The position numbers and the translations under genes are program-made. Source: Eledone cirrhosa (lineage: Eukaryota). Taken from it: 64,000 nucleotides of DNA. A model generated the notes under the pieces. That model was not told where the DNA came from. It searched no databases and saw nothing but the letters and a program-made list of their open reading frames with translations. Below, in pieces: positions 1 to 64,000 of the stretch. Each line of letters opens with the position of its first letter. Positions within the stretch are counted from its first letter, which is position 1. The stretch is taken from assembly GCA_964016885.1 (NCBI GenBank), contig OZ024742.1, positions 54,064,001 through 54,128,000 of the forward strand. Direction: 5' to 3'.

Positions 1-926
1 CTCCTGTGAGCCAATGATGTATCCCTCACATTTCTTGAACAGAAAGGACAAGGGGTTTAATGACGAGATGAATAATATCACAGAGGGACTGTCCCCCTGA
101 AATATACCCCTGCAATATTTTATTTTATCAGTGAAAATAGAGTCCTCCCTCTCTGTCTTTAACCTTAGGATAGTAGCCCAAGAAGAAGACAGCCTCTCTA
201 TGGCTCTGACAATAATGTCTGGGACTTTAGCAAGTTGGAGGGCCTCTATCATCCAAGAGTGGGGAACAGAATCGAAAGCTTTCCTGTAGTCCAGCCAGAC
301 TGTAGTCATATTCCTCCTAAGTTGTCGCACCTCCGACATCGCAGTTTTGTTGATTAGGAGTTATTCAGCGCATCCCCAAACCCCTTTCTTTCCAGCTGCT
401 TGTTCATCTGTGATGATGTTATTATTTTCACAGTGATCTTGGAGGAATAGGTTCAGGCAGGCTGTATACATCTTATACATCAGGTTCTGGCATGCAATGG
501 GTCGGTAGTTTTTTCCAAGTCGGTGTTTTTGTTCTTGGGGACCAGTAATGTTTGTGCTAATGTCAACCATTCTGGTATAAGTGTATCTCCCTTAGGAACT
601 TGTTCGTAGAGGTCAGTAAGATACCTCCGATAGAATATCAGTTGTTTGTACCAGTAGCCGACAATCATGTCTCTTCCTGGTGTTTTCTTATCTTGGAGTT
701 TTCCTATCACAGTCTCAATGGTACCCTCACTTATTCCGTATGTTTTTGTTGTAGTGTAGGAGCAATAGTTCTTTCGAATTTCTCTTAGCCACACTGCATC
801 TTGGTTGAAATTCTTTTTTTCACCCCATATTTTGCTCCAAAAGGAATCTATGTCTTTCTGGGATGGGGCCTCAGTGACACTTATTATTTTGCCCTTCATA
901 TCTCTATAGACTGATGTTTGGTTTCG
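1..926 (-). mobile_element. R4/Dong-clade non-LTR retrotransposon fragment (RT N-terminal half), 5'-truncated, runs off the window edge
   Basis: Minus-strand peptides FWSKIW, KTPGRDMIVGYWYK, NYRPIACQNLMYKMYT, EQAAGKKGVWGC, WLDYRKAFDSVPH and GIFQGDSPS. Homologous to 26800-27716. The truncation point abuts (TATG)n at 927. Confidence 0.88.
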
Positions 927-1020
927 TATGTATGTATGTATGTATGTATGTATGTATGTATGTATGTATGTATGTATGTATGTATGTATGTATGTACGTA
1001 TGTATGTATGTATGTATGCA
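927..1020. repeat. (TATG)n microsatellite
   Basis: Direct reading. Confidence 0.97.
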
Positions 1021-1554
1021 TGCATGTATTTATGTTTGTATGTGTTTGTGTGTGGTTGTGTGTGGTTGTGTGTATGTGTTATACCAAGTTCTGATTCTAT
1101 AACTTCTAGATTTATTCTTTATATTGATTTTTATACACGTTTGACAAACTTAACTTCATCTAATCATATATTCACATTAAACCTACAGAATAATATATCG
1201 GGTTATCACTTTATAGAACGTTTCAAGATTCAATACTGGAAGGACTTTTGTAAAACTCATAAATATGCAATACCTAACTGATCATAGATATTCTGAGAAT
1301 GTTTAATGTAAATATCTTAAAGGGAGCAATATTTAAATGAATATATTAAATGCTTACCCAAATAGTTTAACCTTTTCTAGTATGATCACTTAAACATTCT
1401 GACATTTTCCAAAAAAAATACTCTAGCATTCCTTTTAAAGTTGCGTGCACGGATGTAATGAATTAGAGTTTTCTAAAAAATTAGCTTGCAGCTAGCAGTG
1501 AAACAATCCCTATTGTAATGGCTACAGATGTTATTTAATATATATTCTCTTATT

Positions 1555-1745
1555 TTTATTGATTTCAATCATTACTCTGCGGCATCACAGATATTTCGTC
1601 ATGCTTTAGTTGATTATATCAACACCAGTAATTCTTTTTTCTTTAAATCGGTTACATTCTTCATCGATCTCCCTTTCGTGGAACTGCTAGGTCACTGGAG
1701 TTAAACACTGAAATAGACACGAACAAAAACACAGGTATGGAGTCA
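1555..1745. mobile_element. Degenerate octopod-type SINE fragment
   Basis: Motifs gctttagttgattatatcaacaccagta and atcgatctccc...gaactgctaggtcac resemble the abundant Octopus SINE as recalled; no search run. Confidence 0.5.
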
Positions 1746-1869
1746 CACACACAGACACGCATAAACATACATACACTCACACACACACACATATATATAT
1801 ATATAAATGTGTGTGTGTATATATATATACATGTAGATGTGTGTGTGTATATATATATATATATATAAA

Positions 1870-1903
<34 letters not shown>

Positions 1904-2071
1904 AATGTGTGTGTGTATATATATATATATATAAATCTGTGTGTGTGTATATATATATAAACGTGTGTGTATATATATATATAAACGTGTGTGTATATAT
2001 ATATATAAATGTGTGCGTGTGTATATATATATATAAATGTGTGTGTGTATATATATATATATAAATGTGTG

Positions 2072-2102
<31 letters not shown>

Positions 2103-2116
2103 ACACACACACATTG

Positions 2117-2151
<35 letters not shown>

Positions 2152-2329
2152 TTTATATATATATATATACACACACACATCTATATGTATATATATATAT
2201 ACACACGCACACATTTATATATATATATATATATACACACACACGTTTATATATATATATACACACACATTTATATATATATATATATATACACACACAG
2301 ATTTATATATATATATACACACACACACA

Positions 2330-2381
<52 letters not shown>

Positions 2382-2428
2382 TGTGTGTGTATGTATATAT
2401 AAATGTGTGTGTGTATATATATATATAA

Positions 2429-2462
<34 letters not shown>

Positions 2463-2539
2463 ACGTGTGTGTATATATATATATATAAATCTCTGTGTGT
2501 GTATATATATATATATAAACGTTTGTGTATATATATAAA

Positions 2540-2573
<34 letters not shown>
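1745..2573. repeat. Compound (TA)n/(TG)n minisatellite with orientation flips
   Basis: Units like (TA)n-AAT-(GT)n switch to the reverse complement near 2100 and back near 2380. Confidence 0.9.
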
Positions 2574-2580
<7 letters not shown>

Positions 2581-3420
2581 GAAGGAAGCAGGTTGATTAA
2601 AAATCTGCCGACTTATTCTTTAACAGACGTGAAGTACATCGGGAGTTTTATTACAATAAATAAGAGAGATTGTTTTATTCGTACATCCCCATTTTATTCG
2701 TTATATGTATTTCAGAGATGTAAGGTTGTTATCTAATAACCCTTTTACACGTCTCTTCAGACAAACATTCAAACGAGATGTAATTTTTCATTGATATGTT
2801 AGCAGTCGACATGTTATTTACCTCGCCGACCAATTCACATATGACCAAATTTATATTGTAGCATTTCTATTATGTGTGGGAGATAGTATTAAAAAAGTAT
2901 TCAATATGTTATATTTACATAAAATATATAAGACATTCCGCTGAGTATATAGTTAAAACTTCCGTAATTAATATAAAATAGACCATGAAATAATTAATAA
3001 ACCATTCATAAATTTATAGATACATTATAACATTACCATCAAAGTACCAATATCTAAAATTTAAATTAATATCTAAGTGAGTAAAATCTAGTCTGGAAAT
3101 ATAAAAATAAAATAAAAACATAAATTATCTGTTCTTCCATGCCATACTATGAATCAAGCGAAAAATCTGATAACCTGATACCCCAGCCAGCGTACAATCA
3201 CCAATGCTAGAAATAATACTATCTCCGACACATAATAAAACTGGTATAAGAGAAATATGGCCATATGTGAATTGGTCGCTGAGGTGAATAACACGTCCGA
3301 CTGGTAACATATCAATGGAAAATTGCATCTCGTTTGTATGTTTGCCTGAAGACAGCGTATATTGGGCTTATTATATAACTACCCTACATCATCGAAATAC
3401 GTATAACGAATAAAACCATC
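2574..3420. mobile_element. PLE-type pseudo-LTR pair in inverted orientation, each arm carrying an HHR
   Basis: 2690-2890 and 3213-3415 are diverged inverted repeats. The minus arm reads tgtttgt-CTGAAGA-long stem II-GAAA-TACATATA-acgaata. The tail 2574-2640 matches 6950-7020 in reverse complement. Confidence 0.7.
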
Positions 3421-3437
3421 TAGCTTATATATATATA

Positions 3438-3556
3438 TAACGAAGAAAGTGTGGTAAGGAACCAGATGCACCATAACGCACCAGAGTACTCAATACTTAG
3501 AATAGTAGAGTGGGTAATAGGAAAATGTTTGACCCCGTCGGGGTCAAACATTTTCC

Positions 3557-3558
<2 letters not shown>
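3438..3558 (-). mobile_element. TA-flanked PLE-type 3' tail ending in a ~41-bp palindrome
   Basis: taggaaaatgtttgaccccgtcggggtcaaacattttccta; same family at 15061-15222, 52506-52628 and 59018-59158. Confidence 0.7.
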
Positions 3559-3604
<46 letters not shown>

Positions 3605-3605
<1 letters not shown>

Positions 3606-3795
3606 TTTTAATATAGATGAGATTCTACAGGACTAGAACTGTTTCATTCATTAGAAATCATCAGGAATCTGATGATTTCTAATGAATGAAACAGTTCTAG
3701 TCCTGTAGAATCTCATCTATATTAAAACTTTTATACTCTGCTATGTATTGAGTACCTTACTTACTGTGGTTACCTCCGATTCAACCCGGAATAAC

Positions 3796-3797
<2 letters not shown>
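3605..3797 (+). mobile_element. HHR-bearing PLE 3' end with 5' inversion (family A)
   Basis: Palindrome 3605-3728 containing CTGATGA-TTTC-TAAT-GAAT-GAAA-CAG..CTG-TA; near-identical to 13541-13735. Confidence 0.8.
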
Positions 3798-3835
<38 letters not shown>

Positions 3836-3851
3836 CCTACATACACACACA

Positions 3852-3900
<49 letters not shown>

Positions 3901-3951
3901 CCTACACACACACACACACACGCACACAGATATATATATATTATATATATA

Positions 3952-4028
<77 letters not shown>

Positions 4029-4079
4029 GAGTGTGTGTGTATTTAGAAAATATCTGTTTGTAAATGTCACGGAGAACTA

Positions 4080-5690
4080 GATTTATCACGTCTGTATCAG
4101 CCAGAGCTTCATTGGATGTGATGTACGAGTGCTAAGATATGCTAACATGCCATCAGATCACTACCTTCTTCTGACATCAGTGAGACTTCGGCTCAAAAGA
4201 TCCACCAATATAGGCCATCCATGAACAAGATACAACTTTGGACTGTTCAAGAATAAAGGGACACAGGCTGCTTCCGGGATAAGCCTCTCAGACAGGTACT
4301 AGCCTCTACAGGAGACAATAAAAGACGTTGGGACAGATCAAATAGATAGCAGGCAGATTCCAGCAGGATGAGAAACCATTGAAAGACAACAATGGGTACT
4401 CATTGACAACAACTGCGGAACAACTGAAATGATGGGTAGAGCACTCCAGGGATCTGCTGAACCGCCCACCCCTAAAGTACCACCAGATACCCCACTAGCA
4501 GACACTCAAATACCCATTAATTATGACAATCCCTCAAAAGTAGAGATCAAGAAAGACATCCTGACACTGAAATATGGGAAAACTGTAGAGTCGGACGAAA
4601 TATCAGCAGAAACCATCAAAGCAGAAATAGAAACATCTGTCAACATGCTACACAGCCTCTTCAGTAAGATCTGGGAGAAGGAAGATATCGCGACCCAGTG
4701 GAAGGAATGGATTATCATCAAACTGCCGACCAAGTTCTACTGGAGGGGATAAGAGTACTACTGGAAGAGATAAGAGTACAACTAGAGGGGATAAAGGAAA
4801 CAGTGGAACCCAGTTTTCTGGATTAGCAGAAGGCATTCTGCAAGAACAAATCCTGTTCTGATCAGAACACCTAGCTACGCATTATCGTGGAGCAATCACT
4901 GGAATGGAATTCCCCACTCTACGTCAATTTCATAGACTACGAGAAAGCGTTCGACAGTGTGGACAGAGAGACACTGTGGAAGCTGCTGATGGACTACGGA
5001 ATGACTGGGAAGATTATCTCCCTCATCCGGTGCACTTACCAAGACATGAGTTGCAGGACTGCCTAAGCCAGCCAACTGTCAGAGAGTCTCATGGTGAAGA
5101 TGGAGTTCGTCAGTGGTGCTTGCTGTCTCTGTTCCTCTTCCTCCTGGTATGGAAACCACGACAGCATACAGGAACAATGGTATACAATACACACCCTGGA
5201 CACAACTGGATGACCTCGATTTTGCTGATGACCTGGCATCTTCAAATCCAACGTGAAGGCGCTACTGCTGTACAGATGTTAAACTTGGAGGACAACAAAG
5301 AAGATGCAACAGAATATCCAGACATTCTTCAACATCTGTCTGAGGTGCATCTACAACATCAAATGACCGGAGAAGATCAGAAACGAATATCTGTGGGAGC
5401 AATCGGCACAGGATCCAGTGGTAAAGCAGATTCTGCAGGAGAAGAGGAGCGGTATTTGATATACCCCCAGGAAGCCATCATGCAACACAACACGGCAATC
5501 CCTGACCTCGAACCCGCATTGTAACAGGAAGGAGGGCGGCCTCGTGGGAGCTGGAGGTGTGACACTAAGGCTAAATTTAAAAAAAAATGGAAGCCAGCTG
5601 GAGTGGAATGACGAGAGCAGCCCAGGATACTGGGCGAAAGCTCGTCAATGGCCTATGCTCCACAGAGAGTGATTGGGTTAGATGAAATGA
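4080..5690 (+). mobile_element. RTE-clade LINE, internally deleted and decayed
   Basis: APE C-terminus (SDHYLL), then WKEWIIIKLP, RIIVEQSLEWNSPLYVNFIDYEKAFDSVDR, GVRQ and LDDLDFADDLA; RTE-type 3' end gcctatgctcc; several frameshifts. Confidence 0.9.
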
Positions 5691-5736
<46 letters not shown>

Positions 5737-5740
<4 letters not shown>

Positions 5741-6655
5741 TTTTAATTATATCTCATAAAATAATACAACTGGCTTTCCACAAAATACATATAGTTAGCA
5801 CCCCAAACACAAAATTAGGATTATACTAACGTATACCCTAATGTTTGTTGAGTGAGATGGTTACCAGTCAGAGTTTAGCTTAAAGCTTTCTCTGTTATGG
5901 TATTAAATATTTTACTCTTGATTTGGCCAGAGAATTTTATTTCCAGATACTTTTTAAACGTAACTTTCCGTATTTATTACTGTTATGAGATATTGTTTGT
6001 TATCTAGGTATCACTTCTCTGTTTTTAGCCTAAGAAAATATCTATATGCGTGTGTAATTAATACATGCATACATTTACTTTTTTAAAAATAATTAATAGA
6101 GTTCTTAACACGCAGGATTGATAATGGTTTTGAAAAAAACTAATTAACCCACGTGTATATTATTTTACTTTTCTTGTGACTCGCGATTGCCTCCCTTTTC
6201 CACTTCGTGACGCTATAATATTTCCTCAGTCTAAAGACTGCTGGAATTTCAAATTTCGCGGTCATTTGATGCGTGAGGGGACGATTTAGCGGACACGAAA
6301 AATAACTGCGGTAAGAAATTTTTTCTTATATCAAAGTTTAATGGGCATCCACTGATGATTTATAAGTGCCCACCTACATATATTCTTACAGAAAAAAATA
6401 TGTTAGGCTTCTACATAAACTGGAAACATTCTCCCAACTTGTAGAAAACTTATAATGAAACAATTGTTTGGAAAGAGAGATATATTTTAATTTTAATTAT
6501 ATCTCATATAAAATAATACAACTGGCTTTCCACAAAATACATATAGTTAGCACCCCAAACACAAAATTGGGATTATACTAACGTATACCCTAATGTTTGT
6601 TGAGTGAGATGGTTACCAGTCAGAGTTTAGCTTAAAGATTTCTCTGTTATTGTAT

Positions 6656-6660
<5 letters not shown>
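5737..6660 (+). mobile_element. Non-coding ~752-nt HHR unit with ~175-nt terminal direct repeat, TA-flanked
   Basis: 5737-5910 is repeated at 6487-6660; HHR at 6348-6472; homolog at 58385-58920 (minus). Confidence 0.8.
6348..6472 (+). ncRNA. Type I hammerhead ribozyme with greatly extended stem II
   Basis: tcca-CTGATGA-T-TTATAAG...CTTATAA-T-GAAA-CAATTG-TT-tgga. Confidence 0.72.
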
Positions 6661-6736
<76 letters not shown>

Positions 6737-6740
<4 letters not shown>

Positions 6741-7021
6741 GTGGAACACTAGAAGGTAATATCCGTAGTGGTAGAGCACTCAGTCCATGGGACGAGTTAA
6801 GTAGGAGTGGTTACACAACAGTTAGTTCACCATACCGAGAACAATTGTTTCACCTTAGCGGATCTTCAGTGAACTAACTGGTGAACTAACTGTTGTGTAA
6901 CCACTTTTATATTGCAAGCTTACAGAGAAAATCCTAAGGAATACAAATTGTAGAGTGCTTTACGTCTGTTTAAGAAATAGTCAATAGATTATTTGATCAA
7001 GCAACTTTCATCAACTGAATA
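6737..7021. mobile_element. PLE 3' end fragments with a minimal HHR (minus strand) and local inversion
   Basis: Minus strand CTGAAGA-T-CC-GCTAA-GG-T-GAAA-CAATTG-TT; same family as 48128-48358. Confidence 0.65.
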
Positions 7022-7038
7022 ATATATATATATATATA

Positions 7039-7771
7039 CTAGCAGAATGGCCCGGCGTTGCTCGGGATTTGCTCTAGGGTTCCTATATATTTGATATATA
7101 ATTATCCTTATCGAGCTTCGTGAAATATATACGTTTGTTTAATCGCCAGCCTTGTTTGTTTATATTTTGTTTTTGTGTATGCAAAAATATCTGTACACGA
7201 ATATCTATATTGAAATAACATATCTATATTGAAATAACATATATATATTGAAATAACATATTAAAGTTTAAGCAAAGAATCGCTGCGTTCAACCTTAACG
7301 GGATCTTCTGAAACTAAAAATATCAATCTGTGAACGCAGATGTAAATATTTCGAAAAACGTTGCAACCGAAGGAAAACAGGAAGACGATAATTTGGTTCG
7401 TGAAGACGTCCCCTGGCATAAAGATATATATATACACACACACTATATATATACATATACACACACACACACACACACACTGATCGCGTCATAATGACGT
7501 AATGCAGACAGGCAGATACAGACAGATATTATAAAGGCGCGACGTCATATCTATGTATCTATCTAAAAAGAGAAAGACTAAGAGAGAGAAAGAGATCGCT
7601 AAATCGCCTAATGCGGTCCATAGGGCATTGAAAATTTGAAATTTCCTTTGCTCAGAACACTCAATAGGACCATAAGTATTACATGTGTAAAGTTTGAAAC
7701 AATCGGTTGGGTGGTTCTCGAGCTTTAGTGATTGTACAGACAGACAGACAAACATTCATTCTCTGTTTTAG

Positions 7772-7790
<19 letters not shown>
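7039..7790 (-). mobile_element. Non-autonomous Helitron with a nested PLE-derived fragment (~7085-7420)
   Basis: Minus-strand 3' end CCCGAGCAACGCCGGG hairpin followed by ..CTAG|T. The other end has (CAGA)n and a TA tract. Shares gtaaagtttgaaacaatcggttgg with 61732-62354. Confidence 0.72.
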
Positions 7791-7828
<38 letters not shown>

Positions 7829-7833
<5 letters not shown>

Positions 7834-8005
7834 ATATTGTTATATTTGGGGAGGGTCATATTGTTATAATATTGCCAGAAATAATAATAAAACACTCATT
7901 GTTTGGTTTGGATTGGTTTTCGCTTCTGCATCTTTTATATCTCCATAATTAATTTATCTGGCAATCAATATTTATCATTGATTGACCAACGGTTAAAAAT
8001 ACAGT

Positions 8006-8010
<5 letters not shown>
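7829..8010 (-). mobile_element. PLE 3' tail fragment (family of 41430-41990 and 21115-22195)
   Basis: Reverse-complement match to ccctcccaaagtataacaatat and upstream sequence. Confidence 0.65.
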
Positions 8011-8073
<63 letters not shown>

Positions 8074-8094
8074 AATATATAAATATATATATAT

Positions 8095-8528
8095 AGTTTC
8101 TAACTCAATACCTGATATCGTCGGCTCCGTCTCGTTGAGCTAATTTAAATGTCGTGTAAACCAGGCATAGGTTTATGAGACAAGCTACGCTCTGAAGACA
8201 TGTGCGTTATTTCATATCGCACACAATTAAGCCTTCTGATATACTTAGAAGTGGAAGGACTGCTAATTTTTAACACCTACTGATGAGCAGAAAGTCGGTG
8301 TTTCCTTCGCTTAATAATTTGCGAGACAGCTCCTATAACTGTCTAGGTGTTTCAGGCAGTTGCCCAATATAGGTTCGTTCTTCTTTTTCTTGATATATTA
8401 CTTTAAATTAAGTCTGGCAAACCATATTGTTATAGTTAGTATTTTTTTCACCCTAGTGATCGTGGTCCTTTACAATTCGAACACATGTATGTGTATATTT
8501 GTGTTTATCTCTCTTGTTTATTCAATTA
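8095..8528 (+). mobile_element. Non-coding HHR unit between TA tracts
   Basis: aacaccta-CTGATGA-GCAGA..TTTGC-GAGA-CAG..CTG-TC-taggtgtt (~8272-8351; 8-bp stem I; GAAA changed to GAGA). Shares ttatgagac, catgtgcgt and ttagaagtg with 22497-23037. Confidence 0.65.
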
Positions 8529-8549
8529 TATATATATATAGTCTATCAA

Positions 8550-8604
<55 letters not shown>

Positions 8605-8752
8605 TGCATGATGGGCTACTGCAGTTTCCTTCTACCAAACCTCATTTACAAAACATTGGTCAAGCCGAGATTATATTCGAAATCTCTTGCCCGAGGTAGG
8701 GATCAGTGGAGGTCAGGTAGGGATCAGTGGGACATGAACCTTGAACCACATA
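8605..8752 (-). mobile_element. Octopod tRNA-derived SINE, degenerate
   Basis: cagtttccttctaccaaa...ttggtc...cttgcccgagg...cagtggga..tgaacc pattern. Confidence 0.55.
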
Positions 8753-9761
8753 TCCGTGACTTCAGTGTTTTATAGTAGAGATCTCAAATGCTGAATCTTT
8801 TCATTTCCTGACATCGATATTTATTTTGTATTTCCATCTACTTACTTGCTAAGATATTTCCATTTTCTTTCCGGAATAATAGATTTTCCATCAAAGAAAG
8901 TTTGTGAAGTAAATAACAAAAACAATTCATTCGTTCATCAATACTTAAAATTCATCGACAATTTATTGCTTACCTGCATTTATATACATACAGAAGTGAA
9001 GAAATGAAAACATCATATTTTTACGCACGGTAATGTATACAAAGCCCACGATTTCTGTGCATGGGAATAACATAGATCTGACTTGTGACATACTATATAC
9101 TATTTCTCTTGGCAATCGAATATGATGCTATATGACTAGAAATATTTTGATATGTTTGGAAAATAATATTTGTTGGTTTATTGACGTACAGCAAACGTGC
9201 TTGAGTTGTATCAATAATCGGTACGTAAAATGGGAAATAGACTTGAAAAAGCTTTTGGTTCTGAAAATGTATATATTAAATTCATAGACAGATAGATTAT
9301 TTCGATGGATAGATATAATGATAGCACAGACACACACAGACACAGAGACACAAAGACACAGACATGCATATATATATATATATATCTGGGACTAGACTCC
9401 TTCCTCTCGTTTGACCTGTGCGAAATTCTTTCCTTGCTCACATTTCGATTAGGTTTGATGGTCTTTATTCTCTCTCGTCCACGATTTCACAGAATTATAT
9501 TCATAGATTTCTGGGACTTGCCTCCTTCTTCCTCACTTTTCGTTGCATTACCATCTTTGATTGTTTACAGTCTCGCTCGATCCCCTTATTTGCGTGTCCC
9601 AACGACTTTCTTTAGCCGTTGCTCGCACCAACCGGAGGTATATGGTCTTTAAAGCGATGAAATACCAATGAAGGTTGGAAGATCACTGATGAAGGACTAA
9701 ATTTATTCATATATATATAATTTCTATAGTTTTCATTTATATATATATATATATATATATA

Positions 9762-11500
9762 GTGAAAAATGGAACGGGAACAAAACAGAGAGGCAGTACG
9801 AACAAAGGTTTATTAGTTTCACGCTCTTGAGAGTGGGGTGGGGTGAGGAACGACGTTTCGGGCATAAGCCCTTCTTCAGGCGAAAAGTGTGTGGGAAGAG
9901 AGTTCCGAGGGTGTGTATGGGAGTGGGGGAGAGACATTTAGAAAAAAGGGTGGAGGGGGGTGGTAAGGAAAAGGAGGAAAAACGGTGGAAGGGGTACAAA
10001 TAGGATTCCGGAGGCTGAGTGTGTATATATGTGGGGGTACGCACGTGTGTGTGGTGTTTATACGTATTGTGGAGTAGGTGGTGTGGTTGGAAAAAAAATT
10101 TGTGAGTGTATGTCCGTGGGTAAGTTCCTAAGGTTGTTCCGTAGAGGGAGTGGTGAGTGGCCGGATATTTTCCTTGTGATTGAGTTGATGGTGGGAACGA
10201 TGGCCGATGTGTGTAATCCCTCGTTGTGTTGGTCGGAAGAGGAGAGATGTGGGGTGCGCGCGCAACAGGAAGTGGTCAGAGGGTCAAGGCAGGAGGAGGG
10301 TAGATGAGAATGATAGGTGGAGAGGGCTGTGTGTCTGTGTGTGCGGAGAAGTGGTCAGAGGGTCAAGGCATAGCAGCAGTAGAGGAGAATGGCAGATGGA
10401 GAAAGTCAGTGTGTCAGTGTGTGCGGTGGACAGGAGAGAGGATGGGTAGGTGTGAAAGGTTGAGTGGGGAGGGGGTCGTGCGGGGGAGGGGGGCGTATTA
10501 GTAGGAGTGTTAGTGGGATGAGTGTGTGTGAAGAGGTGTGGGTGGAGCGGGGAGAGGGAGAGAAAGGTGTGGGGGACGGTGGGGTGAGTGTAGTGTACTG
10601 GTGTGTGTGTGCGTGTTTGGATGAGTGTATGTGTGTGGTGAAGGGAGTGTTAGTGGGTGTTAGTATACTGGTGGTGGGGAAAGGGTTGAATGCGGGTGTG
10701 TTAGTGCGGGTCAATGGTGGTAGGGTGTGTAGAGTGCGTGGTGTAAGTGGGTGTGGGTGGGTGTGTGTGTTCGTGTGCGTGGGGTCGGGGGGATGTTAGT
10801 GGTATTAGTTGTGGGGTAGTGGGAGTGGATGTGTGGGTGAGGGTTAGTGGTGGTAGTAGGGTGTGTGGATGGTGTGAGTGCGTGTATATATGTACCGGTG
10901 GGTGTGTGCGTGATAGGGGTAGGGGTAGGGAGGGGGGATATGTGAGTAGTGTTAGTTGGGGGAGGGTGGTCAGGGGTGGGGTGGGCGTCTTAGTATTGTT
11001 AGTTGTGGGGTGGGTGATAAAAAGGAGGAGTGTTATAGTGGTGTTAGTGGGGGATATGTGTGTGTAGGAGGGGGGGACAGGGCGGTCGAAGGCTAAAGGA
11101 ATAGGGGTGGGGAGTTCAGGCCGGGGGAGTGTGGGTCTGTAGGGTGAAGATGGTGCGTTGTTCGACCCTGAGGAGGGTGGTGGGTGTTACGTGGCATTGG
11201 AGTAGGCCACAGACCGTGAGGTGGTGCGCGGAATGTCCAGGGGAGCCAAAAAGTCGGGCGATGAGGGAACTCCCGCCGAGACGAATATCCCGGAGGTGTT
11301 CGGTGAAACGGTCCGCCAGGCGACGTCCAGTCTGTTCGACGTAGGTTGCGCTACACTCCGTGCAGCGAAGTCCATAGACTAGGTCAGAGGAGGTGCAGCG
11401 GAAGGCATGCCGGACAGAGAGAGAGTGGACTTTGGGACCCTGGAAGGTGGTGGTGTTGGTGATGTGGGGACAAGTGTTGCAACGAGGCCTGGAACAGGGA
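9762..11500 (-). mobile_element. Neptune-type PLE 3' portion: GIY-YIG endonuclease, long CA-rich 3' UTR and HHR
   Basis: Minus 11400-11110 reads CTSSDLVYGLRCTECSATYVEQTGRRLADRFTEHLRDIR...EQRTIFTLQTHTP; HHR at 9851-9882; ends in (TA)n. Confidence 0.88.
9851..9882 (-). ncRNA. Minimal hammerhead ribozyme motif
   Basis: CTGAAGA-A-GGGC-TTAT-GCCC-GAAAC-GTC; stem I is weak. Confidence 0.7.
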
Positions 11501-11506
11501 AGGGAA

Positions 11507-12127
11507 CCGTTCTTGCTTTCTTCTTATTCTTATTTTTAAGCATCTAGCAACTACCCAGCCAACCCTCTTCTTCATATATTTTATCATGGTTCGCTGTGCC
11601 CCATCTTCTCTCTCCTTCTACCTACCTATTTTGTTGCTATCTACTCTTCCCCCTCTTTCTTTCTCTCTCTTTCTCCCTCTCACTATCACTCACTCTCTCT
11701 CTGTTAGCCACCTCATCGTTTCTCTCGTCTGACCCTCTAGCAGTTCTTTTCTCACTCACACTCGCTGGGATCAGACGTGTCTTTTCGCTCGTCCACACAA
11801 TCCAGAACTTATGTTCAGTAATCGTCTGGACTTGAATTTTTTCTCTTTGAGTTGATCGACCACTCTTCGATTGGTTTTCTCTCGTTTATTTCTGCTTTTC
11901 TTTGCTGTTTTTCTCTTTTCTCTTTTTTCTCTTTTTCTTTCTGTTATCCTATATTATCTTTCCCTCCCTCCTTCGTTTTCCCAATAACTTACCTAGTTAT
12001 TGAACGCACTGGGGGTAGATATCTTGTCTTTAATGCGTAGAAGTAGAAATATCCGAGACCCCCAGCAGACAACTGATGAGGACCCCGCCCCCGTTTTTGC
12101 TTTCTTCTTTTTCTTATTTTTAAGCAT
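11507..12127 (+). mobile_element. Non-coding ~584-nt unit with terminal direct repeat and a permuted HHR-like motif
   Basis: 11507-11543 is repeated at 12091-12127; homologous to 40211-41043 and 38190-38310 (both minus). Confidence 0.7.
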
Positions 12128-12139
12128 ATATATAGATAT

Positions 12140-12336
12140 AAAATATAGAAAGGGCTTCTACAGGACTAGAACTGTTACATTCAAAGGAAATCATCAGGAA
12201 AGGGCTTTCCTGATGATTTCCTTAGAATGAAGCAGTTCTAGTTCTGTAGAAGCCATTTCTATATTAAATATTTATACTCTGCTATGTTTTAAGTACCTTA
12301 TTTTCTGTGGTTACCCCCGATTGAACCCGAAATAAA
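12140..12336 (+). mobile_element. Family A HHR end with 5' inversion
   Basis: Palindrome centred at ~12202 with HHR cores on both arms. Confidence 0.75.
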
Positions 12337-12369
12337 CACACACACATGCACACACACACACGCACACAC

Positions 12370-13523
<1,154 letters not shown>

Positions 13524-13540
13524 TATATATATATATATAT

Positions 13541-13732
13541 ATATAGATGAGATTCTACAGGACTAGAACTGTTTCATTCATTAGAAATCATCAGGAATCT
13601 GATTCCTGATGATTTCTAATGAATGAAACAGTTCTAGTCCTGTAGAATCTCATCTATATTAAAACTGTTATACTCTGCTATGTATTGAGTACCTTACTTA
13701 CTGTGGTTACCTCCGATTCAACCCGGAATAAC

Positions 13733-13735
<3 letters not shown>
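13541..13735 (+). mobile_element. Family A: perfect palindrome of two complete HHRs plus 3' tail
   Basis: HHR minus 13551-13599 and plus 13601-13649: gattc-CTGATGA-TTTC-TAAT-GAAT-GAAA-CAG-ttctagtc-CTG-TA-gaatc. Confidence 0.85.
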
Positions 13736-13765
<30 letters not shown>

Positions 13766-14149
13766 TGATAAATTCCCAAGGCCAGTATAATGCGGATAGA
13801 AAAATATATACATAAATATGTTATTGGTATGACAAATAATGTTTTTTGCCCTGTATTTCATCATATTTTATATTTCATCATATTTTAAGGTAAATAACCC
13901 AAAACGATGCATCTTCCTGTAGTGTTCATTGTGCATGAATGGAGTAATCATAAACGCCACACTCCTCCATGTGGCTTGTTTTATTGTTCATTAGTGGTTT
14001 TTGTGTGTTTATAATTAAGGCTTTTTTAATTTTTAAATACCCCTACATTCTTCTCCGTCGCCTCAATGTTGATCTCAGTGTCTCGATTGCATTATTTATA
14101 CATTATACTGGCCTTGTGCCTATACTAGAAATCATTATATATACATTAT

Positions 14150-14340
14150 AAGGGTGGTGGATTGGCAGTATCGGTAGTGGTTCGGAAGCCATGCTTTGCA
14201 GCCTAGAGTTACGGCCCTTTATGATCTGAGTTCAAATCCCGCCGAGGTTAACTTTGCCTTTCATCTTTACGGGGTCGATAAAATAAAGCACCCCTACCCC
14301 CAAATTTCTGGCCTTGTGCCTATACTAGAAATGATTATTT
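14150..14340 (+). mobile_element. tRNA-derived SINE with Nin/Deu-like central domain
   Basis: A-box-like tggcagtatcggtag, B-box gagttcaaatcc, central actttgcctttcatc..cggggtcgataaaataaag. Confidence 0.85.
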
Positions 14341-14362
14341 ATACATTATGATCATTATGATA

Positions 14363-14525
14363 ATTGTTTCTACTTTAGGCACAAGGCCAGCAATTACCCC
14401 GTGCATTACTGGTACTTTATTTTATCGACCCCGTAAGGATGAAAAGCAAATTCAACCTCGGCGGGATTTGAACTCAGATCGTAAAGGGACGTGTCCGACC
14501 CTCTACCGATACTGCCAATCCACAA
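14363..14525 (-). mobile_element. Same SINE family, tail-to-tail with the previous copy
   Basis: Reverse complement of the 14150 and 46675 copies. Confidence 0.85.
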
Positions 14526-14981
14526 TGTTTCGTACTTATGTATAGATACTCTATTACAGTATAACGCTTTCCAGCTGATAGGCTGATGCCATGCTGGGGC
14601 ACAGTTTATTTTTCCAACATATCACTGTCGATTTAAATATATTGATTTTCTTTATAGTTAAATATTGGTATTTTGCCCATTAATTGTTTTTTAGATTCAT
14701 ATTCCAACACATTCAATATTTCCACCGCATATATATAAATCAGCCTATCCCTGGATACATTCACTATATTTCAAGTTAATGTTCTAATTAATGCTTAGAT
14801 ATATAAAGTTTATTTCCATTAGTAGGAATATTTAACTTTAAAGCTTAACTCTTAAATGGCAGTTAATTAATTTAATCACTGATTAATGCATGGAAAACTA
14901 TTTATGCTAAATTTAACTCATCAAGCATCATTGCTTTTTGCATTTCTTCTTTCGCTTTTCTCTCAACTCTATTCGACTTCG

Positions 14982-15060
<79 letters not shown>

Positions 15061-15064
<4 letters not shown>

Positions 15065-15222
15065 AACAAGTATGACCCCGACGGCAGAGCTCAAGCCGAC
15101 GGATAATTCTGAACTCTGCCGTCGGAGTCATACTTGTTCCTATTAGCCACTCTACTACCCTAAGTATTGAGTACTTTAATACGTTATGCTCCATCTGGTT
15201 CCTTACCACATTTCCTTCGTTA
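15061..15222 (+). mobile_element. PLE-type 3' tail with 5' fold-back
   Basis: Inverted repeat 15061-15142; tail shared with 3438, 52506 and 59018. Confidence 0.7.
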
Positions 15223-15237
15223 TATATATATATATAT

Positions 15238-16700
15238 CACCAAAACAAAATATATCAGTCACATCACATTTTTAAGTCGCTGTCTCCACAACTACCTCAT
15301 TCCCGGAAGTTTCTGCCTCAAGTTCCACCTCACCTCTTACTCCGCTACCACCACTGAGCCCATCATTACGCGCTCCTTTCGCGGGTGACTACCCGATCTA
15401 CTCTCGCCCAAATCCGTCTCTCGACTGAGATCTCCCCAAGGCCTACCGCCATCTCTCCTCCACTTGCCACCCCTCCTCGCCCAATCCCTTATCCAATTCA
15501 ACCATTACCTCATCGCCTCCTCTTCAATTTCCTCACTTCCATAAAAAAACAACAAACTTCACTCACTCCGCTCTCAGCATGCCGTCGCCACCCATATTCA
15601 TTTCATCTCCAGCCGTAACCATACAATTCCATCACCTACCACCCCCTTTCCTCTCCCCACCACTGAATCTGTACACGTTATGCGTAGCCACCTTAGCCCC
15701 TCCGCCTCCGCCACTTTCACTCCCTCACGTCCCTCCACTGTTGTCACCATACCCCAGGACCTACCGCTCTCCGAAGCTGGGCGCTCCATCCTCACCCGGG
15801 GTTTGCGTTTTAAAACTAACCACATCAATCTGCCACTTTTCCCTACATGTCTCTGTCCGGGGTGTCCTTTTACATCACTGATCACAGGCCTCACACACCA
15901 GGACTGAATAGAGTTTTATTTACCGCCTTGCGTCCTGTTTCCCTCATGGACTTAGCTCCCCTCACCAATTTCTTCAATATTTCACATATACGTTCATGCT
16001 TACTTCTCTACCTTTTGTCCCCCTTTTTACCCCGTCCGTTATCACAGCCGCGCTTGTACATTCACCTCTAGATTCCTATGGCTCGCTTCTCAGAAACATA
16101 TACTCTTACAGCTGATACACAATACGCACATAAACTCTACTTTTCCCTTCACAGCTCTGTATACACACACACACACACTCCCTTATATTAACATACTTTC
16201 GCTCACAGCTTCGTACTTACAAGCACACACCCTTTTGCTTACATATACGCACACATATCCTCTTAGCTTCGTACGGACGTATAATAACACACACACACAA
16301 ATACACACATACACACACAAACACAGACACACAAACTCGCACACTCGCACACACACTCACAAACACACACACTCGCACACGTATAGCTTAATATACAAAA
16401 GTTTTTTATTCCATTTCAAGTAGCCGCGCTCCATCATCCACTTTTGTAAAATAAGTATATCACAGTTTTCCAAGAGATGTCAACATGAATGGACCTGTAA
16501 TTTTTCTCTAAAAAAATTATTCTCCGATTCCGCCCTGCCGGCCCCCTCTATCTTTCTAATTTCTCGTTCTTTCTTCTGATGAAAGACTAGTGTCCGAAAC
16601 GTTAAGATCCTCTTCCTGCTATTTCAAGAGTTAACTTAATATATTCCTTCCATATACTGTACCGATTGTGTTTATATTTCTGTTTACCTTTTACATACAT
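15238..16700 (+). mobile_element. Internally deleted Neptune-type PLE
   Basis: N-terminal motif VVTIPQDLPLSEAGRSILTRGLRF joined almost directly to C-terminal HTPGLN; HHR at 16572-16607. Confidence 0.72.
16572..16607 (+). ncRNA. Minimal hammerhead ribozyme
   Basis: tctt-CTGATGA-A-AGAC-TAGT-GTCC-GAAAC-GTT-aaga; cleaner paralog at 34519-34554. Confidence 0.72.
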
Positions 16701-16796
16701 ATATATGTATATGCAGATATATAGAGAGAGACGTAGATAGAAGGATTGAGAACGAAGGAGAGAGAGAGAGTAATGTGCGTGTATATGTGCGTGTGA

Positions 16797-16890
16797 AGGC
16801 GCATTGTTTAGTAGTTAGCATATCCAGCCGACGATCGTGAAGTCATGAGTTCGATGACTGGCGCTTTGTATCCTTGAACAAATCATTTGC
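16797..16890 (+). mobile_element. tRNA-headed SINE 5' fragment
   Basis: ggcgcattgtttagtagttag...gagttcgat...tgtatccttgaacaa. Confidence 0.55.
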
Positions 16891-19469
16891 AGCATTAATG
16901 CGAAAGACCATTCATATCACATCAAGTTAAATTTACAAGTGTGACTGTTTACTCCACCGTATCAACTGGTATACACATCGTCGGAACCAAGGGTTGGTCA
17001 AAATACGCAAATACACAATCATACATACATACACATGCACACACACAAACGCACACACAGAGAAACCCTCGCACATATATGGCGTAGAGTTTAGTGTTAG
17101 AGATACAGTGTAAGTTTAGTCCAAGATATTGTTTATGGTTGGAGGGTAAGTTTATGGTGAAGAATTAGGAATATGATTTCGAACTATGTTTTACAATTAA
17201 GGTTTTGATTTTATAGTTAGCCTCTTTTAATGTCAGAACTTCGGTTTAGGAATTGTTGTATTGATAGAATTGTAATCTGCAATGTTTAAAGCATTGAATA
17301 GATTTTGCAATCAATAGGAACCATACGATTATAGTATTCACCATTATGACACGGTTGCATATATGATTTGTATTAGTGTCACACATATTCAATTAAATAT
17401 TGAAACAAATTTGACAGTTATTTTATTTATCCATCGACGGTGAAATGAAATAAACTACAATGTGATTTGAATTCCGGACGGAAAGATTGTTATTTAAATA
17501 TCTGCTAGTATTTTATTCAACCTTCTACCGATTTCGTCAAGCGGCACTATCATAATAATATCTAGCAATTGAAGGAGGTCACAATTTTTGTGGAGGGTAT
17601 ATATACATTCCATTTACCAACCACTGTATTTGAATATATTTTATCGAAAACAGTAAGATTAAATGAAATATTTTCGTCGCGGGATTTGATTTCAAAAACA
17701 ATGTAACATAATACGCATTTCCTCACTGTATTATTCTAAGTCTGGCTTAACAAATATCTGATGTTTTCAAGCATGTCACGCCATTATTGAAGGATGTTCA
17801 CTGTTGTGTGCTGCCTTATTGTTGTCGCTGTTGTTGTTACCTATGAAAAGTACTGACTTCGTAGAACAGAGCTATGATCAAAGACTTCCAGTCAGTGAGA
17901 ATCCACCCTGTTTACATGTAGAGCGCACTCCAGGCTACACCAGTCAATGTGCATAGTACAATTTAAGGAAGATTGCTTTGTAATATATTTCCGGATGAGT
18001 AATGATATAAATTTATTACGAATTGATTAATGATGCAGCTTAAATGATTAAGCAAGATATGTCATCACATGCAGGATTTGGAAATTAATTATAACATAAT
18101 TGGTTTTCACGTCAAGTTATTTACTTATAAAATTTATTCAATCTGCATTATTAGAGTTCCTCGTTGAATATAGCAGATATGCACAGCCATCCACTAGATT
18201 TTATGTATTTACTAGGAATTAAATATTGATATCTAATCTGGAACAAACATAAATATAACAAAAGAGGGAGCTTCATTGGGTCCACTGTGAGAGATAACAT
18301 CCAAATTCTTCTGACTTAAAAATAGAAAACAACCTATTTAATGTTGTTCGAACAACACCCTGTCTAATTATTTGAGACACCGGCGCTTTGAATACCTTTT
18401 ATCAATGACTATTTTGTTTTTGAGCCAGGCACTTTATTTCACGTTATACCTGTCCAGTCAACTAGAAAATAGGAGTACCCCTGTGGTGAGTTGGCACAAT
18501 TATGTGTTCTCTTTACTTATTTAGCCATTTTCTCTCACATTTCTTTTTTACTCTTTATAATTAATACAGCAAAATATGAGATTCTACCCTAAACATATAT
18601 AGCATTCATTCACATTGCTAATGGGTAAACGTTACTTGACAAATTATATTAACATAAAAGTCAATGTCTGATTACTGCGACATATATAATGTCTCCTATT
18701 CGAACCTTTGGGAATTACAGAATTTTATCTCATTACACACGAGTGATAATGTCATGTGATATCATATATTATTCCATGTGATGCTGTATAGTTCCATTGT
18801 TCTTTTTTTCTAATTGTACTCTTAATCAATGTCACTGGTCATTAATGTTTCGACATTCTGAATACATCGTTACACTTCCATTAACAATATTTAATTTTCA
18901 TTATTAAAATATTGATTATGATTAACACATCTGTGTGATTGAATGGTAATTAGATTAGATGGTATAATTAAGTTTCTGCTTGTCAATTACTATAAAACAG
19001 ATATTTGGCAAAATTAAAATATCATTCGGCTGCTCTATGTATACAAATGAAAGCATATGGTATAATGATATCAAATACGGTTCATATATTGTATCTATGG
19101 TTTATTTTTATCATATAAAAATTGGGGAATGAGAAAACAGAATATTATTTAGCAGTTACCTGAGTTCAAATATCTATAATAGGGTTATAAGACACTTCCC
19201 TGCAAATAAGTGAGGCGCTATCAAATATTTAACCAAACAAAGGTAATTTTGATTCAGAAGTTGTTCAAAGTCGGTCTAAATAATTTACAATGGTAAATTC
19301 CGGGCTAAATATCTTAACAACTAATGGTTGTATATTCTTTGTTGACACCCCATTGGCTTAGTCAATATAAACTGTACAGAACTGGTATTGACGTGGAATC
19401 ATTCAGCTATAACGCCATTGTACTTCAAACATATTTAAATCTTTCATATTTATATGAATGTTGAATTAT

Positions 19470-19648
19470 GGGGCGTAACTAATTTATTTACGTTATGAGT
19501 TCAAATCCCGCCGAAAATAAAGTTGTCTTTCATCTTTCCTGGGTTGATAAACTAAAGTATACCAGTAAAATACTGGGGTCAGTACAAACAACGTACCCTT
19601 TCTTAAAAGAAGTGCTGGCCTTATACCTTAGTTTGAAGCCATTATTAC
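19470..19648 (+). mobile_element. Old copy of the Nin-domain SINE
   Basis: gagttcaaatcccgccga...tttcatc...gggttgataa...ctggccttatacc. Confidence 0.7.
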
Positions 19649-20957
19649 TTAATTTACCGAACTAACTCATATCAATTTGATGGTCGGTATTATAAAGCTT
19701 TGTTTCTGATTCATAAAAAATTGTTATGTAATTAGTTGGTTTTATTTTAATATCTTTCTATGAATATCACATGCTGTATCTTACCATGATACAGTAGAAT
19801 GTATCATCGATTAGCATAATGCGATACGCTACACAACATAGCTTATTCTACCGTGACGTTCGAGAAATTGAAGGTATGAAGATTAAAGGAGCAGTTATGA
19901 GACTATGGGTTATACAATATATTTGCTGTTGTATCGTCATGGTTCCATGGTTGTTGCACAAACTAATACGAAACAATGGTAGAAAGTTTAAGATATAACC
20001 GAGTACAACACCAGCAAGAATATTGTTTACTAACATATCTTCAAATATATAGGAAACAGAAACTGTTGTTTTCTAATTCTATAACAGAGATAATTCAATA
20101 CCTTTTAGACAATAATTCCCAAAGTATTTATTTTATATTCTGAAATACTATAGGCAATATGATGAGCATTGTGATGATGTGAAGAATAAATAACATGTTT
20201 CAAGAAAAAAAAACAACACCAACAAAAGATACTCCCGTATGAATGCAATCAAATTTACATCGCTGCCAGTAACCAATAGAAAGATTTATCTTATCTTTCT
20301 TTTGCTCGAGGAAGGAAGACACCTGGCTGATTTTGACAAACACACATTCAAATATATTTGTAATAGCATAAATTTGAACGTTAGTAATTGAATACGCTAT
20401 AATTGTATCTGCCTTTTCTTAAACAATAGACTACTATTGATGCTACTCGAATAATAAATGGTAAGAATAACTACACACGCAAGCTGATATTTAGTGCATA
20501 CACTAATGTATTATGAAATAAATATGTAATAAATTTTGGTTCAGTAACAGGGGAAAATCATGGTATAATGTACGGAGAGTGACAAACTTCACACCACAAA
20601 ACTGTTGGCATAGACCGTGAAAAATACGAATGCAGCGAAATAATTAATCGCAAAAGTTTTAGTTAATTGGCCCGATGCAAAATGTTTGAATGTCATATGA
20701 GACACAGCTAGAGAAACGCAGACGACAAAAACAAGCAGGGAAAATTGATATCAGTGCATAGGTTAAATATTAGCGGTTTTCTGTTGATATCACTTAAACA
20801 TGAATACGTCCCCATATCACATATATGCACCAATCAATCAATATATATGTAACTACATAATCTATATATACATTATATATATGTATCTATATAAATAAAT
20901 AAATAGAAAAATAAATATATATATATATGAATATATGAATATATATATATATGGATG

Positions 20958-22195
<1,238 letters not shown>

Positions 22196-22233
22196 TATAT
22201 ATATATGGATGTATCTATCTATCTCTCTCTCTA

Positions 22234-23037
<804 letters not shown>

Positions 23038-23054
23038 ATATATATATATATATA

Positions 23055-23403
23055 TATTAATTCAAATATTAACAAAATAGATATTCTTGTGATCAATTAA
23101 ATTTTATTATACATATTTCAGAGGTACTTGAATCAAGTTCAACAGTGCGTCCTCATCTTAACCATCTAACATATCAGGGTATGTCATGTATCATTTTATT
23201 TTATCTGATGAGGACGTACTGTTGAACTTGATTCAAGTACCTCTGAAATATGTATAATATAATTTAATTGATCACAAGAATATCTATTTTGTTAATATTT
23301 GAATTAATATTAATAACGCTGGAAATTTTTCTTGTAGAGTGCTTCCAATCTACTGTAAAACTCATTCTTTGATGTACTCATTGAATCTTGCTTGACTCCT
23401 TAA
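23055..23403 (+). mobile_element. PLE 3' end with HHR (23198-23263) and 5' inversion
   Basis: attttat-CTGATGA-GGACGTAC..TTGAA..TTCAA-GTAC-CTCT-GAAA-TATGTATA-atataat; inverted arm 23055-23157. Confidence 0.78.
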
Positions 23404-23826
23404 TATATATATATGTATGTATGTGCTTGTAAATATATGTATATGTGTGTATTGACCCATAACATAGTAGGTGAATAGATAGGGATCAATCGGATATAAT
23501 GTTGATTTACCCTAATAGTAATATCGATTTACCTACAAGGCGTTGCCCTAGCTCGTGCTATTTTCTAGGAATGATATATTTACAATAATAGAAAACCTGT
23601 AATCTGAAACATGAACACGCCTATAAAACACAGAAATCTGAAGTGAGCTATAACATCTACAGAATAACAACAAAAATAGAACAAAACATATACGTAGACC
23701 ATATGTAAGTTATATTTATCTATCAATTGTAATTGAAGTTATATATTTCGTGTAAAACATGTAGACAGGGGGTGGCATCGGTGCGTGTGCAATAGTGTGC
23801 GTCTATGCACGTGCGTGTGTGTGTGC

Positions 23827-23863
<37 letters not shown>

Positions 23864-24669
23864 TGGGGAAAGAACGAGAATACTTTAATCTCAATTTGTA
23901 AAGAAATATGTAAATAGTTGTCAATGGTGACTGTGTGTGTATGTATGTGTGTGTGCTTGTGTGGGTTTTTATTTGTGTTTATTTGTATGACAAGGAAAGA
24001 GGCAGATTTAGTTTTACGACAAACAATTCTTGCCTATAAATTATAAAGGAGTACCATATTGCATTCTAGTAGTTTGTGTGATTTCTTAAATTTGTTGGGA
24101 TTATTGTGCGTAAATTATAAATATATCATTTTAAATGTTCTATTGGTCTTCAATACTTGGGGTTTGTTTCCTGTGACAACATAGATATTTCACAGGATCA
24201 GCTAGTGCAAAATAAAGCATAGAAACAGTGTATGTAGATCTAAATTTGTAACATTCGCCACATTGCACTACTTTCATAATCGATTTCACGAGGGGAAGGA
24301 GTCGTTATTTAGTAAATCTAAACGCTATAAATAGCAGACAATGTTTTCATAAACCCCGAGCCAATTTCTTAGTTCCATGGCATATAAGAAAGAAAAAAAA
24401 TGTGTTAGTTGTGACAAGTTACCTTTCCGTCATGAACTGTCTTGAATTTTTCTATCTAGGAAAAACAGCAATAGCTACAAGTTTGTCGCAACACAAATTT
24501 AATATTATACACAGTGTTTAAGAGCTAGTAAATTCAGTAATGCATCATTTGTGTTATGTAGAATCATGTTCTATAGTTTAATGTATCTATGCCAAAATTG
24601 TTGTTCATTATATTCTAGGGTTTTTAAAAGAAACAGATTGCTTTGTAAAATTCGAAACATTACATCTGC

Positions 24670-24670
<1 letters not shown>

Positions 24671-24700
<30 letters not shown>

Positions 24701-24752
24701 TGTATGTATGTATGTATGTATGTATGTATGTATGTATGTATGTATGTATGTA
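24671..24752. repeat. (TATG)n microsatellite
   Basis: Direct reading. Confidence 0.97.
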
Positions 24753-25010
24753 TGTTTAGTTAGTTGGTCACAGGGTTATTTACTTTGGTAAACACCACTG
24801 CAGGCCAACCACTAATTTAATTCGATATAGATATAATAAGATTATAACAAACTCGCTCGAGAGTGAACTGTCCGAGAGCGGGTCGCCAAGAAAAGCCAAG
24901 ATGTCACTTTTCTCCCTCCTTTATAATTCCTAGACCGGAAGTTCAAGGAATCCTTTAGAATTCAATGGGAAGTAACTCCAGCTACTTCCCTTTGTCTAGA
25001 GATCGCTACA
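24753..25010 (-). mobile_element. Possible solo LTR inserted in (TATG)n
   Basis: TGT...ACA termini, TATAAAGG on the minus strand, tatgta on both flanks (could be coincidental in a microsatellite). Confidence 0.45.
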
Positions 25011-25248
25011 TATGTATGTTCTGGTTTTATAATTTCACAAATGTTTGCTAATAGAGAGAGAGTCGGTTTCTAACATAGATACAAGACTCTCTCAATGGAA
25101 TTTACACATCAACTAGGTAGATATATATGCATGTCTGCATGCATGTGTGTGCAAGTATGGATGTTATTGTATATGTGGATGTGTATGTTTTGAGTTATAT
25201 GTGTGCATGTGTATATGTTTGGTATCTGTACATGTGTACATGGAGTTA

Positions 25249-28200
25249 TTAGATGCAGAATTTTTGGAATGTTTTACATAATTTTACTGTTCCATTAAAG
25301 GATTGTACTTGTCATTTCCTAACTAGTCGTGTTCTTTCTGTTTCTGTGAAGCCCAGCTTCTCAAAATGTGTACTGACGCAGTTACTAACATATCCCAGTT
25401 CCTCAATAATCACCGGTATAAATCTGAAGGTATAATCAGTGTGGGAGTATCTGCAGTTTCTCATTAGTTCTGCTTAGATATTCTCCTTTTCGCTAATCTT
25501 TAATATTATATTGGCATCTGCTGGGCAACTAACTTCTATTACTGCGCATGCATTCTTTTCTATGTCCCATCTCATTATATCTGGTCTGTTATGCCTGCAT
25601 TTTATTGGGGTTGTGACTGAAACATTCGTCCAGTACTCTTTCATGATATGTATATGGATGTCTTCCACATTGCTGTAGCTAGCTTTTCTATGGATTGCAC
25701 TGTAGAGTGTTTTGGTGACTACATCATGCCTCATAGGTAGATAGTACTGTGATGACATCTTTGGACAGCTGCTTATGACATGGGTAACATCTTCGATTTT
25801 AATTCTGCAGAGTCTGCACTTATTGTCACATCTAGGTCTTTTGCCTGCATCCCAATCTCTTTTGTGAATCAGGTATTTTGTGTTGATTTCCTGTTCCTGG
25901 ATTGCAAAATCATTGCCAATATAGCGGTTGTTGGTCTAATATAGCCTACGTTGCTTATCTATATTACTCTCACTCTGGAGCTTCTTGGCAACATATCCAT
26001 GCATGACCTTTTGCTGATAAGCATGCTGTTTTTTTATCCATGGATTCGCAGCGTCATTGCTGGGCAATTTCCCTGGGTGCGAGTTTTTCATTATCATGTA
26101 GACAGTATCTTTCGATGAGTTCCTTCCCAACTCTCATAATATTATCTGTCTCATGCAGACAGACTTGCTCAATAGATGGATCCTACGCTTAGAGGTTCGT
26201 AAATATTGTCGGGGGGATATGATGCGACATTAAAATGCTGTCTGGACCGATTTTAAGCCTGTGCCGCTCCGCTTACGTTTCAAGACGCGGTCTATGTCAC
26301 TGTTGATGTTGAAGTTTCCGGTGTTGTTACAAGGTTTCGAGTTTTAATCATCAATTGCTCGGATTTCGTGTATCGTCCACTCGAGTATTCCAAACGTTGG
26401 TGTTAGGACAGGTACAGCAAGCACATTGTGAGCCACTGTTTTACTGTGCACAGAGAATTTTGATGACCATATATGACCGTAATCGGGTGTAATATTCCCT
26501 GGTTACGCGTTCCTTATTACAAATACCATTATAGGATATAGTCTCATCTATCCCCAGGTATCTGTAGCAGTCCTCGTCAGATATCGGTGAAACAGTTCGG
26601 TCATTGATACACATGTTGCTAGAATGGGTTGTAGTTTTTCTTCGCTTAACAATCATAGATGAACATTTATCTTGTCCAAACTTCATTCCTATATACGTTG
26701 ATAAACACATCAATATTTTTTTTCCATCCAATTTATGTTCTTGGTATAGAGTTTCAAGTCATCCCCAATGAAATTATGGGTTAAATTCGTATTTCTGTCC
26801 CCCTGTGAGCCAATGATGAATGCCTCACATTTCTTGAGCAAAAAGGACAAGCAGTTTAATGACGGGATAAATAGCCGCCCAGAGAGTCTATTTCCTTGAA
26901 ATATACCCCTGTGATATTCTATTTTATCAATGGAAATAGAATACTCCTTCTCTGTTTTTAACTTTAGGATAGTAGCCTAAGAAGAAGACAGCTTCTCTAT
27001 GGCACTGATAATAATGTCTGGGACTTTAGCAAGTCGGAGGGTCTCTAGTAGCCAAGAGTGGGGAACAGAATCAAATGCTTTCCTGTAGTTCAGCCAGACT
27101 GTAGACATATTTCTCATAAGCTGTCGCACCTCTGACATCGCAGTTTTGTTAATTAGGAGTTGTTCAGCACCCCCTCCCAAACACCTTTCTTTCCAACTGC
27201 TTGTTAATCTGTATGATGACATTACTGTTGCAGTGATCTTGGAAAAATAGGTTCAGGCAGGCTGTATACATCAGGTTCTGGCATGCAATGGGTAGGTAGT
27301 TTTTCGCCAAGTCGGTGTCTTTGTTCTTGGGGAGACTAGTATTGTTTGTGCTAATTCAACCATTCTGGTATAAGTGTATCTCCCTTGAGAATTTGTTGGT
27401 ACAGGTCGATAAGATACATTCGATAGAATATCAGTTTTTTTTACCAGTAGTCGACAATCATGTCTCTTCATGGTGTTTTCTTATCTTGGAGTTTTCCTAT
27501 CACAGGCTCAAAGGTATTCTCATTTATTTCGTATGGTTTTGTTGTATTGTAGGAGCAATGGCTCTTTTGGATTTATTTTAACCACACTGCATCTTGGTTG
27601 GAATTCTTTTTTTCACACCATATTTTTCTCCAGAGGGAATCTGTCTTTCTCGGATGGGGCCTCAGTGACATTTATTACTTTGCGCTTCATATGTCTATAG
27701 ACTGATGTTTGGTTTCATCTGAATGTTTTATTAATTACTTTTCTTTCATCTGTCCTCTCCAAGTACCGACGTTTCTCGATGACAGTTTTCAATTCTTGTT
27801 TGAGGGTTATCAGCTTATATTGAAGAGTTCTGGTTCTACTGTTACCAAACATCGTCTCTATTTTATTTTTCAGTCTTTGTTGGTGAGGAGTGAATTTTTG
27901 TTTGTTTGTTTGTAAATAGGGTGCATTGTCACATATCCTATGTAGGTCAGCAATCTTTCTTTTCTATTTTAGTTATATATGATGGTATTTTTGATGTTTT
28001 GTTCTTGTTAATATTTCTGCTGTCACCAAGATAATGCTTCACTGTCGTTGCTAAGGCATATAAGCAGGCGTTGGGGTTTTTAATTGATCGTAAATATGTA
28101 TCCCCTACTTCGTTAATAGCACGTAAGATTTCATTATTTGGTTTTATTTTGTTTAGTATTGTTGTTGAGGGGAAATTTCAAAAGTTTATACTTTTGGTTA

Positions 28201-28715
28201 TTATTATCGATAGTATTTTCCATGGTAGTCGAGGCAGAGTCAGATGGTACACGTGGTGTCAAATTTTTTAACGGAATAGTTGTTTCATGGGACAGTTCGA
28301 TCTGGCTGCTAAAAGGTTTAGTAGCATGGCGACCTGTAGCACGTGGTGTTGATTTCCTGTTTGTTTTGAGGGACTTACAATTAATAATATTCTTGTTATT
28401 TTTACGTTCAACAAACATCGCTTTTTTGCATAATTGTTTGGCTGTGAAGTTATTTAGCTCTGGATGTATTTCGTTCCAGTATAGTTTCATTCTGTTCATA
28501 TAGCCAACGTATTTTGTTTGCCATTTTATAACAATTAAATGAATCATCATTAAGTTCGTAACTCCAAAATAAATGCGATTTATAATTTCCGTTTTTTCTG
28601 TAGCTACAACTGAGTAAATTATGTTTACCTTTGTCATTGCCTTTTTTGGGTAAATTGTTCTCCTTACTTGTGTTCGGCAATTTGTTGATGTGCCCGACCA
28701 TGCTGTTTGTAGCAA
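25249..28715 (-). mobile_element. Near full-length decayed R4/Dong RLE-LINE
   Basis: N-terminal GYMNRMKLYWNEIHP, RT motifs (WLNYRKAFDSVPH, YRYLGI), CCHC knuckle CRLC..EDVTHVISSC, RHD, and RLE motif NRPDI..IEVSCP..EK; many stops and frameshifts. Confidence 0.92.
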
Positions 28716-28724
28716 ATCCATAAA

Positions 28725-29270
28725 TGTCGCTGTGGATCCACCGTGGACCCTTTCGGCCGCTTTCCTGTCCCCACAGTGCCGTCCGCTTTCCACACCATGC
28801 TGCCGTCAACAAGGTCATAAAGCACAGTTTGGACGCTGCAGGTTTCTCCTCACAGCTCGAGCCGGTGGAGCGGGACCGAGGGGACGGAAAAAGGCCAGAC
28901 GGCAGGACCCTCTTCCCGTCCGCAGTGGCAAACCCCTCGTCTGGGATGCCACTGGCAGTGACGCTTTTTCCAGCCGCAACCTGGTGCAGTCTGCGACTAA
29001 ACAGGTTCTGCTGCACGTTGGGCTGAGGAGGCCAAACTCTCCAAGTACCGGTCGCTTTCCGACAGGTTTGCGGTCGTGCCCTTGGCAGTGGTGACTTCTG
29101 GTGTCCTTGGCCCTAGGGCTACCTCCCTATTCACCACCATAGGCGCAGGTGTGTGCCTCGCGAGTTGGAATGGCTCTTCCAGCGCATCTCCCTTACCATC
29201 CACCGAGAAAACGCCTTCTCCATTCTGTCCACCGGGGCTGTGGGGATGCCAACATGTGGGACCCCATTTG
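28725..29270 (+). mobile_element. CRE-clade non-LTR fragment (zinc knuckle and RLE endonuclease)
   Basis: CRCGSTVDPFG..LSC..HHAAVN..LEP..DGKRPDG..GKPLVWDAT..AEEAKLSKY..VPLAVVTSGVLGP; GC-rich and frameshifted. Confidence 0.8.
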
Positions 29271-29779
29271 TTCACCATACGGAGAGATGGGGATGGCGAG
29301 AGAATTGGAGGCGATGACAGTGGGAGTTCGGCTCTTCCATGTTCGGACCATATCCTTGTGATTGTGTTCATTAAGCAGTTAATGAGTCTGTTTATGTATT
29401 GACTCAATGGTGTACATTGTGTATATAATACAGAAACCATTATTGTTGTTTTACACAGAGCTCAACTGTATGTAAAGATACTCAATTTTCCTTGACCTCT
29501 TTCGTGTCACTCTGGCTAACACCGTATTTCATTTTACACTCAGTTAAACCAATAACAAATCTTTGTACAATGAATTATGTATTTAGTTGGATGTCTCTAC
29601 GAATTCGAATAAAAGGTGTCTCCAGTAGATATAGTTAGAAGAATATCCAGTTATTTAACACGACAAGTAGTTGTGGCATTACTGTCGGAGATAGTATTCA
29701 TCTTAAATTTAATGAATAGTCTCCCACGCCAAAATGTGCGACAGATCGCGTTGATTGTATGTATGTATGTATGTATGTA

Positions 29780-30280
29780 GGAATGTCATCCTGCAGGACT
29801 AAAAACAAAACCTGTCAAAGGGCAAAGGAGCTCTTAAGAGTTAATGGCCATCCAAAATCACCGGGAGAGATGACCCCTTAGCCTTTGTCAAGGCAGAATT
29901 CTAGGAGAAGGAAAACTCTGATATAACACCTGCAACCCTGATGATATCCAATGATGTTGACTTGTTATTCTTTTTGGTAAATATCATCTTGGTTAAGAGA
30001 GTGGGACTGACTTTGTTCAGTGCCTTTGCTCACTATACAAGCTTCACGGCACAGGCATTGCTTTATATCTGGAGATCTCTCTGCACTTGTCGTTACATGG
30101 TACCATGGGCCCAGCACTATGTGTCAATAATTGTCACAAGTGTAGTGTCTGTACCAGAGTTTTCAAGTCGCTGGCTGGACTAAAAAGTCACACTCGTTCT
30201 GCGCATCGGTAGGGGTTCTCCTACATGGATATAAAGTAGTGGCTGTACTCGAAAACGAGTTGGCAGCCACCACCATGCAG
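29780..30280 (+). mobile_element. Short bipartite RTE-derived element (5' UTR fused to C2H2 3' end)
   Basis: ctaggagaaggaaaactctga RTE 5' motif; CSVCTRVFKSLAGLKSHTRSAH-stop; hairpin actcgaaaacgagt; flanked by (TATG)n. Confidence 0.6.
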
Positions 30281-30309
30281 GAATGTATGTATGTACGTAT
30301 GTATGTATG

Positions 30310-30628
30310 TTGCAGGTTTAGTCACCGGCTTGGTAAGGAGAGGAATTTTGGACACCCTGCGGGATAAAAAACAAAACCCGACAACGGGTGGAGGAACTCA
30401 GAGGAGTCAACGCCCAACCAATAAAGTATTTTATTTGTGGAATATTTCTTCACTTAAAAAAACCTTCAAGCGCAGGCATTGCTTGATATGTGACGTCTGT
30501 TTGTTATGCATGGCATTGCTGGCCATAGACATTTCCACAGCAGGACTAAAAAGCCACGTCCTTGATGCTCATGCTTAAGTATCAAGTGATGGCATTACTC
30601 GAAATCGAGTGGCAGCTATCATCATTAT
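30310..30628 (+). mobile_element. Second, related bipartite RTE-derived element
   Basis: Shares cctgc.gga.aaaaacaaaacc, AGLKSH and actcgaaatcgagtggcagc with the previous element. Confidence 0.55.
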
Positions 30629-33600
30629 GTTTGTATGCATTATGCTTTATCCAAAGTGAGAATCTCATAATTTGTTAATATTCTGAAGTGGCAGTTACTA
30701 AAGCGGAATAACCTACAACTCGTTACTACCCAGAGCCGGTTTTGAGTGACGAAATTTAATTTTCGTAGCTCATCAACCTGGCTATCAGGCGAAGTTCATC
30801 GAAATAAATGTCTTTCCATTCATTCATATTTCTTTATTAACCTTTCAAGTTAACCTCAATATATTGATTGATTTAATATAATGAAGAATAGTCCTGAATA
30901 TACTTGCATAATTGCATTCACGTTTAAATTAATTACATTTTTTTTATTTATTAAACACTGACATATGCATGTCCATTGAAAGGAACGCCTGGATGGAGTT
31001 GAGATTTAGTATTTATTTTGAATTTAAGATGGCATTCGGTCTGTAGGAATTTGACAAATGAAGAACAGATTTTATATAGAAATAGAAACTTAAATGTTTA
31101 GAGTGATTTAATTATAATCTGAAATCTAGTATAAACGAAATAAATGGCATTGGGATCACCCATGTTCTACAAATTGAACACACAAGCATAGAAAAGTATT
31201 TATGAAACAACTAATCAATTTGATTAACCTTAGAAAATAGTAGAATGTAATTCTAAAACACTCTGGAAATATATAAGATAATAATATTGTTGCTGCTTTA
31301 CACTCTCCTGAACGATCGAATGATACATCCATTCAACATATATATTTACTATTAATATATATAGACAATAAATCAGATATTGAATGCCATAAAACTGTGA
31401 AAAAAATTGTCAACAAGAACGGGGAAATTAAGGATAAATGTAAATATATATATTTGTAAATTTAGAATAATAGTAAGTGAAATATTTACAATTATATATA
31501 TTGCCCTTGTTAGAATTAAATAAAAGATGAGTACATTAAAGCATTATACATTTTTAAGTCTCTAAATGATTTAATAATTTCTGAGAAAACAAACATTATA
31601 AGAACTGAGTTTGAATTATTAAATACCACTAGAATATGCTTAACACAGACGGTTATATTACAGAGTATCATAATATTCAAGGCAATTGTAAACTTTAAGC
31701 AATACAGCTAATATCGTAGCGCCACAAATCTAATGTCCAATAGTTATATAATACAATTGATTTACCATGTAATATATAATACTATGTCGCTGAAATATAT
31801 AAAATGAGAATGCATATATTTTCGCAACAAATAGACTTTGTTATATTCTAATATATTTCTGTTTGTAGTCTAATATTACAGATCATAAAAGAAATTGAAT
31901 TACTCAATCACATAGAACATTTTGCCGTATGGATTGTACAGACTTGACGCTAAGCACTATAAATTAATTCCAGTAAGTATATCATATATTTCGAAATACA
32001 GCTCGATTGGTATCAACCTAATGCTATTTCTCATACTTATAATTAATACAGGAAGCAGACTTTAGACAGAATGTAATATGACCTTCCTAAAAACATTATA
32101 ATTATAGAGCATAACCAAAGCATATAACGTGTATATAAGCTTAATTATTACATAGATAGTAATATCAAATATATAGAAATATTACATTCCGTTGCTCGGT
32201 AGTTTGAGCTCAAATCTTCCCCTGTTTTTATTGCCCCAGTATCACTTCAGTGACAATATAATAGATAGCCTTCAAATACAATGATGAATTAAATCCACAA
32301 AATTAACCTGTCTCATGTAATGAATCTTTATTTGATATCATCCTCAATGTCAACATAGTTTATTAATAAAATTATTTTCTCTTTTCAATAATTATTAAAT
32401 TAGGAACACACACAAGTACATTAAAATAACAGTAGAAATGCCCAATCTTCTATCATTATATCTCGATAATTTTATGTTGACCCAGATGCAGTAATAAAGT
32501 ACATATTGTCTCCAAGAAATATCGTCTCATATTGTGTTAATAACTGCCTTATATACCATTCCATCTGAAAAGAATTCGCTGTTCTCTCATCAATGAGATT
32601 GTTCCATTGATACCAGCGCATTGCAACAAACAACACTCCTTATTCTTGGTCAGAATTAATTTTACTCCATAATATATTTGGTATTGTAATTACGCATATA
32701 TGAACGTATATTTCCTGACAATTTATGCTTAAATAATTGAAAAATTAACAAATATATTCTAAATAACATAGCAAAGTGAAATTGAATCAATGAAATAGTT
32801 AAATAGCCGCACGGAATGGTGTAACAGCAATAGATGAATAAAGTCTGTCTAACAAGAACAGGAGGTTTTCTTCCGAAGGCTTCCGTAAGAATTCAGTCTC
32901 ATTAATTCCATTTACAAGGATTTAGCCGAACAAAATGTATAGCAGTAGATGATTTAATAATGTGTCAGTCAGTTGGTGTTGTTATTATTGTTGGACGACC
33001 ATCAGGTCCAAATATTAGAGTTAAAGGTGTTCGAATTAAGGAACAATATATTCGTAAAATCAATGTACAAATGGGTGGTCCTTTCAATTTGCACGTACAA
33101 CTAATTTGTTTCCAATATTTTTCACAAGGTCGCTAGGCACTGATCGGAAATCGAATTCACAGCCCACATGATCTTGAATCGAAGACTCGCTAGAAAAACA
33201 AACAATAAATGACAATTCAAAGTTCGTAAAGCCACGTCGAATAAGGTCTACACACCCACGTGACTAAAAGCCAAATGGGACATAACTTTATATCTATAGG
33301 TAATTGAATGCCAATATACATCTAACTTGATTGCCTGGAACTATATAGAAATAGCCTATAATACTGAGGTGCATAATATGGAAATTTAACCATTATTTCC
33401 AGTAAAGGTATCGATTAATTTTATCGAATCTTTTTAATACTTATGTTTGTGATTCTTATGCCCTTTGGAGAAGCATATTTGCGTTGAAATATCAAATGAA
33501 TTGGTAATCAATTAGAGTAAGTACTTTTGAGCTTGAAGTAGGTAGTTTTTAATGTTCTGAAATTCCTAATTTTTGCGTGGAAAAAGTTAGAAAATGACAC

Positions 33601-33708
33601 TTCAAAGATATTAACAGGCAATAAACTTTCATGATAGTAATTAAAATAGTAATTCTCGTAATTATAAACATTTACGTACTTTTTATGAGAGTAGTTTACA
33701 CAAACACA

Positions 33709-34266
<558 letters not shown>

Positions 34267-34267
34267 C

Positions 34268-34349
<82 letters not shown>

Positions 34350-34359
34350 GTGTGTGTGA

Positions 34360-34407
<48 letters not shown>

Positions 34408-34518
34408 TATATATATATATACCTTTATAACATAAATGGACCTATTATTTTTATCTAAAGACATTTTTTTCCAATTCCATCCCGCCCGTCCCCTTAATCT
34501 ATTTTATTTCTCATTCTT

Positions 34519-34554
34519 TCTTCTGATGAAGGACTAGCGTCCGAAACGTTAAGA
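34519..34554 (+). ncRNA. Minimal hammerhead ribozyme in PLE 3' fragment 34420-34630
   Basis: tctt-CTGATGA-A-GGAC-TAGC-GTCC-GAAAC-GTT-aaga. Confidence 0.8.
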
Positions 34555-34906
34555 CCCTCTTCTTGCTATATCAAGCGTTAACCTAATATATACCTTCCAT
34601 ATACTGTACCGATTGTGTTGTTATTTTACATACACACACACACACATATATATATATACACAGATATATATAACAATAAGGAAGGCATCAAAATAGTTTT
34701 ATAATGTTTATTCATCCGCTCAAGGTACAATCAATATCGATCGATAGCTCATCAGACTCTTTAATGATGAGCCAGAATCTACTCATTATTAATACCCTGC
34801 TTATTAAGGATAACGACGACGGTGTAACACCAAATGTGCAATACCACATCGGCAAGCGGACCCACTTAGGCATTGAGTACTTAATTGGTGAACCCAAAAC
34901 GCCCCC

Positions 34907-34943
<37 letters not shown>

Positions 34944-35718
34944 CATATATACACACACACACACACACATTACTGTTGGCTTCACGCTCACAATAATTTC
35001 TATACTTTCATTTATATATATATATAACCTACTCCCCTTATGTTTTTCCTCTTTACTTTTCTCATACCGCCGCAAACCACTGACCAGCGAACCGCCCCCT
35101 CTTAGTACAGCACCACATCCTTTCGTCGCTCAACACGCATGCACTACCACACCCACACCGACTGCCTTCGTCTCACCTCATACACGCCACAATATTCATA
35201 AGCCAAAGCACTACACCCCCGCAATTCACACTAACCATCGCTCCCCACCACCACCTCATCTTTATGTTCAACCCCACCCACCTATCATACATGCTAAAAC
35301 ATTCCTTATAGTAAAGCCACCAATCAAAACAAAAACTGACCACCATGTGACTGCGAACCGCTACAGACATCTCTATGCTTTATATCTTCATTCTCTCATT
35401 ACCGCAGCAGAGGTCCTACGAACTTTTTATTCCAGAATCGGGCCAGATCGATACAGATCAATCCGCGCGTCACTACTCAATAAACGTAATGAAGGCATAA
35501 CATTTCGTCTTTTTACTGTTATCCTGATTAGTTCTTTCGTTGTTTTGGTACTGTATGGTTGGGTTTTGTCTACCGCAATTTTCAATTTGTCAAGCCATTT
35601 AAACGTAATGTTATTACTCTAAGGACCTACCCTTATTGAGTGCTTTGCTACTCATTCCTTATTGTAGGTCGACTTTGCTTGGCTACAACCAAAGCTTCGA
35701 TTATACTAAGCTTCCACT

Positions 35719-35781
<63 letters not shown>

Positions 35782-35803
35782 CTCCCTATATATATATATA
35801 TAT

Positions 35804-36339
35804 AACTCCCCTGATGTAATATTCACGAATGGTTGTAACTGTAGAATCAAAAGAAATTGTCCATTAAAGGGAAATTTTCTTATTAATAACATAGTCTATA
35901 AATGAAAAATTAGCACTAAGGACTCCACTTATTCATATATAGCAGCTACGTCTACCCAATTTAAAGTAAGATTTAATACCCAGAAACATAGTTTTAAAAA
36001 TGCCGCATTAGCTAATACAACATCCTTGGCTGAAACAATTAATAATTATAGAAAGAAGAATATCGATTGCAACCTGACCTGGAGCGTGCTCAAATGGGCC
36101 ACCCCTTATCAAAATAGCAGATACGAGTGTAGGTTATGCTCCCAGAAACTTTTTGAAATCATGAAATCTAAGGATATCCTATTAAATAAGCGACAGGAAT
36201 TAATTATATCTTGCAATCATAGAATTAGAAGAACCTTCAAATATTATAAACCTAATTAAAATACACCTTACTCTTATATTTTACATATATAGATCTATGT
36301 AAAAATATTACAAATTATCAGAGGAAATATACATACCTT

Positions 36340-36345
<6 letters not shown>
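35804..36345 (+). mobile_element. PLE fragment with CxCx5C linker and GIY-YIG (probably Hydra clade)
   Basis: CNCRIKRNCPL..NIVYK*K..YIAATSTQFKVRF..CRLC..LLNKRQEL..CNHR in a single frame with one TGA at 35903. Confidence 0.88.
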
Positions 36346-36371
<26 letters not shown>

Positions 36372-37785
36372 AAGAATCAAAAAGAACAGAAAGATGCAGT
36401 GAAAGAGATTTATTCGGTTCTAACGTACGTTTCAATAGACATCAATTTGCCTAGATCTCGCTGCATCTATAATATTATATAGTTAGTAGAGCATTCGACA
36501 TCCAATGCACAATCAATTCCATATCATCAGAGTTTATGTTTACCGCACCAGAATGTTCAGGTTTTTATAGGAATTCATGTGAAGTTGAAGTAAACCCTCC
36601 TGCAGCAGACACACATATAAACCTAACGCAACCTGTACAAGATAATAATACTACAAGAGCTGATAAGTGCAACTGCAACCTACCTGATCGTTGACCTCTG
36701 AATAACAAATGCATGGAATCCAATATGGTGTATCAATGCACCGTTGAATCGGATAACCGGAGATGGCACTATATCGGATGTACCTCTACCGCTTTTAAAT
36801 CTCGTTGGTACCAACACCGTAGTTCGATGAAGAACATCAAATACCGTTCCGTAACTACCTTAGCCAATACAATTTGGCAGTTGCGCGAAAGTAACCTGCA
36901 ATACACTTTGAAATGGACAAAATTCTCTAGTGCTTCCGCATATCGTGCAGGCCAGTCTTACTGCCGATTATGCAATATGGAGCTATTTTACATACTAAAA
37001 TCGAATTATACTCTCCTCAACAACAGAACGGAAAGGACTCTATATTGCAATCACAGACTCAAGACTACGTTCTCGAAATACAAACCTGGCTTGATTTGAT
37101 CCTGCGACTTCTGCTTTCCTCTATCTTCCTTCTACCTCCTCTATCTGTCCCCATGGATTATTGCTATGCCTTCTATTGACCACATCTCCCCTATTCAACA
37201 TCTCCTCCTACATACTTTACAAGTCACTCGGCCTAATCTCCCCTGCCTCCATCTATCATAGATCATAAACCTATCAACGTCTACCATCTCCCTAGCACAC
37301 ACACAGTTGGACTAGTCCATATCTAGACTTCATTATCGTATTTTATCCTCCTCTCTGTTTTACCTCAACAACCATGAAAAACCCCCCTATCTCTCTCGTC
37401 TTTGTCACATCCCCCTTCTTCTCTACTTCAACTTCACATGAATTCCTATAAAAACCTGAACATTCTGGTGCGGTAAACATAATCTCTGATGATATGGAAT
37501 TGATTGTGCATTGGATGTCGAATGCTCTACTAACTATATATTATAGATGCAGCGAGATCTAGGCAAATTGATGTCTATTGAAACGTATGTTAGAACCGAA
37601 TAAATCTCTTTTACTGCATCTTTCTGTTCTTTTTGATTCTTTATACACGCCCCGGAGTATAGCTAAACTGGAATATACACCTATTTTCTGCATTTCGTTG
37701 AGCATCACTCTGTTGTAAGCTGACCTTCCCCTACACGGTACATAACACTGTGTCCTGGAAAACCTTAATGCACTCGTGCATAACC

Positions 37786-37790
<5 letters not shown>
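36372..37790 (+). mobile_element. 5'-truncated CxCx5C-type PLE with inverted pLTR
   Basis: CNCNLPDR*PLNNKCMESNMVYQC..HYIGCTSTAFKSRWYQH..CRLC..CNHR (stop at 37099). 36372-36590 is the reverse complement of ~37425-37641. Confidence 0.92.
37483..37594 (+). ncRNA. Hammerhead with ~85-nt stem II domain
   Basis: tct-CTGATGA-T-ATGGA...TCTAT-T-GAAA-CGTATG-TT-aga; the inverted copy has the palindromic CGTACG. Confidence 0.65.
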
Positions 37791-37841
<51 letters not shown>

Positions 37842-37844
37842 TCG

Positions 37845-38160
37845 TTCATGTGAAGTCTCATGGCTTATTGTGCGGTTGTGAATTTGATTCTACGATCGAG
37901 CTATGTGTTGTGTTCTTGGGAAGGACATAATATTTCACGTTGCTTCAGTTCAATCAGCTGTAGAATTGAGTTGCCACGCCTCTGGTGTATAGGTCTTTGC
38001 CATTCCTTTGGACAACATCAGTGGCGTAGAGAGGGGAATCTGTTATGCATTTGGCCACAAATCGTCTTCTACAAACAACCTTGCCCGGACTTGTGCTTCG
38101 GAGGGAAACTTTCTATGTACAAATCACATGGTCATTCATGACCGAAGGGGGTCATTCCCC
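37845..38160 (+). mobile_element. SINE (tRNA head, tgtgttcttgggaaggaca core, gtcattcatgaccgaaggggg tail)
   Basis: Motif recall of octopod SINEs; no search run. Confidence 0.55.
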
Positions 38161-38320
38161 TATATATATATATATACATATATACCTTAAAATGGAGTGA
38201 GAATAAGAAGAAAGCAAGAACGGGAGAGAGTTTTCCTCATCAGTTGTATACCGGGGGTCTCGGATATTTCCACGCTTTAAAGACAAGATATCAACCGCCC
38301 AAAGCGTGTATATATATATA

Positions 38321-39140
<820 letters not shown>

Positions 39141-39142
39141 TA

Positions 39143-39242
<100 letters not shown>

Positions 39243-39260
39243 TGACACACGCACACAAGC

Positions 39261-39300
<40 letters not shown>

Positions 39301-39302
<2 letters not shown>

Positions 39303-39655
39303 TTATCCCCGGGTTCAATCGGGGGTAACCACTGTAAGTATGGTATAACAATTTAATATAGAAAGGCTTCTACAGGACCAGACTGTTTCATTCCGGAGAA
39401 ATCATCAGGAAACCGGCTGTCCAAGTAATATGGTGGTACTTATATCTTTTCTGGCGGTAGGGGACGGTGGTGATTTGGGAGGGTGGAGGTCATTGGTTGA
39501 TGGCTTTAAAGAAAAGGGAATTCTTTAAAAAACTATATTTAGAATAACAAAGGCAGAAAGAATTCTATAGACAGGTTCACTCTGGGGGTGCCAGTCCATA
39601 TTTGTAAGCTTCACTTAAGTTAACAATGCCTTTGGTCAGGTGTCTACAAACACAG
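39301..39655 (-). mobile_element. Family A PLE 3' end with HHR 39365-39414
   Basis: ggtttc-CTGATGA-TTTC-TCCG-GAAT-GAAA-CAG..CTG-TA-gaagcc; stem I covaries with 13601. Confidence 0.8.
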
Positions 39656-39900
39656 GCATACATATTCACACAGGCATACATATAAAACCCTCACTCCCAC
39701 ACACTCTTATACCGATATATATATATATAAAAAGAAAATTTCGCTCTACATGGCTGAATACAATATATGTAATATGAGTTTTTCGAATATTAATAATAAC
39801 ATTCGATTCGTTTGCAATTATGCAAACAAGCCTCAATTTTATAGCCATGTCAGTAGAATAAAGACTCCATTATTGCCCTTATGTCGGCATGCGAACAGAA

Positions 39901-39944
39901 CTGAAGACACTAATGTTTCTGGGTATCACCCTTCATCAGTACGG
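39901..39944 (-). ncRNA. Hammerhead-like motif
   Basis: CTGATGA-A-GGGT-GAT-ACCC-A-GAAA-CA-TTAG-TG-TC; stem I degenerate. Confidence 0.55.
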
Positions 39945-40115
39945 CTCACTGTTCAATGCCTAACTGTCAGAGCTAGTGAAAATATATGCTATTTTCAAAA
40001 ACACACAGTGACTGATCGGCCTGATTTGCATATTAGCAGACTCGCTGATCAGTCACATATATATATTACAAATACACACAGACATATATACGTATATATA
40101 GATACATATACACAC

Positions 40116-40186
<71 letters not shown>

Positions 40187-40210
40187 TATATATATATATA
40201 GAGAGAGAAA

Positions 40211-41042
40211 GAATAGAATTGGCTGTGTAGTTGCTATTTAAGGAAACTTAAAATGCAGTGGAAATACGAAGAAAGCAAGAACAGGGGTGGGGGTGGGGGA
40301 GTTTTCCTCATCAATTGTCTACTGGGGGTCTCGGATATTTCTACACTTTAAAGACAAGATACCTCACCTCAGGGCGTCAATAACTGGATAAATTACTGGG
40401 AAAACGAAGGAAGAAGGGAAGGAAAGCTAAGGGGAAGAAAAGAGAAAACAGTAACAAAACAGCGAAAAAACACAACGAACCGAGCAATGTGCGAGCAACT
40501 ATAGGTAGGAAATCCAAGACCACTCGATAAAAGAACTTAATTTCAAGACTGAATGGTCGAGAGGAACAAGACACACGTCCGGTCGCCGCAGTTGTAAGTG
40601 AGAAGAGAACTGCTAAACGGTCAGGCGAGGGGTAAAAGTGAGAGGGAGAAAGGGAGAGGAAGAAAGTCGGGTAAGAGTAGATAGGGAGAAAAAGAGCGGA
40701 AGAAAGAGGGTTGAGAGCAGAAAGTGGCGAAATAGGTAGGCGGAAGGGGAGAGAAGATTAATCACAGAGAAAAACATGATGAAATATATGGAGAATAGAA
40801 ATGGCTGTGTAGTTGCTATTTAAGGTAACTTACAATGCAGTGGGAATACGAAGAAAGCAAGAACGGGGGGGGGGGGGGAAGCTTTCCTCATCAATTGTCT
40901 ACTGGGGATCTCGGATATTTCTACGCTTTAAAGACAAGATGCCTCACCCTAGGGCGTCAATAACTGGATAAGTTATTGGGAAAACGAAGGAAGGAGGGAA
41001 GGAAAGCAAAGAGGAAGAAAAGAGAAAACAGTAGCAAAAGAG

Positions 41043-41043
<1 letters not shown>
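40211..41043 (-). mobile_element. ~1.4 tandem copies of the ~582-nt non-coding unit
   Basis: 40211-40460 is repeated at 40793-41043; homolog of 11507-12127. Confidence 0.8.
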
Positions 41044-41086
<43 letters not shown>

Positions 41087-41136
41087 CAGATATACGCACA
41101 TATATACATATATATATATAATATACATATATATAT

Positions 41137-41178
<42 letters not shown>

Positions 41179-41232
41179 ATACATACATACACATTTACAT
41201 ACACACGTATACAGACACACGCACACACACAT

Positions 41233-41327
<95 letters not shown>

Positions 41328-41429
41328 CATACATACACATACACATATATATATACGTATATACATGTGTACACATACCTACACATACACTCACATATAT
41401 AGATATATACATATGTGTATATATAAGAG

Positions 41430-42016
41430 AAGTATAAATAAATAAATAAATAGATAAATAAATAAATAAATACATACACAAGCACAATAACAACAAACAC
41501 ATATAAACACACACTAGTAAAGATAGAATACATTAACCAATACACAGTCACCCAATCACGAACACCCATCAAACAAAACACTATACACACACGCAAACGC
41601 ATGCGCAAAGAAGACAAAATAAAATAAACAAATAAATAAATATATAAACAGACTAAATAAAGATGGGGTAGAAAATACAAAATACAATGTAACGGGAGGA
41701 AACAATAGCACCACTGACGATGTTGCAGATGTGCAACGAAAGAACTTTGATAAACTATATATATGTGTTTGTGTCTATATTGTATCTGTATTATTTTCGA
41801 CCGTTGGTCAGTCAATGGCAACATTGAGGACCGAATAAATTAGATTACCGATATAAAAGACACAGAAGCGAAAAGCGAAAACCAACCAAACAGTGAGTGT
41901 GTTCTGTTATTAATTCTGGCAATATTACACAAATATAACCCTCCCCAAGTATAACAATATTTGTTTCGACACACGATTTCATATAAAAAAACTTTCGCAA
42001 AACTAATTCATCGCCG

Positions 42017-42018
<2 letters not shown>
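41430..42018 (+). mobile_element. PLE 3' UTR/pLTR with HHR 41712-41750
   Basis: CTGACGA-T-GTTGCA-gatg-TGCAAC-GAAA-GAAC-TT-tg; tail matches 22160-22195. Confidence 0.75.
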
Positions 42019-42070
<52 letters not shown>

Positions 42071-42072
<2 letters not shown>

Positions 42073-42639
42073 CGGTAAATGTAACCATAGTGAGTACAGT
42101 GAATTTTTTGAAATTTATTTTGAAACTTTATCTTATTTGCTAAACCTTGATTATTTATGTTCTGGCTCGTTAATTTATTAACTAGACATTGAACCACATT
42201 GGCATATGGTTGGACAATATAAGTGTCCCTGGACGCTTTTTGCGTGTAAGATATATACTTTATTATTATTATACTCCTCTTGGTCGAGATAAGATTTGGT
42301 CGTTTTGACTGCTGCTATTTATAGTGGTAGTAGACTGACCTCCCTGCCTCTGCTTCTATCTTTACACACGGCACTGGACAGAATTGCTTCCACATCATTC
42401 ATTCTCATCTCGGGAACAATTTTGAATAGCGCCAATTCGTAATTTGAACTCGGGAATTTTATATTCTCCGAGTGAAAAGAACCTTCTGACGAGAGTTTAT
42501 CTTTAAAATAGAAGGCCGCAAGGACTGTCCATTTATTTTTGAGACTCAAAACCGATTCGGTAAAGGTAACCATAGTGAGTAGAGTGAATCTTTTGAAATT
42601 GATTTTGAAACTTTTTCTTATTTGCTAAACCTTGATTAT
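42071..42639 (+). mobile_element. Non-coding 485-nt HHR unit with 84-nt terminal direct repeat, TA-flanked
   Basis: 42071-42154 is repeated at 42556-42639. HHR at 42481-42567: acctt-CTGACGA-GAGTTT..AGACTC-AAAA-CCG-att-CGG-TA-aaggt. Confidence 0.82.
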
Positions 42640-42653
42640 ATATATATATATAT

Positions 42654-44185
<1,532 letters not shown>

Positions 44186-44207
44186 TATATATATATATAT
44201 ATATATA

Positions 44208-47628
<3,421 letters not shown>

Positions 47629-47879
47629 TAAATATATATATATATATATTTATATGCATATATATATATACACATACACATACACACACATATATACATA
47701 TATATGTATATAAGTATGTGTGTATGTGTATGTATGTGTATATGTATGTATATATCTCTCTATATATATATATGGGTTCGTACGCACCGATATATATATA
47801 TATATATACGTATGCACCCATATATATATATATATATATATATATACGTACGCACCCACATATATATATATATACACAA

Positions 47880-47912
<33 letters not shown>

Positions 47913-47955
47913 CATATATACACATATATACACACATATATATATATATACACAC

Positions 47956-48029
<74 letters not shown>

Positions 48030-48082
48030 GCACCCACATATACATATATACACATATTCATACACACATATACTTATACATA

Positions 48083-48127
<45 letters not shown>

Positions 48128-48129
<2 letters not shown>

Positions 48130-48358
48130 GTAGAACACTGGAAGGTAATATTCGTAGTGGTAGAGCACTCAGTCCATGGGACGAGTTAGGTAGAAGTGGT
48201 AACACAACAGTTAGTTCACCATACCGAGAACAATTGTTTCACCTTAGCGATCCTCAGCTCGTAATGGTCATCTTATAACTATGACCTTTGGTGAGGATCC
48301 GCTAAGGTGAAAAAATTGTTCTCGGTATGGTAAACTAACTGTTGTGTTACCACTTCTA
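48128..48358 (-). mobile_element. PLE 3' end with minimal HHR and inversion
   Basis: gag-CTGAGGA-TCGCTAAGGT-GAAA-CAATTG-TT-ctc; family of 6737. Confidence 0.65.
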
Positions 48359-48371
48359 TATATATATATAT

Positions 48372-48658
48372 ATTTATTCAGGTTTGAGGTTCACCACTTC
48401 AGAGAGCTGGTCAATTCCGTATGGTCAATCTCAATGTAATAATATGGAGAGTACTCAACGTAAAGCAGTTCAACCGTCTTTGTTTTTGTAGTTGGTGGTG
48501 CTAGTACGGAGTTAAATATTATAATGAAATGACAGGAGGCTGGACTTGTGTAAAATGTTTGAAAGGTTTATTATACTATGATCATTTCAATGATCGGGCT
48601 CCGTATGAATCCGGTGATATCATCAGGTATTCGAAATATAATAAGTGAATGTAATAGA
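48372..48658 (-). mobile_element. HHR family B 3' end (HHR 48573-48630)
   Basis: Reverse complement of 53060-53326. Confidence 0.8.
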
Positions 48659-48667
48659 TATATACAT

Positions 48668-48801
<134 letters not shown>

Positions 48802-48818
48802 TTATATATATATATATA

Positions 48819-48890
<72 letters not shown>

Positions 48891-49199
48891 ATAATAATAA
48901 ATTTGAAGACTAAAATCCAAAGAGGGCTCGATAAGGATAAATATATATCAAATATATAAGAACCGTAGAGCAAAAATTTATTAAAATAACAAATTAAAGT
49001 TTAAGCAAAGAATCGCTGCTTTCACCCTTAACGGGATCTTCTGAAACTAACAAAGATAATCTGTAATCAATATCCACCTCTGCGATTACAGATTGACTTT
49101 GTTAGTTTCAGAAGATCCCGTTAAGGGGGAAAGCAGCGATTCTTTGCTTAAACTTTAATCTGTTATTTGAATAAATATATATATATATTTATATATATA

Positions 49200-50300
49200 A
49201 ATACACACACGTACACAAACATACAACATATGAGGCACAATTCAAGTACGTTATACATATGGAAAAAGCAGATAGGTAAGAAGTACGTACACAACCATAA
49301 TACCGTGAGACAGGTCGAGATGGGGGTAGGGGTAGGGTGGTATGGAGGTGGAGGGGATATTTTGTCGAGTTGCTATTTTTATTTTTTTATTTTTTATCCA
49401 TCTGACTTTAACACTGACTGAAGATATTTGAAAGCTGCAAATCTTTTGTGCATGCAATTCGGGCAATGTTCAAAGAGTTTGTTCAGTGTCTTTTGTTCAG
49501 TTTGTTCAAATTTCTATTTGAGCGTGAAAGGGGTGGAGTTCCTTTTGAGGTGCCAGATATAGGAGGCGAGTCTTGTCTGATTGGATTTGTCCGGACTTCT
49601 GAAAGAGTGGGTATGGGCATACCAGAGTACCAGCATACGAGCGGGTCTTAAAATTGTTGGAAGTCATTCCGATATAAGTCTTTTTGTTGTTGTCACCAGT
49701 GCCTGAGATGACATCAGATTTGTATACGATGTCATTTGTCAGGCATTTGTTTTCAAGTGGGCAGGCTTCCTTATTTTGGCAGTTGCACAAAGCTCCCGTC
49801 CGGGGATGGGTTTCGGAGGTAGTAGGCTTATTTAAATTTGTAGCGTTGAGATTGGCTATATTTCTAGCTAGGTTAGGTGTAGTGGAGTAGAAGAGTCTTA
49901 TTGTATTCTTATTAAAGATAGTGTAGTACCTATGTTGTGTGGAGAAGTGTATATTTAGCAATTTGAAGTAAGTCGTAGCTATAGGTGCAGAAACCTCCCT
50001 ATTGAAGAGGGGAGGCGGGAGAGGGGGAGGGTGGGTTGTACCAACTAATCTGCGTATGCCTATTTCTCCTAGGTAGTCTTGGGGTGGTTTCTAGATAAGT
50101 AATCTTTTCTTTAAAGTCAGTGCGGGCGAGGGTGTCGGTGTAGTGAGGGTCATAGGCGCTAAAGATATCTTCATTGGCCGAGAGACCGGAAATGCTTAGT
50201 GAGAGGCTTTTAACTAAGTTATCTGTGATGTTTTTGTGTTTTTGGGTGGTTCGAATTAACATTTATATATCTGAGGGACACGTTAGGTTTGAGGCACGGG
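49200..50300 (-). mobile_element. CxCx5C-type PLE fragment (RT thumb, linker, GIY-YIG), frameshifted
   Basis: ISWYNPP..IFNKNTIRLFYSTTPN..CNCQNKEACPLENKCLTNDIVYK..TYIGMTSNNFKTR. Confidence 0.9.
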
Positions 50301-50438
<138 letters not shown>

Positions 50439-50517
50439 CAACGGTTTCTCATAAACATATATACACATATGTATTTGAATGGTGTTGTATCGTGTACACA
50501 TTTTTGTGGGACACTCT

Positions 50518-50553
<36 letters not shown>

Positions 50554-51314
50554 TAAAATTGTAGTTATATCAAATGCGGTCCTAGCTGGGAAACGGCCAG
50601 ATGCTACGATGATCATAGCAAATAGTCGGATTAAACGAAGGAGAGCAAGAAAGAAAAAAGCTTAGGAGTGAGAGAGAAAAGGAAACGAATAGAGTGTATA
50701 GAATATAATGAGAAATGGGAGGGTGTTAGAGAGGGAGAAGAAAAAAGGGAATGAGATTGATAGAGCATATGTGTTGACATGGAGAAGTGAGAACGGAATA
50801 ACAGTTGAGAAAGTAAAGTTGAAGAACATAAAAGAACGAACTATAGTGTCGAGACCTCATGAAATTCCTTCTAGCCACATGATTTCGGATGATAAAGAAG
50901 AGTAATGTATTTAAAGTTAACCCACGCAAAAGAATCAGAATGTATATTGCTGTGATGAGTGTAGGTAGAGAAAAAATAAACAAGAAAGCAGCAGAACAAG
51001 TCAACTCAGGGTTGCGCAGGCAGAAAAGATGTAACCTCGTATATTGACGGAAGTAACAGTAGAAGGCGAGATGACAGTGGTAGAAGTGGAGAAGAGTTTC
51101 GAGAGAGAAATAAATAAAGTTAAAGGTTTATCTGTCCATGGCATTCTTTCCTGTCTATCATAGAAAGCCAAAATATATGTAAACATAATATGAAATGATT
51201 TTGAACGTTCCAGGTGTACATGTTTCATAAAATTGTTGCAATATTGGAAATGGAAATACCTGCAAAACAACCAGTTACTCCGAGGATCATAGCAAAGAGT
51301 TAAGCAAAAGCTCT

Positions 51315-51574
51315 TAATGCAGTTTTGATTTGATCATTGAAGCAGCTGGCTGATTTACGGTTATTTTCCTGCTCTAGATCCTACAATAATTTTACGAAAT
51401 ATTTACGCAGTCAATGCTCAAAATCATTTCATATCATGTTTACAACCCCCCCCCCCCCCCACACACACACATATAAATACATATATATATGTGAGTGTGT
51501 ATGTGTGTGGGGATGTAAACCCGATATGAAATTAATTTTGAGCATGAACTGTGTAAATATTTCGTAAAACCATT

Positions 51575-51575
<1 letters not shown>
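51315..51575. repeat. Local repeat family with inversions (also 52655-52785 and 55325-55510)
   Basis: Shared gcggttttgatttgatcattgaagcagctggctgatttac and ttacgaaatatttac. Confidence 0.75.
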
Positions 51576-51632
<57 letters not shown>

Positions 51633-51774
51633 TTATATATAATGTCAATCAGATCCCTAGGGATTTTTGTACAAGTTGAAAACATTTTATGTATAAATAT
51701 ATATAAATCTCTATATAAACAAGCAAATTATAAACGTAAACATGTAAGTATGTTTTTGAAACGGTGTGCGAGTT

Positions 51775-52067
51775 TGAAATTAGAAATTAGAAATTATAAG
51801 CTTTCACCGTATTTTAGACTAAAGAAATTTCTAGCCTGACAGTGGGGTTTATAACCCTCGGAGAAATGGAAAAAGATGAGTGTTGCCGTACATGGGAGTC
51901 GAACCCACATCTTTGGTTATCCAGACCAAAGATGTGGGTTCGACTCCCATGTACGGCAACACTCATCTTTTTCCATTTCTCCGAGGGTTATAAACCCCAC
52001 TGTCAGGCTAGAAATTTCTTTAGTCTAAAATACGGTGAAAGCTTATAATGTCTAATTTCTAAATTTC
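51775..52067. repeat. ~290-bp near-perfect palindrome with a tRNA-like T-arm at its centre
   Basis: Arms 51775-51916 and 51925-52067; gtgggttcgactcccatg near the apex. Confidence 0.88.
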
Positions 52068-52079
52068 TATATATATATA

Positions 52080-52495
52080 CACTTGTACATGTACACGCAC
52101 TCCCATATATCTATATATTGAGTGAGTATAAAAGACCAAAGCTCATTATTGAAAGTCTCTCCATTTCGCACAATATATTATATTTTTTTTATTGGAGCAG
52201 GTAAAATATTTTTCCGCAAAATTTGATTGCATTGTTTTGTTTCCCTTTATGTATTTTTGGTAAAATGTTATTTATTCATTATAAAAATTAAATGATAGCA
52301 TAGCATTCTATATGTAGGTGGGCCCCGTTCATCTGCTGGCAACAATATTTTTAGACATTTATATATATATATCTATATATATATATATATAAATGTCTAA
52401 AAATATTTGTTGCCAGCAGATGAACGGGGCCCACCTACATATAGAATGCTATCATTTAATTTTTATAATGAATAAATAACATTTTACCCAAAATA
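52080..52495. mobile_element. Internal fragment of the TIR MITE, folded back at a (TA)n tract
   Basis: Homologous to 61660-61731 and 62355-62530; palindrome centred at 52360-52392. Confidence 0.75.
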
Positions 52496-52819
52496 TATAT
52501 ATATATAACGAAGGAAGTGTGGTAAGGAACCAGATGGACCATAACGCACCATAGTACTCAATACTTAGGGTAGTAGGATGGGTAATAGGAAAATGTTCAA
52601 GACACCGGGGTCTTGAACATTTTCCTATATATATATATGTTTATATATATATATAATGCGGTTTTGATTTGATCATTGAAGCAGCTGGCTGATTTACAGG
52701 TATTTCCCTGCTCTAGTTCCTACAATAGATTTACGAAATATTTACACAGTCAATGCTCAAAATCATTCCATATCATGTTTACACCCCCCCCCCCCCCCCA
52801 CACACACGCATATATATAT

Positions 52820-53326
52820 AATAAAATAACAGGAGGCTGGACTTGTGTAAATCCTGGAAAGGTTTATTATACTATGATCATTTCAATGACCGGGTTCCGT
52901 ATGAATCCGGTGATATCATCAGGCATTCGAAATATAATAAAAGAATGTAACAGATAAAATCCAGGGGTCTGAAAATCATAGACCCGAGGACGACCGACTA
53001 TCTAGCATCTTCCACTTTAGCCGGTCGCCCTCAAGTGCTGGCTATTCGGTCTACTTCGATTATATTTCGAATACCTGATGATATCACCGGATTCATACGG
53101 AAGCCGGTCATTGAAATGATCATAGTATAATAAACCTTTCAAGGATTTACACAAGTCCAGCCTCCTGTTATTTTATAATAATAATTAACTCCGTATTCGC
53201 ACCAACAACTATACAAACGAAGACGGTTGAGCTGCTTTACGTTGAGTACTCTCCATATTATTACATCAAGATTGACTATACGGAATGACAAACTCTATCC
53301 AGTGGTGAACCTTCAAACCTAAATAA
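52820..53326 (+). mobile_element. HHR family B with 5' inversion (HHR plus 53071-53128, minus 52869-52926)
   Basis: atac-CTGATGA-T-ATCACCGG..CCGGTCAT-T-GAAA-TGATCA-TA-gtat. Confidence 0.85.
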
Positions 53327-53337
53327 ATATATATATA

Positions 53338-53384
<47 letters not shown>

Positions 53385-53387
<3 letters not shown>

Positions 53388-53880
53388 TTAATATAGATGA
53401 GATCCTACAGGACTAGAACTGTTTCATTCTTTAGAAATCATCAGGAATCTGGGTATCAAAAAATAAATATGGTATTTAAGGTCTCTTCAGGTGGTAGGAG
53501 AGGGTATGGAGTGGGATGGGTAGAGGTTATTGGTTGATAGAAAAGGGAATTCATTAAAAGCTAATTCTTTAAAGCTATTATTTATATTTAGAGTAACAAA
53601 GGCAGAAAGAATTCTATAAACAAGTTCAGAATGGGCTGCCACTCCTTATTTTTAAGTTTCTCTTAAGCTAACAATACTTATATTTCAGGTGTCTATAAGA
53701 TCGTTGGGGGTCAGTCATGGTTGATGGATTTAAAGAAAAGGGAAATTCTTTAAAAGCTAATACTTTAAGGTTCTACTTAGAGTCACAAAGGCCTAGAGAA
53801 TTCTATAGACCAGTTCAAAATATTGAAGGCCTATCATACCATTATCTTCAAGTTTCTCTTAAGCTATATTCCAAATGTCA
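53385..53880 (-). mobile_element. Family A PLE 3' region with HHR 53401-53449
   Basis: Matches 3605, 13541 and 39301; upstream part homologous to 39415-39655. Confidence 0.75.
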
Positions 53881-54591
53881 ACAGACACATTCACGAACAC
53901 ACACACTCACACACACACACACGCATCAACCATCGTTTGGTATAACAATGGCCTAACGACGATGGCTGACTTCCCACTAGCACACCTGAAGCCTGGAATA
54001 CATTCCTAGAGTGCTTGGAATAATTGATTTCCATATCTTTCGCTAGGCGATCTCACTCGGAATGGCTGACACGTAGTTAGGATGGGCTGGCCGGAGCCTG
54101 CAGTCGCCGCATGCTGTTTGACTGCTAAACAAGGACATAATCTTTACTCTACATCCCACTAGGATAACTTATAGGGGATCTCTATAATACAATTAAAGTT
54201 TCTTCATAAAAGACTCTTTCTTTAACTAAACCTCGCAACCCAAAACCTTAACATTTTTTTAAACTGTTTAATTTTCAATTTTCTTATTTTTTTATTTTAT
54301 AATGTTAATCTTAAATTTTTTAAACTTCATCCTATAAATCTGAACAAAAATTTAACGTTCCAATCTCCTGCTCACACATTATAACATGTAAATCCCCACT
54401 ATATTTACCTCTGTTATAATATATACCTCTGTTAAGATACGGGTCCTTTAGAATAACTTTTTTCGCGGCATTCCTGGCCTGACTGTAGCATGACATTAAT
54501 TCTGACTTTTCTTCCTCTTTCTTCCCTGTATTTTTTCTTGTAGCATGACATTAACGCTGACTTTTCTTCTTCTTCCTTGTAGCATGAGATT

Positions 54592-54782
54592 AATTGTTTC
54601 TACTATTGGCACAAGGCCAGCAATTACCCAGTACATTACTGGTACTTTATTTTATCGACCCCGTAAGGATGAAAGGCAAAGTTTACCTCGGCGGGATTTG
54701 AACTCAGAATGGCAAGGGCCGTAACTCTATGCGTCAAAGCATGGCGTCCGACCCCCTACCGATACTGCCAATTCACCGCCCC
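54592..54782 (-). mobile_element. Nin-domain tRNA SINE within a tgtagcatgacattaa minisatellite (54483-54890)
   Basis: Reverse complement of 58113-58305. Confidence 0.87.
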
Positions 54783-55079
54783 TTGTAGCATGACGTTAAT
54801 GCTGACTTTTCTTCCTCTTTCTTTCTGTCTTTTTTCTTGTAGCATGACATTAACGCTGACTTTTCTTCTTCTTCCTTTCTGTTTTTCTTCTCTTTGACCG
54901 GGAGGTTAGCAGCACACTATAAGCTTTAGCCCCCTCAGCAGATGGCCTTAAGTAAGCCGAATGGGCAGCACTTGAGGGCAACCGGCTAAAGTGGAAGATG
55001 TTAGATGATCGGTTGCCCTCGGGTCTATGATTTTCAGCTCCATGGATTTTATCTGTTACATTCATTTATTATATTTCGA

Positions 55080-55135
55080 ATACCTGATGATATCACCGGA
55101 TCATATAAACCCGGTCATTGAAATGATCATAGCAT
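55080..55135 (+). ncRNA. Hammerhead ribozyme, family B
   Basis: atac-CTGATGA-TATCACCGG..CCGGTCATT-GAAA-TGATCA-TA-gcat. Confidence 0.75.
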
Positions 55136-55250
55136 AATAAACCTTTCAAGGATTTACACAAGTCCAGCCTCCTGTTATTTTATTATATATATATATATAT
55201 ATATATGCGTGTGTGTGTGTGAGGGGGGGGGGTATTTTGTTATATTATAT

Positions 55251-55310
<60 letters not shown>

Positions 55311-55389
55311 ATGTGTGTGGGGGGATGTAAACCTGTTATGAAATGATTTTGAGTATTGACTGTAAATATTTCGTAAAACTATTGTAGGA

Positions 55390-55420
<31 letters not shown>

Positions 55421-55503
55421 ATGCGGTTTTGATTTGATCATTCAAGCAGCTGGCTGATTTACAGGTATTTCCCTGCTCTACTTCCGACAATAGTTTTACG
55501 AAA

Positions 55504-55549
<46 letters not shown>

Positions 55550-56055
55550 TATTTTTAATTTATTTAATATTCTACTACTGATGAACTACATAATTCTGCT
55601 TTAAAAATTATAAACCTAATTAATATACACTTTTGAAATTAATATATAAACTATTTTTAATTTAGTTAACCTATAATTAATATTCTACTACTGATGAACT
55701 ACATAATTTTGCTTTCCTTCTTACAAATATCATTTCCTAAAACTGATACCATTAAGTAAACATATATAATGCTTTAACTTCAGGTTATGACTCTATGTTC
55801 CTTGAAAACTATATATATTTACTATTTCTCACTAATAATTTTAATCCCCCCCCCAATAATTATATGTATATATAAGTGTATATGTGTGTGTATATGTATG
55901 TGTATGTATGTATATGTGCATGTATATATCTATGTATATATATCTATGTATATATATATATATATGTGTATATATATGTATATGTATATATATATATATG
56001 TGTGTATGTATGTGTGTGTATGTGTATATATATGTATATATATGTAAATATATAA

Positions 56056-56133
<78 letters not shown>

Positions 56134-57158
56134 ATGTGTATATATGTGCATATATATATATGTATGAGTATATATATATATATATATTATTTTTATATTC
56201 TTTTAATTTCCCCTCATCTTTAACAGCACTTTTCAACTGCATCTAACTCTTATTTATCATATCTATATGTATTAGTATAATTTTATCTATATAAATATAC
56301 CCATCAATTAAATTAATTTCATATTCTTTTCATAGATATATTTTTTTCATTAACATTCTTATCTTAAAACTTTAGTCACCTTAGATATTTGTATTGGCAT
56401 TACTATTTTATAACAGCAACTGCTTGTATTACCTTTTACTGACCACCTGACCTATTTTCACCCCTAAAATAAGCTTCAATTACTACTATTTTTCCATTTG
56501 GCCAATTATTAACTTTCTATTGGTTAATTCTAAACCTCTTACCAAATAGACAGAATATATTAGATCTTTGTTGGTTTTATTCAATGAAAAAATAAAATTA
56601 TTTCTGAGGTCAGCATAAGACCTATTTCTTCCCTAAAATAATCCTTCATTCATAATATTCTTTTCCATCCAAAACTGAAATCTACTTTCCTCTACCCATA
56701 ATTTAAGGTTCTTCTACTACTATATTACTATCCTGACCCTCACTATCTTTCTATTGGTCAATTCAAAACCTGTTCCCAAACAGACCTATTGTATTGAATC
56801 TTTGTTTTTTTCAATAAACAAATATCATTTATTCTGAAGACAACATATATATGTGTAGGTATGTATATTCCCTCTGATAGTTTGTATAAATATTGTACAT
56901 AGATCTATAGAATATGCATACCAACTCTAACACATATATATCCTAGAAACGATCGTAAAATGATGAATTTTTTTAATATAAGGAACTGTTTCTTTGTTTA
57001 TTCATTATTTTATTAATTTAATTTGACTCTGTTTTCCGTTTATTTTTCACCGAAAGTAGTTTTTGTATGCATGTTCTCTTTTCATGATATCCGGATTACA
57101 TTGAGTTCTTCATTCGGATTGGACACTACCGTAAACTTTTGGTAGATTTATCTATCTA

Positions 57159-57199
<41 letters not shown>

Positions 57200-57263
57200 A
57201 TATACGGATTGGACACTACCGTAAACTTTTGGTAGATTTATCTATATATATATATATATATAT

Positions 57264-58029
57264 AATTAAGTTAAAAGTGTACATCCACATATGTATACTG
57301 AAATACTAGTATGCATATAAATACACACACGTATACATATGTACATGTACCGAGTTTTTCACATACAGACTAGCTGGACACTCACAGTAAAGTGTCCAGT
57401 GAAAAACTCGGTACATGTACATATGTATACGTGTGTGTATTTATATGCATACTAGTATTTCAGTATACATATGTGGATGTACACTTTTAACTTAATTGTT
57501 TAAGCGTCAGTCATACAAAAGTGAGTTACAAACGAAACGAAATTTAATTTCGTTTCGTTATTTGTTTTTATCGTTTCCGCTGAACCGGTGCGTACTCACG
57601 TTCTATGCAAATTAGTCTGCCCACTACTAATTTTCATAGAAAAAGCATATAACGATATGTGCTTTTATGATTCTCTAGAGAGGCCGGAAGATGGGTATAT
57701 ATTGCTGATGAGATGTAATAACATCGAAACTAGTCCAATATTCCTGTCTGGCTCTCTGGAGAATAGAGGAAAGGTGTTTCCTTGAAAACCAGTATGACTC
57801 TAAAAACCGGTTTGTCTGTTTGGTTACATACAGACTAGCTGGACACTCACAGTAAAGTGTCCAGTGAAAAACTCGGTACATGTACATATGTATACGTGTG
57901 TGTATTTATATGCATACTAGTATTTCAGTATACATATGTGGATGTACACTTTTAACTTAATTGTTTAAGCGTCAGTCATACAAAAGTGAGTTACAAACGA
58001 AACGAAATTTAATTTCGTTTCGTTATTTG

Positions 58030-58035
<6 letters not shown>
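57264..58035 (+). mobile_element. Retrozyme-like element: 465-nt unit x1.45 plus 97-nt 5' inversion, TA-flanked
   Basis: 57361-57570 = 57826-58035; 57264-57360 is the reverse complement of 57401-57497; HHR inside. Confidence 0.88.
57699..57741 (+). ncRNA. Canonical minimal type I hammerhead ribozyme
   Basis: atattg-CTGATGA-GATGT-aata-ACATC-GAAA-CTAG-TC-caatat; perfect stems I and II, palindromic stem III, GUC site. Confidence 0.9.
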
Positions 58036-58112
<77 letters not shown>

Positions 58113-58116
<4 letters not shown>

Positions 58117-58305
58117 GCGGTGGATTGGCAGTATCGGTAGAGGGTCGGACGCCATGCTTTGACGCATAGAGGTAAGGCCCTTGCCATTCTGACTTCAAAT
58201 CCCGCCGAGGTTAACTTTGCCTTTCATCCTTACGGGGTCGATAAAATAAAATACCAGTAATACACTGGATAATTTGCTGGCCTTGTGCCAAAAGTAGAAA
58301 CAATT
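58113..58305 (+). mobile_element. Nin-domain tRNA SINE between TA tracts
   Basis: ggcggtggattggcagtatcggtag...ttcaaatcccgccgagg...cggggtcgataaaataaa. Confidence 0.88.
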
Positions 58306-58316
58306 ATATATATATA

Positions 58317-59021
<705 letters not shown>

Positions 59022-59494
59022 AAAATGTCCAAGACCCCGGGGTCTTGAATATTTACCTATTACCCATTCTCATTTTCCTATTACCCATTCTACCCTAAGT
59101 ATTGAGTACTCTGGTGCGTTATGGTCCATCTGGTTCCTTACCACTCTTCCTCCGTTATATATGTATATAAATGTCTAAAAATATTGATAACCAGGAGATG
59201 AAGGGGGCCCCACCTACATAAAATGATTTCAACTTGTACAAAAATCCCTAGAGATCTAATTGACATTATATACATATATATATATGTGTGTGTGTGTGTG
59301 TGTATCCATATACATATGTATATGTATGTATATGTATTGGTACACATATATATGTATATGTATGTATATGTATAGGTACATGGAGTTGCGACCGATAGAT
59401 AGTATTAGCAATTGGAACGAACAATGGAAGCATCGTTTCTCCGGTTCGATTAGACGAAAGTCGATCGACTAAGAAGATATATATTGATGTGTGT

Positions 59495-59509
59495 ATCTAT
59501 CTATGTATG

Positions 59510-59584
<75 letters not shown>

Positions 59585-59604
59585 TTATCTATCTATCTAT
59601 GTAT
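59495..59604. repeat. (CTAT)n microsatellite
   Basis: Direct reading. Confidence 0.95.
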
Positions 59605-60953
59605 TTACTACCGCCTGACCGTAGTGCCCTGCCCAAGGGAAACCCTCACCAAGATGGAGCGCGCGCTCTTCCAATTCCTTTGGAAGAGGCGGGCTCCTAT
59701 GGTGAGGAGATCCATCTGCTGTCAACACCCTTCGAAAGGAGGGCTGGGGATGCCGTGGCTAATGATGCGTAAACACGCATTAAGGCTACGGCACCTCTAC
59801 GTATTCCTCACCGGACAACCGGTGTGGGCCTCGTTTGTGAGACGAACCTTTCCCAGACTCGTCTCACTCACCGAGCTGCAATCCTGGGTCAAGCAAAGAC
59901 CGAGAAAACTGGGCGCCTGGCACACTGAGTGTGCCCAGGCGCTCACCGCCCTCTGGCAGGCGGATCCGGTTATCAGTGGAGACTCCACCGCAACATTCTA
60001 TAGAGGGCTGGTACGCAGCAGGTGCGACGACGCCCTCGGAGAAGCCCTAGACATGGAGGAGGACGAACTGGCCAGCCTGTTCGGTAGGACATTCAGCCCG
60101 GGACCTATGGACAACTTCCAGAAGTCCCTGGCCTGGCAGTGCTACCGAGGAGCTTTACCCGTTCGAGAAAGGCTCTACAGACACGGGCGCCCGGGTAGGG
60201 ACCCCGCCAAAAAGATCTGTCCCAGATGCGTGTGCGACGAGGAAACCGTTGCACACGCATTGGTACACTGCTCGGGCGTAGCCGATCTGTGGGGCTATGT
60301 CGAACAACTGCTGTCAAGGGTGGGACCGATCCGGTTGACCACCGAGTCTATTGTAATGATCAAGCCGCCTCCCCCCTTCAAAGATGAAGCAGAGGCGGTG
60401 TTTCTGTGCGTAATAGCCATGGCGAAAGAGGTTGTATGGTGGACGCGTCTGAAAGGACTGAGGTCAGGCACCTTTCTCTCTGGCCAACAACTGGTCCGTT
60501 TCTTCCGATATCATTTCGGAAGAAGGATCAGGATGGAGAGAGAGGTGCTGCACCCCAGTCGTTTTTATGAACGGTGGGTGAAAGTGGCGAGAATGGCCCG
60601 TGTGAATGGGCCTTCTCTTTACATAAGCCTGTAGGTGGAAAAGAGGAAGGAACGAGGGAGCACCCCCTCTCTGTGCTCCTGAGGAAAAGGGTTGCACACT
60701 TTTTTCGGGGGTGTGTGCGACCCCCCAAGGCGCCTCCTCTCTATTGAGGATTTTGTTATAAATTTTATTTTTTGTTATATTTTATAACAAAATCCTCTAT
60801 TGAGGATTTTGTTATAATTCTATTTTTTGTTATATTTTATTTTATTTTTATATATTGTTATTGCCTCCTCCCTATTGAGGACGCCTTGTTTTGTAAACTC
60901 CCCCCATTGTACTTGTCCCACTTTTGATGCCCTTGTGGCAAATAAAAGAAACA
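59605..60953 (+). mobile_element. Tx1/L1-clade LINE 3' fragment with intact C-terminal ORF (zf-RVT)
   Basis: LFQFLWK..KGGLGMP..WQCYRGALPV..CPRC..EETVAHALVHC..LW; stop at 60634; aataaaagaaa end; GC-rich. Confidence 0.9.
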
Positions 60954-61151
60954 TATCTATGTATTTATGTATCAATCTATGTATCTATCTATCTATATAT
61001 ATTGAGTATATGTTGGTTGTTTACCGACACCTGAGTATGCAGTTGGGGTACTCGACGAAATACGCAGGTTGGTTTGTTTACTCCGGAGTAATGTAAAATA
61101 ATTAAGTCAAATATGTAAAATTTGGCTTCGTTTATTATAAATTATAGATAC

Positions 61152-61206
61152 ACTGCTATATATATTTCGGTGACAGCCATCATTGACTGTGACCTCTTCA
61201 GGCAGT
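61152..61206 (-). ncRNA. Hammerhead ribozyme
   Basis: actgc-CTGAAGA-GGTCACAGTCA-atga-TGGCTGTCACC-GAAA-TATATA-TA-gcagt. Confidence 0.82.
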
Positions 61207-61495
61207 TCGAATTGGTGTGGGAAAGAGAGGTGCACATGTTGTTGAAGTTATTTTCACTCCGTCAATACATCGATATGTCCAGATCCTGTAGACTATATTT
61301 AACCTGTAGACTATGTTTAACCTGTAGACTATATTTTAACCTGTAATCCTTGTTTCATTTCCATTATACCTCAATTCTCCCCCCTCTCTCTTACTCTCTG
61401 TGTTATTTGAATCTACTATGACTTGTGCTTACCTTATTCATATATATATCCTGTTGTATGCCAGTTAAATTCAAACTTACAATGATTGGCATTAT

Positions 61496-61634
<139 letters not shown>

Positions 61635-61646
61635 CTTATATATATA

Positions 61647-62631
61647 CAGTGGCGGACTGGGTCTAAAAATATTGGTTGCCAGGTGATGAAGGGCTCACGC
61701 CTACATATAGAATGATATCATTTATAATGAACTACCAGTGGTACCCGGCGTTGCACAGTATAAGGTATTTGGAACGGGGGCCGCCAACACACCTAATCGT
61801 GGAAAAACTGCATGACGGACAATATGTAAAGAAAATAAACCGAATACTCTGATGGCTGCATAATCTTTAAGATTTTCCTCGATGAAGAAGGAAAAATGCA
61901 GGTTATCACCTAATGCGGGTCCTAGGGGATCAAGAAAATGAATTTTTTTTATGTGCATAATATGCCTTGAAATTTCGGAAAAATCGGCTAGACGTAACGC
62001 CTCAAAAAACCCCTAAAAAGCTGAAAATTGAAATTTTCCACCTAATACAGGCCCTAGGCCATAAAAAAGTTGGATTTTCTTTGCTCACGGTATGAAGAAG
62101 AGACTGACTAATACATAGTTACAATTTCAATGAAATCGGTCTGACGTAATGCCTAAAAAAATCCCATAAAAGGTTGAAAAAACGCAGTTTTTCACCTAGG
62201 AAATCAACAAAAAGTTGAATGTTTTTATGTGCCCAACACTCCTTGAAACATAAGTAATACACATGTAAAGTTTGAAACAAATCGGTTGGCTACTTCTCGA
62301 GTTTTAGGGATTCAAACTTACACACACACACATCCTCAGTTTTATATATATAGATAAATAACATTTTTCCAAAAATACATAAGTGGTAACAAAACAGTGC
62401 AATCAAATTTTTGCGGAAAAATATTTTACCTTCTCCAATAAAAAATATTAAGTATTTTACGAAATCCAGAGACTTTCAATAATGAGTTTCGGTCTTTCAC
62501 ACTCACTCAATATATATATATGGGAGTGCGTGTATATGTGTGCATGTAAATGAGTATATATAGATTTATATGTATACATAACATCCTAGGGATCTGATTG
62601 ACACTGTTTCTCTATATATATACATGCATAG

Positions 62632-62716
<85 letters not shown>

Positions 62717-62961
62717 ATTCTTGTTTGTATCGATTCTCCAGAACATTTCAAAATATTTACAATTTATAGAAAATACTCTTCACATGGTCTGTATATGTTA
62801 TATGTTTATGTGTATGTATATATGTATAATTATTTGTATATGTATATATATATATATATATATACACACAAATACTTATACATATATATATATATATACA
62901 CACACACACAAACAATTAAAAAAGCATTTGGTCAACCAATTCCCCAGGGAATTAATAGAAA

Positions 62962-63043
<82 letters not shown>

Positions 63044-63264
63044 TTTCTATTAATTCCCCGGGGGATTGGTTGACCAAATGCTTTGCTTAATTGTTTTATT
63101 TATTTTTAGAAACATTTTACTCTTTCTCTTAGACTTCAGGTATTTTTCGAAAGCTAAGCATTGGCCCCTAAAATACTACAGTGGGCCCTGCAATGCTACT
63201 CTGGGTACCTGCATTGCCACCGTGGGGCCCTTGGCAACCTGGCAACCTGGCCCGTCCGCCACTG
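61647..63264. mobile_element. TIR non-autonomous DNA transposon (hAT-like MITE) with nested Helitron
   Basis: TIRs CAGTGGCGGAC(T)GGG and CCCGTCCGCCACTG; tatatata on both flanks. Confidence 0.8.
61732..62354 (-). mobile_element. Non-autonomous Helitron inserted at A|T without TSD
   Basis: The empty site ataatgaA|Taaataac is visible in the paralog near 52465. The insert starts TCTATA and ends GCAACGCCGGG..GTAG on the minus strand. Confidence 0.82.
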
Positions 63265-63327
63265 TATATATATATATATATAGTGACGAAACATAAGTCA
63301 ATTGCATGAACTCATAATCCTTTATTT

Positions 63328-63383
63328 ACTGCTATAAATATTTCGATGATAACCATTGAATGGCTACGACCTCATCAGGCAGT
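63328..63383 (-). ncRNA. Hammerhead ribozyme (family of 61152)
   Basis: actgc-CTGATGA-GGTCGTAGCCA-ttcaa-TGGTTATCATC-GAAA-TATTTA-TA-gcagt; stem II covaries. Confidence 0.8.
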
Positions 63384-64000
63384 TAGTCAGTTCTTAGATA
63401 TGCCAGCTCTGTGTTTATAGTGTTGATGGTATCAGAGCCTTGGGACATATATTTCTGTTTATCTTTGTAAACAGAAATAACAACACAATCGGTACAGTAT
63501 ATGGAAGGGATATTATTTGTTTGTTAAAATAATCAAATTAAATTAATTCAACAATTAAACCCACATAGGAATAATAAGCTGTAAATGTATATGTATATAC
63601 AGTAGTTGTCTCTTTGGCCTATCTGTAAGTAGTAGAGACCGTGGAGTTCCTGGCCTTGGGTTTAATACTGGTCAAGAGGAAAATGTAAGCTTTTTTTCAG
63701 CTTTTATTTTACATCCCAAAGAAAAAACGGAAAATGTTTACCGGGTCCTTGCTCCCTACCCTGATCGGACTTCAGTCCATGATCACCACTGTCTAGCATC
63801 CCTCCAACTAGGCTGCTGAGACAGTTACAAAAGTATAACTCAAATTAATAATTATAAACTTATTTTCAAAATCAAACTTAAAATAGCTTTCCTGGAGCTA
63901 TTACTTATATTTACGATCGACTTGTCAATCTTCTGGTTATTCCTATGTTTGTTTAACTGGTGAATTAATTTAATTTGATTATATTAACAAACAAATAATA

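Follow-up and report, generated by a model that had tools for sequence, protein, structure and literature searches.

Results

A rewired hammerhead core in family A repeats

The window, that is, the whole 64,000-nt stretch of Eledone cirrhosa DNA analysed here (assembly GCA_964016885.1, contig OZ024742.1, positions 54,064,001 to 54,128,000), is microsatellite-rich and contains many retroelement remnants. Several of its repeats carry what we predict, from the sequence, to be a rewired, self-cutting hammerhead core. The features of family A are as follows.

11507..12130 (+), copy A1: a non-coding 584-nt unit followed by about 40 nt of a second unit (partial tandem)
11975..11981 (+), 5' strand of P0, an extra closing helix, which pairs with the bases right after the core
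11982..12002 (+), hairpin P1, flush with P0 and ending next to position 10.1; 8/8 pairs in A1, A3 and A4, 7/8 in family C with different letters
12004..12008 (+), putative stem II 5' strand, lying ahead of the cleavage block; 5/5 pairs with 12034-12038
12009..12016 (+), 5' strand of the I-II helix (compare the interaction helix of Eckert et al.); 8/8 pairs with 12058-12065
12018..12029 (+), block S, made up of a stem III strand, AUC (cut predicted 3' of 12023), and a stem I strand
12034..12053 (+), block G: stem II 3' strand, a 6-nt duplication, GAAA (12046-49), stem III strand
12058..12086 (+), I-II helix 3' strand, followed by the stem I strand, by CUGAUGA (12073-79), and by the P0 3' strand, damaged in A1
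38160..38308 (-), copy A2: a fragment beginning at position 10.1, without the P0 5' strand or P1; stem II 9/9
40209..41046 (-), copies A3 and A4: a partial tandem containing the motif twice (at 40301-40405 and 40881-40985), each time with U at core position 3

The four pairings named in the original prediction all form in A1: the upstream helix (12004-08/12034-38, 5/5), stem I (12024-29/12067-72, 6/6), the I-II helix (12009-16/12058-65, 8/8), and stem III (12018-22/12049-53, 5/5). GAAA (12046) lies 5' of CUGAUGA (12073), as had been noted, and the arrangement is pseudoknotted, with the predicted cut after AUC at 12023. Eckert et al. 2023 (PMC10085705) split the hammerhead into blocks S, G, and C and distinguish six block orders; the window motif has the order S-G-C and so belongs to none of types I, II, and III, which need the circular order S-C-G. 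Read from 5' to 3', it comprises the P0 strand, hairpin P1, the stem II strand, the interaction strand, block S, a U/A linker, block G, the interaction partner, the stem I strand, CUGANGA, and the P0 partner. P1 and P0, which lie 5' of 12004, had escaped the original prediction, as had the family C motif described below.

All four expected copies of family A are present, with the three minus-strand cores at 38243, 40314, and 40894. The proposed tandem unit of 582-584 nt agrees with the period of A1 (584; 11507 to 12091) and approximately with that of the pair at 40209-41046 (580-582), but the copy at 38.2 kb is a 5'-truncated fragment rather than a unit of a tandem. A1 is damaged by the 6-nt duplication before GAAA, which is absent in other family members, and by a broken P0; A3 and A4 carry U at core position 3, and A2 is truncated. 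The copies in the window are probably mostly impaired. Identity between A1 and A3 is modestly higher within the motif (62/77) than over the unit (343/501).

The same helices in families B and C

Two further repeat families contain the motif.

9596..9697 (+), family C: core intact and every helix present, with the cut predicted 3' of AUA at 9642
12655..12721 (-), family B, 5' half of the motif, located in the tandem partner and comprising P0, P1, the stem II strand, and the cleavage block, with the predicted cut after 12662
13432..13487 (-), family B, 3' half of the motif; the element copy starts at 13487, the first base past the predicted cut

We found that families A, B, and C share identical helices built from different letters; families A and C have only a short stretch around the linker and GAAA in common. 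CUGANGA, GAAA, an NUH site with A15.1-U16.1, and stems I and III are complete in A1, A2, and C, while family B has the full hammerhead core only when its two copies are taken together. Across the halves of family B (12655-12721 versus 13432-13478), the 5' part being followed by a 44-nt deletion, P0 forms 5/6, the I-II helix 6/6, stem III 7/7, and stem I 6/6 pairs; stem II has 5 pairs, with G-C next to GAAA. The similar layout that had been placed on the minus strand at 13428-13490 is half of a motif; its cleavage block is absent there and sits at 12655-12721.

In the window copies, the upstream strand provides 4-9 putative stem II pairs. The first of these reads A-U, G-C, and U-A across families A, B, and C, and the 10.1-11.1 pair next to GAAA forms in two of six copies. 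P0 pairs completely in A3 (7/7), A4 (7/7), and C (4/4), nearly so in B (5/6), and only through its 3 inner pairs in A1. It starts 0-1 base past A9 and is flush with P1 in A and C; 0-3 bases separate the end of P1 from stem II. On both strands, 0-7 nt connect the I-II helix with stem III.

The 5' end of family B is adjoined head to head by a piece of another repeat family (13488-13524, +), and the same repeat starts at nearly the same base in a second insertion (15060-15096, -; also 52606-52634), which suggests that this repeat has a defined 5' end and was mobilised jointly with family B. The 5' ends of copy C (9389) and A1 (11507) lie at or just 3' of the expected P0 strand of a previous unit. 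Ends so placed would fit reverse transcription halting at the fold, the evidence for C consisting only of a 6-base repeat.

Statistical support and covariation

A descriptor of the S-G-C order found 4 loci in the window, the family C motif among them, versus 0.18 per dinucleotide shuffle (50 shuffles). The first version of a full descriptor found only 1 locus versus 11 in 300 shuffles; a fuller one, written after the copies had been seen, found 3 loci versus 10 hits in 400 shuffles. In an alignment of five copies without P0, 91.3% of 138 cells were paired and 9 pairs showed double changes, whereas shuffles of the same alignment had on average 83.9% paired cells and 3.0 double changes (0/500 as high), and slid controls reached 33-44%; four of the five rows come from one family, and the structure was derived from the same small, related set. 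Within the I-II helix, 93% of the cells were paired, and five of the six pairs had double changes.

The nested minimum free energy (MFE) structure contains P0 in A3, A4, and C. Nested folding was significant for A1 only (z -3.5), the other copies ranging from -1.0 to -1.7. A covariance model built from the five copies recovered no additional copy in the window and missed family B. Rfam gave no match at the gathering score in the window and no hammerhead family at E<=10 in 9300-13800.

Variation in public contigs and reads

Public contigs confirm that family A is a large family. We collected 1071 contigs from run X1, 26 from X4, one from a second organism (B), and 450 X6 reads; the head-to-tail joint from 12082 to 11507 is present in X1, X4, and X6. 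The sequencing runs listed as carrying the family included none identified as RNA. Summed depth, a rough proxy, reached 15,000-22,000 at 11963-12008 and 12055-12077 and at most 2,700 elsewhere in the unit. Compensation in stem II was apparent in X1, in which 12008 A>T (3262/4613) occurs with 12034 T>A (2633/5082), and the single contig from organism B carries both changes. For stem III, 12020 T>C was found in 241/295 X6 reads, with the partner G in the loose ends. Matching changes in the I-II helix also occur among the contigs and reads.

Among the variants listed, none fell in GAAA, CUGAUGA, or stem I, and the cut base 12023, where C>A is frequent (3634/6760), was never G; loose CUGANGA variants are present among the loose ends listed. 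A common change is 12039 A>T (594/3722 in X1, 176/232 in X6), which bears on the pair next to GAAA. Molecule ends of family A did not pile up at the predicted cut in the contigs and RAD reads, which are weak evidence for such ends.

Comparison with known hammerhead types

The S-G-C order, which the original prediction had taken for a possibly novel topology, is already published as type SGC (PMC10085705); the split of stem II to an upstream strand appears to be new. According to that paper, the non-circular types SGC and CSG cleave in vitro, type SGC being known only from metatranscriptomes and type CSG from two metagenome sequences. Type SGC (HRIMA-1 and SGC variants) shares with the window motif the S-G-C order, a pseudoknotted core, a helix between the tips of stems I and II, and a short U/A linker from stem I to stem II; in the window, this tip helix is found provided that the upstream strand is stem II. 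In type SGC, however, the stem II strand comes straight after CUGANGA, whereas in the window it lies at the 5' end, and P0 and P1 are placed at A9-10.1. Published SGC descriptors need the stem II strand directly after CUGAnGA (0-1 inserted base), and Eckert et al. assumed CUGAnGA to be always joined to this strand as an unbreakable block. The bases after CUGANGA in the window copies paired with the strand before GAAA in only 30% of cells and without any double change (379/500 shuffles as high), and slides of 1-3 raised this to at most 60%. Because these bases do not pair with the strand before GAAA, the motif is not type SGC.

Type CSG has the same cyclic order and interaction helix as the window motif, and the window order results when its stem I strand and core are shifted to the 3' end. 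It differs in that A9 is joined to 10.1 without P0 or P1; window copies show the CSG order only if the core is taken from the preceding unit, some 500 nt distant. Three CSG-order hits in the window were inspected by eye, and none was convincing; a descriptor scan gave one GSC-order hit.

Partial tandems also characterise the type I and minimal dimeric hammerheads in pseudo-LTRs of Penelope-like elements (PLEs) and the non-LTR retrozymes (PMC4209133; bioRxiv 10.64898/2026.07.22.740005). The PLE hammerheads described there are of the circular C-G-S order and dimer dependent, with a short palindromic helix III. With 5-7 pairs, stem III of the window copies sets them apart from minimal dimeric hammerheads, in which helix III is absent or short and palindromic. 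By analogy, the job of the window motif is likely to match that of the PLE hammerheads.

A literature search, mainly of open-access sources, turned up neither this layout nor any non-circular hammerhead in an animal genome, and the term "type-SGC" was found in the Eckert paper only. The sources compared, in their available portions, include PMC10085705, PMC13725137, PMC10162972, PMC3088659, PMC6765202, and bioRxiv 10.64898/2026.07.22.740005, the available text of which deals with type I hammerheads only. What appears to be new here is a stem II formed with a 5' strand (ACGC/GCGT) together with an extra helix closed by the bases after CUGAUGA. Weinberg, in 2015, reportedly described hammerheads with additional helices, which could be prior art for the extra helix.

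We also searched viral contigs and metagenomes. The pattern derived from families A and C gave 30 matches in viral contigs, none of which had the fold, and the specific A/C pattern gave no match in metagenomes. A CSG-type pattern retrieved 56 metagenome loci (36 distinct), one of which is a clear CSG (L034); the form seen in the window was found in 0/86 of the loci retrieved. L034 (1-352, -) is a clean type CSG with 6 pairs in stem I, 3 in stem II, 8 in stem III, and 8 in the interaction helix. It is a non-coding 252-nt partial tandem beside a microsatellite, and its upstream copy begins exactly at G10.1. A CSG tandem of this kind hints at a possible route to the split form in the window.

A proposed four-way junction in place of a backbone bond

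The motif is a real, conserved, pseudoknotted hammerhead-type fold. The comparisons above establish stems I and III, the pairing of the strand before GAAA with the strand 5' of the cleavage block, the I-II helix, P1, and P0. The motif has its core in the order cleavage site, GAAA, CUGANGA and, with these six helices, likely folds as a pseudoknotted hammerhead. The upstream strand probably serves as the 5' strand of stem II, because its position with respect to the I-II helix is precisely that of stem II in types SGC and CSG. In those types (PMC10085705), the strand preceding stem I pairs with the one that follows stem II; in the window, its partner is the strand that follows the upstream strand. 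From this placement, it follows that the motif can be read as the SGC/CSG circle opened between A9 and 10.1.

The wiring of P0, P1, stem II, and the core matches that of a four-way RNA junction. End-to-end stacking of P0 and P1 would keep A9 beside 10.1 with no bond between them, so that the junction would replace the A9-10.1 bond. The replaced bond seems to lie inside the very block that Eckert et al. assumed to be unbreakable. PLE hammerheads often have an extra base between positions 9 and 10.1 (PMC4209133), which indicates that this site tolerates change. The role of the motif would be to cut tandem transcripts to unit length, as proposed for other PLE hammerheads. Consistent with cutting, the family B copy begins at the first base past the predicted cut, with no matching base before it, although this is one event, recognised post hoc.

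We consider it probable that the motif is a cis-acting pseudoknotted hammerhead with a four-way junction, predicted to cut after 12023, carried by repeats that are likely of Naiad-type PLE origin. We also lean toward the broader view that it is a seventh natural hammerhead layout, opened inside the CUGANGA block via a four-way junction, and that it acts as a ribozyme in cephalopod and coral Naiads. Splicing as a means of restoring the A9-10.1 bond was considered and rejected: a GU donor is missing 3' of the core, the YAG lies inside P1, and no GT..AG joint occurs among those listed. In families A and C, a YAG follows a pyrimidine tract 6-7 nt before the stem II strand.

Alternative readings of the fold

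Short links join the I-II helix to stem III on either strand, and the cis fold may therefore be strained. For the same reason, a head-to-tail dimer is a real alternative, although we regard it as unlikely: the helices and chemistry would be the same but active only in trans, with the I-II helix and stem III forming one rod and the P0/P1/core end of one copy docking on the cleavage-site/GAAA loop of another tandem copy. The links shrink to 0 nt on one strand in family B and Naiad_Anas, the rod is the nested MFE structure in A1 and C, the copies are arranged as partial tandems, and other PLE hammerheads are reported to be active as dimers. Yet stem III is stable (5-13 bp) rather than the short palindrome that forces the known dimers, single-motif transcripts of SGC and CSG forms with comparable links did cleave, and C and A1 contain one motif only. 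Less plausible still is a hammerhead-derived fold that does not cut and has been retained as a binding or priming structure for the reverse transcriptase (RT) of the element. The damaged cores of A3 and A4 are in line with it, and a break at A9-10.1 has no tested precedent in the literature searched. In an Anolis PLE, moreover, hammerhead cleavage needed protein, hammerhead mutations left insertion in vitro unaffected, and none of the RNA-seq reads had its end at the cut (PMC11167929, available portion); since the hammerhead was dispensable for insertion in vitro, a ribozyme function in the cycle of the present element is not assured. Several observations speak against a fold that does not cut: three window families and distant Naiads alike have retained GAAA, CUGANGA, the NUH rule, and A15.1-U16.1 while their helices covary, and family B starts at the predicted cut.

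Stem II might instead be a small hairpin after the core (GGA-loop-UCC), with the break between 11.1 and G12 and the upstream helix acting as a scaffold. A 3-bp hairpin is indeed possible after the core in several family A variants, but its energy amounts to no more than -0.5 to -2.5 kcal/mol (0 in C), in A3 and A4 those bases make 7 pairs with the P0 strand, and neither Naiad_Anas nor Naiad_Esco has a hairpin there; we hold this arrangement to be very improbable. Chance pairing within simple-sequence repeats has been largely refuted and retains hardly any credibility: low-complexity DNA is abundant in the window and independent rows are few, but the shuffle tests and the occurrence of the layout in three families and several published Naiads speak against it. 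The cis-acting hammerhead with a four-way junction thus remains our preferred reading.

Relation to Naiads and other Penelope-like elements

Craig et al. 2021 (PMC8557442), in its available portion, presents Naiads as lacking canonical hammerheads; eight are marked "HHR_half_core", with no fold given there. We inspected by eye the 3' ends of 19 of the 54 published sequences. The form seen in the window was present in 5/19, namely, Naiad_Ovul, Naiad_Anas, the record preceding each of them (Obim and Aacu by table order), and a degenerate Naiad_Esco. By eye, Naiad_Anas has 6/6 pairs in P0, 6/6 in P1, 6/6 in stem II (with G-C on GAAA), 9/9 in the I-II helix, 13/13 in stem III, and 6/6 in stem I. 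In both Naiad_Ovul and Naiad_Anas, the upstream strand contributes to a G-C pair that directly abuts GAAA and corresponds to the usual G10.1-C11.1. The nematode Naiad_Hpol and the record preceding it contain a near-perfect type CSG (PMC8557442 File S5), while the spider Naiad_Smim and its preceding record contain type SGC with a long inserted hairpin, one of the two cores being decayed. No such fold was seen by eye in the remaining 10/19 3' ends. The oyster Naiads, Naiad-1_Skow, and Naiad-1_Movir have no core near the 3' end and show another conserved motif, which in Naiad-1_Movir resembles twister.

The Naiads of PMC8557442 resemble the window families in their (TA)n targets, in their partial tandems, and, by eye, in the fold within the 3' UTRs of cephalopod and coral members. 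They differ in that Naiads have an ORF with an N-terminal GIY-YIG and a C-terminal RT, whereas the window units have none; a motif scan detected neither RT motifs in the six frames of the window nor a Naiad ORF. Partial tandems (pseudo-LTRs) and (TA)n insertion sites are found in the window families, but neither is unique to Naiads. Because the window families have no ORF, their membership is deduced from the shared fold, the partial tandems, and the (TA)n flanks, features that make them likely non-autonomous derivatives of a Naiad-type PLE.

If the proposed layout is correct, it would break the rule of six block orders with an unbreakable CUGANGA block and would imply that a helical junction can stand in for a backbone bond of a catalytic core. 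It would also move non-circular RNA permutations from anonymous metatranscriptomes to named animal genomes and, together with the nematode CSG and spider SGC Naiads, make animal genomes their main reservoir. The apparent lack of hammerheads in Naiads, which dominate many invertebrate genomes and reportedly amplify in the absence of these ribozymes, would be explained: Naiads may carry rewired hammerheads overlooked by standard descriptors and Rfam.

Neighbouring retroelement remnants

A1 itself is adjoined by a remnant of a PLE.

11116..11506 (-), remnant of a PLE GIY-YIG endonuclease, head to head with A1 and perhaps a separate element; aligns with 21351-21800 (E 6e-07)

This remnant has no Pfam match of its own, while 21351-21800 has a sub-cutoff GIY-YIG match (E 0.0007). 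Further PLE GIY-YIG remnants were noted at 21351-21803 (+), 36695-37099 (+), 42693 (+), and 49506-50090 (-), with a Pfam match, below the cutoff, only in the first. ORF remnants at 59399-60634 (-), 480-1118 (-), 4372-4752 (+), and 25474-25935 (-) resemble what we take to be non-LTR retrotransposon proteins. The window also contains short elements with hammerheads of the type I order (12140-12330, 13547-13733, 3589-3779, 39343-39422, and 53376-53447), in which the 5' end folds back with its apex just 5' of CUGAUGA and not at the cut site. Hammerhead-like cores of canonical order with a long stem II are present at 45851 (+) and 61201 (-).

Follow-up and report, generated by a model that had tools for sequence, protein, structure and literature searches.

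A young non-coding retrozyme family of Eledone cirrhosa with Penelope-type insertion ends and features that suggest a circular, edited RNA template

The element described here is a young, non-coding animal non-LTR retrozyme of about 465 nt. Judged from the genomic sequences of its copies, it is probably inserted into (TA)n by a Penelope-type enzyme with reverse transcriptase (RT) and GIY-YIG domains, and the template would be a circular, sometimes ADAR-edited monomer RNA. The copy on which the description is based lies at 57264-58036 in a stretch of 64,000 nt of Eledone cirrhosa DNA (positions 54,064,001 to 54,128,000 of contig OZ024742.1, assembly GCA_964016885.1), which is referred to as the window.

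Results

Architecture of the window copy

The element is embedded in (TA)n, which extends from 57244 to 57263 on the left and from 58034 to 58113 on the right (no strand assigned). Its left part (57264-57362, minus strand) is an inverted arm that corresponds to unit positions 39-137 and is a 100% reverse complement of 57399-57497; the arm comprises 99 bp, or 97 bp if the 2-bp overlap at the junction is subtracted, and its outer end is the 'short' 3' end (S). It is followed on the plus strand by a full 465-bp unit with 36% GC (57361-57825) and by a second, partial unit (positions 1-211; 57826-58036), which terminates at the 'long' 3' end (L). The direct repeat formed by 57361-57571 and 57826-58036 has a length of 211 bp, a spacing of 465 and 100% identity. 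A 'tail' of ~74 nt extends from the S to the L site (57963-58036, plus strand); it is present at one end only and contains a 13-bp hairpin. The longest stop-free stretch in a dimer of the 465 unit is 86 aa, which marks the unit as non-coding. The ORF with RT and GIY-YIG that characterizes autonomous Penelope-like elements (PLEs) is absent from the 465 unit. No promoter was found, and the unit lacks an A-box or B-box consensus. Its RNA is predicted to be strongly structured (z of -9.5 for the fold of the rotated unit, compared with 100 shuffles). An earlier note, made from the letters of the window, had described a 210-nt direct repeat with period 465, a 97-nt 5' inversion, TA on both sides and no coding similarity, all of which agrees with these findings. 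Just left of the element, a 37-bp local duplication (57112-57148 and 57202-57238) surrounds a (TA)n tract, and a 411-aa stop-free frame at 59399-60634 resembles the C-terminal part of a non-LTR retrotransposon.

The unit carries a predicted type I hammerhead ribozyme (HHR) with extended stem I (57686-57758, plus strand). The core CTGATGA occupies 57705-57711, stem II 57712-57725 and the palindromic stem III 57729-57734, with the predicted cut after C57735. Stem I has 6 bp and stem II 5 bp, stem III reads ACTAGT, and C17 of the GUC is at 57735. The best Rfam match was HH9 (E 8e-7, 32.9 bits, cut-off 52); at gathering score no Rfam match was obtained in the element, and with a custom descriptor none of 20 shuffled windows gave an equally good hammerhead. 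Stem III consists of a 2-bp stem and a 2-nt palindromic loop, a short palindromic form that is described as dimer-requiring in the relevant part of PMC4209133. The hammerhead, previously called 'perfect', thus has all the textbook stems, the core and the GUC, but with its 2-bp stem III of the dimer form it is not perfect as a monomer. Only one hammerhead lies within 57264-58036, whereas Li et al. count copies with at least two as 'active'; having a single ribozyme, the window copy could not by itself release a monomer via two self-cleavages. Among 121 haplotypes of the family the hammerhead core is nearly invariant, its mean variation (0.002) being about 20-fold less than that of the rest of the unit (0.041), and in stem II a compensatory A-T/T-A swap distinguishes subfamilies.

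Size and age of the family

A search of the 3.0-Gb genome with a 33-nt ribozyme core yielded 1,449 exact matches, and 9,286 with a degenerate version, numbers that count ribozymes, many of them within arrays; the reversed controls gave 0. A single-copy locus, which would have spoken against a mobile family, is incompatible with these counts. Loci were chosen by similarity to the unit or the ribozyme and represent a non-random sample, the best-scoring among thousands of copies. The unit measures 465-471 bp across the family, with 36% GC, and 78 of the 126 sampled insertions contain at least two hammerheads. The window copy and the copy at L072 differ at 0 of 400 sites, and in another subfamily 100%-identical arrays of 7-20 units are found on three chromosomes (C1, C6 and C18), both of which indicate recent activity. 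With thousands of near-identical dispersed copies and with identical arrays, the family is the young, multi-copy retroelement with tandem arrays that had been proposed.

An array of at least 60 kb with ~128 units begins, at an S end, at G000:C1:95620986 (L061-L064, L134-L136). Several arrays look as if they were formed at insertion. An identical 20-unit array at C1:30.83 Mb had been considered as a private haplotype; since it belongs to the 100%-identical subfamily, it was left out as evidence for a circle. An abundant sister retrozyme family (L048:3569-4960; L131, L132, L133, L162, L180, L181), ~65% identical to the first, has S and L ends that are homologous to those described here, and its stem II covaries.

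Other units in the window

The earlier note had grouped the 465-nt element with units of 485, 517, 582, 752 and 782 nt in one ribozyme 'system'. Most of these units are real: direct periods of 485, 582, ~750 and 782 were confirmed, and the 485-bp-period unit (42071-42643) lies near a hammerhead with a mutated GAAA, an intact homologue of which is present in L074. A 517 direct period was not found in the window, although the '517' region has a possible hammerhead. The proposed unity was only partly borne out: none of the other units is similar to the 465 unit, and in the 582, 752 and 782 units no canonical hammerhead was detected with descriptors, which rearranged forms would escape. The units at 5738-6662 (~750), 12559-13438 (782) and 40210-40975 (582), all in (TA)n, may contain rearranged hammerheads. 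Hammerhead-like motifs of other repeat families are located at 34523 and 45851 (plus strand) and at 61201 and 63378 (minus strand).

Insertion ends and targets

All of the 126 insertions analysed had their 3' end at S or at L, which are located 220-235 nt and 298-303 nt downstream of the ribozyme cut and ~70 nt apart. S was the end of 76 and L the end of 72 of 148 arms. When an insertion had two arms, one ended at S and the other at L in 78 of 79 cases; the exception (L283) had two S ends, and two L ends were never observed. The seemingly single-armed insertions L018, L024, L053, L262, L033, L197, L198 and L239 may possess a second arm of 7-11 nt with the opposite end type. TA-rich flanks adjoin 178 of 205 canonical ends, and target duplications, of ~12-16 bp, can be recognized at flanks that are not made up of TA only (L004, L039, L052, L195, L253). 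PLEs have inverted arms and a tail that is confined to one end (PMC8557442, in part), and the section of PMC11167929 on the PLE tail describes it as the stretch between two internal RT starts. Of these features of PLE-type insertion, an inverted truncated arm with a one-ended tail was found in 78 of the 79 two-armed insertions, and an AT-rich or microsatellite target with variable target duplication was also present. The (TA)n targeting and the Penelope-type ends claimed before are borne out by these numbers.

Coding Penelope-like elements and a chimeric insertion

Coding elements found in this work that combine RT, a C-x4-C-x2-C linker and GIY-YIG are of the Neptune type; in one of them (L168) 938 aa are stop-free. 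They show the S/L-tail arrangement in (TA)n, with tails of ~35-65 nt, and include a young family with a near-intact ORF (L168, L169, L175, L178, L181). The pLTR of the L168 type can adopt a fold that resembles a hammerhead; its core is of the U3-A8 form, a probably active variant, and is missed by standard descriptors. The window also contains a 5'-truncated coding PLE (36372-37788, GIY-YIG-like frame 36695-37099), which has a 221-bp inverted arm and a ~147-nt tail and is situated in (TA)n.

The Neptune-type coding elements examined here share no sequence with the 465 unit, and no unit-like sequence or pLTR was found among ~100 PLE loci, a small share of the more than 10,000 GIY-YIG candidates. 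This search for a partner by homology covered 30 loci each of the Neptune and GIY-YIG sets, 20 loci with long ORFs and 19 relatives of the PLE arm of L038 (see below). L123 was rejected as a coding partner, because the apparent match was to an adjoining sister retrozyme.

The insertion L038 combines a retrozyme L arm with 2.4 kb of a 5'-truncated Neptune-type element in head-to-head orientation, and 45 nt of retrozyme sequence lacking a canonical end lie between the two parts. The PLE arm terminates at its own S site, and TA is found on both sides. Identity of the PLE arm to its relatives is 98-99%, and divergence between the retrozyme units amounts to 0.6%, values that make the ages of the two parts compatible. 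This single chimera points to the Neptune-type family as the putative partner enzyme; two neighbouring insertions combined with a deletion could mimic such a structure. Another candidate chimera, L196, was discarded as too old and without a clear end.

The element could also be viewed as the stump (pLTR and tail) of a coding Penelope element, or as a satellite spreading at the DNA level, with no independent mobile RNA. The truncated coding PLE of the window has a similar layout, the array of at least 60 kb would suit a satellite, and the restriction of the sample to the best-scoring copies leaves some room for this explanation. However, in none of 127 insertions did the unit continue as a pLTR into an ORF on the same strand, nor was it, as the earlier note had allowed, a sequence confined to the pLTRs of coding PLEs; PLE coding sequence occurred within 400 bp in 12 of the 127, as a neighbour or as the opposite arm. 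In addition, the 465 period continues without a break past the L site and into the following hammerhead, and dispersed copies are individually bounded by fixed ends and target duplications. Taking these observations together, the stump or satellite explanation is largely refuted, and we regard it as very improbable.

Template of copying

Both start sites lie inside the monomer, which means that in any arm containing the ribozyme, copying must have passed the cut site. In 47 of 148 arms the cut site was crossed at least twice, and the units adjoin at this site gapless in alignments. Among 55 shorter arms 3 had their 5' end at the cut site compared with 3.8 expected, i.e. there was no pile-up. 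An apparent stop at the cut site, where the first bin had held 26 arms, was due in part to an artefact at alignment edges (16 of 148 after re-alignment) and was not retained.

Private variants were classified in 121 insertions, leaving out five long arrays, duplicate loci and sites 4 nt or less from gaps. Variants present in every unit across turns numbered 55, and another 20 were present in both arms where one turn only was covered; 14 were partial, i.e. found in only some units, and 346 were single. Variants specific to a position (shared by both arms in one turn only) were observed once, against ~56 expected on the assumption that the donors were as heterogeneous as today's copies, i.e. old donors. 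A held-out set of 31 insertions had 0 such variants against 17.5 expected. Accordingly, a single unit haplotype is, as a rule, repeated throughout an insertion. A circular template would account for these one-haplotype insertions, and so would a jump on a linear monomer or young homogeneous donor arrays.

There were exceptions. A position-specific change was found at L007, and unit types recur in L031, L047 and the 5.7-Mb array; to account for these patterns, turnover at the DNA level or heterogeneous templates are required. The unit order at L047:3214-5390 is A-B-A-B-B, an alternation that suggests a dimeric template or duplication at the DNA level.

If the same Penelope-driven insertion used an uncleaved linear multimer transcribed from young homogeneous arrays, the hammerhead would be a passenger and a circle would not be needed. 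The 100%-identical arrays on C1, C6 and C18 could supply such homogeneous multimers, and the recurring unit types agree with them. Parts of the literature point in the same direction: with an Anolis PLE, HHR mutants still insert and unprocessed RNA is the main substrate in vitro (PMC11167929, insertion assays), and no cleavage was seen with 8 of 9 Xenopus dimers (bioRxiv 10.64898/2026.07.22.740005, results on dimers). Of these points, the identical arrays, the use of unprocessed RNA and the recurring unit types also count against a circle, as do the 14 partial variants and the change at L007. On the other side, many insertions have their own haplotype across all units and both arms, position-specific variants are rare (see above), an 11-site A>G cluster is repeated across tandem units at L030/L247, and the hammerhead core varies far less than the rest of the unit. 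We therefore consider a linear multimer an unlikely template.

The template could, alternatively, be a cleaved linear monomer, on which the RT, having reached the 5' end, would jump back to that molecule's own 3' end and thus make tandem copies without ligation. Such jumps account equally well for whole-unit inheritance and for repeated edit patterns, and genomic data cannot separate them from a circle. Yet arm ends are not in excess at the cut site, where the units adjoin without gaps, and circles are dominant in other animal retrozymes according to the RNA data of PMC7229834. A jumping RT seems somewhat less likely still than a linear multimer, and the circular monomer remains our preferred template.

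A>G changes that predate insertion

Changes common to the copies within an insertion predate that insertion. When counted on the ribozyme strand and on terminal branches under four rootings, 40 of 98-100 shared changes were A>G and 8 were T>C; the held-out loci gave 6 and 0. The excess persisted (25 vs. 8, p=0.0014) after removal of the two richest loci, and a tree-free count yielded 26 A>G and 8 T>C of 75 (Fisher p=0.0016 against singletons). The singletons, which arose after insertion, comprised 30 A>G and 40 T>C of 346. A first count (23 vs. 15, p=0.14) had been diluted by one divergent copy then without close relatives, and a count of 60 vs. 23, which included root-dependent internal branches, was not relied on.

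Recurrent A>G sites lie at positions 136, 335, 344 and 419, counted from the cut. The base on the 5' side was G at 2 of 26 shared and at 9 of 30 singleton (control) sites (p=0.047), and a depletion of preceding G is expected for ADAR (PMC5625713, section on editing context). At L030/L247, 11 private A>G changes are present in both full units, and 8 were recognized by eye in the third, partial unit. A strand-specific, clustered A>G excess with 5' G depletion, as would be left by an ADAR-edited template, is thus present, and on the basis of these patterns ADAR was quite probably the source. Some observations fit less well. The 3' neighbour of the shared sites was G in 10 and A in 4 of 26, unlike the preference for a downstream A given for invertebrate hyper-editing in the same section of PMC5625713. 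The sign test per insertion was weak (15 vs. 6, p=0.078), the bias on internal branches varies with the root, and there is an unexplained excess of G>A over C>T (18-19 vs. 5). The A>G bias might also stem from mutation coupled to transcription at the donor loci. Gene conversion was rejected because it would yield the singleton spectrum, as was selection for wobble pairs, which would favour C>T too, whereas C>T is rare (5).

Discussion

We propose the following life cycle. Copies with at least two units would be transcribed, paired hammerheads would excise the monomer, and the monomer would be ligated into a circle. A Neptune-type enzyme, probably dimeric, would nick both strands of (TA)n and prime once at L and once at S of one RNA. 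Each arm would then travel round the circle for a variable distance, until the two 5' ends are joined head to head. The window copy would have arisen in this way, one arm having made 1.45 turns and the other 0.2.

A more far-reaching version would regard the family as a currently active retrozyme that has recorded its whole cycle: ADAR edits of the circle would have been written into DNA turn after turn by a dimeric Neptune-type enzyme priming on both target strands at two fixed sites, editing would be a main source of heritable variation, and L038 would identify the enzyme family. We put this forward tentatively, giving it slightly less than an even chance.

As an element class the family is ordinary, and its copies are unusually informative: at the level of insertions, they provide evidence on which class of enzyme is used, for a template made of one unit and for the passage of RNA edits into germ-line DNA. 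The family also lends itself to experimental tests, since the RNA would be 465 nt long, both start sites are mapped, the target is (TA)n and young ORFs of the Neptune type are present. In the literature searched (main texts, few subscription papers) no paper was found that deals with the ends of retrozyme insertions, with traces of ADAR in the DNA of retrozymes or with retrozymes of cephalopods. The relevant part of PMC2873906 covers G-to-A traces of APOBEC.

By features of its sequence, namely a short tandem unit without coding capacity, low GC, a type I hammerhead in each unit and consecutive hammerheads, the family is a new member of the animal non-LTR retrozymes. It had been called probably undescribed; its kind has already been described (PMC7229834 and bioRxiv 10.64898/2026.07.22.740005, as far as their relevant sections go). 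A model combining hammerhead circles with Penelope enzymes was proposed in the former; the account of the model in the latter backs it phylogenetically and leaves the mechanism open. The retrozymes presented by Cervera and de la Pena (2020; PMC7229834, sections on animal genomes) likewise have tandem non-coding units with GC below 45%, one type I hammerhead per unit, copies from dimers to large multimers, strongly self-paired RNA and co-existing PLEs. Their units are shorter (~170-400 nt vs. 465-471 nt), and circles and cleavage were demonstrated there, whereas the present family is known from genomic sequence. In these sections rolling-circle copying and RNA editing are suggested only, the latter as a source of RNA heterogeneity and without demonstration.

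The vertebrate non-LTR retrozymes of Li, Clavereau and Pollet (bioRxiv 10.64898/2026.07.22.740005, in the sections used here) resemble the family in their units (51-972 bp), in occurring as monomers to multimers, in their PLE origin and in the association of activity with two hammerheads. The link to PLEs was established there via co-occurrence and pLTR homology, and here via the insertion signature and one chimera; arrays were ascribed there to local amplification, whereas several of those seen here look insertion-made. The four invertebrates covered in these sections include no mollusc.

Newts and PLEs have type I hammerheads that depend on dimers (PMC4209133, in part), and these share the short palindromic stem III. 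The predicted ribozyme has an extended stem I like that of Rfam HH9, and its score is under the HH9 gathering cut-off.

The closest parallel in insertion structure is with the PLEs, both the EN+ Neptune type (PMC8557442) and Poseidon PAc (PMC11167929), as portrayed in the sections on insertion structure. These elements also show an inverted truncated arm, a one-ended tail, two internal RT starts 3' of the hammerhead and AT-rich or microsatellite targets. The retrozyme differs from them in having no ORF and a longer tail (69-74 nt vs. 30-40 nt), and while no strand difference in start site was seen in the in vitro reactions of PMC11167929, the retrozyme pairs one S with one L end almost strictly.
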